Of a stretch of DNA of 64,000 nt, positions 1 through 64,000 are shown piece after piece. Where the stretch lies: assembly GCF_000007005.1 (NCBI RefSeq), contig NC_002754.1, one strand, 5' to 3'. The translations under genes were made by a program, and so were the position numbers. The notes under the pieces are model-generated. The model did no database searches and was not told where the DNA came from. It was given only the letters and a program-made list of their open reading frames with translations. The stretch comes from Saccharolobus solfataricus P2. GTDB taxonomy: Archaea > Thermoproteota > Thermoprotei_A > Sulfolobales > Sulfolobaceae. Numbering within the stretch: position 1 is the first letter of the stretch; every line of letters starts with the position of its first letter.

Positions 1-1
1 A

Positions 2-199
2 ATATTCCCTGTTACTATATTTAGGGTAGCAGCTAAGGCGATGAAGGATGCCTTAGAGGTTTTATTAAGAGAGGGAACACAAATCAACTTATTAGATAAA
101 ATGATTAATAGGCAACAGCAATATGAGATAATTGATTACTTCTTCTACGAGAGATTAGACAAGGAATTAGGTAGTATAAAACTCGTTAGAAAGCTTTAA
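2..199 (+). CDS. prpB: 3' end of 2-methylisocitrate lyase (isocitrate lyase/PEP mutase family), truncated by window edge
   Basis: Manual translation of frame 2: IFPVTIFRVAAKAMKDALEVLLREGTQINLLDKMINRQQQYEIIDYFFYERLD...*, matching the PrpB C-terminal pattern (YP.S.FR...EGTQ...D.M..R...YE.I.Y); TAA at 197-199. Confidence 0.75.
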   Translation: MFPVTIFRVAAKAMKDALEVLLREGTQINLLDKMINRQQQYEIIDYFFYERLDKELGSIKLVRKL

Positions 200-223
200 A
201 TTTTTATATATGAAATTTAAATT

Positions 224-652
224 ATGGCAATAACTTCTAGAAGCTTAATTAAGAGATCTCCCGTGGTTGTTAAGGTAGGTACTAAGGCTATTGATGCTTG
301 TAAGATTATGTATCAAAATAATATAGGATCTGTGGTAATTGTTAATGAAAAAGATTATCCAGTAGGAATATTTACAGAGAGAGATGTATTACGTGCAGTA
401 GCGTGTGGAAAAGATTTGAATGATAAAGTGGAGAACCTAGGAACTTTTGGGAAGTTAGTAACAGTTAAATCTAACTCTTCAATTGGGGAGATAGCAGAGA
501 AGATGGTTAAAAATAACATAAGACATATAGTTGTAGTAGATGATGAAGGTAAGCTTATTGGTGTTGTGTCTATAAAAGACATAGTAAATGAGAAACACGT
601 TCTAGATTTTTTAGTTAGGTCTGAGTTAAATTGGGAAGGAGGGACTGATTAA
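224..652 (+). CDS. Tandem CBS-domain protein
   Basis: Two CBS repeats (NIGSVVIVN..GIFTERDV; NIRHIVVVD..GVVSIKDI); stop overlaps gltA start (TAATG). Confidence 0.9.
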   Translation: MAITSRSLIKRSPVVVKVGTKAIDACKIMYQNNIGSVVIVNEKDYPVGIFTERDVLRAVACGKDLNDKVENLGTFGKLVTVKSNSSIGEIAEKMVKNNIRHIVVVDDEGKLIGVVSIKDIVNEKHVLDFLVRSELNWEGGTD

Positions 653-1785
653 TGAGTGTCGTAAGTAAAGGTTTGGAGAATGTTATTATAAAGGTTACAA
701 ATTTAACATTCATAGATGGGGAGAAAGGAATACTGAGGTATAGAGGATATAATATTGAAGATCTAGTTAACTATGGCAGTTACGAAGAGACTATCTACTT
801 AATGCTTTATGGAAAATTACCTACAAAGAAAGAATTAAACGATTTAAAGGCTAAACTTAATGAGGAATACGAGGTACCTCAGGAAGTTTTAGACACAATA
901 TACCTTATGCCGAAAGAAGCAGACGCAATAGGTCTTTTAGAAGTAGGAACAGCAGCATTAGCCTCTATTGATAAGAACTTTAAATGGAAGGAAAACGATA
1001 AAGAAAAAGCAATTAGCATTATTGCTAAAATGGCTACTCTAGTAGCAAATGTATATAGAAGAAAGGAGGGTAATAAGCCAAGAATTCCAGAGCCCTCAGA
1101 TAGTTTTGCAAAAAGCTTTCTTTTAGCGAGTTTCGCTAGGGAACCTACTACAGATGAGATAAACGCAATGGATAAGGCGTTAATACTTTATACTGATCAT
1201 GAAGTGCCAGCATCGACAACGGCAGCACTTGTTGCAGCATCCACTTTGTCGGATATGTATTCTTCCCTTACTGCAGCCTTAGCTGCGTTAAAAGGTCCAT
1301 TACATGGTGGAGCAGCTGAAGAGGCTTTTAAGCAATTCATTGAAATAGGTGATCCAAATAGAGTACAAAACTGGTTTAATGATAAGGTAGTGAATCAGAA
1401 GAATAGACTAATGGGATTTGGTCATAGAGTTTACAAGACTTATGATCCCAGGGCAAAGATATTTAAGAAACTAGCCTTAACGCTAATTGAAAGGAATGCT
1501 GATGCAAGGAGATATTTTGAGATAGCTCAAAAACTTGAGGAGTTGGGAATTAAGCAATTTTCTAGCAAGGGAATCTATCCTAACACTGATTTCTATTCTG
1601 GAATAGTCTTCTACGCTTTAGGATTTCCAGTATACATGTTTACTGCCTTATTTGCCTTATCGAGAACTTTAGGTTGGTTAGCACATATAATAGAATATGT
1701 AGAGGAACAGCACAGACTTATTAGACCAAGAGCCTTATATGTTGGACCAGAATATCAAGAGTATGTTTCTATAGATAAACGATAA
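652..1785 (+). CDS. gltA: Citrate synthase (possibly also 2-methylcitrate synthase)
   Basis: GILRYRGY, DHEVPAST, GPLHGGA, MGFGHRVYKTYDPR, YPNTDFYSG motifs. Confidence 0.97.
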   Translation: MSVVSKGLENVIIKVTNLTFIDGEKGILRYRGYNIEDLVNYGSYEETIYLMLYGKLPTKKELNDLKAKLNEEYEVPQEVLDTIYLMPKEADAIGLLEVGTAALASIDKNFKWKENDKEKAISIIAKMATLVANVYRRKEGNKPRIPEPSDSFAKSFLLASFAREPTTDEINAMDKALILYTDHEVPASTTAALVAASTLSDMYSSLTAALAALKGPLHGGAAEEAFKQFIEIGDPNRVQNWFNDKVVNQKNRLMGFGHRVYKTYDPRAKIFKKLALTLIERNADARRYFEIAQKLEELGIKQFSSKGIYPNTDFYSGIVFYALGFPVYMFTALFALSRTLGWLAHIIEYVEEQHRLIRPRALYVGPEYQEYVSIDKR

Positions 1786-1786
1786 G

Positions 1787-1806
1787 TCTTTTTTATTCTT
1801 TTCTCT
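1787..1806 (+). terminator. Oligo-T archaeal terminator candidate after gltA
   Basis: TCTTTTTTATTCTTTTCTCT directly after the stop codon. Confidence 0.4.
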
Positions 1807-1819
1807 AAAATATACATAG

Positions 1820-2191
1820 ATGCCTTTAATAGTAGGTCTAATAGGTTCTGTTATAGCCTTTATAGTAGCGTGGATAGTGGTTTCAATACCCACGTGGATA
1901 GCTGGAAAAATAGTTACACCAAGAACTGCCACGTTTGGTAGAGCAATGTTGGCAACGTTAATTGGAGTAATAGTTTATGCAATTTTCACTGCATTATTCT
2001 CACTTATATCTCCAATAATTGGAGTAATAATAGGATTTATAGCATTTCTAGGAGTATACAAGGTAGTCTTTAACACTGGCTGGTTACAAGCGTTAGGTAT
2101 AGCAATTTTAGCAATAATAGTTGCATTCATAATACTATTTATCCTAGGGCTAATAGGGATTGCATTGCCTCATTTAGGTCCTTTCAAGTAG
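1820..2191 (+). CDS. Small 4-TM membrane protein, unknown function
   Basis: Four hydrophobic segments, 123 aa. Confidence 0.8.
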   Translation: MPLIVGLIGSVIAFIVAWIVVSIPTWIAGKIVTPRTATFGRAMLATLIGVIVYAIFTALFSLISPIIGVIIGFIAFLGVYKVVFNTGWLQALGIAILAIIVAFIILFILGLIGIALPHLGPFK

Positions 2192-2685
2192 AACTCAAAG
2201 TAATTTTTTCTTTTTAGTTCAAAAGGAAATCTTTTAGATACCAGGTAAATAATCCCATCATCAGCTCTTATTTCCTCTGCGTATCCTAAATCGTAAGCCA
2301 TAGCAGCCATTGCACACAATGCAGCATCCACATAATCCTTAATTTCATGTAAGTCTTTCCAATTCAAACCTACAATCTTCATGGAAGATGTTGGATGAGT
2401 CTCAATTACATTATATAATTTTTCCTTCAATTGGATAGCCCTTTGCACGAGGGTTTTCATGAAGGATGGAGGCAATACCCTCAGTTTTCTTTTTATCATT
2501 TCCTTATCTACATTTCTAAAACCGTTGTGATAAGAAAGAGGAGAATCTATGGCAGTAATTTTCGCTACCTTACAACTTTCAATAATTTCCTCGTTTGTTA
2601 CTAGTTCGATGATTTTTATCTCGTTGTCTATGAGTATTGCTACTGCAGTCTTTCTTCTTACTGCCAGATCGATTCCACAATACAT
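2170..2685 (-). CDS. DUF429-like predicted nuclease (RNase H fold)
   Basis: GIDLA start, IDSPLS, IETHP and late D.VDA acidic motifs typical of DUF429. Confidence 0.7.
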
Positions 2686-2712
2686 ATTTATTTCCCTTAT
2701 TATCTTCTTATT

Positions 2713-3396
2713 GTGAAACCTCCTATTATTATAATAAACTTTAAGGCATACGAGAACTCGTTTGGTGATAAAGCAGTAAATTTAGGTAAAAAAATAGAAA
2801 AAATAAGTAAAGAGTACTCAGTTGAAATCATATTGTCAACACCAGCCACCATGATATATAGAATGTCTCAGGAAGTAGATTTACCAATTTATGCTGAACA
2901 TGTAGACCCAGTACCTTTAGGAGCATTTACTGGAGCGATATTACCAGAAATGGTAAAAGATGCAGGTGCTAAGGGTACTTTAATAAATCACAGTGAGAGA
3001 CGTCTAAGAGCTGATGAAATAGATGATGTGCTAAAAAGGACCAAAAAATTAGGTTTAAAGAGTATATTATGTGTTGACAGATATGAATTGGTATATCCCT
3101 TTAGTTTGCTGAAACCTGACGCAATTTTAATAGAGCCCCCAGAATTGATAGGAACTGGTGTCTCAGTTTCGAAGGCTAAACCTGAGGTAATAACTAGAGC
3201 TGTAGATGAGATAAGAAAGTCCGAGGGAATATATCTAATAGCAGGGGCTGGAATTACTACTGGTGAGGATGTTTATAAGGCGTTGAAGCTTGGAGCTCAT
3301 GGAATAGGTGTAGCAAGTGCTGTTATGAAGGCTAAAGAGCCTGAAAAGGTTGTTGAGGACTTTATTACAAGTGCATTGAGGGCGATCTCTTCGTAG
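2713..3396 (+). CDS. tpiA: Triosephosphate isomerase (archaeal type)
   Basis: [32 protein letters not shown] motifs; GTG start. Confidence 0.97.
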
Positions 3397-3736
3397 CTAT
3401 TTTCAATAGGTATATGTAAAGTTCTGGAAAATTATTTTTACAAATGTCCTTTATTTCATTGTTCTCAAATCTAATTAACGAGAAATATACGTAAAGATAT
3501 ATTGCTGCAGAAAACAGAGCGCAGTCTTTTATTTCCATGCACAATCCTTCCAATCTTATTACGTTTATTAGCAAGCTCTTATCAATTAGTTTCATCAATC
3601 TACTTCCGTCAAAGTCCGAATAGTATCTAACATCCAACTCCAATTCTTTATCATAGTTTTCTTTTACAAATTGCCTAATTTTATTTAAATAATATCTCAT
3701 AGAGTTTATATATTGGTGATTCTTTTCCATACTCAT
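3365..3736 (-). CDS. Hypothetical protein, paralog of 3681-4061
   Basis: 123 aa ORF; shares LLINV..L and SA...L....SL segments with the upstream ORF. Confidence 0.65.
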
Positions 3737-4061
3737 TTCTAATTATTTCCTCCATTCTTTTTGTTCCAACTAAGCTGTATAAGGATGACAAAAGAAGAAA
3801 TGCTGACACTATTTCACTTTGACCTGAAGCCTCATTTGCTATTTCATCATACTTTAACACATTTATGATTACTTTATTATCTTTATAAGTTGCGAGTCCA
3901 TCTATATTTTCCAATACTATTTCTGTAATATTTTTTCCTATACCATATCTATTAAGGAGCGCATTTAACGTATCTTTAACACAAGACGTATCTTTACAAC
4001 CTATCATTATTCTTAACCAACTTGTGATATCACTCTCTATGTTTATAACTTTTCCTTTCAA
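3681..4061 (-). CDS. Hypothetical protein, possible degenerate zincin-like fold
   Basis: 126 aa ORF, TTG start preceded by GAGGAG. Confidence 0.7.
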   Translation of the reverse strand: MKGKVINIESDITSWLRIMIGCKDTSCVKDTLNALLNRYGIGKNITEIVLENIDGLATYKDNKVIINVLKYDEIANEASGQSEIVSAFLLLSSLYSLVGTKRMEEIIRNEYGKESPIYKLYEILFK

Positions 4062-4067
4062 ACTAGA

Positions 4068-4169
4068 CTAATGGCTCCTCATTGCCATAATTATCGCTAT
4101 AATACTTAAAATAATACCTAAAATCGATAAGGAGATTGCAATATAAGATATAAGTTGAACCTTATTCAC
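4068..4169 (-). CDS. 33-aa single-TM peptide (not in ORF track)
   Basis: GTG-NKVQLISYIAISLSILGIILSIIAIIMAMRSH-TAG; TTTTAAGTA TATA-like box about 25 nt upstream (leaderless). Confidence 0.55.
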   Translation of the reverse strand: MNKVQLISYIAISLSILGIILSIIAIIMAMRSH

Positions 4170-4235
4170 TACATAAAAATTAGGTACTTTACTTAAAAAT
4201 GCTTTCCTTTAGTATTATTGTTTAGTAAAGAGGAG

Positions 4236-4491
4236 GGTTTAGACTTCATAGGATTTCACGATATTTAATATCAATCCTCAGCTCTTGGACTTCACTGAAG
4301 TCATGGACAAACCTATATAGAACACCGCACATCTTTAGCATTTTCAGCACTAGCTCGTCGGGGTATTTGCCCCATTGGCTAGCGCTTCACTGTGAGAAGC
4401 TATCATGAAAAGCATATAAACTTTACAGTTTGTCTGAACTGATGACAGAAGAAAGGCAAGCCTCGCCCCTTCTAGAGGCAGGGAGGGGTCA
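4236..4491 (-). mobile_element. Degenerate non-autonomous IS200/IS605-family remnant
   Basis: GC-richer island; imperfect end hairpin CCTCGCCCCTTCTAGAGGCAGGGAGG (4461-4486) resembling Sulfolobus IS605-type ends; no transposase ORF. Orientation and distal boundary uncertain. Confidence 0.5.
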
Positions 4492-4568
4492 GAATGGCGT
4501 TGAGTAAGATAATGCCCTTAACTAAGGGGTTTAGTAAATTTTATATTCTTAAAATACTATTGCATTCT

Positions 4569-5018
4569 GTGACCTACTGGTTAGTACCAATACAAGAGGA
4601 CATGTGGGACGTAATTAGAGATAAAGGAATATATGGATACAAAGAAAACCTAGAGGAGTTCATAAAAGAAGGTGACTACATTATTATATACGTTAGTAAG
4701 TACTATGCGAAACGATATGGAGGAAAGATTGTCGGTATCGTAAAAGTGCTTTCAAACTGGTATGAGGATCAGACGCCAATATATCCAGAGGAGACAGTGA
4801 GAAATAAAGGAATATACATTTATAGGGTTAAAGTTGAGCCTGTGGTAATTGGAGAGTGTGATATGAAAAAAATTTTAGATAAGATTAGATTTATTGAAGA
4901 TAAGGGACAAATAGCTAAATACCTTAGAAATGCTCCAGCAAACCTCAAGAGACCTATCCCAGAAAGTGATGCTAAAATAGTAGAAGAGTGTCTTAAGGAA
5001 TCACTGCTCAATATCTAA
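4569..5018 (+). CDS. Stand-alone EVE-domain (PUA-like) protein
   Basis: TYWLVP..EDMW, GDYIIIYVS, GKIVGIVKV motifs; GTG at 4569 preferred over the track ATG at 4494, which abuts the IS remnant. Confidence 0.8.
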   Translation: MTYWLVPIQEDMWDVIRDKGIYGYKENLEEFIKEGDYIIIYVSKYYAKRYGGKIVGIVKVLSNWYEDQTPIYPEETVRNKGIYIYRVKVEPVVIGECDMKKILDKIRFIEDKGQIAKYLRNAPANLKRPIPESDAKIVEECLKESLLNI

Positions 5019-5364
5019 CATGGTTGCTTACTTCTTCTAATAACGTCTTTATAGATTCATAAAGTCTAGATACTAAAGTGTTAACTAGTATTTTGTAGAT
5101 GAAGAATATTGCGTACCTTATGTTTATAATTAAGAGCAATCTTTTAGCTAATTTCTGTTGGTATTGAATCGCTCTTCTCAATCTCTTATCTAATATATTA
5201 TTCTTTATATCTCTTACGAAGTTCAATAGTTCTTTTAATCCTTCTTTTAATGTTTTTAAATTTCTAGAGTTAAGTTTAGTTATAATATTTTGATAAGTTC
5301 TTTTAATAATCTCGTATTGTAGTATGTCATTAAATGTAATATTGTTACCACTTACATCAGTCAT
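5008..5364 (-). CDS. Hypothetical helical basic protein
   Basis: 118 aa ORF, heptad-like Leu/Ile pattern. Confidence 0.65.
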   Translation of the reverse strand: MTDVSGNNITFNDILQYEIIKRTYQNIITKLNSRNLKTLKEGLKELLNFVRDIKNNILDKRLRRAIQYQQKLAKRLLLIINIRYAIFFIYKILVNTLVSRLYESIKTLLEEVSNHVRY

Positions 5365-5441
5365 ATTTATAATATTTAGTGGTATTATCTTAAAAACTGG
5401 GAGTGATGATATTTTCGGGGATTTAGATTGATGATATACTT

Positions 5442-6596
5442 TCAGCGGGCTGAGAATAGAACCTCTTCAACTGCCTTTACTCCTTCACCAAACCTTATAG
5501 GTTCACCTAATTTCCTTAGGGTTCTCTCAATGACACTTATTGCAATTATCGCATCGTTGGGCGTTACCCAGCCCATATGACCTATTCTGAAATATTTAAA
5601 TGCAGGATGGACTCCAGGTGCAAATTCTACCCCCTCATTAACGGTCCCCGCGAGAACCTTTTGTGGGTCCGCAACCTTTAGGATTACTCCAGTTACAGTA
5701 TTACTATAAGACTCTGGTCTTCTGGCTACTATCTCTAATCCTAAAGCTTCTAAGCCAGCCCTAATTGCGCTAGCTACCATTGTGTGTCTTTTTATTCTAT
5801 TTTCTATACCTTCTTTCTCTATCAGTCTAAAGGCTTCGGCTAATTGTAAAATTACATGAACTGGAGGAGTAGCAAAATAAGCAGCCTTACCTTCTTCAGC
5901 CCCTCTCATAACTGGTAGCCAATTTCTTAAATCCAGATAATACCCGGCGATTGAATTTTGGGAATCCAATATTGATAAAGCCTTAGGAGAAAGTAATAGC
6001 AAGCCTAAACCAGCTGCCGAACCCAATGCCTTTTGACTGGCTGTCAGATAAACGTCGACATTCCATTCTTCAGCCTTAACTTCCTCAGCCCCAACGCTTG
6101 AAACACCGTCTACCACTATCAGCTCTACGTATTTTCTTATTTTATTTATCACATCCTTTACTGGCTCTCTAACTCCGGTGCTAGTCTCTACGTGAGTCAA
6201 GGCAACTAACTTATACTCACTCTTCCTAACTTCTTCCTCAACCTCCCCTGGTTTAACGTAATCGCCAGGAGAAGGTCTTAATACCTTTACATTAACTGGA
6301 TATCTCTTGAATATTTGCTCCCATCTATCACCAAAAACTCCATTCGAAACTACTAGTATTTTATCATTAGGTTTGAGCAATGATGTAACACTTTCCATAG
6401 CAGATGTTCCACCTCCAGGGATTATTAATGGCTGATAGTTCTTACTTGCACCCATTACATATCTTAATCCCTTTAGCGAATATGCCAGTGCTTCTACGAA
6501 TTCTTTAGAAGTAAAGCCAACGTTATTTTCAAGCCCCGCAACTAAAACATCTTCCTTGATAGTAGTAGGGCCTACATGAAGTAGCAGTTTATCCAT
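5442..6596 (-). CDS. Class V PLP aminotransferase (serine-pyruvate/alanine-glyoxylate type)
   Basis: [29 protein letters not shown] (PLP lysine), FRIGHMG. Confidence 0.92.
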
Positions 6597-6610
6597 AAAA
6601 GGTAAGTTAG

Positions 6611-7285
6611 TTACACTCCTTTATTTTTTTCTGTAGGAAAAGGAAACCTCTCTAATCTATACGCAGAGTCCCAAAACATGTATTCATATATAGATGCAGT
6701 TCTAAAATGAATCTTCATCTTGTTAAATTCCTCTTCACTAACTTTCAAGCTATTCACAATATCTAATACTGCTCTAACTCCCTTTTCATATTCTTCTCCA
6801 CCGTACGTTTCTATCCACTTTTGATAATATTTATCTTTAGATCCTTGTTTAAGCAATTCCTTTCCTACCTTCATATATATCCAATAGCAAGGCAATACTG
6901 CAGATATTACCTCATTAAAAGGTCTTGAATAAGCTACTGCAAGCAAGTAAGATGTATAGGCTAGATTAGTTGGGCTCATCTCATAATCTTCTATATCTAA
7001 ATTAAATTCCTTTATGTAAAATTTATGTAACGCCTTTTCTACCTTAATGGCATCTTGTATGTGCGTCGTAAACAACAATGTTTGTTCCTCATCTTCTGCC
7101 TTTGCCGCTAATAAAGCCAATGCCTTAGAGAATTCCCTTAAATACAGATAATCCTGGATTATATAGTACTTGAATTTATCTCTGCTTAGAATTCCTTCAA
7201 CCAATTCAAGAATAAATGGGTGTCTAAGGATTGAAGAATAAATATCCGAAATAAAATTCCATAACTTTTCACTGTTTTCCATCAT
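6611..7285 (-). CDS. tenA: TenA/thiaminase II family protein
   Basis: [31 protein letters not shown]. Confidence 0.92.
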
Positions 7286-7400
7286 ATAAGGAAATGAAAC
7301 ATGCCTGTTATTTAAATTTTAAGGCTTACAAGGTATTCTCAGTTAAGTTGAGGAGTTATCAACATATTTATTAAAAATCATCTTTAAATAGTTAATAAGT

Positions 7401-8111
7401 ATGAGTGCAAAAGACGACATATTAAGGTCCATAAAGAATTCAAAATTAGCAAATGCGTTTATAAAGGTTAATAGGGAGGATTTTTTGCCACAATTACTGA
7501 AAAAATATGCATATGATCCTAATTATGTAGACAAGCCCTTTTACATAACGCCTAATGTGACGACAACTGCATTAAGTTTAGGCATGTATATGCTCGATAT
7601 TCTTAATTTGGGAGAAACTCAGAAAGTTTTAGAGATAGGTACGGGCATAGGTTATTATACTGCGTTAATGGCTGAAGTTGTTGGCGATAATAACGTTATC
7701 TCATTAGAAATTGATGATACGATATTTGAATACGCTAAAAATATTCTTCTGCCGAAATATCCGCGAATCAAATTAATTAAGACTGATGGAAGTCTAGGAT
7801 ATGATAAGGAGGCTCCTTATGATAGGATCATAATATGGGCAGCTGCGCCAACAGTCCCTTGTAAACTGTACGATCAACTTAGGGAGAACGGTATTATGGT
7901 AGTACCGATAGGTAGTGAAAAAGCGCAAGGTCTCTATAGAATTACTAAAATTGGATATGAACCTAAGATAGAAAGACTTGGAGATGTAATATTTATGAAA
8001 ATGAGAGGATTATTTGGATTTTATGAGGATGACGATCCGAATGAGAGGAGAATAAAGAAAATAGAGGAGAAGGTTAATAGATTACTGTCAAAATTTATGA
8101 GCCAGAGCTAG
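7401..8111 (+). CDS. pcm: Protein-L-isoaspartate O-methyltransferase
   Basis: VLEIGTGIGY, DGSLGY..EAPYDRII, QLRENGIMVVPIG. Confidence 0.9.
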   Translation: MSAKDDILRSIKNSKLANAFIKVNREDFLPQLLKKYAYDPNYVDKPFYITPNVTTTALSLGMYMLDILNLGETQKVLEIGTGIGYYTALMAEVVGDNNVISLEIDDTIFEYAKNILLPKYPRIKLIKTDGSLGYDKEAPYDRIIIWAAAPTVPCKLYDQLRENGIMVVPIGSEKAQGLYRITKIGYEPKIERLGDVIFMKMRGLFGFYEDDDPNERRIKKIEEKVNRLLSKFMSQS

Positions 8112-8164
8112 CTTGCAAGGTTAGATTAAAGGTTAATAATAAGGTGGTAAATTTATATTACATA

Positions 8165-8893
8165 ATGCTCTTGAATGTTAGAAACCTTACAGTGAGATAT
8201 GGTTCTTTTATCGCAGTTAATTCATTAAACTTCTCCGTTAACTCAGAAGTTTATTGCCTTTTAGGACCTAATGGTGCTGGGAAAAGTAGCACTTTAAAGG
8301 CTATAATGGATATGGTTCCTTTTGAGGGAAACATAGAAATCTTAGGGAAAAGTAATAAGGAGAAATTTGTGAAAAATTATGTTGGTTATGTACCCGAACA
8401 GCCGGCTCTCTATGAATACATGACACCGTCTGAGATAATAAGTTTCGTCGCAAGTTTAAGAGGTATCAACGATCTAAACAGAATAAATGCGTTAGTTAAG
8501 GCATTTTCGTTAGAGATGTTTATGAATACACCTATAGCTTCCTTATCTATGGGTAATAGACAAAAGGTTTCCATACTATTGTCTTTAATTCACGAGCCCA
8601 AATTACTAATTCTTGACGAACCTTTTAACGCATTAGATGTCCTATCAGTTAAAGTTCTTAAAGAGCTAATCCAGAGTCACGTTAAGAATGGAGGTGGAGT
8701 ACTGTTCTCTACCCACATAATGGAGGTTGCAGAAAAAATATGTAATAGAATAGGTATAATGAATAAAGGAATTATGGTAATGGAAACTTCCTCAGATAAC
8801 ATTAGAGAAGCTGGAAGATCGCTTGAAGATGTTTTCCTCTCCGTTACTGGATTAGACGAGACTATAAAGGATATACTAAAGGGATTGGAATGA
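8165..8893 (+). CDS. ABC transporter ATP-binding subunit
   Basis: GPNGAGKS Walker A, LSMGNRQK signature, LILDEP Walker B; ATG 8165 preferred. Confidence 0.93.
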   Translation: MLLNVRNLTVRYGSFIAVNSLNFSVNSEVYCLLGPNGAGKSSTLKAIMDMVPFEGNIEILGKSNKEKFVKNYVGYVPEQPALYEYMTPSEIISFVASLRGINDLNRINALVKAFSLEMFMNTPIASLSMGNRQKVSILLSLIHEPKLLILDEPFNALDVLSVKVLKELIQSHVKNGGGVLFSTHIMEVAEKICNRIGIMNKGIMVMETSSDNIREAGRSLEDVFLSVTGLDETIKDILKGLE

Positions 8894-10251
8894 GCAACGT
8901 CAAGATTCACGATGTAGTTTATAAGCAAATAATCTATTTAATGTACACAAGTAGATCTTTCGGCTTATCACCAAAGCCTGATGCAATAAGTAAAATCAGA
9001 AGGAATGCAGTTACAATTAAGATAAGTAATATTATTGCATATACTATAGCCACAATAGTTTCGGCATCTATTTCACTAATAAATAAAGATGCCCCTTTTT
9101 CCTTTATATTTCTAGATTTAATTATACTTGCCAATATTTTCACTACTGGATTAAATGTAATTTTCTTTGTTACAAACTATGATTTAAAAACTTTCTTATT
9201 ATCGCTTCCTCTATCTGAAAGAGATGTGAATAGAGCCGTATTTAGGGGTATATTTGAATTTTTCTACTACGGCTTTCTAGCATCAATAGTAATCGCTCCT
9301 ATTTCCACTTACATGATAACGTCATCTGTTTTACAAGCCCTCATGGCTGAACTTGAAATAATATTTTTCTTTTCACTATCATTCGCGTTAGTAATGCTAT
9401 TGGGAAAGAGAATAAGATTAGGAATAACTTCTGCACTATTTAGAATAGGAACATCACTGATTTGGATAGTATTTATAATGCTACCTTATGGTCTTACCTT
9501 CAAATATGTCACCATCCCCACTTATATCCTACCAATCTTTCCCTTTGGTTTCTTGAATATTGAAGGTCTTTTGATCTCCTTACTATACACGGGTCTTTCC
9601 GTATTCTTTGCCTATAAACAATCCTTAAAATTCTTATCGTTTAGACTTAATTCTCAATATTCAACAAAATATAGTATAAAGTTACGATCTCCACTAATAA
9701 CATATCTTTATAAAGATATTAGGGGTCTTCTTAGGGTTCCTCAAGCCAGCTTCCTACTAACAATACCTGTATTTGCTCTTATTTTCTCATTTTTTGCACC
9801 CGTTTATGCCATCTTTTATACAATCTTTATGATAACGACATCCTCTATAATGCTGATATTACTTGAGGCTTCTGGAATGCAACTATTACTATCTCTACCA
9901 GCAGGGTTAAGGAGTTCCTATATTTCAAAACTATTAATTATTTTGATAATCTATCTGATAGATGTGCTAATCTTCTCATTTTTTAATCGAGCCTCGTTGA
10001 GCCTAATTATGTTACCATCAACAATTACCAGTGTTGAACTAAGTCTTTTCATATCTTACAATAACGTTATTAAGGGAAAAGGAATGAGGCTTGCGGATCC
10101 CCTATCGTTTATAATAAGGGAAATAGAAATAAACTCAATCATAGGTATTGCTTCCATTCTAACATTCTTTGCTAATATATACTATTCTCTACTTTTCTCA
10201 GTTCTTTCACTAATCATGATAAATATAGTGGTATATAAAAAAATAAAGTAG
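8890..10251 (+). CDS. ABC exporter permease (multi-TM)
   Basis: About 12 hydrophobic segments in two halves; ATGA overlap with the ATPase gene. Confidence 0.8.
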   Translation: MSNVKIHDVVYKQIIYLMYTSRSFGLSPKPDAISKIRRNAVTIKISNIIAYTIATIVSASISLINKDAPFSFIFLDLIILANIFTTGLNVIFFVTNYDLKTFLLSLPLSERDVNRAVFRGIFEFFYYGFLASIVIAPISTYMITSSVLQALMAELEIIFFFSLSFALVMLLGKRIRLGITSALFRIGTSLIWIVFIMLPYGLTFKYVTIPTYILPIFPFGFLNIEGLLISLLYTGLSVFFAYKQSLKFLSFRLNSQYSTKYSIKLRSPLITYLYKDIRGLLRVPQASFLLTIPVFALIFSFFAPVYAIFYTIFMITTSSIMLILLEASGMQLLLSLPAGLRSSYISKLLIILIIYLIDVLIFSFFNRASLSLIMLPSTITSVELSLFISYNNVIKGKGMRLADPLSFIIREIEINSIIGIASILTFFANIYYSLLFSVLSLIMINIVVYKKIK

Positions 10252-10252
10252 C

Positions 10253-13135
10253 TTAAAACTTTGGTCTGGACCTTCTTATCGTTAAGAACAATATTGCTAT
10301 GATTATAATTGCTATTAGTATTATGACACTCCCTACAAAACTCCCATTTATGTTCTTTACGAAAGTTTCAGTTATTGGTTGATTTACGGTTATTGCTACA
10401 CCATTACTAACGTTATAGGAGCCCTCCCACTTGCCTTGTTCATATATGGGCACGGATTGGGTTAACGTTATTACGCTTCCTCTTGGTAACCATTCTGAAT
10501 TTCCATCTATTGTTACTAAATATTCTATTATTGGTTTAACATTAATACTAGTTGGTTGGGTTATATTTATTAAATACGAAGAAGTATTATAGAATATTCT
10601 TTCATTATTGCTTATATTTACGTATTTAGGTATTAATAAAGTTTGCCCAGCTGGTACCCAAATTTCACTAGTATTTAGGGTCCTATTTGCTATTGTAATC
10701 AGTATTGGCTCATTCACAGTAACCAGATACTCCTTTAACGTCGTTACTTTCACAGTTAAGCTTCTATTTACTGTAAAGTTAAATGGTAATATGGATAATA
10801 TTATATATCTTGTATTGTTGGAGATATAATACGTCATGTTTATGAACGAAATAGGAGTTACCGCATTATACCATCCTGGACTAAAAGTAACTAAGGTTGA
10901 ATTGATTAAGGCTTTTATTGGTATGTTGGAAATTAAGTTTATATAGTATTGTAGGACATAGTGCAGTTTTAACGAGACTGGCCCATTAACTATTATAACA
11001 TTATTGGAAGTTGGCTTTCCATTTAGACTGATATTGACTAAGTTTTGTCTTTCAGTTTGATTAATATACCAAATTGTATATAATTCAATTTCAGTATCAT
11101 TATTATACCATCCGTTACTTAAGGTGGTGTTTTTACCGTTGAAGAGTACATAGACTGGGTAGTTACTACTAACGTTTAAGAAATATTGAGGTAGTGTAAT
11201 TATAGTTATATTAATTGGTTGGAGTAATGTAAAGTTTGAATATGGTAAAACTTTTTCCATGAGAAATCTTGCAGTACTATTTATATAGTATGTGATGTTC
11301 TCTATCTGTATTCTACTTCCAGCGTTGAACCAAGAGTATTTTTGTAACGTCTCGTTAGTACCATTGACTAGTGCGTAAACTGGTATCTTGGAATAGACAA
11401 TCAGAGGGTATTGCTTTACCGTTATGATTGATATTGTGATTGGATTTTCAACCGTAATGTTTCTGGAAGGTAAAATATTAGATATTACATACCTATATTC
11501 GTTATTTTGTCCATAATATGTTATGTTTTCTATATTAATATTCGTACCTATATTATACCAATTACTGGTTAATGTACTATTAGTTCCATTAATAAGTGCA
11601 TAAATGGGTATCTGTGATTTTACAATAATATAATATTGTATTAACTCATTTGCAGTTATTGTATAAGACATATTTACGAGGATTTTATTTGCGGGTAAGA
11701 TCTTAGTAATTACCGCTCTAGTTTCATTGCTTTGATAAAACGTTATATTATAAATTTGTATAACCGTGTTCTTATTGTACCACCCAGAGGAAATTGATGC
11801 GTTTGTCCCATTTATTGATCCGAAAAGTGGAATTAATGAGTTAACGTGCACGTAGTATTGTAAAATATAAGTTATTGTGAGGTTAGTGGGGGTAATTAAT
11901 GTAAATTCATTAGTTGGGTATGAAAATACCATTATTCTTGAATCATTGGGATAATATGTAAACGGGCTAATTACCACTTTTATAGAGGCGTTATACCATC
12001 CACTACTCAGAGTTGTATAAATTCCATTGATACTTGCGTTTACTGGAATGTTTATATTAATGAAATACTGAAGTTGATAATATACTGTTATGTTTCCACT
12101 CCTGTTTGCTAAAATTGGAGTAGAATTTAAGCTAACAATCCTGCTTAACCCGTTTAAGACAATAGATGGTAAACTTATATTAGAATTAGCATTCACGAAA
12201 ATCAAGGAAGGCAATCTTGCGATCTCTTTAAGACCGTCGGAAAAATATGAAACGTTTATAGGTATATTAAAGCTTCCTCCAATTACCTTATAATTTAAGA
12301 ATATTGGATATAAATTACCAGTTATAAAGTAATATCCATTTGAGGCTGTAAATGCTCCTATATAGGACAAATTATAGAAGGTGTAGTTATTTGAAACCGA
12401 ATATGCAATCTCGTCAGTCGCTATACCTTGTGGAGGGGAGGTTAAATATATTTCATTAATACCTAAAGTGAAGCTAGTTGTTAAATATTGTAATCTATAT
12501 ATAACTCCCAGTTCTCCTCCAAAATATGCCTTAAGATGATACCATTCTGTCATTAATCCAGTTATGAAACCATGTAAAAAGTTAAGATCCGTAACGATAC
12601 TGGATGCACCGTTAGCGTTAACAATTGCAATTGCTTTGGCACCAGTGCTATTATCATAAGCGGAAAGTATTATATTGCCATTTGATATTTCGATTTCTAG
12701 CATCATCTCATCCCCGCTATTCACAATTCCATTGAAGTTTAGCAGAACTGGTCCTATTACCGGATCCCCGCTACTATTCCAGACCATGTAGATCATATGA
12801 AATCCTGGGTCAAATGAACCATTTGTATAAGGCCAATTATAGGCTACACCAACTTGATACCACCAGTCATTATTGGTTATTGCATTTAACAAATACGCTG
12901 GACCGTAACCAGAATCACTAGTTTGTGCAATTACTTTTACATAAATTACTAAATTTGTACTAACTGGATATGCATTTAACGCCATGAATAGCTGCTCGTC
13001 GTAGAAAGTTATCCCTGGGTCATTAGAATTTAACGTGGATAATGGTAGTGGTTTAGTATTACTATGAGATACTGGGGTTAATGGAATAAGAGATATAATT
13101 AAAAGGATTGTTATAATAATTACTTTCCACTCCAT
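10253..13135 (-). CDS. Large membrane-anchored surface glycoprotein with N-terminal beta-sandwich domain and tandem repeats
   Basis: Signal peptide from MEWKVIIITILLII (ATG 13135 preferred), many N-x-S/T sequons, C-terminal TM followed by RRSRPKF. Confidence 0.85.
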   Translation of the reverse strand: MEWKVIIITILLIISLIPLTPVSHSNTKPLPLSTLNSNDPGITFYDEQLFMALNAYPVSTNLVIYVKVIAQTSDSGYGPAYLLNAITNNDWWYQVGVAYNWPYTNGSFDPGFHMIYMVWNSSGDPVIGPVLLNFNGIVNSGDEMMLEIEISNGNIILSAYDNSTGAKAIAIVNANGASSIVTDLNFLHGFITGLMTEWYHLKAYFGGELGVIYRLQYLTTSFTLGINEIYLTSPPQGIATDEIAYSVSNNYTFYNLSYIGAFTASNGYYFITGNLYPIFLNYKVIGGSFNIPINVSYFSDGLKEIARLPSLIFVNANSNISLPSIVLNGLSRIVSLNSTPILANRSGNITVYYQLQYFININIPVNASINGIYTTLSSGWYNASIKVVISPFTYYPNDSRIMVFSYPTNEFTLITPTNLTITYILQYYVHVNSLIPLFGSINGTNASISSGWYNKNTVIQIYNITFYQSNETRAVITKILPANKILVNMSYTITANELIQYYIIVKSQIPIYALINGTNSTLTSNWYNIGTNINIENITYYGQNNEYRYVISNILPSRNITVENPITISIITVKQYPLIVYSKIPVYALVNGTNETLQKYSWFNAGSRIQIENITYYINSTARFLMEKVLPYSNFTLLQPINITIITLPQYFLNVSSNYPVYVLFNGKNTTLSNGWYNNDTEIELYTIWYINQTERQNLVNISLNGKPTSNNVIIVNGPVSLKLHYVLQYYINLISNIPIKALINSTLVTFSPGWYNAVTPISFINMTYYISNNTRYIILSILPFNFTVNRSLTVKVTTLKEYLVTVNEPILITIANRTLNTSEIWVPAGQTLLIPKYVNISNNERIFYNTSSYLINITQPTSINVKPIIEYLVTIDGNSEWLPRGSVITLTQSVPIYEQGKWEGSYNVSNGVAITVNQPITETFVKNINGSFVGSVIILIAIIIIAILFLTIRRSRPKF
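10440..12085 (-). repeat. About 8 diverged protein repeats of roughly 75 aa
   Basis: Recurring QYY..V.S.IP.Y...NG.N.TL.S.WYN motif in the translation; boundaries approximate. Confidence 0.8.
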
Positions 13136-13284
13136 ATTTTTTGTCTTTATACAAAACCTTTTAAGCATTTTTCCAACTGAACTTTCTTCAGTAGTACTAT
13201 ATATTAAAATCATAATATTAGTCAATCATTTCCATTATCATAAGATATATATATTCCGCTTGAGAATAAAGAATGTGGTGTTGA

Positions 13285-13479
13285 ATGATTTCACCAATAA
13301 TATTTGTTAAGATTTCCTTCTTGGTTATAGCCTTAGTTATGGCGATCTTTGGGGTTACCTATGTTGGCTTGGCTTACTTTAATCTCTTTCCACGAGTTAG
13401 AAACGATTTATATATTATTGGTTCCACATTAGTTGCGATAGCTACAGCTTTTGTAATACTCACGATAATTTTACTCTGA
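13285..13479 (+). CDS. Small 2-TM membrane protein
   Basis: 64 aa, two hydrophobic helices. Confidence 0.65.
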   Translation: MISPIIFVKISFLVIALVMAIFGVTYVGLAYFNLFPRVRNDLYIIGSTLVAIATAFVILTIILL

Positions 13480-13533
13480 TGCTGAGAAGGGCTCGGCTTG
13501 ATCTGTGATGAACCCGAGCCATGCTAACTGAGT
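13474..13533 (+). ncRNA. Candidate C/D-box (K-loop) small RNA
   Basis: CTGATGC 13476-82 (degenerate C), TTGA 13498-501 (D'), GTGATGA 13505-11 (C'), CTGA 13528-31 (D); GGCTCGG/CCGAGCC stem. Confidence 0.55.
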
Positions 13534-13803
13534 TTAATAGAGTTACTTAATGTAATGCTTTTTTGGAGTCGTTGAATTTTGGGGCATTTTAGAGCCATTG
13601 TAAATCTGATTGTGATCCTGATAATAATTGAAATGCAAGATAATAGTAGTTTATGCTAAAAATATCCAATAGACCAACTAAGCATTAATGTAAGTAATAT
13701 TTATATCACAATCCCACTAACATATATTATGAGAAGAATTCTAAGATGGTATCTAATATACAGATTGCTCAGAGCTCTATGGAGGATAAGAAGGTGATAA
13801 GTT

Positions 13804-14178
13804 ATGATGAATGTGATAATGAGAGAAATAGGTAAAAAATTAGATGAACTGTCTAGAGAATTTTATGAATCAGTTATTCCGCCCATAGATATGTATGAAG
13901 AAGGGGGAGAGTTAGTAGTGGTAGCAGATCTAGCGGGTTTTAATAAAGATAAGATAAGTGTAAGGTTATCTGCACAGAACGAACTGATAATTAACGCTGA
14001 AAGGGAAATACAGTATATTGGTACTAAATACGCTACTCAGAGACCTCTTAAGATACATAAGGTAATTCGTTTACCGGTAAAGGTTAAGAGGGATTCTCAA
14101 GTTACAGCGAAATATGAAAATGGTGTATTGACTATAAGGATACCAGTGGAGGGTTCAGTCTCAATCAGAATAGAATAA
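13804..14178 (+). CDS. Small heat-shock protein (Hsp20/alpha-crystallin)
   Basis: PPIDMYE, ADLAGF, AKYENGVLTIRIP. Confidence 0.95.
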   Translation: MMNVIMREIGKKLDELSREFYESVIPPIDMYEEGGELVVVADLAGFNKDKISVRLSAQNELIINAEREIQYIGTKYATQRPLKIHKVIRLPVKVKRDSQVTAKYENGVLTIRIPVEGSVSIRIE

Positions 14179-14189
14179 TTTTTTTTAAG

Positions 14190-15680
14190 TTATGTATTTT
14201 TTCTTCCACTTAGTGATATTGAGAATGCTAGAATAACCATAAGGAGGGTAATGATAATATCTTTTGTTATAGCATAAAATATTATGGTTATAACCAATAT
14301 CATTTGAGGAATATAATTAGTTATTGCACTACCTTTCCTACTGCTTTGTATGTTTATCAGCTCTTGCTGTTGTGAATATGATAATAGAAAGCTCCTAAAT
14401 CTATTCCAAATTCCATTAACTAGTTCTCTTACTTGTTCTATAACAACTTTCGTTGTATACCCTTCTTCTTCTAAAAAAGTTATAGATGATTTGACAAAGT
14501 CAAAATCTTTATCTATTTCTCTACATGTCCCATCTAAAACGTTAACCATTCTAAAAGGCAGAACAAGTTTAGATGGCATTCTAAGTGGAAACTTAAAGAA
14601 TACTTGATCAGCCAGTTTCATAAAATCTTCCAGCTCTAATTCACTAACTTCTATTCCTTGCATTGCTTGCATGAAAAGCCTCAATCCCTTCGCTAATACC
14701 CTCCTATCCGCGAAAGGCTGTATTGCCCCTAACTCGTCTAGTACCCTTACTAGTGAATCTGCATCCATTCTAATCATTGCCACATATGCCCTAATCAATA
14801 GATTTCTAGTCTTTTCATCTATTTTTCCAGACATTCCAAAGTCGTAGAGTACCAAATTCCCTTGCTCGTCAACCGCTATATTACCAGGGTGAGGATCTGC
14901 ATGAAAATAGTCCTTATTAAGCAACATATACATGAACAATCTAAATACTCTATATGCCAATATTCTGTTATCAACTATCTTTTTTGCCTCTTCGCTTGTA
15001 ACTTTATACCCTTTAATATACTCCATCACTAAAACTCTTTTAGTAGCCTTTATTATTGAAGGTATTCTTAAGGACGGATAATCTGACAATTCCTCTTTGA
15101 TCTTATTTAAATAAAAGGCTTCCTTAGTATAATCCATTTCTTCAAATATTCTTCTGGAAAATTCTTCTAGGAATACTTTTATTATTTCGATGAATGATTC
15201 ATCAAATACAAATCTAAGGAGTGGCAACAATTTCTTTACTACTTGAATATCTTCATTTACAGTTTCCTTTATTCCAGGTCTATTTACCTTAATAGCAACG
15301 ATCTTTCCATTATATTCTCCTAGATAGACTTGACCTAAAGACGCTGAAGACAGTTCTTTTAAAATTTTTACACTATTGCCGAGTTCCTCATCGATAATTT
15401 TACTTACTTGGCTAAATGGAGCAGGTGGGACTTCATCTTGTAATCTGGCTAATTCTTTAATATACGTTTCCGGCATAATGTCAGGTCTAACTGAAAGAAT
15501 TTGTCCGAACTTGATGAATGTGGGACCTAGTTCAATTAGCGTGTCAACAAATTTCTTAGCCTCTTCTGCCATCTCTTTTTCATCGATTGGAATTTCCTTT
15601 AGGATTTTATTTCTAAACTCTCTATACGCTAGTACTCTAGGGGCCAATTTGAAAAACACTTCCAGTAATCTTCTAATCAC
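14190..15680 (-). CDS. ABC1/UbiB (AarF) atypical kinase
   Basis: LGPTFIKFGQILSVRPD, ASLGQVY, VAIKV, HADPHPGN, DFGM; C-terminal TM. Confidence 0.93.
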   Translation of the reverse strand: MIRRLLEVFFKLAPRVLAYREFRNKILKEIPIDEKEMAEEAKKFVDTLIELGPTFIKFGQILSVRPDIMPETYIKELARLQDEVPPAPFSQVSKIIDEELGNSVKILKELSSASLGQVYLGEYNGKIVAIKVNRPGIKETVNEDIQVVKKLLPLLRFVFDESFIEIIKVFLEEFSRRIFEEMDYTKEAFYLNKIKEELSDYPSLRIPSIIKATKRVLVMEYIKGYKVTSEEAKKIVDNRILAYRVFRLFMYMLLNKDYFHADPHPGNIAVDEQGNLVLYDFGMSGKIDEKTRNLLIRAYVAMIRMDADSLVRVLDELGAIQPFADRRVLAKGLRLFMQAMQGIEVSELELEDFMKLADQVFFKFPLRMPSKLVLPFRMVNVLDGTCREIDKDFDFVKSSITFLEEEGYTTKVVIEQVRELVNGIWNRFRSFLLSYSQQQELINIQSSRKGSAITNYIPQMILVITIIFYAITKDIIITLLMVILAFSISLSGRKNT

Positions 15681-15899
15681 AACTATAATATAGTAAAAAG
15701 GAAGTATTTGTACCTATTCTAAGTTGTTAGAGTGCAGTAATAAAGTTCTAAATAAATTTTTCTTAATAGTATTAAAGATTAGTTAGCTGTAAATAATGTA
15801 AGAATGTTGAACTTAGAGGGGCAGATAAAATCTTATTATCGTTCATTTTTACCGTCTATTTTAGGAAGAATTTAATAGTTTTGTTAGTTATAGATATAC

Positions 15900-17165
15900 A
15901 TGAAAATACTAATAATTGCCCCCTTAACTGAGGTATCGGAAGAAGAAAATGAGATCAGACCGATAGAAGTTACAAATTGGTCAAATTCACCAGTAGGAAT
16001 TAGCTCCAAGTATTCTTTTTTAGCCGAAAAGAAGTTCCTTGAAGAAGAAAGGCATGAGGTTAAAATTTTAACTCTAGTCCCGACCGAAATAAGAAAGAAT
16101 CTTAACGTTAAATTCAGTAACTATAATGAGCTAGTCAGTAATATTTTGGAGGCTCTAAAGTTCGGTAATGATAATATCGCAGTTGAGGTGATACCCTTTG
16201 AGGATTCAGTAAGTTTGGGTACTTCCCTATTCTTCTCTTATTTGAAAATTTATTATGCTATAAAGACTTTCTTACCTAGTTTAATAATTTTAGATGTATC
16301 ACACTCTAGTTCTTCCTTTTCCACATTAGTTTTAACAGCGTTAGATATAGCGATAACTGATTCACTTCTCACCCAACAAGTTGAAAATTATATTTACGCA
16401 AAAGTAAGTAAAAGGAACGATTCTATACAATTAATTAGTCATATGTTTAAGAATATGTATAGTATTAAATTATCTGAATATTTCTTAAGGGAGATGAAGA
16501 TAATGAAATCGGAAAACCAGGCTAATTTACCTCAGTTTGTAGGAAGGGCTGAATTTAGAAGGCTTGGTTTTTGTATAGAAAATTGTTACCCTCTAGTTGT
16601 TCTTCATGTTCTGGATGGAATGGACTTAGAGAAACTGGTTAGTGAGGAAAAGATTATGGAGATAGTTGTTAACAATTTAGAGATCAAGGATGGTAAATTA
16701 ATACAGAATGTCGAGTTATTAGAGGGCGCGACGTATTATGTCCTTGCTACACACTTGGTAAAGAGGTATAAGGTTAAAAAACCATTTAGTGTTGATAATG
16801 TGAGGAATATTCTAAATTTAACTTCCCCAACTTGCAGGCGAATTTCCAATCAGATCATAGACGAAATGATGATAGAGTTGAACTACCTCCTAAGACATTT
16901 AGGATTGAGAGAAGGTGAGTATAGCTTAGAGCAAATATCTAATTTATTAAAACAACCTTTAACTGAGATTATACGAAAAGAAGAGAGCATTGGTGATATA
17001 TTAAGTAGATATAAGCGTGAATGTGGAAGTATTAATTTAAGCGGAATTGGTTTAGACCCTGGTGCGACTATTATAAAGATAGATAGTGACAAGATTTACG
17101 TATATTACGCTGATGAATGTGAAGATAGTGTGTTAAGTAAAGTCAAAGATCAGATGGGCGATTAG
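15900..17165 (+). CDS. Orphan Csx1-like CARF protein with degenerate motifs
   Basis: Csx1-like layout: KILTLVP, IILDVSHS (cf. DLTHG), FCIENCYPL (cf. F..I..G.PL), C-terminal G.GL...TIIKI...KIYVYY with no R-x4-H. Confidence 0.6.
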   Translation: MKILIIAPLTEVSEEENEIRPIEVTNWSNSPVGISSKYSFLAEKKFLEEERHEVKILTLVPTEIRKNLNVKFSNYNELVSNILEALKFGNDNIAVEVIPFEDSVSLGTSLFFSYLKIYYAIKTFLPSLIILDVSHSSSSFSTLVLTALDIAITDSLLTQQVENYIYAKVSKRNDSIQLISHMFKNMYSIKLSEYFLREMKIMKSENQANLPQFVGRAEFRRLGFCIENCYPLVVLHVLDGMDLEKLVSEEKIMEIVVNNLEIKDGKLIQNVELLEGATYYVLATHLVKRYKVKKPFSVDNVRNILNLTSPTCRRISNQIIDEMMIELNYLLRHLGLREGEYSLEQISNLLKQPLTEIIRKEESIGDILSRYKRECGSINLSGIGLDPGATIIKIDSDKIYVYYADECEDSVLSKVKDQMGD

Positions 17166-17743
17166 CAGAAGTCCAATTTTACGCAAATTCTATCATTATC
17201 GCAACTTTCATCTAATTCGATTATTTGAAAGTTTTCCTTAAGAGTTTCCGTTATTATGCGAAGGAATTTAATTATATTTGGGTTAGTTGAGACATTGATC
17301 ATCTCAAATTTTGTTTTTCCGTCTGCAACTAGTTTTATGTTATCCCCTAGAATATACGCTAGTCCTCTAAGGACATTCTCTAAAATTGATCTCTCTTTAC
17401 AATTGCTTTCAAAACTCTCTAAAAGTAGTAAGCCTGTATCTTGCGCCTCATTAGTTATTATTGATAGCAACGAATTAGCTATTTCCTTGTAAATTTTTTC
17501 ATCGTGGATACTTGAGATAAGATTATAGAATAGATTAGATGCTATAAGGTATTTAATTCCAAGTACTGCATTTCTCGTACTAGGATTAGTTATATCAATA
17601 TCTTCCATTATGAGTTCAGATGCGCTCTGTATTATTTTGTCTGTGCAATTGTATGATTTCTTATTGTCTAGCTTTATACAAATCTCATCCAATTTCTCCC
17701 AAATATCACTTCTAATTCTCCAAGGTCGAGATTGTAAAGTCAT
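17162..17743 (-). CDS. Hypothetical protein with RHH-like N-terminus
   Basis: PWRIRSDIWEKLDEICIKL fits a strand-helix RHH pattern; alpha/beta C-terminus. Confidence 0.6.
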   Translation of the reverse strand: MTLQSRPWRIRSDIWEKLDEICIKLDNKKSYNCTDKIIQSASELIMEDIDITNPSTRNAVLGIKYLIASNLFYNLISSIHDEKIYKEIANSLLSIITNEAQDTGLLLLESFESNCKERSILENVLRGLAYILGDNIKLVADGKTKFEMINVSTNPNIIKFLRIITETLKENFQIIELDESCDNDRICVKLDFC

Positions 17744-17789
17744 GTGTTTAAATATGATATATAGAGTAATTATGGGTTTTGCATATCAG

Positions 17790-18863
17790 TTATGAGAATA
17801 TTCTCTTAGTCATTCTTATTTTAAAGTAAAAACGATTATTTTTTTCTATTTCTGGTTCATCTAAAACATGTCTTATAAAACTAGAGAGGTTTTCATCGAA
17901 ATCAGTTAAACCAGAAATAATAAATTCTTGATTATTTATCTTTATCAGCTTAATTCTAGGATCAATAAGAAGGGTAAAGATGTCAAGGTTCTTATTAATT
18001 ATTTCCTTATCTATCAGTCTATAATTAATGTATTCAATTCCTCTTATATAAGGGTATAAAATATGGCCTGTTTTTCTAAGTTCCAGGAATAAGGTGTAGA
18101 TATCATTTAATCTATCTAAAATATTATATAGGGGTAAATTATTTTTGAATAGAGTATCATATATTGTAAGCAGTTGATACATAGACCAATCGTTTATGAG
18201 TTTATCATATTTATCATTATTTTTGAGATTGTTATGAGTGAACTTGGTTATTATTTGGTTTCTCTTACTAATTACGCTACTTTCAACTCTTACTAAATGA
18301 TGGTTTCGGTTTCCAAAATCTATAAGAGATTGATATGGTGCGATTATCTCTATATTATCTTTAGAACTATTTATCTTTCCTATGCCTAATACCGTAACAA
18401 TATTTTCCAAAAAATTCTGGACATAATCTCTTAATTTTTTATTTATATTATTTAAACTGATTTTATAAATTAAAGTATTTCTATTCGTAACTACCAAGGG
18501 GGTATATGGAGATGGAATTAAATACTCCAGAAGATGTTTTAGATGTATTGGATTCATGAAGTTGAAGTACTTCTTAAATAGATATCCTATAATTTCATCA
18601 CCAGAATACACATCAACTTTATCCTCTATATATGAAGAATGTATAAACGAGAAATTCTCATGAATTAGAATATAGGGTATAAGAAAGCAGAGATCGATTC
18701 CCAATAAGGAGTCATCCTTTTCCATCATGTTCATCATAGTCATGAGAGCATTGGTGTAGAAGTCTTTCTCATCCTCTATTCCATACATCCTCATAATGAC
18801 CTCTGCTCTTTCTCTGAGACTTTCACTAATTGGCGTTAGTCTAATGTCGGCAGATCTTGGCAC
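17790..18863 (-). CDS. Hypothetical protein with RHH-like N-terminus
   Basis: ADIRLTPISESLRERAEVIMRMYG..EKDFYTNAL pattern; GTG start with CTTATAAAC box about 25 nt upstream. Confidence 0.65.
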   Translation of the reverse strand: MPRSADIRLTPISESLRERAEVIMRMYGIEDEKDFYTNALMTMMNMMEKDDSLLGIDLCFLIPYILIHENFSFIHSSYIEDKVDVYSGDEIIGYLFKKYFNFMNPIHLKHLLEYLIPSPYTPLVVTNRNTLIYKISLNNINKKLRDYVQNFLENIVTVLGIGKINSSKDNIEIIAPYQSLIDFGNRNHHLVRVESSVISKRNQIITKFTHNNLKNNDKYDKLINDWSMYQLLTIYDTLFKNNLPLYNILDRLNDIYTLFLELRKTGHILYPYIRGIEYINYRLIDKEIINKNLDIFTLLIDPRIKLIKINNQEFIISGLTDFDENLSSFIRHVLDEPEIEKNNRFYFKIRMTKRIFS

Positions 18864-18996
18864 TATATAAAGTAAGAATAGAGGTTTATAAGGTTTCTAA
18901 GACCTTTCATATAATATTACGATACACTCGAGGAAACGTTTAATCATTAGAGTAAAATAAGGCGTTCTGAATTATGCAGTTGTCAGCTGTCTTCGA

Positions 18997-19285
18997 TGAA
19001 CTACCCCACCCTCATGACGGGGCATCCTCACCTCATGATTCTCCGCTTCTTAGAACAATCTCGATCCCCATAGCGGAGGTTCCATCAAACCATTCTGCAA
19101 TGCCCCGTATGGAAGAGGGGTTATGGAGGGTTTGCTCTACATAGGCATTAAGGGGAGTCCCACGAACCCAGCACTTCCAGCCAAGGTCGGATTCATTTTA
19201 TCACCTTTTTGATAATAAACTTTTCCGGGGTTATCCATCTCCTATCTGACGGAAGGAGGACTTTCGCTCCCTCAACCACGATAAG
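18997..19285 (-). mobile_element. Non-autonomous IS200/IS605-derived element (SMN-like MITE), about 289 bp
   Basis: Minus strand: TTTAA (19286-90), left hairpin CTCCTTCCGTCAGATAGGAG, right hairpin GCCCCGTCATGAGGGTGGGG, then TAGTTCA end; no transposase. Confidence 0.75.
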
Positions 19286-19510
19286 TTAAACTGTGAAATT
19301 TGTAAACCTAATAATACGTGGATTGTATAGTATATGCATCGAATGCGGACACTTACCCATAAATAAAGTGGTACTAAAAATAAGTAGGTGATTTTTCAGC
19401 ACCAACGAGTAAGTGTTAATTGGTTTTTATTCATAGACGAAGAATGAACGGGTGTTCAGTAATAAATCTTATTATATAGGGTTGCCCGTAAAATCGATGA
19501 AACTTAAGTG

Positions 19511-20752
19511 CTAATGATTAGATATAGATTCATGAGAATTCAATGAAGCCAAACCCCTATTAGCTACATAGACTATTGTCATTAGGTAGTCCCTGAGTTC
19601 TCTAGTTATGAGGAAATTTCTCCTTATGTGTTCTCTGGCATTAGTACCAAGTCTCCTCCTTATCTCCTCATTCCTAATTAAGTATATTATGTAATGCGAT
19701 GCGCCTTGTGGGCTATTAACTAAGAATCCAGTAATTCCATTTATCACTTGTAAGGGAATTCCTCCAGTGTTTCCACCTATTACTGGTTTTCTCTTCCACA
19801 TGGCCTCACTAACAGTAAGTCCAAAGCCTTCCTTTATAGACTTCTGCATAACTACCGTTGATGCTGTTTGAAATACATTTATTTCCAAATCACTATAAGG
19901 CGGTAACATTAGTAAATGTATATCCTTATCTCCTTCAGAGGCCTTAACTACTTCACTATAAACCTTCTCACCTTCTGGATCATCGGTGGCTGGGCTTCCT
20001 ACATATAATAATTGTATGTCAACATGCCTTTTCGCTAACTTATAAGCCTGTATGACACCTAAAGGATCTTTAGCGTAATCAAATCTGGACACTTGAGTTA
20101 TTAATGGCTTTTCAAGATTAATACCAAACTTATATAATATTCTCAATATAGTAGTCTCAGACATATCCCTATTCTTTATACTTAATGGATCTATTGATGG
20201 TGGTATTACGAATTGCGGAATTTCGATATCATCTCTCCCAAACGAGGGAACAGAGATTATCATACTATCATATTTGGAGATATACTTCCGTAAGAAGTTC
20301 CACACTGGTGGATATGGATTTGAAATGTCAATGTGACATCGCCAAATCCACTTATTACTATTACCTTTTTTGAATTTTATAAGCCCCGCCGGTTGGGGAT
20401 CATGTATAAACATTATATCGTAATCTAACGGAATTTCAGACAAGTTTATCTCTTGCCATTTATCATATATTTTAAAGTATTCATCTGGTATATTTCCAGT
20501 TCCATTTTGTAATGAATTGTGAAAGGATTTGGTTACGTTAAAGAACTCATTATCTCCTTTTATAACCTTCCAATCAACATTAAGACCTAACTCTTTCATT
20601 AATGGTAGCATTCTATTTAATATCTCAGCTACTCCACCTCCAGCCTTAGTAGAGTTTACATGAAGTATTGATAAATCCTTAATTTTCTCCGCTATCTTAA
20701 AGATAGCGTCAAGCTCATGCTCTCCTATAAATTCCACGTATTTCTCAATCAT
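19511..20752 (-). CDS. treT: Trehalose glycosyltransferring synthase (GT4)
   Basis: HVNST..GGGVAEIL, HDPQP, WRCHID, QVSRFD..KDPLG, EGFGLTVSEA. Confidence 0.9.
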   Translation of the reverse strand: MIEKYVEFIGEHELDAIFKIAEKIKDLSILHVNSTKAGGGVAEILNRMLPLMKELGLNVDWKVIKGDNEFFNVTKSFHNSLQNGTGNIPDEYFKIYDKWQEINLSEIPLDYDIMFIHDPQPAGLIKFKKGNSNKWIWRCHIDISNPYPPVWNFLRKYISKYDSMIISVPSFGRDDIEIPQFVIPPSIDPLSIKNRDMSETTILRILYKFGINLEKPLITQVSRFDYAKDPLGVIQAYKLAKRHVDIQLLYVGSPATDDPEGEKVYSEVVKASEGDKDIHLLMLPPYSDLEINVFQTASTVVMQKSIKEGFGLTVSEAMWKRKPVIGGNTGGIPLQVINGITGFLVNSPQGASHYIIYLIRNEEIRRRLGTNAREHIRRNFLITRELRDYLMTIVYVANRGLASLNSHESISNH

Positions 20753-21405
20753 CTTAACAACCACCTTTCTAGTATTCTAATTATGTCCCTCCTAAGTACT
20801 TCCTCATAAACATAGGTTTGTGGATCAATTTTGCTTAAGTTCTCAGCTAATTCTGAGAGTCCAAAATTAGATTCTAACCATTCTGAAAAATCATTTCTCT
20901 TTGAAATTCCGAGTATTCTTTTGCTTACGAAATGCCACACCAATGCCCTATCGGGTATTATCTGTATTAAATCTAAGAACTCTGCGAGTGTGTTCGCAAC
21001 ATAATTTGTCTTGTATACTATTGGTGTACATGAGACAAACACAAACTCTCTTATTCCTCTTCTCTCATTTATTCTAGGTTCTAAGATTTCTATCAGATCA
21101 TTTCTAATATCTTCTATGGTTCTAGGTTCAGCACCAGGTATGTCCGATACCAATTCTGCTAACTCTTTATCTCCTAGACTTTCAGCTATCCAATGAGCAA
21201 AATCATTAGAATATTCTTCAGGTATTAAATGGGAGCTAAAAATTGGGTGGAAAACGTGGTAAAATAACGTATACTTATCCGCTTTCCTAATACCTTCTAC
21301 TAGTTCTCTCAAAGATATGGCTTTAAGTTTAGAATAGAGCGGTGGATAGTAAGCAGCGTAAAAGATAAAAGGTATTCCTTTACCTTTAGAGTCTAGATCC
21401 ATCAT
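20749..21405 (-). CDS. DUF5752-like TreT-associated protein with internal duplication
   Basis: Two halves: LFYHVF..SNDFAHWI..SLG..ELAE and LVWHFV..RNDFSEWL..NFG..ELAE. Confidence 0.75.
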   Translation of the reverse strand: MMDLDSKGKGIPFIFYAAYYPPLYSKLKAISLRELVEGIRKADKYTLFYHVFHPIFSSHLIPEEYSNDFAHWIAESLGDKELAELVSDIPGAEPRTIEDIRNDLIEILEPRINERRGIREFVFVSCTPIVYKTNYVANTLAEFLDLIQIIPDRALVWHFVSKRILGISKRNDFSEWLESNFGLSELAENLSKIDPQTYVYEEVLRRDIIRILERWLLR

Positions 21406-21461
21406 TAAATATAATTACGTATCAAAAGCATATTAACTTATCCACAACATAATATTGTAAT

Positions 21462-21962
21462 TTAACTAATGACCTCAGCAGTTATTGAAGGACTTATTAT
21501 TATTTGCCCATTGGCGTAAGTTATGTGAGGAAAACTTATTAGTAGGGATTGTGAAGAACCCCCTTTTAGATCCATACCATTTATTATATGTATTTTGAAT
21601 ACTCCGCTAGGTATTTTTGCTGAAATATTAACGTTTCCAAGTTGAACTTGTGCGAAAGATATCTCAAGAAATACCTCGTTGTATTGCCCAGAAGGTATTC
21701 TAGAAGAAGCTAGAAATGTCATATTGGAAGTTAGTAGTATAGTAATTGTCTTATTGGAAATCGTTATCCAAGAGTCATTGCTAGCATTAACTTTATGTAT
21801 CATTATGGAAGATATAGTTAAGTATATTTTAACTCCTTGACTAGTTGGAGGGTCCTGAATATACACATTTACAACTCCAGTAGTTAAGTAATAGAAACCA
21901 TAATATACCCCACCAGCTAGTACTAATACCACTATGACGATGCCTAATATTGCCTTATTCAT
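21462..21962 (-). CDS. Membrane-anchored DUF4382-like protein
   Basis: N-terminal TM, VYIQDPP, beta-rich ectodomain with sequons. Confidence 0.65.
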   Translation of the reverse strand: MNKAILGIVIVVLVLAGGVYYGFYYLTTGVVNVYIQDPPTSQGVKIYLTISSIMIHKVNASNDSWITISNKTITILLTSNMTFLASSRIPSGQYNEVFLEISFAQVQLGNVNISAKIPSGVFKIHIINGMDLKGGSSQSLLISFPHITYANGQIIISPSITAEVIS

Positions 21963-22159
21963 GTAGTTAATGTCGTTTAAATACCTTAAAAGGATTTTTG
22001 AGTTTATTTTCGTTCCACTTAGTGGTATTTCAGAATCTACAAGAGTAATCAGGAAAGTCTACGATAAGTTCTTCTTAATTTAGATGTTTTTAATGATCTT
22101 TTTTCAATTTCACCTTAAGGTGAAAGAATATAAATAATTAGGCAGACTTAATATGTACC

Positions 22160-23053
22160 ATGTACGAGGATTTAGTAGAAAGGGTAACTCCATCAGTAGT
22201 CACTATAATAACGAAGCAGATAGCTTTAGACCAGTTTTTTATGCCACAAGTTGCTGAAGGCATAGGATCTGGTTACTCTATAGGGAAAAATATCCTAATA
22301 ACATCTTATCATGTTATATCAAATGCTGAAGAGATACTGGTAATATCTGAAGATGGATTTAGAGAAGAAGCGCAAGTAATTGCAATAAATCCCTTTCATG
22401 ATTTAGCAATGTTAAGAAGTACCATAGAATTGCCTAGTCTGAAACTAGCTAAAGAGTGCAAAACCGGAGAGGTAGTTTTAGCAGTAGGAAATCCTCTAGG
22501 TCTATATAGTGTAAGTATGGGTATAATTAGCAGTGAGGAAAGGGCCATAATGACACCTAATGGTCTTCCCATTTATGTGGTCCAGACAGATGCAGCTGTT
22601 AACCCCGGTAATAGTGGAGGGCCTCTTATAAATACCAGAGGTGAGGTTGTGGGTACTGTTACTGCGATGATAAGAGAAGCTCAGAATATAGGTTTTGCAA
22701 TCCCTTCTAAACTTGTTGATAGTTTCGTAAAAAACGTCATGAAGTTTGGTAGATACATAAGACCGTATGTGGGAATTGGTGTAATAAAGTTAAACAAAGC
22801 TTTAGCGACATACTTGGGAGTGAGGAAACAAAATGGCTTGCTTGTTACGAACATAGATCCAAATGGAAGCGCTTACAAGTATGGAATAAGGAGAGGTGAT
22901 ATCATACTAAAGGTTAATAATCAAGAAGTTAAATCTCCTATAGATTTGCTAGCTGTATTAGAAGAGATGGTTGGTTCACAGATTAATGTAAAGATGTTAA
23001 GGGATTCTAAGGAGATAGAACTTTCGATACCAGTCCCTGGTTTATCTACTTAA
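22160..23053 (+). CDS. HtrA/DegP-like serine protease with PDZ domain, no signal peptide
   Basis: TSYHV, HDLA, VQTDAAVNPGNSGGPL, PDZ GIRRGDIILKVN. Confidence 0.93.
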   Translation: MYEDLVERVTPSVVTIITKQIALDQFFMPQVAEGIGSGYSIGKNILITSYHVISNAEEILVISEDGFREEAQVIAINPFHDLAMLRSTIELPSLKLAKECKTGEVVLAVGNPLGLYSVSMGIISSEERAIMTPNGLPIYVVQTDAAVNPGNSGGPLINTRGEVVGTVTAMIREAQNIGFAIPSKLVDSFVKNVMKFGRYIRPYVGIGVIKLNKALATYLGVRKQNGLLVTNIDPNGSAYKYGIRRGDIILKVNNQEVKSPIDLLAVLEEMVGSQINVKMLRDSKEIELSIPVPGLST

Positions 23054-23110
23054 ATTTTTTAAAAGTCCTTTAGTGTTAAGCTTTTTACCTCTCTTTGCAA
23101 AATCTTTTGT

Positions 23111-23581
23111 ATGGTAGAAATAGGGGAAAAAGCTCCAGAAATAGAGTTAGTAGATACAGATTTGAAAAAAGTTAAAATACCATCTGATTTCAAAGGTAAG
23201 GTAGTTGTTCTAGCGTTTTACCCTGCTGCGTTCACTTCAGTTTGTACTAAAGAGATGTGCACTTTTAGGGACTCCATGGCAAAATTTAACGAAGTTAATG
23301 CAGTAGTTATAGGAATCAGTGTAGATCCACCATTCAGTAATAAAGCGTTTAAAGAGCAGAATAAAATAAATTTCACTATTGTTAGTGACTTTAATAGGGA
23401 AGCTGTAAAGGCTTATGGGGTAGCTGGAGAGTTACCAATCTTAAAGGGATATGTACTAGCTAAGAGATCAGTATTTGTAATTGATAAAAATGGCATAGTA
23501 AGATATAAATGGGTTTCTGAAGATCCGACAAAGGAACCAAACTACGATGAGATAAAGGATGTCGTAACCAAATTATCTTAA
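23111..23581 (+). CDS. bcp: Peroxiredoxin (BCP type)
   Basis: FYPAAFTSVCTKEMC, GISVD, RSVFVID. Confidence 0.93.
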   Translation: MVEIGEKAPEIELVDTDLKKVKIPSDFKGKVVVLAFYPAAFTSVCTKEMCTFRDSMAKFNEVNAVVIGISVDPPFSNKAFKEQNKINFTIVSDFNREAVKAYGVAGELPILKGYVLAKRSVFVIDKNGIVRYKWVSEDPTKEPNYDEIKDVVTKLS

Positions 23582-23637
23582 ATGATGTTATGGCTAGGCA
23601 CTGATAATATGATGACTTAAGGGCGGGAACTCTGAAT
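23580..23637 (+). ncRNA. C/D-box methylation guide sRNA
   Basis: C ATGATGT 23582-88, guide TATGGCTAGGCA, D' CTGA 23601-04, C' ATGATGA 23609-15, guide CTTAAGGGCGGGAACT, D CTGA 23632-35, then T-run. Confidence 0.8.
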
Positions 23638-24024
23638 TTTTTCAAGAAATGTTTCTGGGTTTTTTATATCGTATAAGACTGTAATTTTACCGTTTTTTAA
23701 AATAATGTAAATTGAGCCACACTTTAATTTTTTTGCTATAGGCCCTTGTGAGATAAAAGTATCCTTAAAATTTTCCGCTTTAACTACTTTTTTACCTAAT
23801 AATGATTTTATTATTATCCCACTCTCAGAGATGCAGTAAGTATAACTCTTGAACCACGCAATTATAAAAAGTAATATAGCATACCATATGCCAACGAAAA
23901 TAAGATAATTAATTACGCTAGTTATCTCCAAGAATAAGGAAAAAATGGTAAGTATAATAGTCCCTTCAACGAGAAGCCTTCTTCCAGTTGGTTTCGTACA
24001 ACCAACAAGCGACTTTTCTCCCAT
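23617..24024 (-). CDS. Membrane protein with bacterial PH-like domain
   Basis: Two TM helices followed by Y.Y.ISE.GIIIK, QGPIAKKLKCGSIYI. Confidence 0.7.
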   Translation of the reverse strand: MGEKSLVGCTKPTGRRLLVEGTIILTIFSLFLEITSVINYLIFVGIWYAILLFIIAWFKSYTYCISESGIIIKSLLGKKVVKAENFKDTFISQGPIAKKLKCGSIYIILKNGKITVLYDIKNPETFLEKIQSSRP

Positions 24025-24937
24025 TTATTTCCACCAATGGTGGTTCCTTTTCCTTACATACTGACATAGCAAAAGGACATCTGGGATTGAATCTGCATCC
24101 GCTAGGCGGATTTATTAAGCTGGGCACTTCCCCGCTTGGTGGCTTAAGCTCCTTCTTTCCCAATTCTGGTACTGAGCTAAGCAGTGATTGAGTATATGGA
24201 TGCATTGGTTCCGAAATAACTTCTTTTGTATTTCCTTCTTCAACAATTTTTCCCGCATACATAATTATGACTCTATCAGATATGTATCTAGCTACCGCGA
24301 TGTTGTGGGTAATGAAGAGGTATGTAAGTTTTCTTTCCTTTTGTAGGTCTACAAGTAGATTAAGAATTTGTGCTTGTACTGATGCATCTAAAGCTGAAGT
24401 CGGTTCATCTAAAATTAAAAAATCCGGCTCTTTTGCAAGCGCTCTTGCTATTGCAACTCTCTGCGTTTGCCCTCCAGACAATTCTCTAGGATACTTATCT
24501 TTTACGTAATTATAATCAAGACCAACTTCCTCTAATAACTTCTTGACTCTTTCTTCCCTTTTCTCCTTCATGGCTTCTCTAACAATATCCTTGACTTTCA
24601 TTCTTGGATTTATGGATGTCATAGGATTTTGGAAAACCATATGTATATGTTTTCTAACATGATTTATATTGCGATCATTTACCTCCATTCCCATAAAGAT
24701 TAAATTTCCACCAGTAGGCTTTTCCAATGTAGCTAGTACCTTGCCTAATGTGGTTTTACCAGAACCACTTTCACCCACAACACCTAAAACTTCGCCTTTC
24801 CTTATCTCCACGGATACGTTATCTAATGCTCTAACATAAATTGGGGGCTCTCTCGCTAATGATTCCAGTATTCCCCTCTTCTTTGCAAGGTAGTATTTAT
24901 TTATATTAATTGCCTTGTAAAGTATACTATCACTCAT
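23966..24937 (-). CDS. dppF: Oligopeptide ABC transporter ATPase
   Basis: GESGSGKT, LSGGQTQR, ILDEPT, HPYT, C-terminal GCRF.PRC..C Fe-S motif. Confidence 0.93.
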   Translation of the reverse strand: MSDSILYKAININKYYLAKKRGILESLAREPPIYVRALDNVSVEIRKGEVLGVVGESGSGKTTLGKVLATLEKPTGGNLIFMGMEVNDRNINHVRKHIHMVFQNPMTSINPRMKVKDIVREAMKEKREERVKKLLEEVGLDYNYVKDKYPRELSGGQTQRVAIARALAKEPDFLILDEPTSALDASVQAQILNLLVDLQKERKLTYLFITHNIAVARYISDRVIIMYAGKIVEEGNTKEVISEPMHPYTQSLLSSVPELGKKELKPPSGEVPSLINPPSGCRFNPRCPFAMSVCKEKEPPLVEINGRKVACWLYETNWKKASR

Positions 24938-25904
24938 ATAACCAACACCTTATTTTTCTTCCATTTTTCTCAATAATGCTTGGCTCTTTCTTTCTACAAA
25001 TATCGAAAACTTTACTACATCTATTACTAAACTTACATCCAGTAGGTAATGCAAAAAACGATGGTGGATTACCTGGAATAGCAGTTAACTTTTGATTTTT
25101 ATCCCCAGATGGTATACTCGCTACTAACCCTTGGGTGTATGGATGCATTGGTGATTTTAAAACTTCTTCAACTTTTCCGTCCTCCATAATTCTTCCTGCG
25201 TACATTACTACTATTCTATCTGATACTACGTAAGCTAAGGAAATATCATGGGTTATAAAAAGAATGCTTGTATTTATTTCCTTATTTAATTGTTTAAACA
25301 GATTAACCACTTGCGCTTGTATTGTAACGTCCAATGCAGATGTTGGTTCATCCGCTATGAGCAATTTGGGCTTTAATAATAAAGCCATAGAAATAACTAT
25401 TCTTTGAACTTGTCCACCTGAAAGTTGGTGAGGGTAACGATCAATAATGGAATAAGGATCTGGAAGTCTTAAATCTTTTAGAACTTCAATAACATCTCTC
25501 ATTAAACTTTCTTCTTCAGCCTTCTTTCCTTCTCTTTGATATCTTATTTTAACAGCTTCTAAGAGCTGAGAGCCTACCTTCTTTACTGGATTTAAGCTAT
25601 TTAATGGATTTTGAAATATCATGAAAACCCATGTTCCTCTATATTTCTGCAGTTCGCTATCTTTTAACTTAGCTAAATTAACTCCATCTACTATGATATC
25701 GCCTTGAATTCTCGCATTCGGAGGTAAAATTCTGGATATTGCGTGGCCTAATGTAGATTTTCCAGAACCGCTTTCTCCAACAACTCCTACTATTTCCCCT
25801 TTTTCTACATCTAGGTTTACATCACTTAATACTTTAACCCAGCTAATTAGTGTATTATAGTAAACGTTCAAATTTCTAATCTGAAGCACTACCATATTAT
25901 TCAC
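24930..25904 (-). CDS. dppD: Oligopeptide ABC transporter ATPase
   Basis: GESGSGKS, YPHQLSGGQVQR, IADEPT, GCKFSNRC. Confidence 0.93.
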   Translation of the reverse strand: MNNMVVLQIRNLNVYYNTLISWVKVLSDVNLDVEKGEIVGVVGESGSGKSTLGHAISRILPPNARIQGDIIVDGVNLAKLKDSELQKYRGTWVFMIFQNPLNSLNPVKKVGSQLLEAVKIRYQREGKKAEEESLMRDVIEVLKDLRLPDPYSIIDRYPHQLSGGQVQRIVISMALLLKPKLLIADEPTSALDVTIQAQVVNLFKQLNKEINTSILFITHDISLAYVVSDRIVVMYAGRIMEDGKVEEVLKSPMHPYTQGLVASIPSGDKNQKLTAIPGNPPSFFALPTGCKFSNRCSKVFDICRKKEPSIIEKNGRKIRCWLYE

Positions 25905-26801
25905 CTAATAGACTATTCTTCCAGCTACTACATCTTGTAATCTGTCACCTAATAGTACAAAACCTACGACAATAATTAGAATAGTCAACCCTGGAAATAA
26001 GGCCCACCACCAGTATTGCGGTAAACCAGTAACACCATTTGCTGCCATTTCTCCTAATTCTGGGATTGGAGGCGTTATTCCTATTCCTAGAAACGCTAAG
26101 GTCGAATAAGTTAGTATTACGTTACCAAAATCCAATGCTGCATAGGCTAATACAGGGTCTATGGCGTTTAGAAAAATATATCTGTAGAACAGTGATATTC
26201 TAGATACGTTACTTAATTTTGCGGCAGAGATGTAGTCCATGTTCTTTATCCTTAACGTTTGTGCCCTATAGAATCTAGCATAGGTTGGCCACCACACTAC
26301 CGCTAAGCCTAGTATAGTGGCGAAGAAGGTAGCCTTTAATGGTACAGTTATTGCGATAACTAATATTAATGCGGGCAAGGATAGAAAGGCGTCAGTAACT
26401 CTCATTAGGATTTCATCTACAATACCGCCTAGATAACCCGCAAGTATTCCTAATATTCCTCCTATGATTATAGCTGAAAACACTACCACTATTGCTACGA
26501 ATGCATCTCTAGGTAATGCGTATAAAATTCTTGAAAGAATATCTTCCCCTTCTGCATTAGTACCTAAAAGGAAAGTAGATGAAGGAGGATGAAAAGCCAA
26601 CTGTAAATTATATTGGAAGGGATTATGTGGAAGGAGTATATAACCTAAATATTGTTTTCTAAGATAACTTGACAATATCTCTAATATTCCTTGTATGAGA
26701 GACCATATTAGGAAAAGGCTTACTATAATTAATCCCAATAATCCAGCCTTATCTCTAATTAGCGCCTTTAACATAAATCTAATTCCGGAACTTTCACTCA
26801 A
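25905..26801 (-). CDS. dppC: Oligopeptide ABC permease
   Basis: LLGT..GEDI.SR, MRVTDAFLSLP, EAA-like loop, FPGL. Confidence 0.92.
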   Translation of the reverse strand: MSESSGIRFMLKALIRDKAGLLGLIIVSLFLIWSLIQGILEILSSYLRKQYLGYILLPHNPFQYNLQLAFHPPSSTFLLGTNAEGEDILSRILYALPRDAFVAIVVVFSAIIIGGILGILAGYLGGIVDEILMRVTDAFLSLPALILVIAITVPLKATFFATILGLAVVWWPTYARFYRAQTLRIKNMDYISAAKLSNVSRISLFYRYIFLNAIDPVLAYAALDFGNVILTYSTLAFLGIGITPPIPELGEMAANGVTGLPQYWWWALFPGLTILIIVVGFVLLGDRLQDVVAGRIVY

Positions 26802-27825
26802 CTATCCTCACCCTTGGATCTAGAACCCCGTAAAGTATATCTGCTATAAGATTCGCTATTATTATTGCAATTCCAACAATTATTGTTGTCCCCAAAATTG
26901 ATGTGTAATCTAGACTTTCTATTGCTTGAGTAATGAAATACCCCATTCCATGATATTGGAATATATCCTCAATCACGACTGCCCCAGCTACTGAGTATCC
27001 GAAAAGCAAAGCAATCAATGTTACTAATGGTATCGATGCATTTCTTAAAACCACACCATATACAACTCTTCTTCTACTAAGCCCCTTCATGAGACTAAGT
27101 TTAGCGAAGTCAGATTCCATATAATCCAGCATTGAAGCTCTGGCTATTCTAGTCACTATTCCAAAACTGACCAACGCAATCGCTATAACAGGCAAGACCA
27201 TATGGTGGACTAAACTAGAAAAATAAGGCCAATCCCCTGCTAACATCGCGTTAAGCAAAGGAAAAGGTGTTATAGACTTTGGCGGAGTAAGAACTGGGTT
27301 GACAGTACCGGTAGGGGGTAATAATCTGAGATAGTATGCTATAACTAGCTGTAATATAACAGCAATTAAAAATGGCGGAGATGCCCAAGTAACTAAGTAA
27401 ACGCCACGGACCAGATAATCCAGCGGTTTATTTCTGTTTGATGCAGCTATGGCGCCAGTAAACAAACCAATAACTACGGAAAGTATTGTTGCTGGTATTA
27501 CCAACTCTAGGGTTCTTGGTAAATATTTTCCAATCAGCGTAATCACCGGTACCTTATATGTTGGATCTATACCGAAATTTCCATGTAGTACATTAATTAT
27601 GTAGTTAATTATTTGGATGTAAAGGGGTTGGTCAAGTCCATATTGTTTGGCTACCTGTTCTAACTCTGTGTAGGTCGCATGTGGCCCAGTGTATAGCCTT
27701 GCTAAGGCTAAGGGATTTGGTGCTATTATATGTATCATAATAAAAACCAATATAATTAGTAATATTAGGGTAATGAAAGCATTAATGATTCTTCTTATGA
27801 TAAAGAAAACTATATTTATGGACAT
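26794..27825 (-). CDS. dppB: Oligopeptide ABC permease
   Basis: YGLDQPL, LPRTLEL, TRIARASML, LYGVLDPRVR. Confidence 0.92.
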   Translation of the reverse strand: MSINIVFFIIRRIINAFITLILLIILVFIMIHIIAPNPLALARLYTGPHATYTELEQVAKQYGLDQPLYIQIINYIINVLHGNFGIDPTYKVPVITLIGKYLPRTLELVIPATILSVVIGLFTGAIAASNRNKPLDYLVRGVYLVTWASPPFLIAVILQLVIAYYLRLLPPTGTVNPVLTPPKSITPFPLLNAMLAGDWPYFSSLVHHMVLPVIAIALVSFGIVTRIARASMLDYMESDFAKLSLMKGLSRRRVVYGVVLRNASIPLVTLIALLFGYSVAGAVVIEDIFQYHGMGYFITQAIESLDYTSILGTTIIVGIAIIIANLIADILYGVLDPRVRIVE

Positions 27826-27914
27826 ACCATGTCCATTTAAATAAAGTTTGAGGGTACTAATATATTTATTCTCACAAAGTAAACGAGGAAAGAAAAAGAA
27901 AAATAAAGATGACT

Positions 27915-30095
27915 TTAGAACCCTGGACCTCCTCTACCTCTTCCTCTTAAGAGGACTACTGCTACTACTATTATAATTATCACGATGACTATTCCTATTA
28001 CTGCATAAATTAGTGTAGATGAGGAAGATGAAGTAGTTGTCGTCATACTGGTTACTGACGTAGTAATATTCGTAGCACCACCAAATACAATACTTGTTGT
28101 CGTAGTTTGAAGCGTAGTAGTTGTTGTAGAGGAGGTCGTGCTGGTTGAAGTTGATATAGTTATAGTGTATGGTTGATAATACATTAGGTTATAGTAATAG
28201 CCTATGAATGGGTTATATACAAATCCTTTCACATAGGGCTGGACAAAGTAATATACTACAGGGTTTGGTAACCAAGCGTATGGTGCTTGTTGATACAATA
28301 TCTGATATACTTTAGCCACCTCTAAAGTTTGTTGTGTTTGATTTGTTAAGAAGGGTAAATTCTCGTATATTTGCTGTAATGTTGAAATATTAACCCACGC
28401 TAAATCTCCAGATATTCCACCGTATAATACATCAGTTTGTGCCATTAATTCTTGGAAAATCGGATCTGGCCAATCAGGGAACCAGCCTAAATCTATCAGA
28501 GCAGGTGTGCCACTTGGTGTTATCCAGTTGTCGGTTACGGAAGGTAGGACATACTGTATTGATGTTGAAATCCCTATCTTTTGTAAGCTTTCTTGAATTA
28601 TTGTTAGTTGTTCTTGCTCTAACTCATTCACAGGTGCTAAAGCGTATATAGTTAATGTGCCTAATTGCTTACCATTAGTATCACCTATCGTAGTTCCGTT
28701 AGGCAATACAACATAGAAGTGCCCTTCATATCCAGCTTCATTCAAGTAGTGTAAGGCTAAGGATAGGTTGTAGGTGTAGGGGTGTAACTTATCTAATTGC
28801 ATAACTTCGTTATAGAGTGGGAATACCGGAGATATTGGACCTAAATACTCTATTGCTAGCGTTTGATTTTGGAATTTGAATATATCTAATTCTGCGGTAT
28901 AGTTTATAGCGTGAACTATTGCTTGCCTAAATGCAGTAATGTTAGTAGGGAAGATTTGCGTATTCATTGCAATGTAGAATACTGCTGCCTCATAACCTAA
29001 ATTTGCAAATATTTGGTTAAAACTTACATATTTATTATACTGATATGCAGAGTACATTTGCTGTAAGAATGGTAAGCTAACGTATGAAATTTGTGCTTGA
29101 TTCGTAGCAAAATCCTCAACTCTATTATTGTGGCTTAATCCGTATTTTATGTCAATAACTGGTATATGTCCCGGTTGAGCTACAAGTGGTATGTTAGATA
29201 AATTGGCAGCCCAATAATGTGGATTCTTCACTAATACGATCTCAGATAAACTAGGTCCCACACTCTTAATCACATAAGGACCAGTTCCTTCCATACCATT
29301 GTCATTAATATATGAGTTAGGAGTATTTGGCTGAACTCCACCATGTTCATCAATAAAGACTGGATTAACTATTGCTCCCCACCAGCTAGCTATATCTAAT
29401 AGGAAGTACCTATAGGGTTCAAGTGTATTTATCTCGACCTCATAAGGACCCTTAACTACTACCGCTTGGTATGGGTATTCCATGATTTTCTGTATTGTAG
29501 TATTCGCAGCGTTGAAATGAGATAGTATTGATGCAAGTACATTCGCAGCTAGTGTTGCGTTCTTAGTAGTCGGTAATCCAGTAACGTTTTGTATTGCTGC
29601 TGCTACACCCCACGGTAAGGCATATCCAGTCTGTCCATATTGAGTTGAATTGAATAGTAGTTCAATATAGTTAGCTACACCAGGGCCTTGTCCCATTAGT
29701 ATGGTCCTATAGAACGAGAACCAAACAGTACTAGCGTTTACTTGTACTCCATCTGGGAAGTATACTCCATGTCTTATGAAGAATGTCCAGTTCTCATAGT
29801 TTGTGGTTGACCAGTTCTGGGCTATAACTGGAACAACTTGTAAATAATTCGAACCGTTAAATTCCACTAGTTCTTGAAATATTGCTTGATATAACGGTCC
29901 ATCTTGAACGTAAAATCCAGTAGCTGGGTCAAGTGCATCAGGAGGTGCTGTTTGGGAAACGTCAATAAGTATAGATGAGTTTGGCGGAGATATTGTTAGT
30001 GATGTTTGTGCTGAAGTTTGCAATAAAAATAGTGATGGTAGAATTATGCCTATTAACATTATTGATAAAAGCGCTAAACCCTTGAGGCTAGACAT
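27915..30095 (-). CDS. dppA: Peptide-binding protein (family 5), S/T-rich linker and C-terminal TM anchor
   Basis: LDPA, GTGPY, FRQAI.HAIN; Thr/Ser tract before the TM; N-terminal LKG/LA could be a class III signal. Confidence 0.9.
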   Translation of the reverse strand: MSSLKGLALLSIMLIGIILPSLFLLQTSAQTSLTISPPNSSILIDVSQTAPPDALDPATGFYVQDGPLYQAIFQELVEFNGSNYLQVVPVIAQNWSTTNYENWTFFIRHGVYFPDGVQVNASTVWFSFYRTILMGQGPGVANYIELLFNSTQYGQTGYALPWGVAAAIQNVTGLPTTKNATLAANVLASILSHFNAANTTIQKIMEYPYQAVVVKGPYEVEINTLEPYRYFLLDIASWWGAIVNPVFIDEHGGVQPNTPNSYINDNGMEGTGPYVIKSVGPSLSEIVLVKNPHYWAANLSNIPLVAQPGHIPVIDIKYGLSHNNRVEDFATNQAQISYVSLPFLQQMYSAYQYNKYVSFNQIFANLGYEAAVFYIAMNTQIFPTNITAFRQAIVHAINYTAELDIFKFQNQTLAIEYLGPISPVFPLYNEVMQLDKLHPYTYNLSLALHYLNEAGYEGHFYVVLPNGTTIGDTNGKQLGTLTIYALAPVNELEQEQLTIIQESLQKIGISTSIQYVLPSVTDNWITPSGTPALIDLGWFPDWPDPIFQELMAQTDVLYGGISGDLAWVNISTLQQIYENLPFLTNQTQQTLEVAKVYQILYQQAPYAWLPNPVVYYFVQPYVKGFVYNPFIGYYYNLMYYQPYTITISTSTSTTSSTTTTTLQTTTTSIVFGGATNITTSVTSMTTTTSSSSSTLIYAVIGIVIVIIIIVVAVVLLRGRGRGGPGF

Positions 30096-30239
30096 TTATA
30101 ATCCCGAAAATGCTTATCACTTTACGTTTAAAAAATTTATGGAAATATACATCGATCATATGTAGACTTTTTTAAAATAGTAATGGCAAAATTTTACAAA
30201 TTAAAATTTAGCCTATCTTCTAATGGAGAAATATCTGGA

Positions 30240-31187
30240 CTATATCTTAACACTTTTATGTACTCCATCATCCATTAAGGCTACACAGTAACTTGCTATT
30301 CTAGCCAATTCCCTTGCCAGTTCTCTGCATTCTATCTTGCTTCCATACACTATCTTGTTTATTTCTTTCATACTTTCCCTTATACTCCTTACGTGATCTA
30401 TATTTTCGTCGAAAAATACTTCTCGAGATTTCTCAAACATATTTACAATGATTTTAATTATGGAATTCAGTTCTTTATCGTTGGATGTGTTTCCACATTC
30501 TGTTATGGCTAGGGATGCGGTTTTTATATGAGATAGCATTCTTCCCATGTCACGCATTGCTATTGCATAGAGTATTAGATCTCTAGTTGGCAAGCCTTTT
30601 ACTACAAATTCCTCCTCTTTCTGTGAGACTAGTGCTATTTCCCTTATTACTGAATTGTATAATTTGTTTAACTCTTCAGCACGGTTTTTCAAATCTATAG
30701 CCATCTCCTTACTAGGATTTTCAATTATCTTTTCCAGATCCTTTAGTAGTACTAGTAATTTACTAGAGAAAGTTTTCATTCTTTCGACCACGTTAGTATT
30801 AACATCATCTTGAACTTTGAACGTAATATAGTTAAAGCTTTCACTCTCAATTGTTAAACCTGGTAAATATAATTGCAAATTTTTTAGCTCATCCTTTATA
30901 GGTGCTGATATTACGGACTTCGATTTTATCTCTATTTCTGAAATCCCTTGCATATAGTATACCGTTATCAAGTATTTGGTAGTTTCTAGATCAATAAGAT
31001 CAAGGTCAATTATCTTTCTAGTAATATAATCCCTTATAGGTTTTATTAATAGCTCTCCATTCTTTTCTATAACAAAAACCTCACTTTTAGCATCTAAGTT
31101 ATTTCTCCTAACCCATTCTGGAGGTAATGTTATTATGTAACTGCCACCTTTAATTTTCTGAATTCTTCTCCTTAGATTCTTCTCCAT
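30240..31187 (-). CDS. AbrB/SpoVT-PhoU family regulator
   Basis: RRIQKIKGGSYIITLPPEWV N-terminus plus two PhoU-like helical repeats. Confidence 0.85.
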   Translation of the reverse strand: MEKNLRRRIQKIKGGSYIITLPPEWVRRNNLDAKSEVFVIEKNGELLIKPIRDYITRKIIDLDLIDLETTKYLITVYYMQGISEIEIKSKSVISAPIKDELKNLQLYLPGLTIESESFNYITFKVQDDVNTNVVERMKTFSSKLLVLLKDLEKIIENPSKEMAIDLKNRAEELNKLYNSVIREIALVSQKEEEFVVKGLPTRDLILYAIAMRDMGRMLSHIKTASLAITECGNTSNDKELNSIIKIIVNMFEKSREVFFDENIDHVRSIRESMKEINKIVYGSKIECRELARELARIASYCVALMDDGVHKSVKI

Positions 31188-31229
31188 TAATATATAAAAA
31201 TTAAAGACCTAATAAAAAGGTTTGTGAAT

Positions 31230-32240
31230 TCAGAATATTGAAGCTACTAAATCATCTTCCTTTAGTTCTATATCTTCATCCCCATTTATCCCAATCTCCG
31301 GCATTGAGGGAACCTTAACGTTAAATCTCTTAACATTACTAGCCACTCTGGCAACAGCTTCTCTCCAAATCCTCTCTCTTTCCTCAATCGTTGGCAATCC
31401 TAAACCAGCGTCAATTGCTAGCTCCTCCATTTTCTCGTGTACCTCTTTGTACCATGGAGGCAATTTCCAGAACTCCTTAGGGGGTTTATAGGTTATTAAA
31501 GATAGGAAGACAAAACCAGCTCTTATCTGTTTAGTTACAAACATCTTCTTCTCTTCATTCATTTTATTTAAGTTATCAGTTAATATTAAGTGTGTAAAAG
31601 CATAATGTCTAGTCTCATCTACAGTTAAATTTCTAAACGCGTCCTTAAATGTGGGTATTTTAGTCTTATCCTTCATTCCACTAAATACTGTTGTAGCCGC
31701 AGCTTCACCCATCATAAAAGATGTAAATAGAATATCCAGAGTGTATTTATTATAAGCTTCAATATAACCTTTCCAATACCTAGAACCGTTCCACCAAACC
31801 CACTCAACGTTTAGCTTAGCCTTCCTTTCCAAATCATCTTGTGGTTTAAAATTAAAGGGAAATCCTTTCATTGCCTTATCTATTGCAAATCCACACAGCA
31901 CATTATGTCTATTCTCATCAAATGTTATCGTCGTTAGGAGGGCTTTTATGGTTACTGGTAATCTTTTTTCACTAGCTTTTACTAATGCGTAAGCGAAAAC
32001 CGGTGTCGCGTTATCGAAGTTAGATAACAGAGCCCACCAATAGGCCAACGCTAATCTCTGTTTTCTATCAAGGCCAGATATTATTTCCTCGTATTTTTTC
32101 CAGTCTAAATCTTCCTCATCCCATTGCTCCTTTTTGGCCCTCCTATAAAGTCTCATAGCTTTCTCGTTATCAAACTCCCATGCGGGTGGATAGACATTAT
32201 CCTCAGGATATATTGGATCATCATTATAATTTATATCCAT
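31230..32240 (-). CDS. Ferritin-like diiron-carboxylate protein (putative oxygenase)
   Basis: LYRRAKKEQWD, FDENRH and VDETRH (two D-E-x-R-H), MGEAAA. Confidence 0.8.
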   Translation of the reverse strand: MDINYNDDPIYPEDNVYPPAWEFDNEKAMRLYRRAKKEQWDEEDLDWKKYEEIISGLDRKQRLALAYWWALLSNFDNATPVFAYALVKASEKRLPVTIKALLTTITFDENRHNVLCGFAIDKAMKGFPFNFKPQDDLERKAKLNVEWVWWNGSRYWKGYIEAYNKYTLDILFTSFMMGEAAATTVFSGMKDKTKIPTFKDAFRNLTVDETRHYAFTHLILTDNLNKMNEEKKMFVTKQIRAGFVFLSLITYKPPKEFWKLPPWYKEVHEKMEELAIDAGLGLPTIEERERIWREAVARVASNVKRFNVKVPSMPEIGINGDEDIELKEDDLVASIF

Positions 32241-32349
32241 GTATCCACCATATATATGTTATTGATTCAAATATATAAGCTTTTCCAGACACTTAAAAAA
32301 AATGAAGATTAAGTAAACTATAAGATAAGAATAGAAATTAGGTTCTCCT

Positions 32350-32715
32350 CTAATTATCCAGATGGTATACTAAAGCAGTAACGTAAGCCACGAGCTTTCC
32401 ATCTTCATTTTTTACAATTATCCTATAAAGGGAAGTAGTTTTTCCGCTGCTTTCCTCAAATGCTTCTGCTATTACTTTCTCTCCTTCTTTTACCGGCCTT
32501 CTAAAATCGATATCCATATGTAAGGCTACTGAATCACGAGAGAAGTTACTAATGTATTCGAAAGCTGCATCAGCGATGGCGAAAATAAAAGAACCATGGG
32601 CGGTGTTATGTAAGTTTAAGAAATCTTTAGCCACAACTCCAGAAACCCTAGCGTAACCTTCCCTTATCTCCTCCAATTCTATGTTAAGAAATTTAAGAAA
32701 AGGACTCTCTTTCAT
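32350..32715 (-). CDS. paaI: PaaI-type hot-dog thioesterase
   Basis: LNLHNTAHGSFIFAIADAAF. Confidence 0.88.
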   Translation of the reverse strand: MKESPFLKFLNIELEEIREGYARVSGVVAKDFLNLHNTAHGSFIFAIADAAFEYISNFSRDSVALHMDIDFRRPVKEGEKVIAEAFEESSGKTTSLYRIIVKNEDGKLVAYVTALVYHLDN

Positions 32716-32718
32716 TAT

Positions 32719-33468
32719 TTAAACTCCCTTAAATTTAGGCTCTCTTTTCTCTTTGAATGATGATATACCTTCCTTAAAGTCCTCAGTTTTTCCTAAATAA
32801 CCTTGTATGGCGGATTCGTACTCTAAAAACCTTTCTAGATCATTATACAATACTAAATTAGCCATTCTCTTTCCAGCAATATAAGACTGGAATGGACCAT
32901 TTAGGATTTTATTAGCCATTTCCTCAGCGTCGTAAAGTGGATTTTCCGATATCTTCAACAATCCCCATCTCTCGGCATCCTCTGCAGTAAATTCCCCTCC
33001 TAGGACAGCAATCTCATAGGCTCTTTGATCTCTAGTCAGCTTCAAAAGGAAGTACGCTACTCCAGTGTCTGAAGCTAATCCAAGTCTTTGAAATGCAGTA
33101 ACGAATTTGACTTCACGCTTAGCGAATTTGAAATCTGTAGATAAGCTTATCCCTATACAAGCTCCAGCTGTAACACCATTTATTGCAGCTATGTAAATTT
33201 TATCTGAAAAACGTATCTCCCTAATTATTGGATAAAACGTCTCCCGTAAGTCTATCGTAAAATCTGGGGCGAACTCATTTACGTCAGCCCCTACGCAGAA
33301 TGCCCTTCCTTCACCAGTCAGTATTACAGTTCTAATTTTCGGATTAGCGTTAATTTCTTTAAGTTTTGATATCAGTTCATTTCTCATTTCCAAGTTCAAC
33401 GCGTTTAATTTATCAGCTCTACTTATTGTAACTACTACGTACCCATCTTTATTATCTACTTTTATCAT
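32719..33468 (-). CDS. Crotonase family protein (PaaG-like isomerase)
   Basis: AFCVGAD, INGVTAGA, DTGVAYFL (Asp in place of the hydratase Glu), EDFKEG. Confidence 0.8.
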   Translation of the reverse strand: MIKVDNKDGYVVVTISRADKLNALNLEMRNELISKLKEINANPKIRTVILTGEGRAFCVGADVNEFAPDFTIDLRETFYPIIREIRFSDKIYIAAINGVTAGACIGISLSTDFKFAKREVKFVTAFQRLGLASDTGVAYFLLKLTRDQRAYEIAVLGGEFTAEDAERWGLLKISENPLYDAEEMANKILNGPFQSYIAGKRMANLVLYNDLERFLEYESAIQGYLGKTEDFKEGISSFKEKREPKFKGV

Positions 33469-34231
33469 TCTCCCACCTAGGTTTTCTCTTCTCTAAAAAC
33501 GCTCTCATACCTTCTTTAGCCTCTTTTGTATTTAAAGCCAAATAGAAATTCCTTCTTTCGAAGTCTAATCCTTGCTGTAGTAAAGTATCCCAGGCTCTAG
33601 CAACTGCCTCTTTAGCTAAAATTATAGATATTATTGGCTTTTCAGCTATTTCCCTCGCTAGTCTAATTGCCTCATCAATTAGTGAGTTATCTGGTACTAC
33701 CTTATTTACTAGTCCATATCTTTCAGCTTCTTTAGAGTCTATTAATTTCCCAGTAAGCACTAGTTCCATTGCCTTATACTTTCCTAATACTCTAGTTAAT
33801 CTCTGAGTACCTCCTGCTCCTGGCATAATACCTAAATTTATTTCTGGTTGACCCAGTTTTGCGGATTCTGAGGCAATTATAATATCACATGCCATTGCTA
33901 ATTCTAGCCCTCCTCCGGCTGTGATACCGTTTAACGCAGCTATAACTGGTTTTTTAAACGTTCTCAACTTTTCCCATAAAGGCATATGACCCTTTTTCAT
34001 TATTTCCTCAAGGGGCGTTTCTAGCATCTCTTTAACGTCTGCCCCTGCCGAAAACGCTTTTCCATTCCCAGTTATTATTACGACTTTAATCTTGTCATCA
34101 TTATCTAACTTGTTCAAGACATCAACTAATTCATCAACCATTTGGAAGTTGATTGCATTTAACTTATCTGGTCTGTTAAGTTTTATAATTCCTATATTAT
34201 CTATAACTTCTATTTGTATTGTACTATACAT
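33452..34231 (-). CDS. Enoyl-CoA hydratase (PaaF-like)
   Basis: AFSAGAD, GGGLELAMACD, PEINLGIMPGAGGTQRL; ATG 34231 preferred. Confidence 0.9.
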   Translation of the reverse strand: MYSTIQIEVIDNIGIIKLNRPDKLNAINFQMVDELVDVLNKLDNDDKIKVVIITGNGKAFSAGADVKEMLETPLEEIMKKGHMPLWEKLRTFKKPVIAALNGITAGGGLELAMACDIIIASESAKLGQPEINLGIMPGAGGTQRLTRVLGKYKAMELVLTGKLIDSKEAERYGLVNKVVPDNSLIDEAIRLAREIAEKPIISIILAKEAVARAWDTLLQQGLDFERRNFYLALNTKEAKEGMRAFLEKRKPRWENDKSR

Positions 34232-34313
34232 ATATATGTAATTCACCTGCATATAGTACTATTCGCAAAAGTTTATATAGTTTAGTATTGTAAGAAATCA
34301 TGGTTAATCCAAT

Positions 34314-35477
34314 ATGACAAGAAGGGTAGCTGTAATAGGAGTAGGTAATTCGAAGTTCGGGAGAAGAGATGACGTTTCTATTCAAGAGTTAGCCTGGGAA
34401 TCTATTAAAGAAGCGTTGAATGATAGTGGTGTATCTCAAAGTGATATAGGACTAGTGGTTATAGGTAGCACTGCCTATAGAGGTATTGAATTATACCCTG
34501 CTCCAATCGTTGCTGAGTATTCTGGACTAACAGGCAAAGTTCCTCTACGCGTTGAGGCAATGTGCGCTACAGGATTAGCTGCAGCCTTATCCGCATATAC
34601 TGCAGTAGCTTCAGGTTTAGTTGATATTGCTATGGCAGTAGGAGTTGATAAGATGACTGAAGTTGACACCTCAACATCGTTAGCAATAGGCGGAAGAGGG
34701 GGTAATTATCAGTGGGAATATCATTTCTATGGGACCACATTCCCAACTTATTACGCACTTTATGCAACAAGACATATGGCAGTTTTTGGCACAACTGAGG
34801 AGCAAATGGCTCTAGTTTCGGTAAAGGCGCATAAGTATGGTTCAATGAACCCTAAAGCTCACTTTCAAAAACCGGTTACCGTAGAAGAAGTTCTCAAGTC
34901 CAGAGTAATCTCTTGGCCAATAAAGTTACTTGACTCTTGTCCAATAAGTGATGGTTCCGCCACTGCAGTATTTGCATCGGAGGAGAAAGTGAAGGAGTTG
35001 AAGATTGATTCTCCAGTTTGGATAACTGGAATTGGTTATGCGAATGATTACGCTTATGTTGCAAGAAGAGGAGAATGGGTGGGATTTAAGGCAACTCAGT
35101 TAGCTGCAAGGCAAGCTTATGAGATGGCTAAGGTAACTCCTAATGATATAGAAGTAGCTACGGTACATGACGCGTTTACAATAGCTGAGATAATGGGATA
35201 TGAGGATTTAGGTTTTACCGAAAAGGGAAAAGGAGGCAAGTTTATAGAAGAGGGGCAAAGCGAGAAAGGTGGAAAAGTAGGAGTAAATCTATTTGGTGGT
35301 CTAAAAGCTAAGGGGCATCCATTAGGAGCTACTGGACTTTCTATGATTTATGAGATAACTAAACAATTGAGAGATGAAGCTGACAAATTACAACAACCCC
35401 TTAAGAAGTATATTGGGCTTGTTCACAATGTAGGTGGCACAGGTCACTTTGCATATGTTATGATTCTAAGAAGGTGA
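34314..35477 (+). CDS. acaB: Thiolase (SCP-x/archaeal acetyl-CoA acetyltransferase type)
   Basis: RVEAMCATG, HDAFT, KGHPLGATG, HNVGG. Confidence 0.92.
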   Translation: MTRRVAVIGVGNSKFGRRDDVSIQELAWESIKEALNDSGVSQSDIGLVVIGSTAYRGIELYPAPIVAEYSGLTGKVPLRVEAMCATGLAAALSAYTAVASGLVDIAMAVGVDKMTEVDTSTSLAIGGRGGNYQWEYHFYGTTFPTYYALYATRHMAVFGTTEEQMALVSVKAHKYGSMNPKAHFQKPVTVEEVLKSRVISWPIKLLDSCPISDGSATAVFASEEKVKELKIDSPVWITGIGYANDYAYVARRGEWVGFKATQLAARQAYEMAKVTPNDIEVATVHDAFTIAEIMGYEDLGFTEKGKGGKFIEEGQSEKGGKVGVNLFGGLKAKGHPLGATGLSMIYEITKQLRDEADKLQQPLKKYIGLVHNVGGTGHFAYVMILRR

Positions 35478-35483
35478 CCTTAG

Positions 35484-35870
35484 ATGCAAATAGATGCAAT
35501 ACCGTTATCAATAAAATATAAGATCAAATACCCGGACGAATTTATTGAAGCAGTTAAGAGGGGAGAAATTGTAGCTACCAAATGTAAAAATTGTGGTTCC
35601 GTTTACTTTCCCCCTCAAAAGGATTGTTATAACTGTGGTAAGAATGAGATGGAGTGGATTAAAGTATCTAATGAGGGTGAAATAATGACTTATAGTGTAG
35701 TATCTCAGAAACCTCAAGGTTTCGAAAATTATGAAGACTACGTTATAGGGATAGTCAAGACAAAGGATGGGATAAATATAATGGCATGGATTAAAGGCCA
35801 ACCTAAGGTCGGTAATAAAGTAAGACTGACTACAGATGGTATGAGGATAATTGGCGAGGTGATAAGATGA
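35484..35870 (+). CDS. Zn-ribbon/OB-fold thiolase partner (DUF35)
   Basis: KCKNCGSVYFPPQKDCYNC followed by an OB fold. Confidence 0.9.
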   Translation: MQIDAIPLSIKYKIKYPDEFIEAVKRGEIVATKCKNCGSVYFPPQKDCYNCGKNEMEWIKVSNEGEIMTYSVVSQKPQGFENYEDYVIGIVKTKDGINIMAWIKGQPKVGNKVRLTTDGMRIIGEVIR

Positions 35871-37173
35871 GCGTTAAGTTAACTTATAATGAGATAGATC
35901 CCAAGGCATTAACTAAGGAAGAGATTAAAGAGATCCAGCGATTTAGACTTAGGGGTTTAATTAAAAGAGTTTATGAGAGCTCACCCTACTATCATAAGGT
36001 GTTTAAAGAAAGGGGATTAACGCCAGATGATATAAGAACTCTAGAGGATTTAGTTAAACTTCCTTTCACCACTAAGGAAGATTTAAGGAGATACGCTTAT
36101 CACATGGTGGCGATTTCTTAGCAGTTCCCTTTGGAAATTTAGTAGGATGGCATATGACATCAGGAACGACAGGAGTTCCCACAGTAAACGCTTATACTTG
36201 GAGCGATATTGAAATATGGACAAGCCTCGTAGCAAGAAGTCTAGTCACTGCTGGAGTTACAAAGAATGATATTGTTATGAACATTTATGGGTACGGGTTA
36301 TTCACTGGTGGGATTGGCTTACATCAAGGTATCCAGAGAATAGGGGCTAAGGTGATACCGTGGAGTACTGGCAGAACTGAAGCTTTAGCTCGGGCACTAA
36401 AGGACTTTAAAGCTACTGTAATAACTGGTACTCCATCTTACGAATTGCTAATAGCTGAAACTTTACGCAAACTAAACATAGATGCTGAGAAGGAATTGCA
36501 ACTTAGATTAGCAATCCCCGGTGCTGAAGCAATGTCAAAAGAGATGTTGGAGAGAATTGAGCACGAATTAGGACTAAAGGCTAGAGAAGGAAGGGCATTA
36601 GAAATTTATGGTTTAACCGAGGCTTTAGGGCCAGGAGTTGCACAAGAGTGTCCAGACGATAATCACGAATGGCTACATATATGGACTGATCATTATTTGG
36701 TTGAGATTATTGATCCAGAGACCGGTGAGAGAATTTCTGAAGATGAAGAAGGGGAAATGGTTATAACTACTCTCAGTAAGGAAGGGATGCCGTTAATTAG
36801 ATATAGAACGAGAGATATTACTAGACTTATTGAAAGTGATGATGAAATACCGTTTCCTAAAATAGGAATGTTAAAAGGGAGAGTAGATGATGTGATATTC
36901 TATAAAGGTGTGAAAGTATTCCCAACTGCTATATCGAATGTTTTAATGTCTTGCGAGGAGGTAAAAGAGTTTCAAATAGTAGTAGATAAGACTAATAGGG
37001 AGCATAGATTAATAGTTAGAGTAGAAACTGAAAAACCGTCAGAAAAATTAGCTGAAAAACTGATAGAAGAAATTAGAACAGTAGCATTTGTAACGCCTGA
37101 GGTGGAGTTTGTGAGTTTAGGCACACTGCCTAGATTTGAGGGTAAGTCTAAGAGGGTAGTTATTAAAGAGTAA
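35867..37173 (+). pseudogene. paaK: Phenylacetate-CoA ligase-like gene split by a 1-nt frameshift at about 36101
   Basis: ORF1 ends LPFTTKEDLRRYAY; the other frame continues HGGDFLAVPFGNLVGWHMTSGTTG; PLIRYRTRD, GRVDD intact downstream. Confidence 0.8.
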
Positions 37174-37229
37174 ATTTATAGTAAACAAGAATAGTTAATT
37201 TTTAAAACTAGTTAAGAGAAATAAGAAAC

Positions 37230-37592
37230 ATGGCTAAGCTTCTTTTCGTGATAATGGACGATCCAAACAATTTGTCTGAATCCATAAGAGCTGCTCACGC
37301 CTTACACTACGCAGTAGAGCTTAAGAAGGAAGGGCACGAGGTTTACGTTTATTTTGACGGGCTAGGTACCAAAATACCAATATCCGAAAGTCCTTATAAG
37401 GGATTACGACCAGCCTATGAGAGAGCATTAAAAGAGGAAATCATATTAGGTGCATGTGGTTATTGTGCATCTCCACCTCATTTGAATATTAGAGATAAAC
37501 TAATTAATTCAATAAAACTAATTGGAGATGAGGAGCATCATTACGCTTTTATTGATTTAATTAACGGAGGTTTCCAGATTATAATTTCATGA
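37230..37592 (+). CDS. DsrE-like protein
   Basis: VYFDGLG, ACGYCA. Confidence 0.8.
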   Translation: MAKLLFVIMDDPNNLSESIRAAHALHYAVELKKEGHEVYVYFDGLGTKIPISESPYKGLRPAYERALKEEIILGACGYCASPPHLNIRDKLINSIKLIGDEEHHYAFIDLINGGFQIIIS

Positions 37593-37761
37593 TGTAGTTT
37601 TGTGTATAATTATATACAGTATAGACATACTTTAATTTTAAAACATTTGTAATTTTAGGTATAACTAAATTAAGTAATAACATTCTTGAAAAAATATATT
37701 GTTGAAATAAACGTAATATTTATAAAGTATGAATGTAACATAGAATATAGGTGAGTAAAAA

Positions 37762-37995
37762 GTGAGTAGTCTTAAGATATATAAGGAATTGGATTTGACT
37801 AGTTCTTCGTGTGCTGGGCCTATTGGTGAGTTGTCCAGTGTTATTGATGAGTTGAGGGATGGCGAGGCTGTTAAGGTCATTTTGGGTGATGAGGCCACTA
37901 AGAAGGACATTACTTTGTGGAGTAAGAAGAAGGGCTTGAAAATAGTACAAGAGTCGCAAGAGGGAAGCAAGTACGTATTATTAATAAGCAAATAG
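37762..37995 (+). CDS. tusA: TusA/SirA sulfur carrier
   Basis: LDLTSSSCAGPI, DITLWSKKKG; GTG start. Confidence 0.85.
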   Translation: MSSLKIYKELDLTSSSCAGPIGELSSVIDELRDGEAVKVILGDEATKKDITLWSKKKGLKIVQESQEGSKYVLLISK

Positions 37996-38007
37996 GAGAT
38001 GAGGTAA

Positions 38008-39165
<1,158 letters not shown>

Positions 39166-39166
39166 C

Positions 39167-40674
<1,508 letters not shown>

Positions 40675-40743
40675 GTTTTTTTCCTAATTTTTCTAACTCT
40701 ATTGATCACAAAATATTTAAGAAATGTTTTGAAATAGAGGCTT

Positions 40744-41097
40744 ATGAGAATAGCTTTAACATATGATAAGTCCCAAGAATTAAAACCTTTAGATCAAGCG
40801 GAAATTATAGGGATAATTGATGAGGAGAAAAGGGAAGTTGAACAATATGAGAACCCTGGAATAGGTAGTAAGGAAGCTACGATGTCAGTAATTCTGGATT
40901 TAAATGCAGATGCAATAGTGGTAGGTCCAAAGTTCTTGTGTCCAGGTTCTTATATGATGTCATATGGTAGACTAAGATACATTCCTACAAAGTATGGGAA
41001 TCTCAAGGATGTATTAGAGCATTTAGAGGAGATAAAGAAGAACATGAAGGAAGAATTGGAAGAAGAAATGTATGCAGAAGAAATGGAAGAGTTTTAA
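40744..41097 (+). CDS. NifB/NifX-like (dinitrogenase FeMo-co domain) small protein
   Basis: MRIAL, YENP, ILDLNADAIVVG..LCPGSY; acidic tail. Confidence 0.55.
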   Translation: MRIALTYDKSQELKPLDQAEIIGIIDEEKREVEQYENPGIGSKEATMSVILDLNADAIVVGPKFLCPGSYMMSYGRLRYIPTKYGNLKDVLEHLEEIKKNMKEELEEEMYAEEMEEF

Positions 41098-41330
41098 TCG
41101 TTAAATAATTTGTAGCATTCGTCTATCTCATATACGGAGTATATTCTTTCTCGTGCATCATCTAAACAAGGTAATGTTTTTATTAGACCTTTTTCCCTAA
41201 GTATTCTTAGCGCGTATCTTAACGTGCGTGTTGGTAATTTAGTTTGATCTTGTAATTCTTTGAATCTAATCACCTTCTTTTCCAATATAACCTTCAATAC
41301 AAGTTTTGCTGAGGGCGGGAGTTTTTCCAC
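41094..41330 (-). CDS. Winged-HTH transcription regulator
   Basis: LPPSAKLVL, TLRYALRILREKGLI. Confidence 0.85.
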   Translation of the reverse strand: MEKLPPSAKLVLKVILEKKVIRFKELQDQTKLPTRTLRYALRILREKGLIKTLPCLDDARERIYSVYEIDECYKLFND

Positions 41331-41386
41331 ATTTTATCTTTTTACTCATATTTCTTAAGACTTTCGCTATGTGCAAATAAGTAGTT

Positions 41387-41809
41387 TTATCCCAAATTTT
41401 TGGTTAGTAACTTATACCACAATGTACCATTATCATCCATTCCTTTTTCAATTTCATAACCCATTATCATCCATAATTCTATTCCACCTAACATATTGTA
41501 GACTTTTACTTCTTTAAATAAAGAAGGTTCAGTATAAACAAGCCATGTGGATCTATTGGCGTGTTCGCATATAATTGCTACACCATTTTTAACTAAATTA
41601 TTTTTGCTTAATACCAACGGAAATAACTCTTTAAAGTAGTCTAAAGGTAGTAATATTGACCCTGGTATATGATGGTCTTCGTATTCCCAAGGTTGCCTGA
41701 CATCAATTAGCGTAATTGCCTTATTCTTGACTAGTTTCCTAATTACTGATGGTGGTACGTTTTGTATGTTTGGATAAAAAGGAGACCTTCTCTCGGTTAT
41801 TAACATCAT
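41387..41809 (-). CDS. Single-domain rhodanese
   Basis: IDVRQPWEYEDHHIPGS, active-site CEHANRS, NMLGG. Confidence 0.88.
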   Translation of the reverse strand: MMLITERRSPFYPNIQNVPPSVIRKLVKNKAITLIDVRQPWEYEDHHIPGSILLPLDYFKELFPLVLSKNNLVKNGVAIICEHANRSTWLVYTEPSLFKEVKVYNMLGGIELWMIMGYEIEKGMDDNGTLWYKLLTKNLG

Positions 41810-41948
41810 AATCTAAACCTTTTATTGAGAATTTAAATTTGTTGAAATTTTAGATCTTCAAAACTACTTTTATTTAAAATGAAATTTACAAAAAATGCAT
41901 AAACATTATGATAGCTAACTTTTTATTTTCTTAGGAGAATATGCTAAC

Positions 41949-43346
41949 TTGATGGCTATTGATAAGCTGATTGATAAATTTAGAGTTAATTTAGATAAGT
42001 ACAAAAAAATGGGATTGAATCCGCTATCGCTTGCTACAGGATGTGCAGTAAAAGTAGATTTAATAGACACAGTTTACCCAGCTATACGGAAGATAAGAGA
42101 CGAATTGGTGAAAAGAAATATAGAAATATTACCTAGAGAAGATGCTGACATTTTCGTAAGTAGAGAGAAGATTTACATAAAGAGAGTGATTAACGGCGGA
42201 GAGTTTGACGCAGATAGAGCCGTTAGCCTTATTCAGGTTAACCAAGAGACATCAGGGAATCCTGATAAGTTTGCTGAGTTCCTATTGAAAGTTTACACTT
42301 CGATAAAAACTACTAGAAAGCTCACAATAGGTAAAGGTCATTCAATAGTTACCTCAAATCCTAAGGGTGAAGTGGCAGTATTAGATCTATTCAGACTAGA
42401 AGGAGGAAAGGAGAGATCTTACACTGTTGCAAATAACGACACTATTCAAATAGTAGATCCTTTGGATGACCCTGGATCTCAGATGCAAGTTGATGTGGCT
42501 ATTTCCAATTCTTTAAATGACCTTTTTACTAAGGGTGTTTTTCAAGATTTAAGGATGATTCCGGTCGTTGATGCTCCAATGGATGATCTAAAGGAACAAT
42601 TGCTGAAAAACGCTGAAAATTATTCTAGGGAATATTCAATTGAATTATTAAGCGATGTTCAACCTAATTCCAAAACATTAATGATAGGAGCTACTGTAAT
42701 AGGTAAGTCCGATCATGAATTACCAACATATTACAATAGGGTTAATGAAAACATGGAAATCCTAGTGACCAGACCAGTTGGTGAATTAACGCCAATAAAT
42801 GTGTTTATGTGGATGCTGACTGTTCCCGAGTTAATAGAAGATATGGAAGCTAGGGGAATTACTATACAGAGAGTAGAAGAAGCTAAGAGAAAAGCCCTAA
42901 TGTACATGAGGAAACCTAATAATGAAGTAGCTAAAATTATATACGATCATCTACCACCCTTTGGAGGCTCATTTGACGAAAATTCTCATATAGCCATGAC
43001 TACTGATGTTACCGGTCCAGGATTATTTGTAATAAAGGAATTTGCTGAAAAGGCACAAGTAGATGTGGAGTTGTTTGATATCCCAGTAATAGATCCGGAT
43101 ATACATGAGTTCGCCACCGAGAATTTTATCATACCAAATTCTACTGCAGGGACAAACGGAGCCATAGTTATTTTCGCTCATAAGAGAGTTATAGATGAAA
43201 TTTTCGATGAATTGAAAAGGAAGTCGCAAGAACCTTATATCATAGGTAAGGTTACTGGGAAAGGAAATGGTACCGTTATAGTCCCACCAACTATTACAAA
43301 GTACATTCATAGAAATAATGTGTTAAGACAGTTCAAAATAAGGTGA
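41949..43346 (+). CDS. SelD-like (AIRS/PurM fold) protein
   Basis: TGCAVK (C-x-x-K as in SelD), [14 protein letters not shown]; the Cys codon is TGT, not TGA. Confidence 0.82.
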
Positions 43347-43551
43347 AATATTTCCTTATAAAAATATTTCATAGTAGCAGTATTTCGCCTTTTTATCTAT
43401 GTTAATGTAAAATGTTCAATTATTAGTTTTTATATTAGAACTCTCCTCGTGATTTGAATGTAGAGAAATAATTAAACATTTTATTACCTAATATTCCTAG
43501 CTAAACATTTTTTACGTGATAAAATAAATAGCTAAGAGTGCAATATAATAT

Positions 43552-44400
43552 GTGTATCCGCCAGATTTTACATATGTTAGGGTTAGTAGCTCTGAGGAAG
43601 CTACAAAATTTCTAGAATCCCACGACGATGCAAGGCCTCTAGCTGGAGGACAAAGTTTAATTCCAATGCTTAAACTTCGTGTAATATCGCCCAATTATAT
43701 AGTTGACCTAAATCCTATAACGTCACTAAGTTATGTAAGAAGTTCCTTTAATTCAACTAAAATTGGTGCTCTAACTCGATATAATGAAATACTAAAGAAT
43801 GATCTAGTAAGGGTAAACGTTCCATTACTTCATCAAGCAGTTAGGGTAGTAGGAGATATGCAAGTTAGAAACTTAGGTACTATTGGTGGTAGCGCTGCAA
43901 ACGCTGATCCATCAGCTGATATCCCCACTGTACTTACTGCGTTAAACGCCGAAATTATTCTATCCTCAGCATCCGGCAATAGATCAGTTAATGCTCTAGA
44001 TTTCTTTAAAGGCGCATTCGCCACAGATTTAAGAAAAGGTGAAATTATCTCTGAAATTGTTTTACCTAACTTGGAGGGATATAGAACAATTTACAAAAAG
44101 GTCGTAAGAAGAGCTGGAGATTTTGCACTTGTATCTCTAGCATTAGCGATAAAATTGAGGCAAAATGAGATAGAGGATATTAGATTAGCTTATGGTGGAG
44201 TTGGGGAGAGACCATTCAGAGCGTTAGAAGTTGAGAAAAGTGTAATGGGTAAAAGGCTAAATGATGAGTTAGTAGAGGAAATTGTAAGTAAGGTTTCAAG
44301 TCAAGTAAATCCCCCTTCCGATACTAGGGGGAGTTCTTGGTATAGGAGGGAGGTTATGAAGGTTATAACTAGAAAAGCCTTAAAGGAGGTGTCGGGTTAA
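43552..44400 (+). CDS. cutB: Molybdo-hydroxylase FAD subunit (aldehyde oxidoreductase beta)
   Basis: LAGGQSLIP, QVRNLGTIGGS. Confidence 0.92.
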   Translation: MYPPDFTYVRVSSSEEATKFLESHDDARPLAGGQSLIPMLKLRVISPNYIVDLNPITSLSYVRSSFNSTKIGALTRYNEILKNDLVRVNVPLLHQAVRVVGDMQVRNLGTIGGSAANADPSADIPTVLTALNAEIILSSASGNRSVNALDFFKGAFATDLRKGEIISEIVLPNLEGYRTIYKKVVRRAGDFALVSLALAIKLRQNEIEDIRLAYGGVGERPFRALEVEKSVMGKRLNDELVEEIVSKVSSQVNPPSDTRGSSWYRREVMKVITRKALKEVSG

Positions 44401-44892
44401 ATGTTAATGGTTAATCAAGGAGAGAAAATTAAAATAAAAGTTAAGGTAAATGGAGTATTGTATGAGAGATATGTAAGTCCAAGGATACTATTAGTTGACT
44501 TTTTAAGGGAAGAGTTAGGCTTAACGGGAACGAAAATTGGATGTGATACTACAACTTGTGGCGCATGCACAGTTCTATTAAATGGTAAATCAGTAAAATC
44601 TTGTACATTGTTTGCAGTGCAAGCTGATGGTGCAGAAATAACTACAATTGAGGGTCTCTCAGTAGATTCTAAGCTTCATCCAATTCAAGAGGCGTTTAAG
44701 GAAAATTTCGCCCTTCAGTGTGGTTTCTGTACGCCGGGAATGATAATGCAGGCATATTTCTTGCTGAAAGAAAATCCAAATCCTTCTGAAGAGGAGGTTA
44801 GAGATGGACTTCACGGTAACATTTGTAGGTGTACTGGATATCAAAATATTGTTAAGGCAGTTTTAGATGCTTCAAGGAGGTTGAGAGCATGA
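44401..44892 (+). CDS. cutC: Molybdo-hydroxylase 2Fe-2S subunit
   Basis: [28 protein letters not shown]. Confidence 0.95.
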
Positions 44893-47138
44893 GCTACGTT
44901 GGCAAGCCAGTAAAAAGAATTTATGACGATAAATTCGTAACAGGTAGAAGCACTTATGTTGACGATATAAGGATACCAGCTCTATATGCCGGTTTTGTTA
45001 GAAGTACTTATCCCCATGCAATTATTAAGAGAATTGATGTTAGTGATGCGTTAAAGGTTAATGGTATAGTTGCAGTATTTACTGCAAAGGAAATTAACCC
45101 CTTATTAAAAGGTGGAATTAGACCTTGGCCTACGTATATAGATATACGATCATTTAGGTACAGTGAGAGGAAGGCATTTCCAGAAAATAAGGTCAAATAT
45201 GTAGGTGAACCAGTAGCAATTGTGCTTGGCCAAGACAAGTATAGCGTTAGAGACGCCATAGATAAGGTAGTAGTTGAGTATGAACCCTTAAAACCAGTTA
45301 TTAGAATGGAAGAAGCAGAAAAAGATCAAGTAATAATCCATGAGGAGTTAAAAACTAACATATCCTATAAGATTCCATTTAAAGCAGGAGAAGTTGACAA
45401 GGCATTCAGTGAATCTGATAAGGTAGTTAGAGTTGAGGCCATAAATGAAAGATTAATTCCAAATCCCATGGAACCTAGAGGAATTGTATCTAGGTTTGAA
45501 GCAGGAACACTATCAATATGGTACTCTACTCAAGTTCCTCATTATATGCGTTCAGAATTTGCCAGGATACTTGGTATACCCGAAAGTAAGATAAAAGTCA
45601 GTATGCCGGATGTGGGAGGTGCCTTTGGGGCTAAAGTTCATTTAATGCCAGAAGAGTTAGCAGTAGTAGCATCGTCAATCATTTTAGGGAGGCCAGTAAG
45701 ATGGACAGCTACTAGAAGTGAGGAGATGTTAGCCAGTGAAGCGAGGCATAACGTTTTCACTGGTGAGGTAGCAGTTAAAAGAGATGGTACTATTCTAGGT
45801 ATAAAGGGTAAACTATTGCTAGATCTAGGAGCCTATATAACAGTAACTGCCGGTATCCAACCATTAATAATACCAATGATGATACCCGGCCCCTACAAAA
45901 TACGTAATCTGGATATCGAAAGCGTTGCAGTCTACACTAATACCCCACCAATTACTATGTACAGAGGAGCCAGTAGACCAGAGGCAACATATATAATTGA
46001 AAGGATAATGAGTACAGTGGCTGACGAGTTAGGGTTAGATGATGTAAGTATTAGGGAAAAGAATCTAGTCACTGAATTACCATATACAAATCCGTTTGGT
46101 TTAAGGTATGATAGTGGAGACTATGTTGGATTATTAAGAGAAGGCGTGAAGAGGTTAGGTTATTACGAACTTAAGAAGTGGGCTGAAGAGGAGAGAAAGA
46201 AGGGGCATAGGGTTGGAGTAGGGTTAGCGTATTATCTGGAAATATGTAGTTTTGGTCCATGGGAATACGCTGAAGTTAGAGTGGATGAGAGGGGTGATGT
46301 ATTAGTCGTTACTGGTACAACACCTCATGGACAAGGTACAGAAACTGCAATAGCTCAAATAGTTGCAGACGCCTTACAAATAGATATAAGTAGAGTTAGG
46401 GTAATATGGGGAGATACTGATACTGTTGCAGCCAGTATGGGAACTTATGGTTCAAGATCTGTAACAATAGGTGGCTCTGCAGCAATTAAAGTTGCAGAAA
46501 AAATCTTAGATAAGATGAAGAGAATTGCAGCATCTACTTGGAATGTCGATGTTCAAGAAGTTCAATATGAGAAAGGAGAGTTTAAGTTAAAGAATGATCC
46601 AAGTAAGAAGATGAGTTGGGACGACGTTGCTAGCATAGCGTATAGAAGTCATGATCCTGGGCTAGTAGAGAAGATAATCTACGAGAACGATGTGACTTTC
46701 CCCTATGGAGTCCATATAGCGACAGTGGAGGTAGATGATACTGGAGTTGCTAGAGTTTTAGAATATAGGGCATACGATGATATTGGGAAGGTTGTAAATC
46801 CAGCATTAGCAGAAGCGCAGATTCATGGTGGAGGTGTCCAGGCTGTTGGACAAGCACTATATGAGCAAGCTTTACTCAATGAGAATGGACAGTTAATCGT
46901 AACTTATGCAGATTATTATGTCCCAACTGCTGTTGAGGCGCCTAAGTTTACGTCAGTCTTTGCTGATCAATATCATCCATCTAACTATCCAACTGGTAGT
47001 AAGGGTGTTGGAGAGGCAGCATTAATCGTAGGTCCTGCAGTGATAATTAGAGCATTGGAGGACGCTATTGGCACTAGATTCACTAAAACTCCAACTACTC
47101 CAGAGGAAATTTTAAGGGCTATCGCTAGTAAAAGATGA
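44889..47138 (+). CDS. cutA: Molybdopterin-binding large subunit (glyceraldehyde/aldehyde oxidoreductase type)
   Basis: [40 protein letters not shown]; lacks the CODH VAYRCSFR loop. Confidence 0.92.
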
Positions 47139-47260
47139 TAGCATTTTTCTTAACTACTTTTTATAAATATAATTTATAAATAACTTTTAGATTTAGTGCA
47201 AAAAGTTATTATTTTGAAGGTAAAGTTTATTTATGGAAAATATCATATTTATATAATGAG

Positions 47261-47581
47261 ATGATAGAAATGTTAGATAAAGTACCGGGTATAATTGCCG
47301 TATTTAGATTTCGTGAGGGTAAACTTGCAAAAATATACGGTCAAGATATCTCAATGGACCTAGATAAATTAAGTAACATTTTAGTAGAGAATATGAGAAT
47401 TGGCGAAACTGAAGCTAAAGAGTTAAAGTTTCTTGAGCCGTTCAGAGGATTTGCTATGATATTAGATGATACGGGAGTTGTATTCGTAGATGACTATTTA
47501 GTAATAACTGATGCTAAGAAAACCAATTGGGACTTATTGGTTAAGTCTATTTTAAAAGGAGAGGTGATAAGAAGTGGGTAG
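47261..47581 (+). CDS. Roadblock/DUF2173-like small protein
   Basis: PGIIAVFRF..GKL, EAKELKF..FRGFAM. Confidence 0.55.
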   Translation: MIEMLDKVPGIIAVFRFREGKLAKIYGQDISMDLDKLSNILVENMRIGETEAKELKFLEPFRGFAMILDDTGVVFVDDYLVITDAKKTNWDLLVKSILKGEVIRSG

Positions 47582-48050
47582 TGTAAAGAAGTTGAAAGGA
47601 TATGAGGGGCATGTGAAAATTGACGAGAATGGTGAAATTGAAGAAAGTTCAAATATAGAAAATCTCTCTAAACTAGTTGAATTAATAAAATTTAATTTAA
47701 AAAAGGGTAATGAAGAGGCGAAACAACTAGGTTTTAACAAGCTGAATGGTTTTGCAATGTTTGGTAGCAATAAGTCCTTAACCTTTATGAAAGGTTTAGC
47801 TATAGTTGTAGATAATGATAAAGCTGATTGGCAAGACTTATTCACATATTATACCTATAATAAGACATTTATAATAACTGGAGGGGTATTGGTTTTACTT
47901 TCAATACTATTATTCTATTATGGGCTGCTTACTCCTATGTTTAACTTTATGGCTCCAGAGCCTCGCATTTATATACCAACAATCCTATTATTAATAGGAG
48001 TAATATTTCTGATACTTTCCAAGTCTACCTTCTCTTACAGATTAGAATGA
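47574..48050 (+). CDS. Paralog of 47261-47581 with two C-terminal TM helices
   Basis: EAKQLGF..LNGFAM, ADWQDLF, then two hydrophobic helices. Confidence 0.6.
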   Translation: MGSVKKLKGYEGHVKIDENGEIEESSNIENLSKLVELIKFNLKKGNEEAKQLGFNKLNGFAMFGSNKSLTFMKGLAIVVDNDKADWQDLFTYYTYNKTFIITGGVLVLLSILLFYYGLLTPMFNFMAPEPRIYIPTILLLIGVIFLILSKSTFSYRLE

Positions 48051-48132
48051 CTCTTTTTTAAAATAAACTTGTAGATAGTAATGATAGAAACTTTTAAAAA
48101 CTAGCAGTAATAAAGTAATATAACGTGAGAGA

Positions 48133-48567
48133 ATGAAAGAGCTAAAAGGAACCAAAACTGCTGAAAACTTGAGGCATGCATTCTGCGGAGAAGCAATGGC
48201 TAACCGAAGGTATCTATATTTCGCTAAAAGAGCTGATGAGGAAGGATACCCTGAAATTGCTGGATTGTTAAGAAGCATAGCAGAAGGTGAAACTGCCCAC
48301 GCATTTGGTCACTTAGATTTCATAAGGCAAGGAGGAATTGGCGATCCAGCTACTGATAAACCAATAGGAACATTAGAGCAAATGTTAGAATCAGCAGTAG
48401 CAGGAGAAACTTACGAATGGACGCAAATGTACCCAGGCTATGCTAAGGTAGCTAGAGAAGAAGGGTTTAATGAAATTGCAGAATGGTTTGAAACCTTGGC
48501 AAGAGCTGAGAAAAGCCATGCTGAGAAATTCACTGGAGTGCTTAACCAACTAAAGGGAGGCAAGTAA
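48133..48567 (+). CDS. Sulerythrin (rubrerythrin lacking rubredoxin domain)
   Basis: GEAMANRRY, EGETAH, GETYE, AEKSH diiron ligands. Confidence 0.93.
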   Translation: MKELKGTKTAENLRHAFCGEAMANRRYLYFAKRADEEGYPEIAGLLRSIAEGETAHAFGHLDFIRQGGIGDPATDKPIGTLEQMLESAVAGETYEWTQMYPGYAKVAREEGFNEIAEWFETLARAEKSHAEKFTGVLNQLKGGK

Positions 48568-49754
48568 TGTATTCTTTAAATCCAAGTAATTCTACTTTTT
48601 TTGACTCTAATAAATTATTATCAGAATTTATAAGGCAAGCGAGCGTTTGTCACGGTTGCAGATTATGTTTCAACTATTGCGATTCTTTTCCCCTTATGTT
48701 TACTTATACTGATAAGAAAGGCCCCAAAAACTTAACCTTAGATGACTTGTTTAATGTAGCCTCTAAGTGCTTTCACTGTAAGATGTGCTACGTCAATTGT
48801 CCCTATGTTCCTCCTCACGAATTTAACATGGACTTTCCAAGCCTAATGGAATGGGCGTGGCTATACTATAAGAAAAATCGAGGATTAACTGTAAGGGATT
48901 TTATCTTTGAAATGCTAGATGGTGTGAAGTTTGCAAGGCCCTTAGCTAAAGTAATTATGGAAAAGAACAAGGAGTTATTAGGTATTCACAAAGAAGCCCC
49001 CACGTTACCAGTAGCGGAGAAAGGTTTAAGGGAAAGAGTTAAGCCCAAACGTATCGATAGTCCCAAAGCAAGGGTTGCACTATTTCCCACTTGTTTAATT
49101 GAGAATTTCTTCCCAGAAATTGGCGAGGATTTAGTAGAAATATACAACGAATTAGGGATAGAAGTAATTATTCCTAATTTCGTTTGTTGTGGAGCTCCAA
49201 TGTTGGATTCTGGTGACGTTGATAGGCTTAAGAAGAATGCTGAGTATAATATCAAAATAATTGAGGATTTAATAAAGGAAGGTTATGATGTAGTTTCGCC
49301 TATACCTACTTGTACGTTAATGATTAAGGAGTACAAGAAGGTTCTTGATAGAGAAGTACCTAAGGTTTATGATGCAATGGAGTATCTTTTAAAATTAAAG
49401 AATGAGGGCAAGATAGAGCTAAAGGGTAAGATTGAGAAGAGTGTGTATTATCATCCTCCATGCCACCTTAAGTTCTTACAATTAGGATTACCTGGGGTTA
49501 GATTATTAAGGTCAATGGGAGCGAAAGTCGATATTTCCAATAATGGTTGTTCCGGTATAGATGGGGGTTGGGGATTAAGAAATTATGACACTGCTAAAAG
49601 AGTAGGAAGTAAAATGATGGAAGCTTTTAAACAGAGTAAAGCTGATCTTTTTTCAACTGAATGCCCTCTGGCTGGGCTTCAGATAGAAAAATCTTCTGGT
49701 AGAAGGCCATTACATCCAATTCAATTGTTAAAGGAGGCGATGAAAAATGGTTAA
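48567..49754 (+). CDS. GlpC/HdrD-like Fe-S oxidoreductase
   Basis: CHGCRLCFNYC, CFHCKMCYVNCP, CCG domains. Confidence 0.9.
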   Translation: MYSLNPSNSTFFDSNKLLSEFIRQASVCHGCRLCFNYCDSFPLMFTYTDKKGPKNLTLDDLFNVASKCFHCKMCYVNCPYVPPHEFNMDFPSLMEWAWLYYKKNRGLTVRDFIFEMLDGVKFARPLAKVIMEKNKELLGIHKEAPTLPVAEKGLRERVKPKRIDSPKARVALFPTCLIENFFPEIGEDLVEIYNELGIEVIIPNFVCCGAPMLDSGDVDRLKKNAEYNIKIIEDLIKEGYDVVSPIPTCTLMIKEYKKVLDREVPKVYDAMEYLLKLKNEGKIELKGKIEKSVYYHPPCHLKFLQLGLPGVRLLRSMGAKVDISNNGCSGIDGGWGLRNYDTAKRVGSKMMEAFKQSKADLFSTECPLAGLQIEKSSGRRPLHPIQLLKEAMKNG

Positions 49755-50313
49755 AATAACCCTACAAGATATCTTACCTTGGAGAACATATGAAAAAGTT
49801 CGAATGGATAGAATAAGGAGGATTATTGAGGTAAAGAATAAGAGAAGAATAGAGCTAGGTGATAGATTAACATTATTGTTTGAAAATAGGGATACTGTTC
49901 TTCAGCAAATTCAAGAGATGGTTTACCTCGATAAAAAAGAGAAAAACGAAGACATACTAGAAGAAATAAAGATATACTCAACATTGCTTCCATGTGACGG
50001 TAAGATAAAAGCCTCTCTATATATACATTCCTATGACTTTAAGGATCTGGATTGGGTCTATGATAATTTGAAAGGCATATATAACTCAGTATTCTTAAGA
50101 GTAGGAAACAAACTAATTCAAGGAATTCCAGAGGGAGGAAGAGATCAAGGAAGAGAGTTCTCTACGGTCCAGTATTTGACATTTGATCTTGAGGGAGAGA
50201 AAAGTACCGATATGGAAGTTCATGTAATTCACGAGAAGTATAGATATTCAACTAAGATTGACAAAAGCTTAGCGGAGGATTTAATTAGAGAAGCGTATGA
50301 TATTTGTGAATGA
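49747..50313 (+). CDS. DUF3501-family protein
   Basis: RRIELGD..TLLFENRDTVLQQIQEM, STVQYLTF. Confidence 0.85.
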   Translation: MVKITLQDILPWRTYEKVRMDRIRRIIEVKNKRRIELGDRLTLLFENRDTVLQQIQEMVYLDKKEKNEDILEEIKIYSTLLPCDGKIKASLYIHSYDFKDLDWVYDNLKGIYNSVFLRVGNKLIQGIPEGGRDQGREFSTVQYLTFDLEGEKSTDMEVHVIHEKYRYSTKIDKSLAEDLIREAYDICE

Positions 50314-50459
50314 TTTTTAAAACTTTTTATTGCAAAAATATTGTTATCATTAAGTTAAATAGTGTATTACGTTATAATGTTTGTATAGACTATACCAAGT
50401 GCAAAATGCATATAAACTTTAAAAACTCCAAGGCAGAGCTTAATATTAAAGTGGTAATT

Positions 50460-50882
50460 ATGTTAGCTAATTCTGCCGATATTGATAACCTTGAAGATTT
50501 TATAATGACCGTAGCGAGAAGTAGAGATATCTTTAATCTTAAGAGCTATAGTTTAAAGATAATTTCTGATTATTCGAAATTCTTTAACATAATATTGCCT
50601 AAAGATGTAAGTGATATTTTAATCGTGTTGCCAATTAGTAGAGACGATTTAGGTAATACCATTAAAAATGAATTAACTAAGATAAGGACTAGTTGTTCAA
50701 TATTAGTATTATATAGTTCTAAATTACAGAAAGATAGAATGGCTGTAGGATTTCGTGCTATTGTTAATAAGACGATTAGTGGTGAAGCCAATATGAATAA
50801 AAATAAAGTAATTAGTAAGCGCCTAGAGCCTCTAGGGTTAAAAACTCATCTAAATCTATACTCTCTCGGTATAACATTTTAA
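50460..50882 (+). CDS. Hypothetical protein (Sulfolobales DUF4898-like)
   Basis: Start at ATG 50460 inferred from upstream CTTTAAAAA and GTGGT; family assignment tentative. Confidence 0.45.
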   Translation: MLANSADIDNLEDFIMTVARSRDIFNLKSYSLKIISDYSKFFNIILPKDVSDILIVLPISRDDLGNTIKNELTKIRTSCSILVLYSSKLQKDRMAVGFRAIVNKTISGEANMNKNKVISKRLEPLGLKTHLNLYSLGITF

Positions 50883-50949
50883 CTCACGAGTAATCTTTCT
50901 TCTCAGAGCTTTTAAGGTATTGCAATACTGGTCAATAGTCATTTGTCTA

Positions 50950-51765
50950 TTAGTATTCTCCTAGAGTACCTTTTTCTCTAGCTTTTTTGAATGCGTGATT
51001 ATACGAAAATACACCTAGTGGTAATAGAACTATGTCAAATATAGTTAATATTATAATAAACGGAGCAATATCGGTTATTGGGGCCCCATTTAGAAAAGCC
51101 TCTCTTAACCCCTCTAGTGCCCACGTTAACGGGATTCCATAACTTATATATCTAACGTATAGTGGGAGTACTGTAACGGGAAATACGGTCCCTCCAAGTA
51201 GGTTTGTAAAGGTGTTGAAGAAGAATGAAATTGGATTTCCTTGTTTTGTTACCATTGTAACAGCACCAGCTATCATACCTATACCTAAAGTCGATAATAT
51301 CAACAATACGATAATGACTATTGCACTGACTATATTGACATTGTAGTGTATATTTAATGCAAATCCTACGGCTAAAATTATAATCGCATTTATTGTATTT
51401 AGGGTAAGACCCCAAAGTGCAGAATATAGCAAAAATCCAAACGTTCCAGTCCTTGAGATAACATAATACTCTATGGTTCCGTAAAGTTGTTCATTACGTA
51501 ATCTTTGACTTATGGTTGAAATTACTGAAGATACATACCCTTGAAAAGCTAATCCTATGGTGAAAAACGCTGTATAATTACTTACTCCAACTTCGTTCAC
51601 TAATCTATTTCCTAATGCAGTCCCAGTGAAATAATATGTGAAAACTGGAAGAACCCAACCTAATACTGTTAGTACTGTTTGGGTTCTGTATGATACCCAT
51701 ACCTTAAATCCCCTTAAATATAAGAAAGAGTAAAGTTTTCCGCTTATCCCCATCTTCCTCCCCAT
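50950..51765 (-). CDS. ABC-2 type exporter permease
   Basis: Six [24 protein letters not shown]. Confidence 0.88.
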
Positions 51766-52673
51766 CCTCCTCTCCTTACAGCTTCCAACCTTGCAGAATC
51801 CTCTACATCTCCTATTAAATATATATATACGTCTTCCAATGACGGCTCTTCTTCCTTAATTACTCTATAATCCTTTAGTTCATCAAGTTCCTTTTCTGGT
51901 ATTCTCAAAATATAGTAGTTCGTGGAAGTCTGCACTACATATTTACCTAATGTTAATGGGTATTCATTGACCTCTACTTCTATAACTTTGCCCAAATAAT
52001 TCTTTAAATTATCTTTGTTTCCCTCGGCTATTGCTTTACCCTTCTTTAATAGTATTATCTTCTCTGCCAACTCCTCAATATCTTTCATATAATGGGAGGT
52101 AAGGAGAATAGTTTTGTCTCTGCCAATTCTTCTAACTAAATCTCTAAACATTCTAGCTGATAGTGGATCTAAACCTAAGGTAGGTTCATCTAATAGCAGA
52201 ACTGGTGGATCTGTTATTAACGCCCTAGCTAATGCCAATTTTCTCTGCATCCCAGTACTAAACTTCATGTAGGGTATGTTCCCCCACTCAGACAACCCCA
52301 CAATTTCTAATACTTCCTTTGCTCTTTTCCTAGCATCAGATAGGGATAAGTTTTGCAAGCTGGCGAAGAATATTAAGTTTTCTAGGGCAGTTAGTCTATA
52401 ATAAAATAACCTTTCACTTACGGTGACTAAACCTATTGATTCTCTAACCTTCTTTTCCTCTTTAGTTATGCTATAACCATTAACTAACGCATCACCAGAA
52501 CTAGGTATAATGAGAGTCGAAAGCATTTTAATTATTGTAGTTTTTCCTGCTCCATTTGGCCCTACTAAAGCTCCAGTAGAATTTCTCTCTATTTCAAAGG
52601 ACACGTCATCTACAGCCTTTATTTCCTTATTCTTTATTTTAAAAGTCTTCGAGATGTCAATTGTTTTGATCAT
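51744..52673 (-). CDS. ABC-2 exporter ATPase
   Basis: [34 protein letters not shown]. Confidence 0.93.
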
Positions 52674-52751
52674 TAGTTAAACTATTGACAATAATACTAA
52701 AAACTTTTTGGAGAAAGCTTAAGGATTTTTCTCTCTTAGCTAACTCTCTTT

Positions 52752-52768
52752 AATACTAAATTAGTATT
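52752..52768. promoter_or_regulatory. Perfect 8-1-8 palindrome, candidate operator
   Basis: AATACTAA-A-TTAGTATT between divergent genes; extra half-site at 52693-52700. Confidence 0.4.
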
Positions 52769-52847
52769 GTTGATAAGATTAATAGGGTATAAATATTAGA
52801 TACTTATAATAGAAAGGTTTAAAAACTATTAGGAGAATATATCATGT

Positions 52848-53285
52848 ATGACTAATGAGAGTATAAAATATATAGCCATAAAGATGCTGGCTGATAAAGC
52901 ATATGTAGTTGATGCCATATATAGTTATCTAGTAGAGGGAGAAAGGCCAAGTGTACTAGCGTATAAATATGGGATAACAAAGCACACAATTAGAGGAAAC
53001 ATAATGAGATTCGTAGAGAAGGCGGGTGGAGAGGGGAGGGCGAGAAAGTTAATAGCGCTAGTAAAGCAATCAAATGCCAAAGTAAGTCCTATAGTGTATA
53101 AATCAGACGGAATGTACACGTGCCTCCTTTGCAATGAGAAACTTGATGAAGGTAAATTAGAAAAGCACATTACAACTAAGCATAAGGCCGAGTTACAAAG
53201 AGCAATAAATTATATTATGTCTAAGGTTGAAGGTAAGAAGAAACAAGAAGAGGCTAATAAGAAAGAAGTTGTTGTCAACGCTTAA
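52848..53285 (+). CDS. HTH plus C2H2 zinc-finger protein
   Basis: PSVLAYKYGITKHTIRG (HTH-like); YTCLLCNEKLDEGKLEKHITTKH. Confidence 0.75.
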   Translation: MTNESIKYIAIKMLADKAYVVDAIYSYLVEGERPSVLAYKYGITKHTIRGNIMRFVEKAGGEGRARKLIALVKQSNAKVSPIVYKSDGMYTCLLCNEKLDEGKLEKHITTKHKAELQRAINYIMSKVEGKKKQEEANKKEVVVNA

Positions 53286-53367
53286 TAAAAGAGAATATTT
53301 TTAATTGATAAATATAGTTAATATATGTCACGATTTTTAAGTTATACTCCAACTTCTTTTATGAATG

Positions 53368-55614
53368 CTAAATTGGGACTAGGGACCATAAACTCACTAT
53401 CACACTACTAAATCCCATCGCAAGTGCAGCATATTCCGGTGGTAACGTTATGAATGGGTAAAATACTCCTGCTGCAATAGGTATTATTGCTGTATTATAG
53501 CCAAAGGCCCATGCCAAATTCTCCTTAATTTTTCTAACTGCCAATTCAGTTTGCTCAAATAACCCTATTATGTCATCTAATGAATTAACCACAACTTTAC
53601 CAGCACTCTTAGCCAAATCAGTACCGCTAGAAATAGCTATACCTATGTCAGCTTCTCTCATAGCGATGGAATCATTTATTCCGTCACCTATAAACATTAC
53701 TTTATTGCCATTTTCCCTTAATTCCTTCACCAACTCCGCTTTATCATCTGGAGTTAACTCCTTACGAACTTCAACACCTAACTCCTTCCCTATTTCATCA
53801 GCATAATTACTACTATCTCCAGTTGCTATTATTATCCTAATTCCCCTTCCTTTCAGATAGCTTATTACCTTTTTGGCATCATCCCTGAGCTTATCCCTTA
53901 TGTTAACTATCCCTCCAGCATTTCCATTAATGCAAATAAAAATATCTCCTTCATCTTCGACATTCCAGTTACAATTGTCCCTCACGAAATCTTTACTCCC
54001 CACAATTACATCGTTACCATTTACTCTAGCATATATTCCTCTTCCAGGAAACTCCTCAAACTGCTCAATCTCTCCCGCTCTTACGTTCATTTTATGGAAT
54101 GCTTTAGCGATAGGATGTATACTTCTACTTTCTGCAATTGCAGCCAAATTTAACGCTCCTTCAATGAACTCCTTCTTACTAACAATTACATATTCACCCT
54201 CAGTTACAGTACCAGTTTTGTCCAAGATTGCAACGTTGATATTTCTCATTTCCTCAAAAATACTACCATCCCTAATTATAATACCTCTTTTTAATGCTCT
54301 CCGAACACTAACTAACATTGCCATAGGCGATGCTAACCCTAGTGCACAAGGACACGCTGCAGCTAATACTGCTACACTGAAAAGTAGAGAAGAATAGAGG
54401 TTATAGTCCAAGACAAATTTCCAAACTAGGAACGTAAGTGCTGAGATGCTAATAACTATAGGCACAAATATTGAGGAAACTTTGTCCACTAGATTTTGGA
54501 TGGAAACTCTTGTATTATAAGCCCCTCTTACACTCTCTGTTACTTGTACAATATAACTTCTATCCCAGTTTCTAGTAACGTATACTTCTAAGTAACCATT
54601 TACTAAAATACCACCAGCTAGGACGTTATCTCCTTTTTTCTTCAGTACTGGCTTCTGCTCTCCAGTAAGTATAGCCTCGTTTACTTCTCCTTCTCCATTC
54701 TCAATTATTCCATCAGCTGGTATTCTCTCTCCCGCCCTAACAATTACTACATCGCCTACTTTTAGTTCATTAGAGTTAACTACTCTTCCGTCTTTCAGAG
54801 TGGCTTTATAAGGTTCTATACGTATCTCTGCACTCATCTTAGCTTTAATATACGCTTCTAGTGTTTTACCCACAAGTATGAAGGTTATTAATAATGAAGC
54901 GTCGGCGTAAAATGTGTTGTGAAGGAAAATACTAGAGAGCCACAATATGTTTGATGCTAAGGAGACTAGTACATCCATATTAGTAGTTTTATTCTTTAAT
55001 GCCCTATACGCACCTTTATGAAATCTTAATCCTGAGTAAAACTGTACTGCTATGGATACCAATATGCCAAAAAAGAATGGAAGTAGATATGTTAAAGGTG
55101 TAAATATTATACCTACTGCCAATCTCCTTAATAAGTCATGGAAATCCTTATAGAGTATACTCTTTTCACTACGTTGTTCATTTACTATTTCCCCCTTAAC
55201 TCCAGCTTCCTTTAATATCTCCTCTGGAGTAGTGGTCTCTGGATTGTACTCTACGCTCACTATTCCTAAACCTGGATTGGACTTTACATCAACTACCCCC
55301 TTAACGTTTTCGAATTTCCTCTCTATTTTAGGCATTTCCTCTGGGTTAACATTCAATTTTATAGTAAACTTCTCTGTTGCAACATCATATCCAGCTTTTC
55401 TCACGGCCTTTACTAATTCCTTTAATCTTACATTACCACTTAGGATTACTTTTGCGCTCCCAGTTGCTAGATTTACTTCGGCATCTTTTACACCACTAAC
55501 TGACTTCAAAGATTTAGAGACAGTTGTTACGCATGTTGCACAATGCATCCCAACTATTCTTAGTTGTTCCTCATTATCTGTAATTCTTAGCTCTTCTTTC
55601 TTCTCAGTGGCCAT
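53368..55614 (-). CDS. copA: Copper-exporting P1B ATPase
   Basis: GMHCATC, LTGE, CPC, DKTGT, GDGIND; ATG 55614 preferred. Confidence 0.95.
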   Translation of the reverse strand: MATEKKEELRITDNEEQLRIVGMHCATCVTTVSKSLKSVSGVKDAEVNLATGSAKVILSGNVRLKELVKAVRKAGYDVATEKFTIKLNVNPEEMPKIERKFENVKGVVDVKSNPGLGIVSVEYNPETTTPEEILKEAGVKGEIVNEQRSEKSILYKDFHDLLRRLAVGIIFTPLTYLLPFFFGILVSIAVQFYSGLRFHKGAYRALKNKTTNMDVLVSLASNILWLSSIFLHNTFYADASLLITFILVGKTLEAYIKAKMSAEIRIEPYKATLKDGRVVNSNELKVGDVVIVRAGERIPADGIIENGEGEVNEAILTGEQKPVLKKKGDNVLAGGILVNGYLEVYVTRNWDRSYIVQVTESVRGAYNTRVSIQNLVDKVSSIFVPIVISISALTFLVWKFVLDYNLYSSLLFSVAVLAAACPCALGLASPMAMLVSVRRALKRGIIIRDGSIFEEMRNINVAILDKTGTVTEGEYVIVSKKEFIEGALNLAAIAESRSIHPIAKAFHKMNVRAGEIEQFEEFPGRGIYARVNGNDVIVGSKDFVRDNCNWNVEDEGDIFICINGNAGGIVNIRDKLRDDAKKVISYLKGRGIRIIIATGDSSNYADEIGKELGVEVRKELTPDDKAELVKELRENGNKVMFIGDGINDSIAMREADIGIAISSGTDLAKSAGKVVVNSLDDIIGLFEQTELAVRKIKENLAWAFGYNTAIIPIAAGVFYPFITLPPEYAALAMGFSSVIVSLWSLVPI

Positions 55615-55774
55615 GTGGCATTCCCTTAGGTCCATTCCTTAAATACTCTTCCGGATTTCTCTGAAACTCCCTTAGACAATGAGATGAGCAGAAATAGTAG
55701 ATTTTTCCCTTATACATTGTCTTATATTGACTTTTCTCATCTACTTCCATTCCACAAACCGGATCGATTATCAT
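55604..55774 (-). CDS. copT: TRASH/YHS copper chaperone, 56 aa (not in ORF track)
   Basis: MIIDPVCGMEVDEKSQYKTMYKGKIYYFCSSHCLREFQRNPEEYLRNGPKGMPHGH*. Confidence 0.92.
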   Translation of the reverse strand: MIIDPVCGMEVDEKSQYKTMYKGKIYYFCSSHCLREFQRNPEEYLRNGPKGMPHGH

Positions 55775-55864
55775 AATACTAATTATTGCTTTTATTATAA
55801 AGAACCTTTTCTTCTGTAAATTTGTATCTATATATTGTTGATTACAGTCAAAATGACTCTAAAA

Positions 55865-56356
55865 CTAATGTAAGTGCAAGCCATTGTTGCGTGCAAATTT
55901 TTCCTTTAATCCAGACAAGCAAGAATTGCAACAAGCATAATACGTTTTCCTTCCTACCTTATAGGTCAAGGGATTATCATATATTTCCTTACCGCAGTAA
56001 TCACATTTAACTACAAAACTGCTCTTGCCTATGAAAACTAAATCCTTTTCTTTTACATTTTTTAACTTATTTTCTAAATCTTCTAAAGTGTTAGCTCTTA
56101 TCATGTTAATAAATCTACCATCCAACAGTTTGTAACACTCGTCACTTTGACAAGATTCAGAAATGGCGAAGGCAATAAATGGCTCATTCTGAAATTTAAT
56201 AGTGAATTTAACCCCTCTTCTTTTAAGGTTCCTCAAAAGTCTTGTGGCAGTGCTCCTACTGATATTAAGCCTTTTTGATAGTTCAGTGACACTTATCCTA
56301 GAATCTTCTCTTAAAATCTCCAGCGCTCTAAACTCTAAATCTGTCAACTTTTCCAT
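55865..56356 (-). CDS. copR: Copper-responsive regulator (Lrp-like HTH plus TRASH)
   Basis: LREDSRISVTELS..L.ISRST; CDYCG...ACCNSC. Confidence 0.92.
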   Translation of the reverse strand: MEKLTDLEFRALEILREDSRISVTELSKRLNISRSTATRLLRNLKRRGVKFTIKFQNEPFIAFAISESCQSDECYKLLDGRFINMIRANTLEDLENKLKNVKEKDLVFIGKSSFVVKCDYCGKEIYDNPLTYKVGRKTYYACCNSCLSGLKEKFARNNGLHLH

Positions 56357-56367
56357 AGAGTTCTTCT

Positions 56368-57027
56368 TTACTTAGGCCGTTTTAAATTTGTTTTTCTCAT
56401 ATTGCCAAGTATAAGGTTAACTACTCTATTATAAATTGTTGTAATTAACTTTTCTAGATTCGTCGCAGTTAAGGCTATTGCTATTCCTAATATCCATCCA
56501 ACTAGTACATCTAAAGGCCAATGAACTCCTACATAAACTCTAGAGTAACTGGTAAGTAGAGCCTCTATAAATAATGGTATCGATATGTAATACGGTAACG
56601 TTAAGAGCACTATCACTGCACCCACAGCCACTATCAGAGCGTGTCCTGAAGGATAGGAATAATCAGTAGGTTCTGGAACTAGTAAATTTATATTATGCAG
56701 TATTAGAAATGGTCTTGGCTGAGCCATTACATATTTTGATACCTCTCCTAGAATTATAGCTATTATAAATCCGCCAACTAGTAGTAATGAACTTCTCCTA
56801 AACTTCCCACCCATAATGAATAAAATTGCAGTTACTGGTATCCAAATATACTCTCTGCCGTATTTGCTAAAAAATATCATGATAGGATTTAGTGCTGGAA
56901 GTTGTGAGTGATTGATTAAATAAAAGAAATATACGTTTCCAAGAAAATTAACTTCTCCTATAATTTTAACTACTATAGATATAATAATATATAATGCATA
57001 AATTATCGCTATATACTTCCATTTCAT
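56368..57027 (-). CDS. PAP2-family membrane phosphatase
   Basis: K...QPRP, SYPSGH, SRVYVGVHW. Confidence 0.92.
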   Translation of the reverse strand: MKWKYIAIIYALYIIISIVVKIIGEVNFLGNVYFFYLINHSQLPALNPIMIFFSKYGREYIWIPVTAILFIMGGKFRRSSLLLVGGFIIAIILGEVSKYVMAQPRPFLILHNINLLVPEPTDYSYPSGHALIVAVGAVIVLLTLPYYISIPLFIEALLTSYSRVYVGVHWPLDVLVGWILGIAIALTATNLEKLITTIYNRVVNLILGNMRKTNLKRPK

Positions 57028-57242
57028 ACCTAACAGTCAATCATAGAATTATTTAGTATATATAGTTAATCCAAAAGCGCGTTTTCAATGTTGTATATTT
57101 TTATATATTTCTGTTAAATCTATTTAACAAATATTCGGAAGTTATTTAACAATAACGACAGATGCGCCGCAATACAGATTATAATCTTTTACTTTAACTT
57201 CGATTACAAGCAAAAAGAAAATTTTAAAAATTTATAAACCTT

Positions 57243-57437
57243 TCATATCTTGTTTATCCCTTTAAAGAGTATTACGAATATAACGCTCGCTAAGATCATG
57301 TATAATGTTGCCATTATTACACTTGTAGGGTCAACTCCTATGTTTCGTGCTGAAATAAAGTTAAGAGGTAGGGAAAGTACTATAAAAAATAAAGCCATCA
57401 TTCCAGCTATAATTCCAGCCATAGTATATCTTTTCAT
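57243..57437 (-). CDS. Small 2-TM protein at the end of the sox operon
   Basis: 64 aa; ATG directly follows the soxD TAA. Confidence 0.7.
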   Translation of the reverse strand: MKRYTMAGIIAGMMALFFIVLSLPLNFISARNIGVDPTSVIMATLYMILASVIFVILFKGINKI

Positions 57438-57560
57438 TTACCTCACCAGCATGGCAATGATTTTAACAGAGTCCCATAGCAAATTATATGCCATAAACCC
57501 AGCCATGAACGCTGTAGCTCCGAATATTAGAGCCAAAATTGCAATACCTAACTTATTCAT
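57438..57560 (-). CDS. soxD: Small oxidase subunit SoxD-like, 40 aa (not in ORF track)
   Basis: MNKLGIAILALIFGATAFMAGFMAYNLLWDSVKIIAMLVR*; GGGGTGGG SD-like upstream; follows soxC. Confidence 0.7.
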   Translation of the reverse strand: MNKLGIAILALIFGATAFMAGFMAYNLLWDSVKIIAMLVR

Positions 57561-57573
57561 TTATCCCACCCCA

Positions 57574-59247
57574 CTATTTAACATAAATTTCATAATGATA
57601 AAGTTGAACTGCTATCCCCCATAGCATTAAGATTACGCCTAGGTCCATTCCAGCATACGTTGACTGCGGTCCTATACTCGGTAAGGTCCACATTAGGCCC
57701 AATAATAATAAGGAAACAATGAAAATTATTATAATTCCATAAAATGCGGCTTTCTTGCTCCAACTGGTCGCTATATTGTTACCTATAGCGGCTACTGGTT
57801 TTCTCCCAAGTATAAAAGCGGCGACTCTTCTTAACATGTATATTGTAAGTAATATAACTGGTATTAAAATGATTCCATTCACGACAGTAGGAAATTCTAA
57901 GAAGTTTACAAATGTTCCTGCCAAGGATAAGGAGGATACACTAGCTAACAGTATTTCCATAGGAGTAATGTTCATTTTAATTACTTTAGTCTCAGATTTT
58001 GAAACTGGGGTATTACCTTGTTTTACTGGCCATAAGTATACAATTATCCCTATAATAACTAACGGTAAACCTAAGTATTCTATCTCTTGTGAGAATGGAA
58101 CTGGAACACCAGGTTCCAAGTATCCCCATACTGATAGTTCTATGAGATATATCGCCAAAGTAGAAACTATCCAAGTCCAGAACTTTCTTTTAGTAACACG
58201 TAAATCGTCACTGGGATCCAAGAAGGGAAGGAATATTAGAATTAGAAGACCTATAATGAGAACTGCTAAAACCAATATTGGAGTTATTGGCATTCCATTA
58301 GGTAGAAGGAAGTCAACAAACTTGTAGAGGAATAAGAAGAACCATGGGGGATATGGTTGTACACTGGTAGACTCTGGTGATCCCGCTTGTGGGGCCGGGT
58401 AAGGATTTATAACTATTGGTAATCCATTGATATTTGCTAGTAAGTTAGGAACAAATAGTATTATACCCCATGTTAATAATACGATTGATAACATATAAAC
58501 AAAGTTTCTAGGCCACCATTCATTAAATCTCTGCTGTTCTTCTTTCGTGTAGTATGCGGGGACTTTAGGTTTATCCCTAGCTGAGGGTGTCATTCCATAT
58601 CTCTCCGCTAACATGAAGTGAAATAGGAATAGAACTCCCAGTAGAAATACCAACAATATATGCCATCCTAACAATCTATCAAATAATTCGGATCTCACTA
58701 ATGGATCTGATGATAATGCAGCACTTCCTCCAGGACCAAATAACCAACCTACTATGGTTGTTGCGCCAGGTATACCAGTACCAACTAATAACTGATCTCC
58801 AATATCTATCGCATTGACTCCAAGAACATCACTGACTAAGCTATATCCGAAGAATGATGCCCCTAGTGTTAACAATAATAGAATCACTCCAGTTATCCAT
58901 TGTAATTCTCTTGGTTTTTTATAAGCCCCCTTATAGAAGTTTCTGAACATGTGTATATATGCCAAGATAATCATAATGTATGCTCCATATAAGTGACTAA
59001 ATAATAAGACTGGGCCATACGGAACGCTGGAAATTATACTTTGTGTTGACTGGTACGCGTAGGCTGGTTGATAATACATTAAGAGGAATAGACCAGTTAT
59101 AACAGTATATATGAAAGCCGCAGCTACCATTGCACCTAGCCAATAGGATATATTATACATGTAATCCGGTGTCTTAAATAATGGCGCTTCAGTTACACCT
59201 ACTCTATCAATTATCGTATCTATAATACCTTTTTTTTCCTCACCCAT
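57574..59247 (-). CDS. soxC: Cytochrome b-like subunit of the SoxABCD complex
   Basis: SHLYGA, YIHMFR, ELQWITG, GWHILL, PPWFFL. Confidence 0.9.
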   Translation of the reverse strand: MGEEKKGIIDTIIDRVGVTEAPLFKTPDYMYNISYWLGAMVAAAFIYTVITGLFLLMYYQPAYAYQSTQSIISSVPYGPVLLFSHLYGAYIMIILAYIHMFRNFYKGAYKKPRELQWITGVILLLLTLGASFFGYSLVSDVLGVNAIDIGDQLLVGTGIPGATTIVGWLFGPGGSAALSSDPLVRSELFDRLLGWHILLVFLLGVLFLFHFMLAERYGMTPSARDKPKVPAYYTKEEQQRFNEWWPRNFVYMLSIVLLTWGIILFVPNLLANINGLPIVINPYPAPQAGSPESTSVQPYPPWFFLFLYKFVDFLLPNGMPITPILVLAVLIIGLLILIFLPFLDPSDDLRVTKRKFWTWIVSTLAIYLIELSVWGYLEPGVPVPFSQEIEYLGLPLVIIGIIVYLWPVKQGNTPVSKSETKVIKMNITPMEILLASVSSLSLAGTFVNFLEFPTVVNGIILIPVILLTIYMLRRVAAFILGRKPVAAIGNNIATSWSKKAAFYGIIIIFIVSLLLLGLMWTLPSIGPQSTYAGMDLGVILMLWGIAVQLYHYEIYVK

Positions 59248-60775
59248 TGTTTTTCACCCCATCTTTAGCCATTACGGGTAAATTAGAGGGAGAAGTTGAG
59301 GGAGAAGGAGATGAAAAAATACCTTGTTTAGAAGCATAAGCCAATGCATCGACAATTGCCACAAAGATTGTGACTAATAGTCCCGGAATCCCTATTTCAG
59401 CTAGCATTGATTCCAATAGGTTATAGGGTTGAAATACTGATGGATACGCTATCATTCTTCTCAGCATTCCTAGATAACCAATTACTGACATCGTATATCC
59501 TACACCTAAAAATGGTGCAGTCCACCATATCATCCCAATTCTCATCCATTTAGAGGCTTGCTCGCTAAAGTTGAACCCACCAAATGTGCTTTTTAGCATA
59601 TCCAAAAATACTGTAGTGAAGCCCATTACTATTAAAGTCCATATCATTAAGTGGAAATGTCCTACTACATAATAGGTATTGTGGAATAGTGGATTTATTG
59701 AATTCTCTGGTAAAACGAGTGCTTGAACACCAGCTAATATGAATCCTACTAATGCAATTAGTCCTCCCATTCCTACTGGATCTTTCCAATTATATTTTTG
59801 AGAAAGAAGTATTGTGAGTCCCAAATTCAATACGGTAAGACCAGATCCCGAGGCTAAAATTAATGTGGATAAGTTTACCCATATTCTCAAGTCTATTGGT
59901 AATGGCCATGTTTGTAGGTGGTGAACCCATATAAGCATTGAGCCTATTGATAGCAAGTATATATTCCATCTAGCCCACTTTTCACTGAAGAGAGATCTTC
60001 CAGCATATTTCGGAATATAGTAGTATAATGCACCAAATAACGGGAATGGAACGTAATATACTACTGGATGCCCATAGAACCAAAATAGCAATGCCCACAG
60101 TAATGGGTTCACTGGAACTCCTGCAAAGAAATACAGTGTGTACCAAAGCGTTGATGCAGCAAGAGCGGGAAGCGTTATTGCAATAACTATTGCAAAGGCT
60201 ACTCCATAAGCTCCAAAAATGTTTAGTCTTTCATTTTTTGGCTTTGTTGCATATGCATCTGCAATAAGTATTATGAACATTGCAGTCTGTAGTATGAAAG
60301 CTAAGGTTAAGGATAGATATGCCATCCCCATTAGAGCTGGTGTAGTATAGAATAGAAAAGCGTGGAAGTTACTACCAGACTCTATCGCCAATGGAGGGTA
60401 CATATACCAACCCATATCTGGTGATCCAGCTAGTCCAATCGCTAAGAAGATATTAGACAACCAGAAGAAAATTGCCATTAACTTAGTGTGAACTATAGAT
60501 AAGTTACTCTTATACATTGCAAATGCTATAACAGCAGCTGCAGCTAAAGGTACAAATCCGAACATACCAGCCCAGCCGTGAATGGTTAATGCACTGTAGT
60601 ATAGTTCTCCCACGTTGGGGGAATTACTATTATATGTCAAGTACGTTCTCAGATTCATGGCTGCTATTCCCAGAACTCCTAGCCAGAATATAGAACCTAT
60701 AGTGTAAAGCCAAACTACGTTTAACGTATTTTTAGGGATAACAGTATCCTTTATCTGATTTAAAAGTTGGCTCAT
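59240..60775 (-). CDS. soxB: Heme-copper oxidase subunit I
   Basis: TIHGW, GWYMYPPL, WFYGHPVVY, WVHH, GHFH. Confidence 0.95.
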   Translation of the reverse strand: MSQLLNQIKDTVIPKNTLNVVWLYTIGSIFWLGVLGIAAMNLRTYLTYNSNSPNVGELYYSALTIHGWAGMFGFVPLAAAAVIAFAMYKSNLSIVHTKLMAIFFWLSNIFLAIGLAGSPDMGWYMYPPLAIESGSNFHAFLFYTTPALMGMAYLSLTLAFILQTAMFIILIADAYATKPKNERLNIFGAYGVAFAIVIAITLPALAASTLWYTLYFFAGVPVNPLLWALLFWFYGHPVVYYVPFPLFGALYYYIPKYAGRSLFSEKWARWNIYLLSIGSMLIWVHHLQTWPLPIDLRIWVNLSTLILASGSGLTVLNLGLTILLSQKYNWKDPVGMGGLIALVGFILAGVQALVLPENSINPLFHNTYYVVGHFHLMIWTLIVMGFTTVFLDMLKSTFGGFNFSEQASKWMRIGMIWWTAPFLGVGYTMSVIGYLGMLRRMIAYPSVFQPYNLLESMLAEIGIPGLLVTIFVAIVDALAYASKQGIFSSPSPSTSPSNLPVMAKDGVKNNG

Positions 60776-61281
60776 GATACCACCTCCAAAGTTCCAGTCA
60801 TGTATGATGAAGAGTAGCCATCATATTCCGCATTATACCATGTGTAATTCCCTGGCTGATTGGGAGTTACGAAATAAACGTAACTTGTAATTCCAGGCAC
60901 ATTATTAACGTTAATTAATCCATTTGGAAGTCTTAGGTAGAATCCAGTATCTACTTGAGGGGAATTTATTATTAATACTACTGGTTCACTTACATTAGCT
61001 ATGATAACGTTGGGAATCCATCTGTATTGCACTGCAGTGAGATTTACTACTAGTGTACCGTTTATAACTTCAGAGTACTCACCAGAAGGTGGTGGGTGAG
61101 CTTCGAAATACTTTACTATTTCTTGAGCTTGTGGAGGTAATCCTGAAAACTCTGGTAAACCGTATCTTAAACTAAAGCTCTTTCCAGTCAAAATGTAATA
61201 GACATTCCAACTGAAGAATGTTGCAACCAAGATCAACATAATTATAAACCACACTTCTTCAGCGTGTTCCTTAATATCCAT
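60772..61281 (-). CDS. soxA: Quinol oxidase subunit II lacking CuA
   Basis: One TM plus cupredoxin; NAEYDGYSSSYM replaces C-x-E-x-C-G-x-x-H-x-x-M. Confidence 0.88.
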   Translation of the reverse strand: MDIKEHAEEVWFIIMLILVATFFSWNVYYILTGKSFSLRYGLPEFSGLPPQAQEIVKYFEAHPPPSGEYSEVINGTLVVNLTAVQYRWIPNVIIANVSEPVVLIINSPQVDTGFYLRLPNGLINVNNVPGITSYVYFVTPNQPGNYTWYNAEYDGYSSSYMTGTLEVVS

Positions 61282-61631
61282 ACTTTACACCTAATTCTTT
61301 TTTAGAGTATTGAGGCTTATAAATCTTTATTTGAAATCTTTCGAAGATTTAATAACTTAAACTCTGTTAAAGTTGAGTTAATTAAAACTAGAATTACATA
61401 ACATAATATACTATAAGAAAAATTGTAGGTATTCGCATTCACTATTAATCGGAAACTGGTTTACTAACTCAATATTTTTACCTAAATATAAATATATATG
61501 TTATTTACTTTATCATATAATTTCTAACACGTAAAGGTTAGTGCTTATTTTTACTTATTTATTTAGTTAATTTCATTGCATAATAAATTACCTCGTAAAA
61601 GAGGGAGTGTTCTCATGTAGTCATCTTATTC

Positions 61632-61945
61632 GATAATTAGTAGTAAAATTCTATCAAGTTTTCTCTAATATACTGTACTCCCTTCAAGTATGCCTCGTTT
61701 AAGGGAGTTCTCCCCCTTGAGAAGATATGAGGATATATTACATTCAACAAGGCCAAACTGTATTCCGTCATCCTCATACTCCTAGTAACAGCTTTAGTAT
61801 CCCTAGCCAGCCTCGCCAAATGAGACCTACACCAAGAATTATGACTCTCCACAAGATAAGTATACTTCTTACCCACTACACGATTATCGAGAACTTGATA
61901 AACACAGTAATAATCAGTATAGTTGACCTTACTCCTTGTGAATCT
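61632..61945 (-). mobile_element. IS1-family transposase 3' fragment with one terminal IR
   Basis: YTDYYCVY..VGKKYT..VESHNS..RSHLARLAR InsB-like C-terminus; the 5' part is missing; GATAATTAGTAG at 61632 resembles an IS1-type end; upstream boundary approximate. Confidence 0.75.
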
Positions 61946-62080
61946 TGATATTATATGGAAACGAAGATAATAACAATTCAATTTGTAAATATTCAATATG
62001 CTAACAAAGCAGTTTGCAATGTAAAATTTTAATATAAAAATTTTTAAGGTATAGCTCACATTCTAAACTAGGTAATTAGT

Positions 62081-63055
62081 ATGGCTAGGGGAATACCAAT
62101 TATCAAGCGTGATGACCTTATATTTGCTATTAAACTCTTAAGAAGGATGAGAGATCCAAAAACTAGGTTTGATGAGAAAGAATTTATGAAAAGTGGAAGA
62201 GATTATTTGTACAACTACGCTGAGAAAAATGTAGGTCCCCTTGATCCTAGCAGAAGAGCTTTCCTAAAAGGTATACTCATAGGTATAGGAGCCGCAGCAG
62301 TATTAAGTGCAATTCCAGTCATTTCATATCTCAATCAACCAGAAATAAGTTTGAAACAATTTCCTTGGGTAATTATAGTCGACTCCAGTGGCAATCCAAT
62401 TAAAGCTTCACAAATTCCCGTGAATGACCCAGAGATATTATTGTTCGAATATCCAATGCAAGGCGATATAACCTTCATCTTAAACTTAGGTGATGAGAAC
62501 GATAATCCTATAAAAGTTCCTCCGACTACTGTTGTTATTCCGGAAAATGGTAAGACTTATACTTTTCCTGGTGGGGTTGGACCCAATAACTCAATAGTAG
62601 CTTTTTCAGCAATTTGCCAACATTTAGGTTGTACTCCACCTGAAATACACTTCTATCCTCCTAAGTATATGAAAGTTGGTTTGCCTACTCCCAATTTTTT
62701 ACCACAAGTTGCACTTCAAGCAGCCCAACAAGCCAATGCCCCTGGAGTTATACACTGTGACTGTCACGGATCTACTTATGATCCTTATCATGGTGCCTCA
62801 GTCCTTACTGGACCCACAGTTAGACCGTTACCGTACGTACAGTTGTATTGGGATTCTAATACTGATTACTTGTACGCAATAGGTATGAACTTAAATGCTC
62901 CCACGATATTAGGACGTACTAACGATCTTTCAGGGTATGCGTATCTATCTTCATATGATGAATCAACTGGCTGTCCAAAAATGCTATTACAATCTGGTCA
63001 AACACCTAGTAATTGCTACACTGAGCTTGAGAGCGCTGGAAACACCTACCAATGA
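62081..63055 (+). CDS. soxL: Rieske iron-sulfur protein
   Basis: Tat-like SRRAFLK, CQHLGC and CDCHGSTY separated by a long insert, GPTVRPL. Confidence 0.92.
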   Translation: MARGIPIIKRDDLIFAIKLLRRMRDPKTRFDEKEFMKSGRDYLYNYAEKNVGPLDPSRRAFLKGILIGIGAAAVLSAIPVISYLNQPEISLKQFPWVIIVDSSGNPIKASQIPVNDPEILLFEYPMQGDITFILNLGDENDNPIKVPPTTVVIPENGKTYTFPGGVGPNNSIVAFSAICQHLGCTPPEIHFYPPKYMKVGLPTPNFLPQVALQAAQQANAPGVIHCDCHGSTYDPYHGASVLTGPTVRPLPYVQLYWDSNTDYLYAIGMNLNAPTILGRTNDLSGYAYLSSYDESTGCPKMLLQSGQTPSNCYTELESAGNTYQ

Positions 63056-63080
63056 GGTGACAAGTTTGGGAGCTATAGAA

Positions 63081-63497
63081 ATGATGTATGAGAAATATAT
63101 CCAGATGAGCAAGATGATGTCTAGAATGAACTATATGCCGGCTATCGCTGCTGGTGAGATAACAATATTACTAATCCTTTACGCTGGGGGTATGCTACTT
63201 GCTGTGTATAATCTTTCTCTTCAAGGAGTGCCTTTAATAATGCACTTATACGGTGCAATTCTCGTTGCGATATTAAGTGTAGGTTTACTTGCTTCGGCAG
63301 TAAGTTATAAGGATAAGGGCGCAATTATGCTCTCATTTTTAAATGTTCTCTCGGTTCTTTTAGCAGCCTTTGCTGGGTCGTTTTATTTTGGAGGTGTAAT
63401 AGACGTGAGCTATTTGCTCGAAATGGGAATGGGTTTTGTATTTGCACTTATAACCGCTTCTGGCTGTTTAGTATATAGTATTAGAAGAGGTGAGTAG
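63081..63497 (+). CDS. 4-TM membrane protein
   Basis: Four hydrophobic helices; start uncertain (the track ATG 62937 overlaps soxL). Confidence 0.7.
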   Translation: MMYEKYIQMSKMMSRMNYMPAIAAGEITILLILYAGGMLLAVYNLSLQGVPLIMHLYGAILVAILSVGLLASAVSYKDKGAIMLSFLNVLSVLLAAFAGSFYFGGVIDVSYLLEMGMGFVFALITASGCLVYSIRRGE

Positions 63498-63900
63498 ATT
63501 GGCAGTTTCACAATCTAGAATAAGACCAAGTAGGTTGATGTTATATATATCACTAACTGAAACTATACTTTTAGCTGGATTATTTTATGCAGGATTAGCC
63601 ACACTATTTTACGATAAATTCCCACTAAATGCCTACTCGGAAGCTTTGATATTATCAAGTCATATAACACTTGCCATGCTTGTAGGGTTTTTTGGGTCTG
63701 CTATGCTTGCTCAGTCTGTTAGAGAAGGTATAAGATCAGTATATCTATTTTCTTTACTAAATTTATTGTTTATAGGCATAGCAGCTGCCGGTGGATTAGC
63801 TTTTTATGGCTTGTTAATTCCAGACTATGCATACTTAATGGCACTAGGGTTCTTCGGCTCCCTATTTTGTACATCGTCGGTTTTATTTTACGCAATTTAA
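63490..63900 (+). CDS. 4-TM membrane protein, paralog of 63081-63497
   Basis: Aligned E(TM1), H(TM2), LN.L..AA..G(TM3), M..GF(TM4); GTG start overlaps the upstream gene. Confidence 0.72.
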   Translation: MSRLAVSQSRIRPSRLMLYISLTETILLAGLFYAGLATLFYDKFPLNAYSEALILSSHITLAMLVGFFGSAMLAQSVREGIRSVYLFSLLNLLFIGIAAAGGLAFYGLLIPDYAYLMALGFFGSLFCTSSVLFYAI

Positions 63901-64000
63901 ATTTTTTTGACATTATCAATTTTTAAAATATTTGGCAGAAGCTCTTCGATATTCGGTAACAAATCCTACGGTAGAATTTTAAGTATCAGCTACCATTGCC

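Follow-up and report, generated by a model that had tools for sequence, protein, structure and literature searches.

A proposed diiron oxygenase of aryl-CoA thioesters and its known counterparts

The closest described systems are two diiron-carboxylate oxygenases that act on aromatic CoA thioesters. The phenylacetyl-CoA 1,2-epoxidase PaaABC(D)E of E. coli and Pseudomonas is encoded together with PaaK-, PaaG-, PaaF-, PaaH-, PaaI- and thiolase-type genes and a TetR (PaaR-like) regulator, and includes an NAD(P)H:[2Fe-2S] flavin reductase (PaaE); PaaG is the epoxide-to-oxepin isomerase of the pathway. The benzoyl-CoA 2,3-epoxidase BoxAB has one catalytic diiron subunit (BoxB, about 470 aa, with an NCBIfam model of its own) and one reductase, and its product is passed to a crotonase-fold enzyme. 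Another arrangement is that of the IpfABDEF ibuprofen-CoA pathway of Sphingomonas Ibu-2, which uses a Rieske dioxygenase to oxygenate the ring of an arylacetyl-type CoA ester before a thiolase-like protein and a DUF35 protein act, while in the steroid ChsH-Ltp2 system a flavin dehydrogenase comes first.

Here we describe a locus of Saccharolobus solfataricus P2 in which the sole oxygenase candidate of a Paa-like gene set is a 336-aa diiron protein. Because PaaG-type and other phenylacetate-pathway genes recur beside members of this family across archaea and bacteria, the protein probably oxygenates an aryl-acyl-CoA, replacing the five-part epoxidase. More specifically, we propose, with a probability of about 0.45, that it is a reductase-dependent diiron oxygenase of an arylacetyl-CoA-type thioester, an analogue of PaaABCE and BoxAB of independent origin. 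The proposed reaction of a diiron-carboxylate centre with a CoA thioester, the composition of the cluster and, in bacteria, the reductase alongside are shared with PaaABC(D)E, and one catalytic diiron subunit with one reductase and a crotonase-fold acceptor of the product would be shared with BoxAB; unlike the former, however, the family is a single subunit without PaaB, PaaC or PaaD.

A Paa-like gene cluster in S. solfataricus P2

The cluster occupies positions 30240-37173 of the window, i.e. the whole 64-kb stretch of the P2 genome that was analysed. On the minus strand there are a regulator with an AbrB(MazE)-type DNA-binding domain and a PhoU domain (30240..31187, probably SSO2620; Pfam MazE_antitoxin, 2.2e-11, and PhoU, 3.2e-6), the ferritin-like diiron-carboxylate protein proposed as CoA-ester oxygenase (31230..32240, probably SSO2621), a PaaI-like hotdog thioesterase (32350..32715; 37.5% identical to E. 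coli PaaI by BLAST), a PaaG-type crotonase with an isomerase pattern (32719..33468; best match PRK06072, 471 bits, then TIGR02280) and a PaaF-type enoyl-CoA hydratase (33452..34252; NF007239 PaaF, 277.6 bits; 42.5% identical to E. coli PaaF by BLAST, both catalytic glutamates kept). The thioesterase matches TIGR02286, named hydroxyphenylacetyl-CoA thioesterase PaaI in NCBIfam, with 5.2e-30 and 104 bits, short of its cut-off of 118.9. Divergently, on the plus strand, lie an archaeal SCP2-type thiolase that keeps the nucleophile Cys in a CATG motif (34314..35477; NF009228, 824 bits), its DUF35 partner with zinc ribbon and OB fold (35484..35870; Pfam zf-ChsH2, 2.1e-12, and OB_ChsH2_C, 1.9e-15) and the sequence of a PaaK-like aryl-acetate-CoA ligase (35867-37173).

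Every gene that an earlier note on this DNA had listed was thus located, although the ligase gene is interrupted in P2. Frame analysis and comparison with the intact allele, which has 435 aa, is otherwise identical and is present in other S. solfataricus assemblies, revealed that one single-base gap splits it into an 84-aa N-terminal fragment (35867..36121, plus strand; TIGR02155, 3.7e-17) and a C-terminal part in another frame (36076..37173, plus strand, with a 339-aa ORF from the ATG at 36154; TIGR02155, 2.8e-94). The fragments are 38-40% identical to E. coli PaaK by BLAST (40% for the C-terminal part) and, the gene being frameshifted in P2, reach 62 and 316 bits against an equivalog cut-off of 646. 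Since the other Paa-like genes of the window also score under the NCBIfam equivalog cut-offs, the substrate need not be phenylacetate.

BLAST and PaaA-profile searches of the 64-kb window found neither PaaA, B, C, D or E nor a ferredoxin-NAD(P)H reductase, in line with the earlier statement that a multi-subunit epoxidase and a reductase are missing. The window also yielded no 3-hydroxyacyl-CoA dehydrogenase (PaaH equivalent), aldehyde dehydrogenase or MaoC/PaaZ equivalent. A separate gene elsewhere in the genome, for a PaaA-like epoxidase subunit according to its arCOG, has been reported for both S. solfataricus and S. acidocaldarius (PMC5134839, PMC6101591).

Two BRE/TATA-like boxes can be read in the sequence. 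The first, aaaagcttatatatt (32270..32284, minus strand), lies 30-44 nt 5' of the diiron start codon and may be a promoter belonging to the diiron gene itself; the second, aaagtttatata (34267..34279, plus strand), lies 35-47 nt 5' of the thiolase start within the 61-bp divergent intergenic region and is a candidate promoter for the thiolase side. A T-run following the PaaI-like gene precedes the aaaagcttatatatt box.

The diiron protein is weakly nearest to R2 and R2lox

The predicted diiron ligands of the 336-aa protein are D76...E109-N-R-H112...E179...E209-T-R-H212, as in the motif D..ExRH..E..ExRH given in the earlier note. Five of them (E109, H112, E179, E209 and H212) are each invariant in 97/97 relatives, and position 76 carries D in 87 of them and E in the other 10. 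An AF2 model is all-helical (pLDDT 92.8), and together with the ligand pattern and Foldseek it establishes the protein as a member of the ferritin-like diiron-carboxylate superfamily. A literature search retrieved no experimental characterisation of this family, which comprises more than 590 loci in public genomes of archaea and bacteria.

Among solved structures and sequences, the nearest are R2lox (GkR2loxI, M. tuberculosis Rv0233 and S. acidocaldarius R2lox) and class I RNR R2. They came first in a PDB profile search (E 1.4e-4 to 2e-3, all links being weak) and made up all of the top 50 Foldseek matches to the predicted model (TM 0.45-0.67, probability 1.00), at an identity of only 11-17%; judged by sequence profiles and predicted fold, the family is therefore placed weakly nearest to these two groups. 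It shares with R2lox the spacing of 33 residues between ligands D/E76 and E109, and with both groups a disordered, conserved C-terminal tail, but differs from both in its CoA-ester catabolism context with a dedicated reductase. Equivalog status as R2lox was rejected, given that the match to NF006200 reaches 23.9 bits where 194 are required and covers residues 25-114 only. Class I RNR R2 was also rejected, because the residue at H112+4 (C116) is Cys in 96/97 relatives instead of the radical Tyr; the register of position 116 to R2 rests in part on how hhalign pairs the second motif. No R1 gene stood out in the neighbourhoods that were annotated. The H+4 position holds the radical Tyr in R2 and Cys151 in methane monooxygenase, and T184, near ligand E179, is conserved as well; C116 and T184 are oxygenase-like rather than R2-like features.

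PaaA/PaaC identity was rejected: Pfam PaaA_PaaC (PF05138) matched 0/97 family members at E <= 1, hhalign against E. coli PaaA and two PaaA alignments gave probabilities of 0.3-1.2% (0.3% for a diverse PaaA profile), hmmsearch with the PaaA profile had 0 matches in the window and 80 loci of the family from public genomes, and PaaA, B, C and D genes occurred in 0/80 of these loci (BLAST with E. coli PaaA-E; PaaA profile). BoxB was rejected as well, with no BoxB among the NCBIfam matches at E <= 0.01 and neither a long crotonase like BoxC nor a gene of BoxA type in the neighbourhoods that were annotated; moreover, the window ligase is PaaK-type instead of a benzoate-CoA ligase, and a BoxC-size crotonase is missing. 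The earlier interpretation of a minimal archaeal aryl-CoA epoxidase/oxygenase stands in part. A sole oxygenase candidate in a Paa-like gene set, a PaaG-type neighbour and the lack of PaaA-D in the 80 loci agree with it, but profiles, hhalign and predicted fold detect no specific relation to PaaA or BoxB, the placement near R2-like proteins, which that note had counted against its own reading, is what we obtained, if weakly, and the family is not archaeal only, being spread over many bacterial phyla.

The database names of the relatives ('aminobenzoate oxygenase', 'AurF') imply an arylamine N-oxygenase. AurF and CmlI (PF11583) are indeed single-subunit diiron enzymes of similar size with weak profile likeness over the second half, and 94/97 members have sub-threshold Pfam AurF matches, the best at 4.6e-8. 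The window protein, however, reaches 23.9 bits against a gathering threshold of 29.6 over about 100 residues (168-268 only), for which reason membership was rejected; AurF appeared in the PDB profile search only at E = 0.09, behind R2lox and R2, and none of the loci has a biosynthetic or amino-arene context or an arylamine pathway. We regard N-oxygenation as highly improbable.

A PaaG-type crotonase is the most constant partner of the diiron gene

In the 80 loci, the commonest neighbours of the diiron gene are crotonases (22-27), TetR regulators (21-25) and thiolases (14-17), followed by PaaK-like ligases (8-11), 3-hydroxyacyl-CoA dehydrogenases (HADH; 10) and MaoC (7); aldehyde dehydrogenase is near in only 3/80, and no acyl-CoA dehydrogenase family is among the conserved neighbours. 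About 60% of the loci have no CoA-ester genes, just TetR or nothing (Dormibacterota, Obscuribacterales, Nonomuraea). The CoA-ester context comes back in at least five deep clades of the family tree, with 12 changes against about 25 in shuffles, 0/500 of which were as low. In about five deep clades a PaaG-pattern crotonase adjoins the diiron gene, often in the company of PaaF-, PaaH-, PaaI- and PaaK-like genes, a thiolase and a TetR regulator. An actinomycete locus has the order reductase / diiron-HADH-PaaF-like-MaoC-PaaG-like-TetR-PaaI-thiolase, and in Variovorax an indolepyruvate:ferredoxin oxidoreductase gene lies near the diiron locus. This gene, like the aromatic-degradation genes next to the cluster in S. 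acidocaldarius and P. oguniense described below, gives the family an aromatic context that speaks for an aryl-CoA oxygenase.

When the window crotonase (32719-33468) is aligned with PaaG and PaaF of E. coli, both hydratase glutamates are absent, and an Asp is kept where E. coli PaaG has D136. All diiron-adjacent crotonases compared share this pattern (window, Pyrobaculum, Thermoplasmata, Nitrososphaerales, deltaproteobacteria, an actinomycete, Variovorax and Acetobacteraceae). PaaG is their best or near-best NCBIfam match; the TIGR02280 scores, 168 bits in the window and 146-254 bits in the relatives, all fall short of the cut-off of 345.

The genes around the cluster could also fit a CoA-dependent ring hydroxylase, in which ligase, diiron protein and PaaI-like thioesterase would form a bracket converting arylacetate to arylacetyl-CoA, hydroxyarylacetyl-CoA and then the free acid, for HpaB/extradiol (homoprotocatechuate-type) degradation. 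The PaaI-like gene lies directly 5' of the diiron gene and carries the NCBIfam name cited above, genes for HpaB-type hydroxylase, extradiol dioxygenase and FAA-hydrolase-family proteins abut the cluster in S. acidocaldarius and P. oguniense, and brackets of this kind have precedent in salicylyl-CoA 5-hydroxylase and 4-chlorobenzoyl-CoA dehalogenase. Nevertheless, we consider this route unlikely, since PaaI is found in only a few of the 80 loci while no partner is as constant as the PaaG-type crotonase, and two crotonases, HADH and thiolase would be left without a role.

Reductases adjacent to the diiron gene in bacteria

A reductase with Fer2, FAD_binding_6 and NAD_binding_1 domains is encoded directly 3' of, or divergently from, the diiron gene in bacterial loci (L061, L063, L070, L072, L074, L077 and the Variovorax RA8 plasmid). 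PaaE-like reductases occur in only 6 bacterial loci of the 80, and their ferredoxin domain is N-terminal, the reverse of the order in PaaE. Such an adjacent, dedicated [2Fe-2S]-FNR reductase argues for a turnover oxygenase. No reductase gene is clustered with the diiron gene in archaea, which fits the earlier suggestion of an external reductant there.

Fer2-FNR reductases also serve desaturases, and an O2-dependent acyl-CoA desaturase or beta-hydroxylase could take over from the flavin acyl-CoA dehydrogenase in a route that resembles beta-oxidation or cleaves the side chain by hydratase and aldolase, with beta-branched or alicyclic acyl-CoAs as candidate substrates. The conserved neighbours lack that dehydrogenase, and with ligase, hydratase, HADH and thiolase the cycle would be complete but for this step; in addition, 18/97 family members weakly match soluble acyl-ACP desaturases, and bacterial operons contain MaoC, DUF35 and a thiolase-like protein without the nucleophilic Cys, a set reminiscent of ChsH-Ltp2 hydratase-aldolase logic. 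Against this, the constant partner is an isomerase-type crotonase without catalytic Glu and not a hydratase, the ligase is PaaK-type and the gene context aromatic, and to our knowledge no diiron enzyme desaturates a CoA ester at the alpha,beta position; we give this reading a low probability. The MaoC, DUF35 and Cys-less partners of the bacterial loci are a likeness to both Ipf and ChsH-Ltp2, unlike the archaeal thiolase of the window with its Cys. The missing Cys suggests that downstream chemistry in those bacteria may be retro-aldol side-chain cleavage instead of the Paa route.

The AbrB-PhoU/diiron pair and a possible link to oxidative stress

The AbrB-PhoU regulator gene is paired with the diiron gene in 8-9 crenarchaeal loci, five of which have no CoA genes. 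SSO2620 is up about 2.2-fold under H2O2, SSO2620 and SSO2621 both about 2-fold, and the authors of that study proposed iron sequestration or electron transfer for the two (PMC2739297). The pair in S. solfataricus could then be a module of its own for iron or oxidative stress (metal handling, peroxide/O2 detoxification) that merely adjoins CoA-ester genes, and the TATA-like box and T-run do set the diiron gene apart from the PaaI operon. Yet the 2-fold induction is modest, the 336-aa R2-like architecture is unlike that of iron-storage ferritins, and dedicated NAD(P)H reductases in bacteria and the recurrent link to a PaaG-like crotonase across phyla speak for another role, making a stress module quite unlikely.

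A possible route for arylacetyl-CoA

For the reductase-dependent oxygenase that we favour, the substrate is most likely an arylacetyl-CoA, e.g. phenylacetyl-CoA or a close analogue. The analysis itself shows the gene content, diiron site, fold class, conserved neighbourhoods and lack of PaaA-D; from these we infer the substrate, the regiochemistry, the electron donor and a tie between the diiron gene and the flanking operon of the P2 genome. The PaaK-like ligase would form the CoA thioester. The diiron centre would be reduced, in bacteria by the [2Fe-2S]-flavin reductase and in archaea by a ferredoxin or reductase encoded outside the cluster, and then react with O2, oxygenating the ring at C1-C2, which corresponds to beta/gamma of the acyl chain. 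The oxygenated product would be isomerised by the PaaG-type crotonase encoded next door, later steps would fall to the PaaF-type hydratase, the 3-hydroxyacyl-CoA dehydrogenase (present in relatives) and the thiolase-DUF35 pair, and the PaaI-like thioesterase may free CoA from dead-end hydroxylated esters. PaaZ-type hydrolase and aldehyde dehydrogenase were not found in the archaeal clusters; MaoC proteins matching the PaaZ C-terminus occur in bacterial loci only, the alphaproteobacterial match (4.9e-30) being limited to that C-terminal hydrolase domain.

Implications

We tentatively suggest, as a possibility rather than an expectation, that the diiron aryl-acyl-CoA ring oxygenases include a third class, evolved independently and represented by this family, whose single R2lox-like subunit is served in bacteria by a Fer2-FNR reductase and in archaea by a free ferredoxin. 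It would take the place of PaaABCDE in a Paa-like pathway that is widespread among Sulfolobales, Thermoproteales, Thermoplasmata, Nitrososphaerales and several bacterial phyla. If this is true, surveys that use PaaA/PaaC as markers overlook this Paa-like pathway entirely.

A divergent Paa-like gene cluster around the diiron protein

Two gene sets that diverge from each other occupy 30240-37173 in an AT-rich genome (about 35% GC). The minus-strand genes are, in transcription order, those for two crotonases, of PaaF type (33452-34252) and of PaaG type (32719-33468), then for a PaaI-like hotdog thioesterase (32350-32715) and, beyond a 110-bp gap, for the diiron protein of 336 aa (31230-32240), with that for an AbrB(MazE)-PhoU regulator (30240-31187) last. 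The plus strand carries genes for an archaeal SCP2-type thiolase with its nucleophilic Cys present (34314-35477), its DUF35 partner (35484-35870) and an interrupted PaaK-family ligase (35867-37173). All these assignments are backed by Pfam and NCBIfam, with 28-42% identity of the products to the E. coli Paa proteins, and the gene list given in the earlier note (PaaI, PaaG-like, PaaF-like, thiolase plus DUF35, AbrB-PhoU and diiron protein) was recovered in full. Its statement that a multi-subunit epoxidase and a reductase are missing was also borne out, since a PaaA profile found nothing among the ORFs of the window, and no reductase, HADH or aldehyde dehydrogenase occurs anywhere in the 64 kb.

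The PaaK-like ligase of the same list does exist as a PaaK-family gene, but it is frameshifted in the window: frame 0 stops at 36121 and the remainder is read in a different frame, a single-base gap relative to the intact 435-aa allele of three other S. solfataricus assemblies (L090, L093 and L094), to which it is otherwise 100% identical. In two further assemblies (L091 and L092) another single substitution is present, and the ligase gene is either split or left uncalled. The ligase is intact, too, in S. acidocaldarius MW001 and in S. islandicus. These differences point to repeated and recent inactivation of the ligase, by at least two independent events in S. solfataricus, or else to assembly errors.

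A T-run and a BRE/TATA-like box lie ahead of the diiron gene, which forms with the AbrB-PhoU gene a conserved pair that is also found alone in other Crenarchaeota. In five loci of uncultured Crenarchaeota (L017, L018, L019, L020 and L028) this pair stands without CoA-ester genes, beside a conserved ORF of about 150 aa and another of about 190 aa. In the window, the regulator gene is directly adjoined by a five-gene peptide/nickel-type ABC transporter set (23966-30095), among whose products is a family-5 solute-binding protein of 726 aa, its C-terminal anchor rich in Ser and Thr. A sulfur-related set (37230-40674) lies 3' of the ligase and comprises a 120-aa ORF, conserved in relatives and without a Pfam match, an SQR/FCSD-like flavoprotein (38008-39165), a DsrE-like protein (39167-39547) and a repeat-rich DUF1641 protein (39541-40674); within this set, sister assemblies have a TusA-like gene called. 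Further along, at 43552-47138, there are three subunits (FAD-binding, [2Fe-2S] and MoCo-binding) of a molybdenum hydroxylase of the CO-dehydrogenase/xanthine-dehydrogenase family.

The diiron protein represents a distinct ferritin-like family

The ligand set D/E76, E109-x-x-H112, E179 and E209-x-x-H212 is common to the 97 aligned relatives of the diiron protein (37-89% identical), as are C116, T184, R154-Y-W, R211 and Q238. As first metal ligand, E91 was dropped in favor of D76, given the 33-residue spacing and the register with R2lox. AlphaFold models the protein with confidence (pLDDT 92.8, pTM 0.90). C116 lies four residues past the first ligand His, the position that we take to be that of the radical Tyr in R2 and of Cys151 in methane monooxygenase, and a conserved Thr stands beside the ligand E179; judged from the alignment, this Cys and Thr are probably oxygenase-like traits. 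The C-terminus of most members, across the range of archaea to proteobacteria, is ...(I/V)(I/V)P(V/I)F, in a region disordered in the model; in the Saccharolobus clade it is ...VASIF instead (window codons 31230-31256; family alignment A2). This conserved terminus, which recalls the R2 tail, may be a docking element for a partner, either the reductase or the crotonase.

When the family profile was searched against all PDB sequences, it matched R2lox (1.4e-4) and ribonucleotide reductase R2 (about 1e-3) and, lower, aldehyde deformylating oxygenase (0.055) and AurF (0.09), with PaaA and BoxB unmatched even at E <= 10. PaaA, BoxB and AurF, which the earlier note had proposed for a comparison of structures, are not among the best 50 Foldseek matches, all of them R2 or R2lox (E 4.5e-4 to 3.5e-3, TM 0.43-0.67). 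Matches of the 97 members to Pfam were sub-threshold only (Rubrerythrin in 95, AurF in 94, R2 in 50, acyl-ACP desaturase in 18 and COQ7 in 14), and PaaA_PaaC matched none of them.

Homology to PaaA was also sought by hhalign against E. coli PaaA and against close and diverse PaaA alignments, and by hmmsearch of all ORFs with the PaaA profile; like the Pfam scan of the 97 members, these were negative. A first set of PaaA homologues, all sharing 78% or more identity with the E. coli protein, was of little use, and a diverse alignment was built by searching 1.8 billion proteins; profile-profile comparison of the diiron family with it gave a probability of 0.3%. The sensitivity of hhalign is low here, E. 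coli NrdB reaching only 4.7% although its second ExxH motif was correctly aligned, so that the PaaA figures exclude membership, not distant kinship within the superfamily. Taken together, the profile, Foldseek, Pfam and profile-profile results therefore define a distinct family in the ferritin-like superfamily, nearest to R2/R2lox and outside the PaaA, BoxB, AurF, R2lox and R2 families. The earlier note, which read the protein as a minimal archaeal aryl-CoA epoxidase/oxygenase fed by an external reductant, had named clustering with R2-like families as telling against that reading, and it is to R2/R2lox that both the PDB profile search and Foldseek bring the protein closest, if weakly.

In databases the family is called 'aminobenzoate oxygenase', 'rubrerythrin', 'ferritin family' or 'hypothetical', and no characterization of it was found in the literature searched. 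The first of these names, borne by most of the named members, and the sub-threshold AurF matches agree with an improbable rival reading as an AurF-like N-oxygenase, which has to be set beside the low rank of AurF in the PDB search and the position of the protein outside the AurF family.

Genomic neighborhoods of the diiron family

More than 592 loci of the family were found in GTDB contigs (one genome per species), and the best 80 were analyzed. These come from archaea (Sulfolobales, Thermoproteales, Marsarchaeota, Thermoplasmata and Nitrososphaerales) and from bacteria (Dormibacterota, Melainabacteria, Actinomycetota, Alpha-, Beta- and 'Delta'-proteobacteria, and Binatia), so the description of the enzyme as archaeal does not hold for what is a large family with many bacterial groups among the best 80 loci. 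De novo clustering of the neighbors within 5-6 kb recovered crotonases (22-27 loci), TetR regulators (21-25), thiolases (14-17), PaaK-like ligases (8-11), 3-hydroxyacyl-CoA dehydrogenases (10), AbrB-PhoU regulators (8-9), MaoC proteins (7) and DUF35 proteins (6-7). PaaA, PaaB, PaaC and PaaD occur in none of the 80 loci. The CoA-ester context appears in at least five deep clades of the maximum-likelihood tree and is strongly clustered there (12 changes vs about 25 in shuffles).

About 60% of the loci have TetR or AbrB-PhoU alone or nothing recognizable (Dormibacterota, Obscuribacterales, Nonomuraea and some Crenarchaeota). Metallosphaera javensis has two diiron paralogues (L008 and L004), one in a Paa-like cluster and the other solitary, with CoA-ester genes absent within 10 kb.

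The crenarchaeal loci that carry the AbrB-PhoU/diiron pair alone favor another rival reading, a stress or iron protein, and expression data bear on it as well. In an H2O2 microarray, SSO2620, with an AbrB-like DNA-binding domain (COG0704), and its neighbor SSO2621, ferritin/RNR-like, were upregulated about 2-fold each, and the authors proposed a role involving iron or electron transfer (PMC2739297). S. solfataricus LT549890.1 encodes, at 2.46 of 3.03 Mb, a protein identical to one from the window, and we infer that SSO2620 and SSO2621 are the AbrB-PhoU and diiron genes of the window because descriptions, genome position and the adjacent peptide-type ABC transporter all match. For the S. acidocaldarius orthologue, AAY81578, the accession number suggests a location near the genome end. 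Against a stress or iron function may be set the recurrence of CoA-ester genes in separate deep clades.

Other PaaA-like genes have been described in S. solfataricus and S. acidocaldarius, namely SSO2017/2018, which lie beside an enoyl-CoA hydratase and are induced by hydroxyurea (PMC5134839), and Saci_1770, with an HHpred match of 99.96% to PaaA (PMC6101591). These are loci other than the diiron cluster and may constitute a second stand-alone PaaA-like system, which, if so, bears on what the earlier note had named as refuting its reading, a complete paaABCE elsewhere that does the job.

Partner genes and the proposed role as CoA-ester oxygenase

The constant partner of the diiron gene is a PaaG-type crotonase. 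An alignment that included E. coli PaaG and PaaF shows both hydratase glutamates missing, and an Asp kept at the PaaG D136 column, in the product of 32719-33468 and in the crotonases encoded next to the diiron gene in Pyrobaculum, Thermoplasmata, Nitrososphaerales, two deltaproteobacteria, an actinomycete, Variovorax and an Acetobacteraceae MAG. NCBIfam PaaG is the best or near-best model for these crotonases, always under its cut-off. The second crotonase of the window, 33452-34252, has both glutamates, as in PaaF. Among the archaeal clusters, HADH is present in most relatives and a PaaZ equivalent in none.

Several bacterial loci include an NAD(P)H reductase whose plant-type [2Fe-2S] domain is N-terminal and precedes the FAD and NAD domains. 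Its gene comes immediately 3' of that for the diiron protein in L070 and on the plasmid of Variovorax RA8 (L083), is adjacent but divergent in L072, and is two genes off in L061 and L077. Such a nearby reductase is typical of catalytic oxygenases and desaturases. The rival desaturase reading, in which the protein would take the place of an acyl-CoA dehydrogenase, accords with the lack of acyl-CoA dehydrogenases among the conserved neighbors of the 80 loci, and it shares the reductase with the oxygenase reading. In Sulfolobales, no conserved reductase or ferredoxin was found beside the diiron gene.

The bacterial operons are compact. That of Variovorax encodes TetR, MaoC, a PaaG-like crotonase, DUF35, a thiolase-like protein, a PaaK-like ligase, the diiron protein and the reductase, and past it come genes for a branched-chain-type ABC transporter, an FAD-linked oxidase, an Lrp regulator and a fused indolepyruvate:ferredoxin oxidoreductase (L083 21072-24572). 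Because this fused oxidoreductase follows the operon, there is a hint that aryl-pyruvates may feed the pathway on the plasmid. In an actinomycete MAG the reductase gene accompanies those for the diiron protein, HADH, a PaaF-like crotonase, MaoC, a PaaG-like crotonase, TetR, PaaI and thiolase. The MaoC proteins match the C-terminal (oxepin-CoA hydrolase) domain of PaaZ only (4.9e-30).

Archaeal thiolases keep the nucleophilic Cys (CATG), whereas it is replaced in the bacterial thiolase-like proteins (GGGA; L063 12680-13834, L074 12776-13930 and L083 9338-10492), whose genes adjoin DUF35 and MaoC. This set recalls the Ltp2 aldolase and side-chain cleavage by IpfDE and suggests that the Cys-less protein is a retro-aldolase (Ltp2/IpfD-like), not a thiolase.

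The archaeal clusters have an aromatic context in S. acidocaldarius and P. oguniense, where genes for an HpaB-type hydroxylase, an extradiol dioxygenase and an FAA-hydrolase-family protein are contiguous with the cluster (L082 6603-9861 and L016 12257-15555, respectively). The Pyrobaculum cluster also has molybdenum hydroxylase subunits and an acetoacetate-decarboxylase-like gene. Such a setting would also suit a ring hydroxylase bracketed by the ligase and PaaI, a further rival, which has to be weighed with the constancy of the PaaG-type partner.

On this good genomic context rests the assignment of a putative diiron CoA-ester oxygenase system. As the simplest account we propose, at a probability of roughly 0.45 and thus a little short of even, that the family supplies the oxygenase for a Paa-like route lacking PaaABCD, resembling PaaABCE and BoxAB in function but built on an unrelated, R2lox-like scaffold. 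The substrate CoA ester would be supplied by the PaaK-like ligase or an aryl-pyruvate oxidoreductase, the diiron oxygenase would act on it, and the product would pass to the PaaG-type isomerase; in bacteria, the oxygenated ester may be cleaved to acetyl-CoA and a phenol or catechol. In the archaeal and the bacterial routes alike, the pathway would start by oxygenating the ring carbon to which the side chain is attached.

Implications for aerobic aromatic degradation

Two diiron epoxidases, PaaABCE and BoxAB, are thought to be needed for the aerobic 'hybrid' degradation of aromatics as CoA esters. A 2026 survey of the phenylacetate pathway used PaaA and PaaC as markers, a design that limited its archaeal cases to Halobacteria and excluded the diiron/Paa-like clusters (PMC13186573). 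If the proposed role is true, the pathway would be commoner than thought, thermoacidophilic archaea included, and would contain a far simpler, thermostable CoA-ester oxygenase of one or two components; the misleading name 'aminobenzoate oxygenase' would be corrected, and different ferritin-like scaffolds would have been recruited convergently for arene-CoA activation. Should the desaturase or retro-aldol reading hold instead, the chemistry would be newer still.
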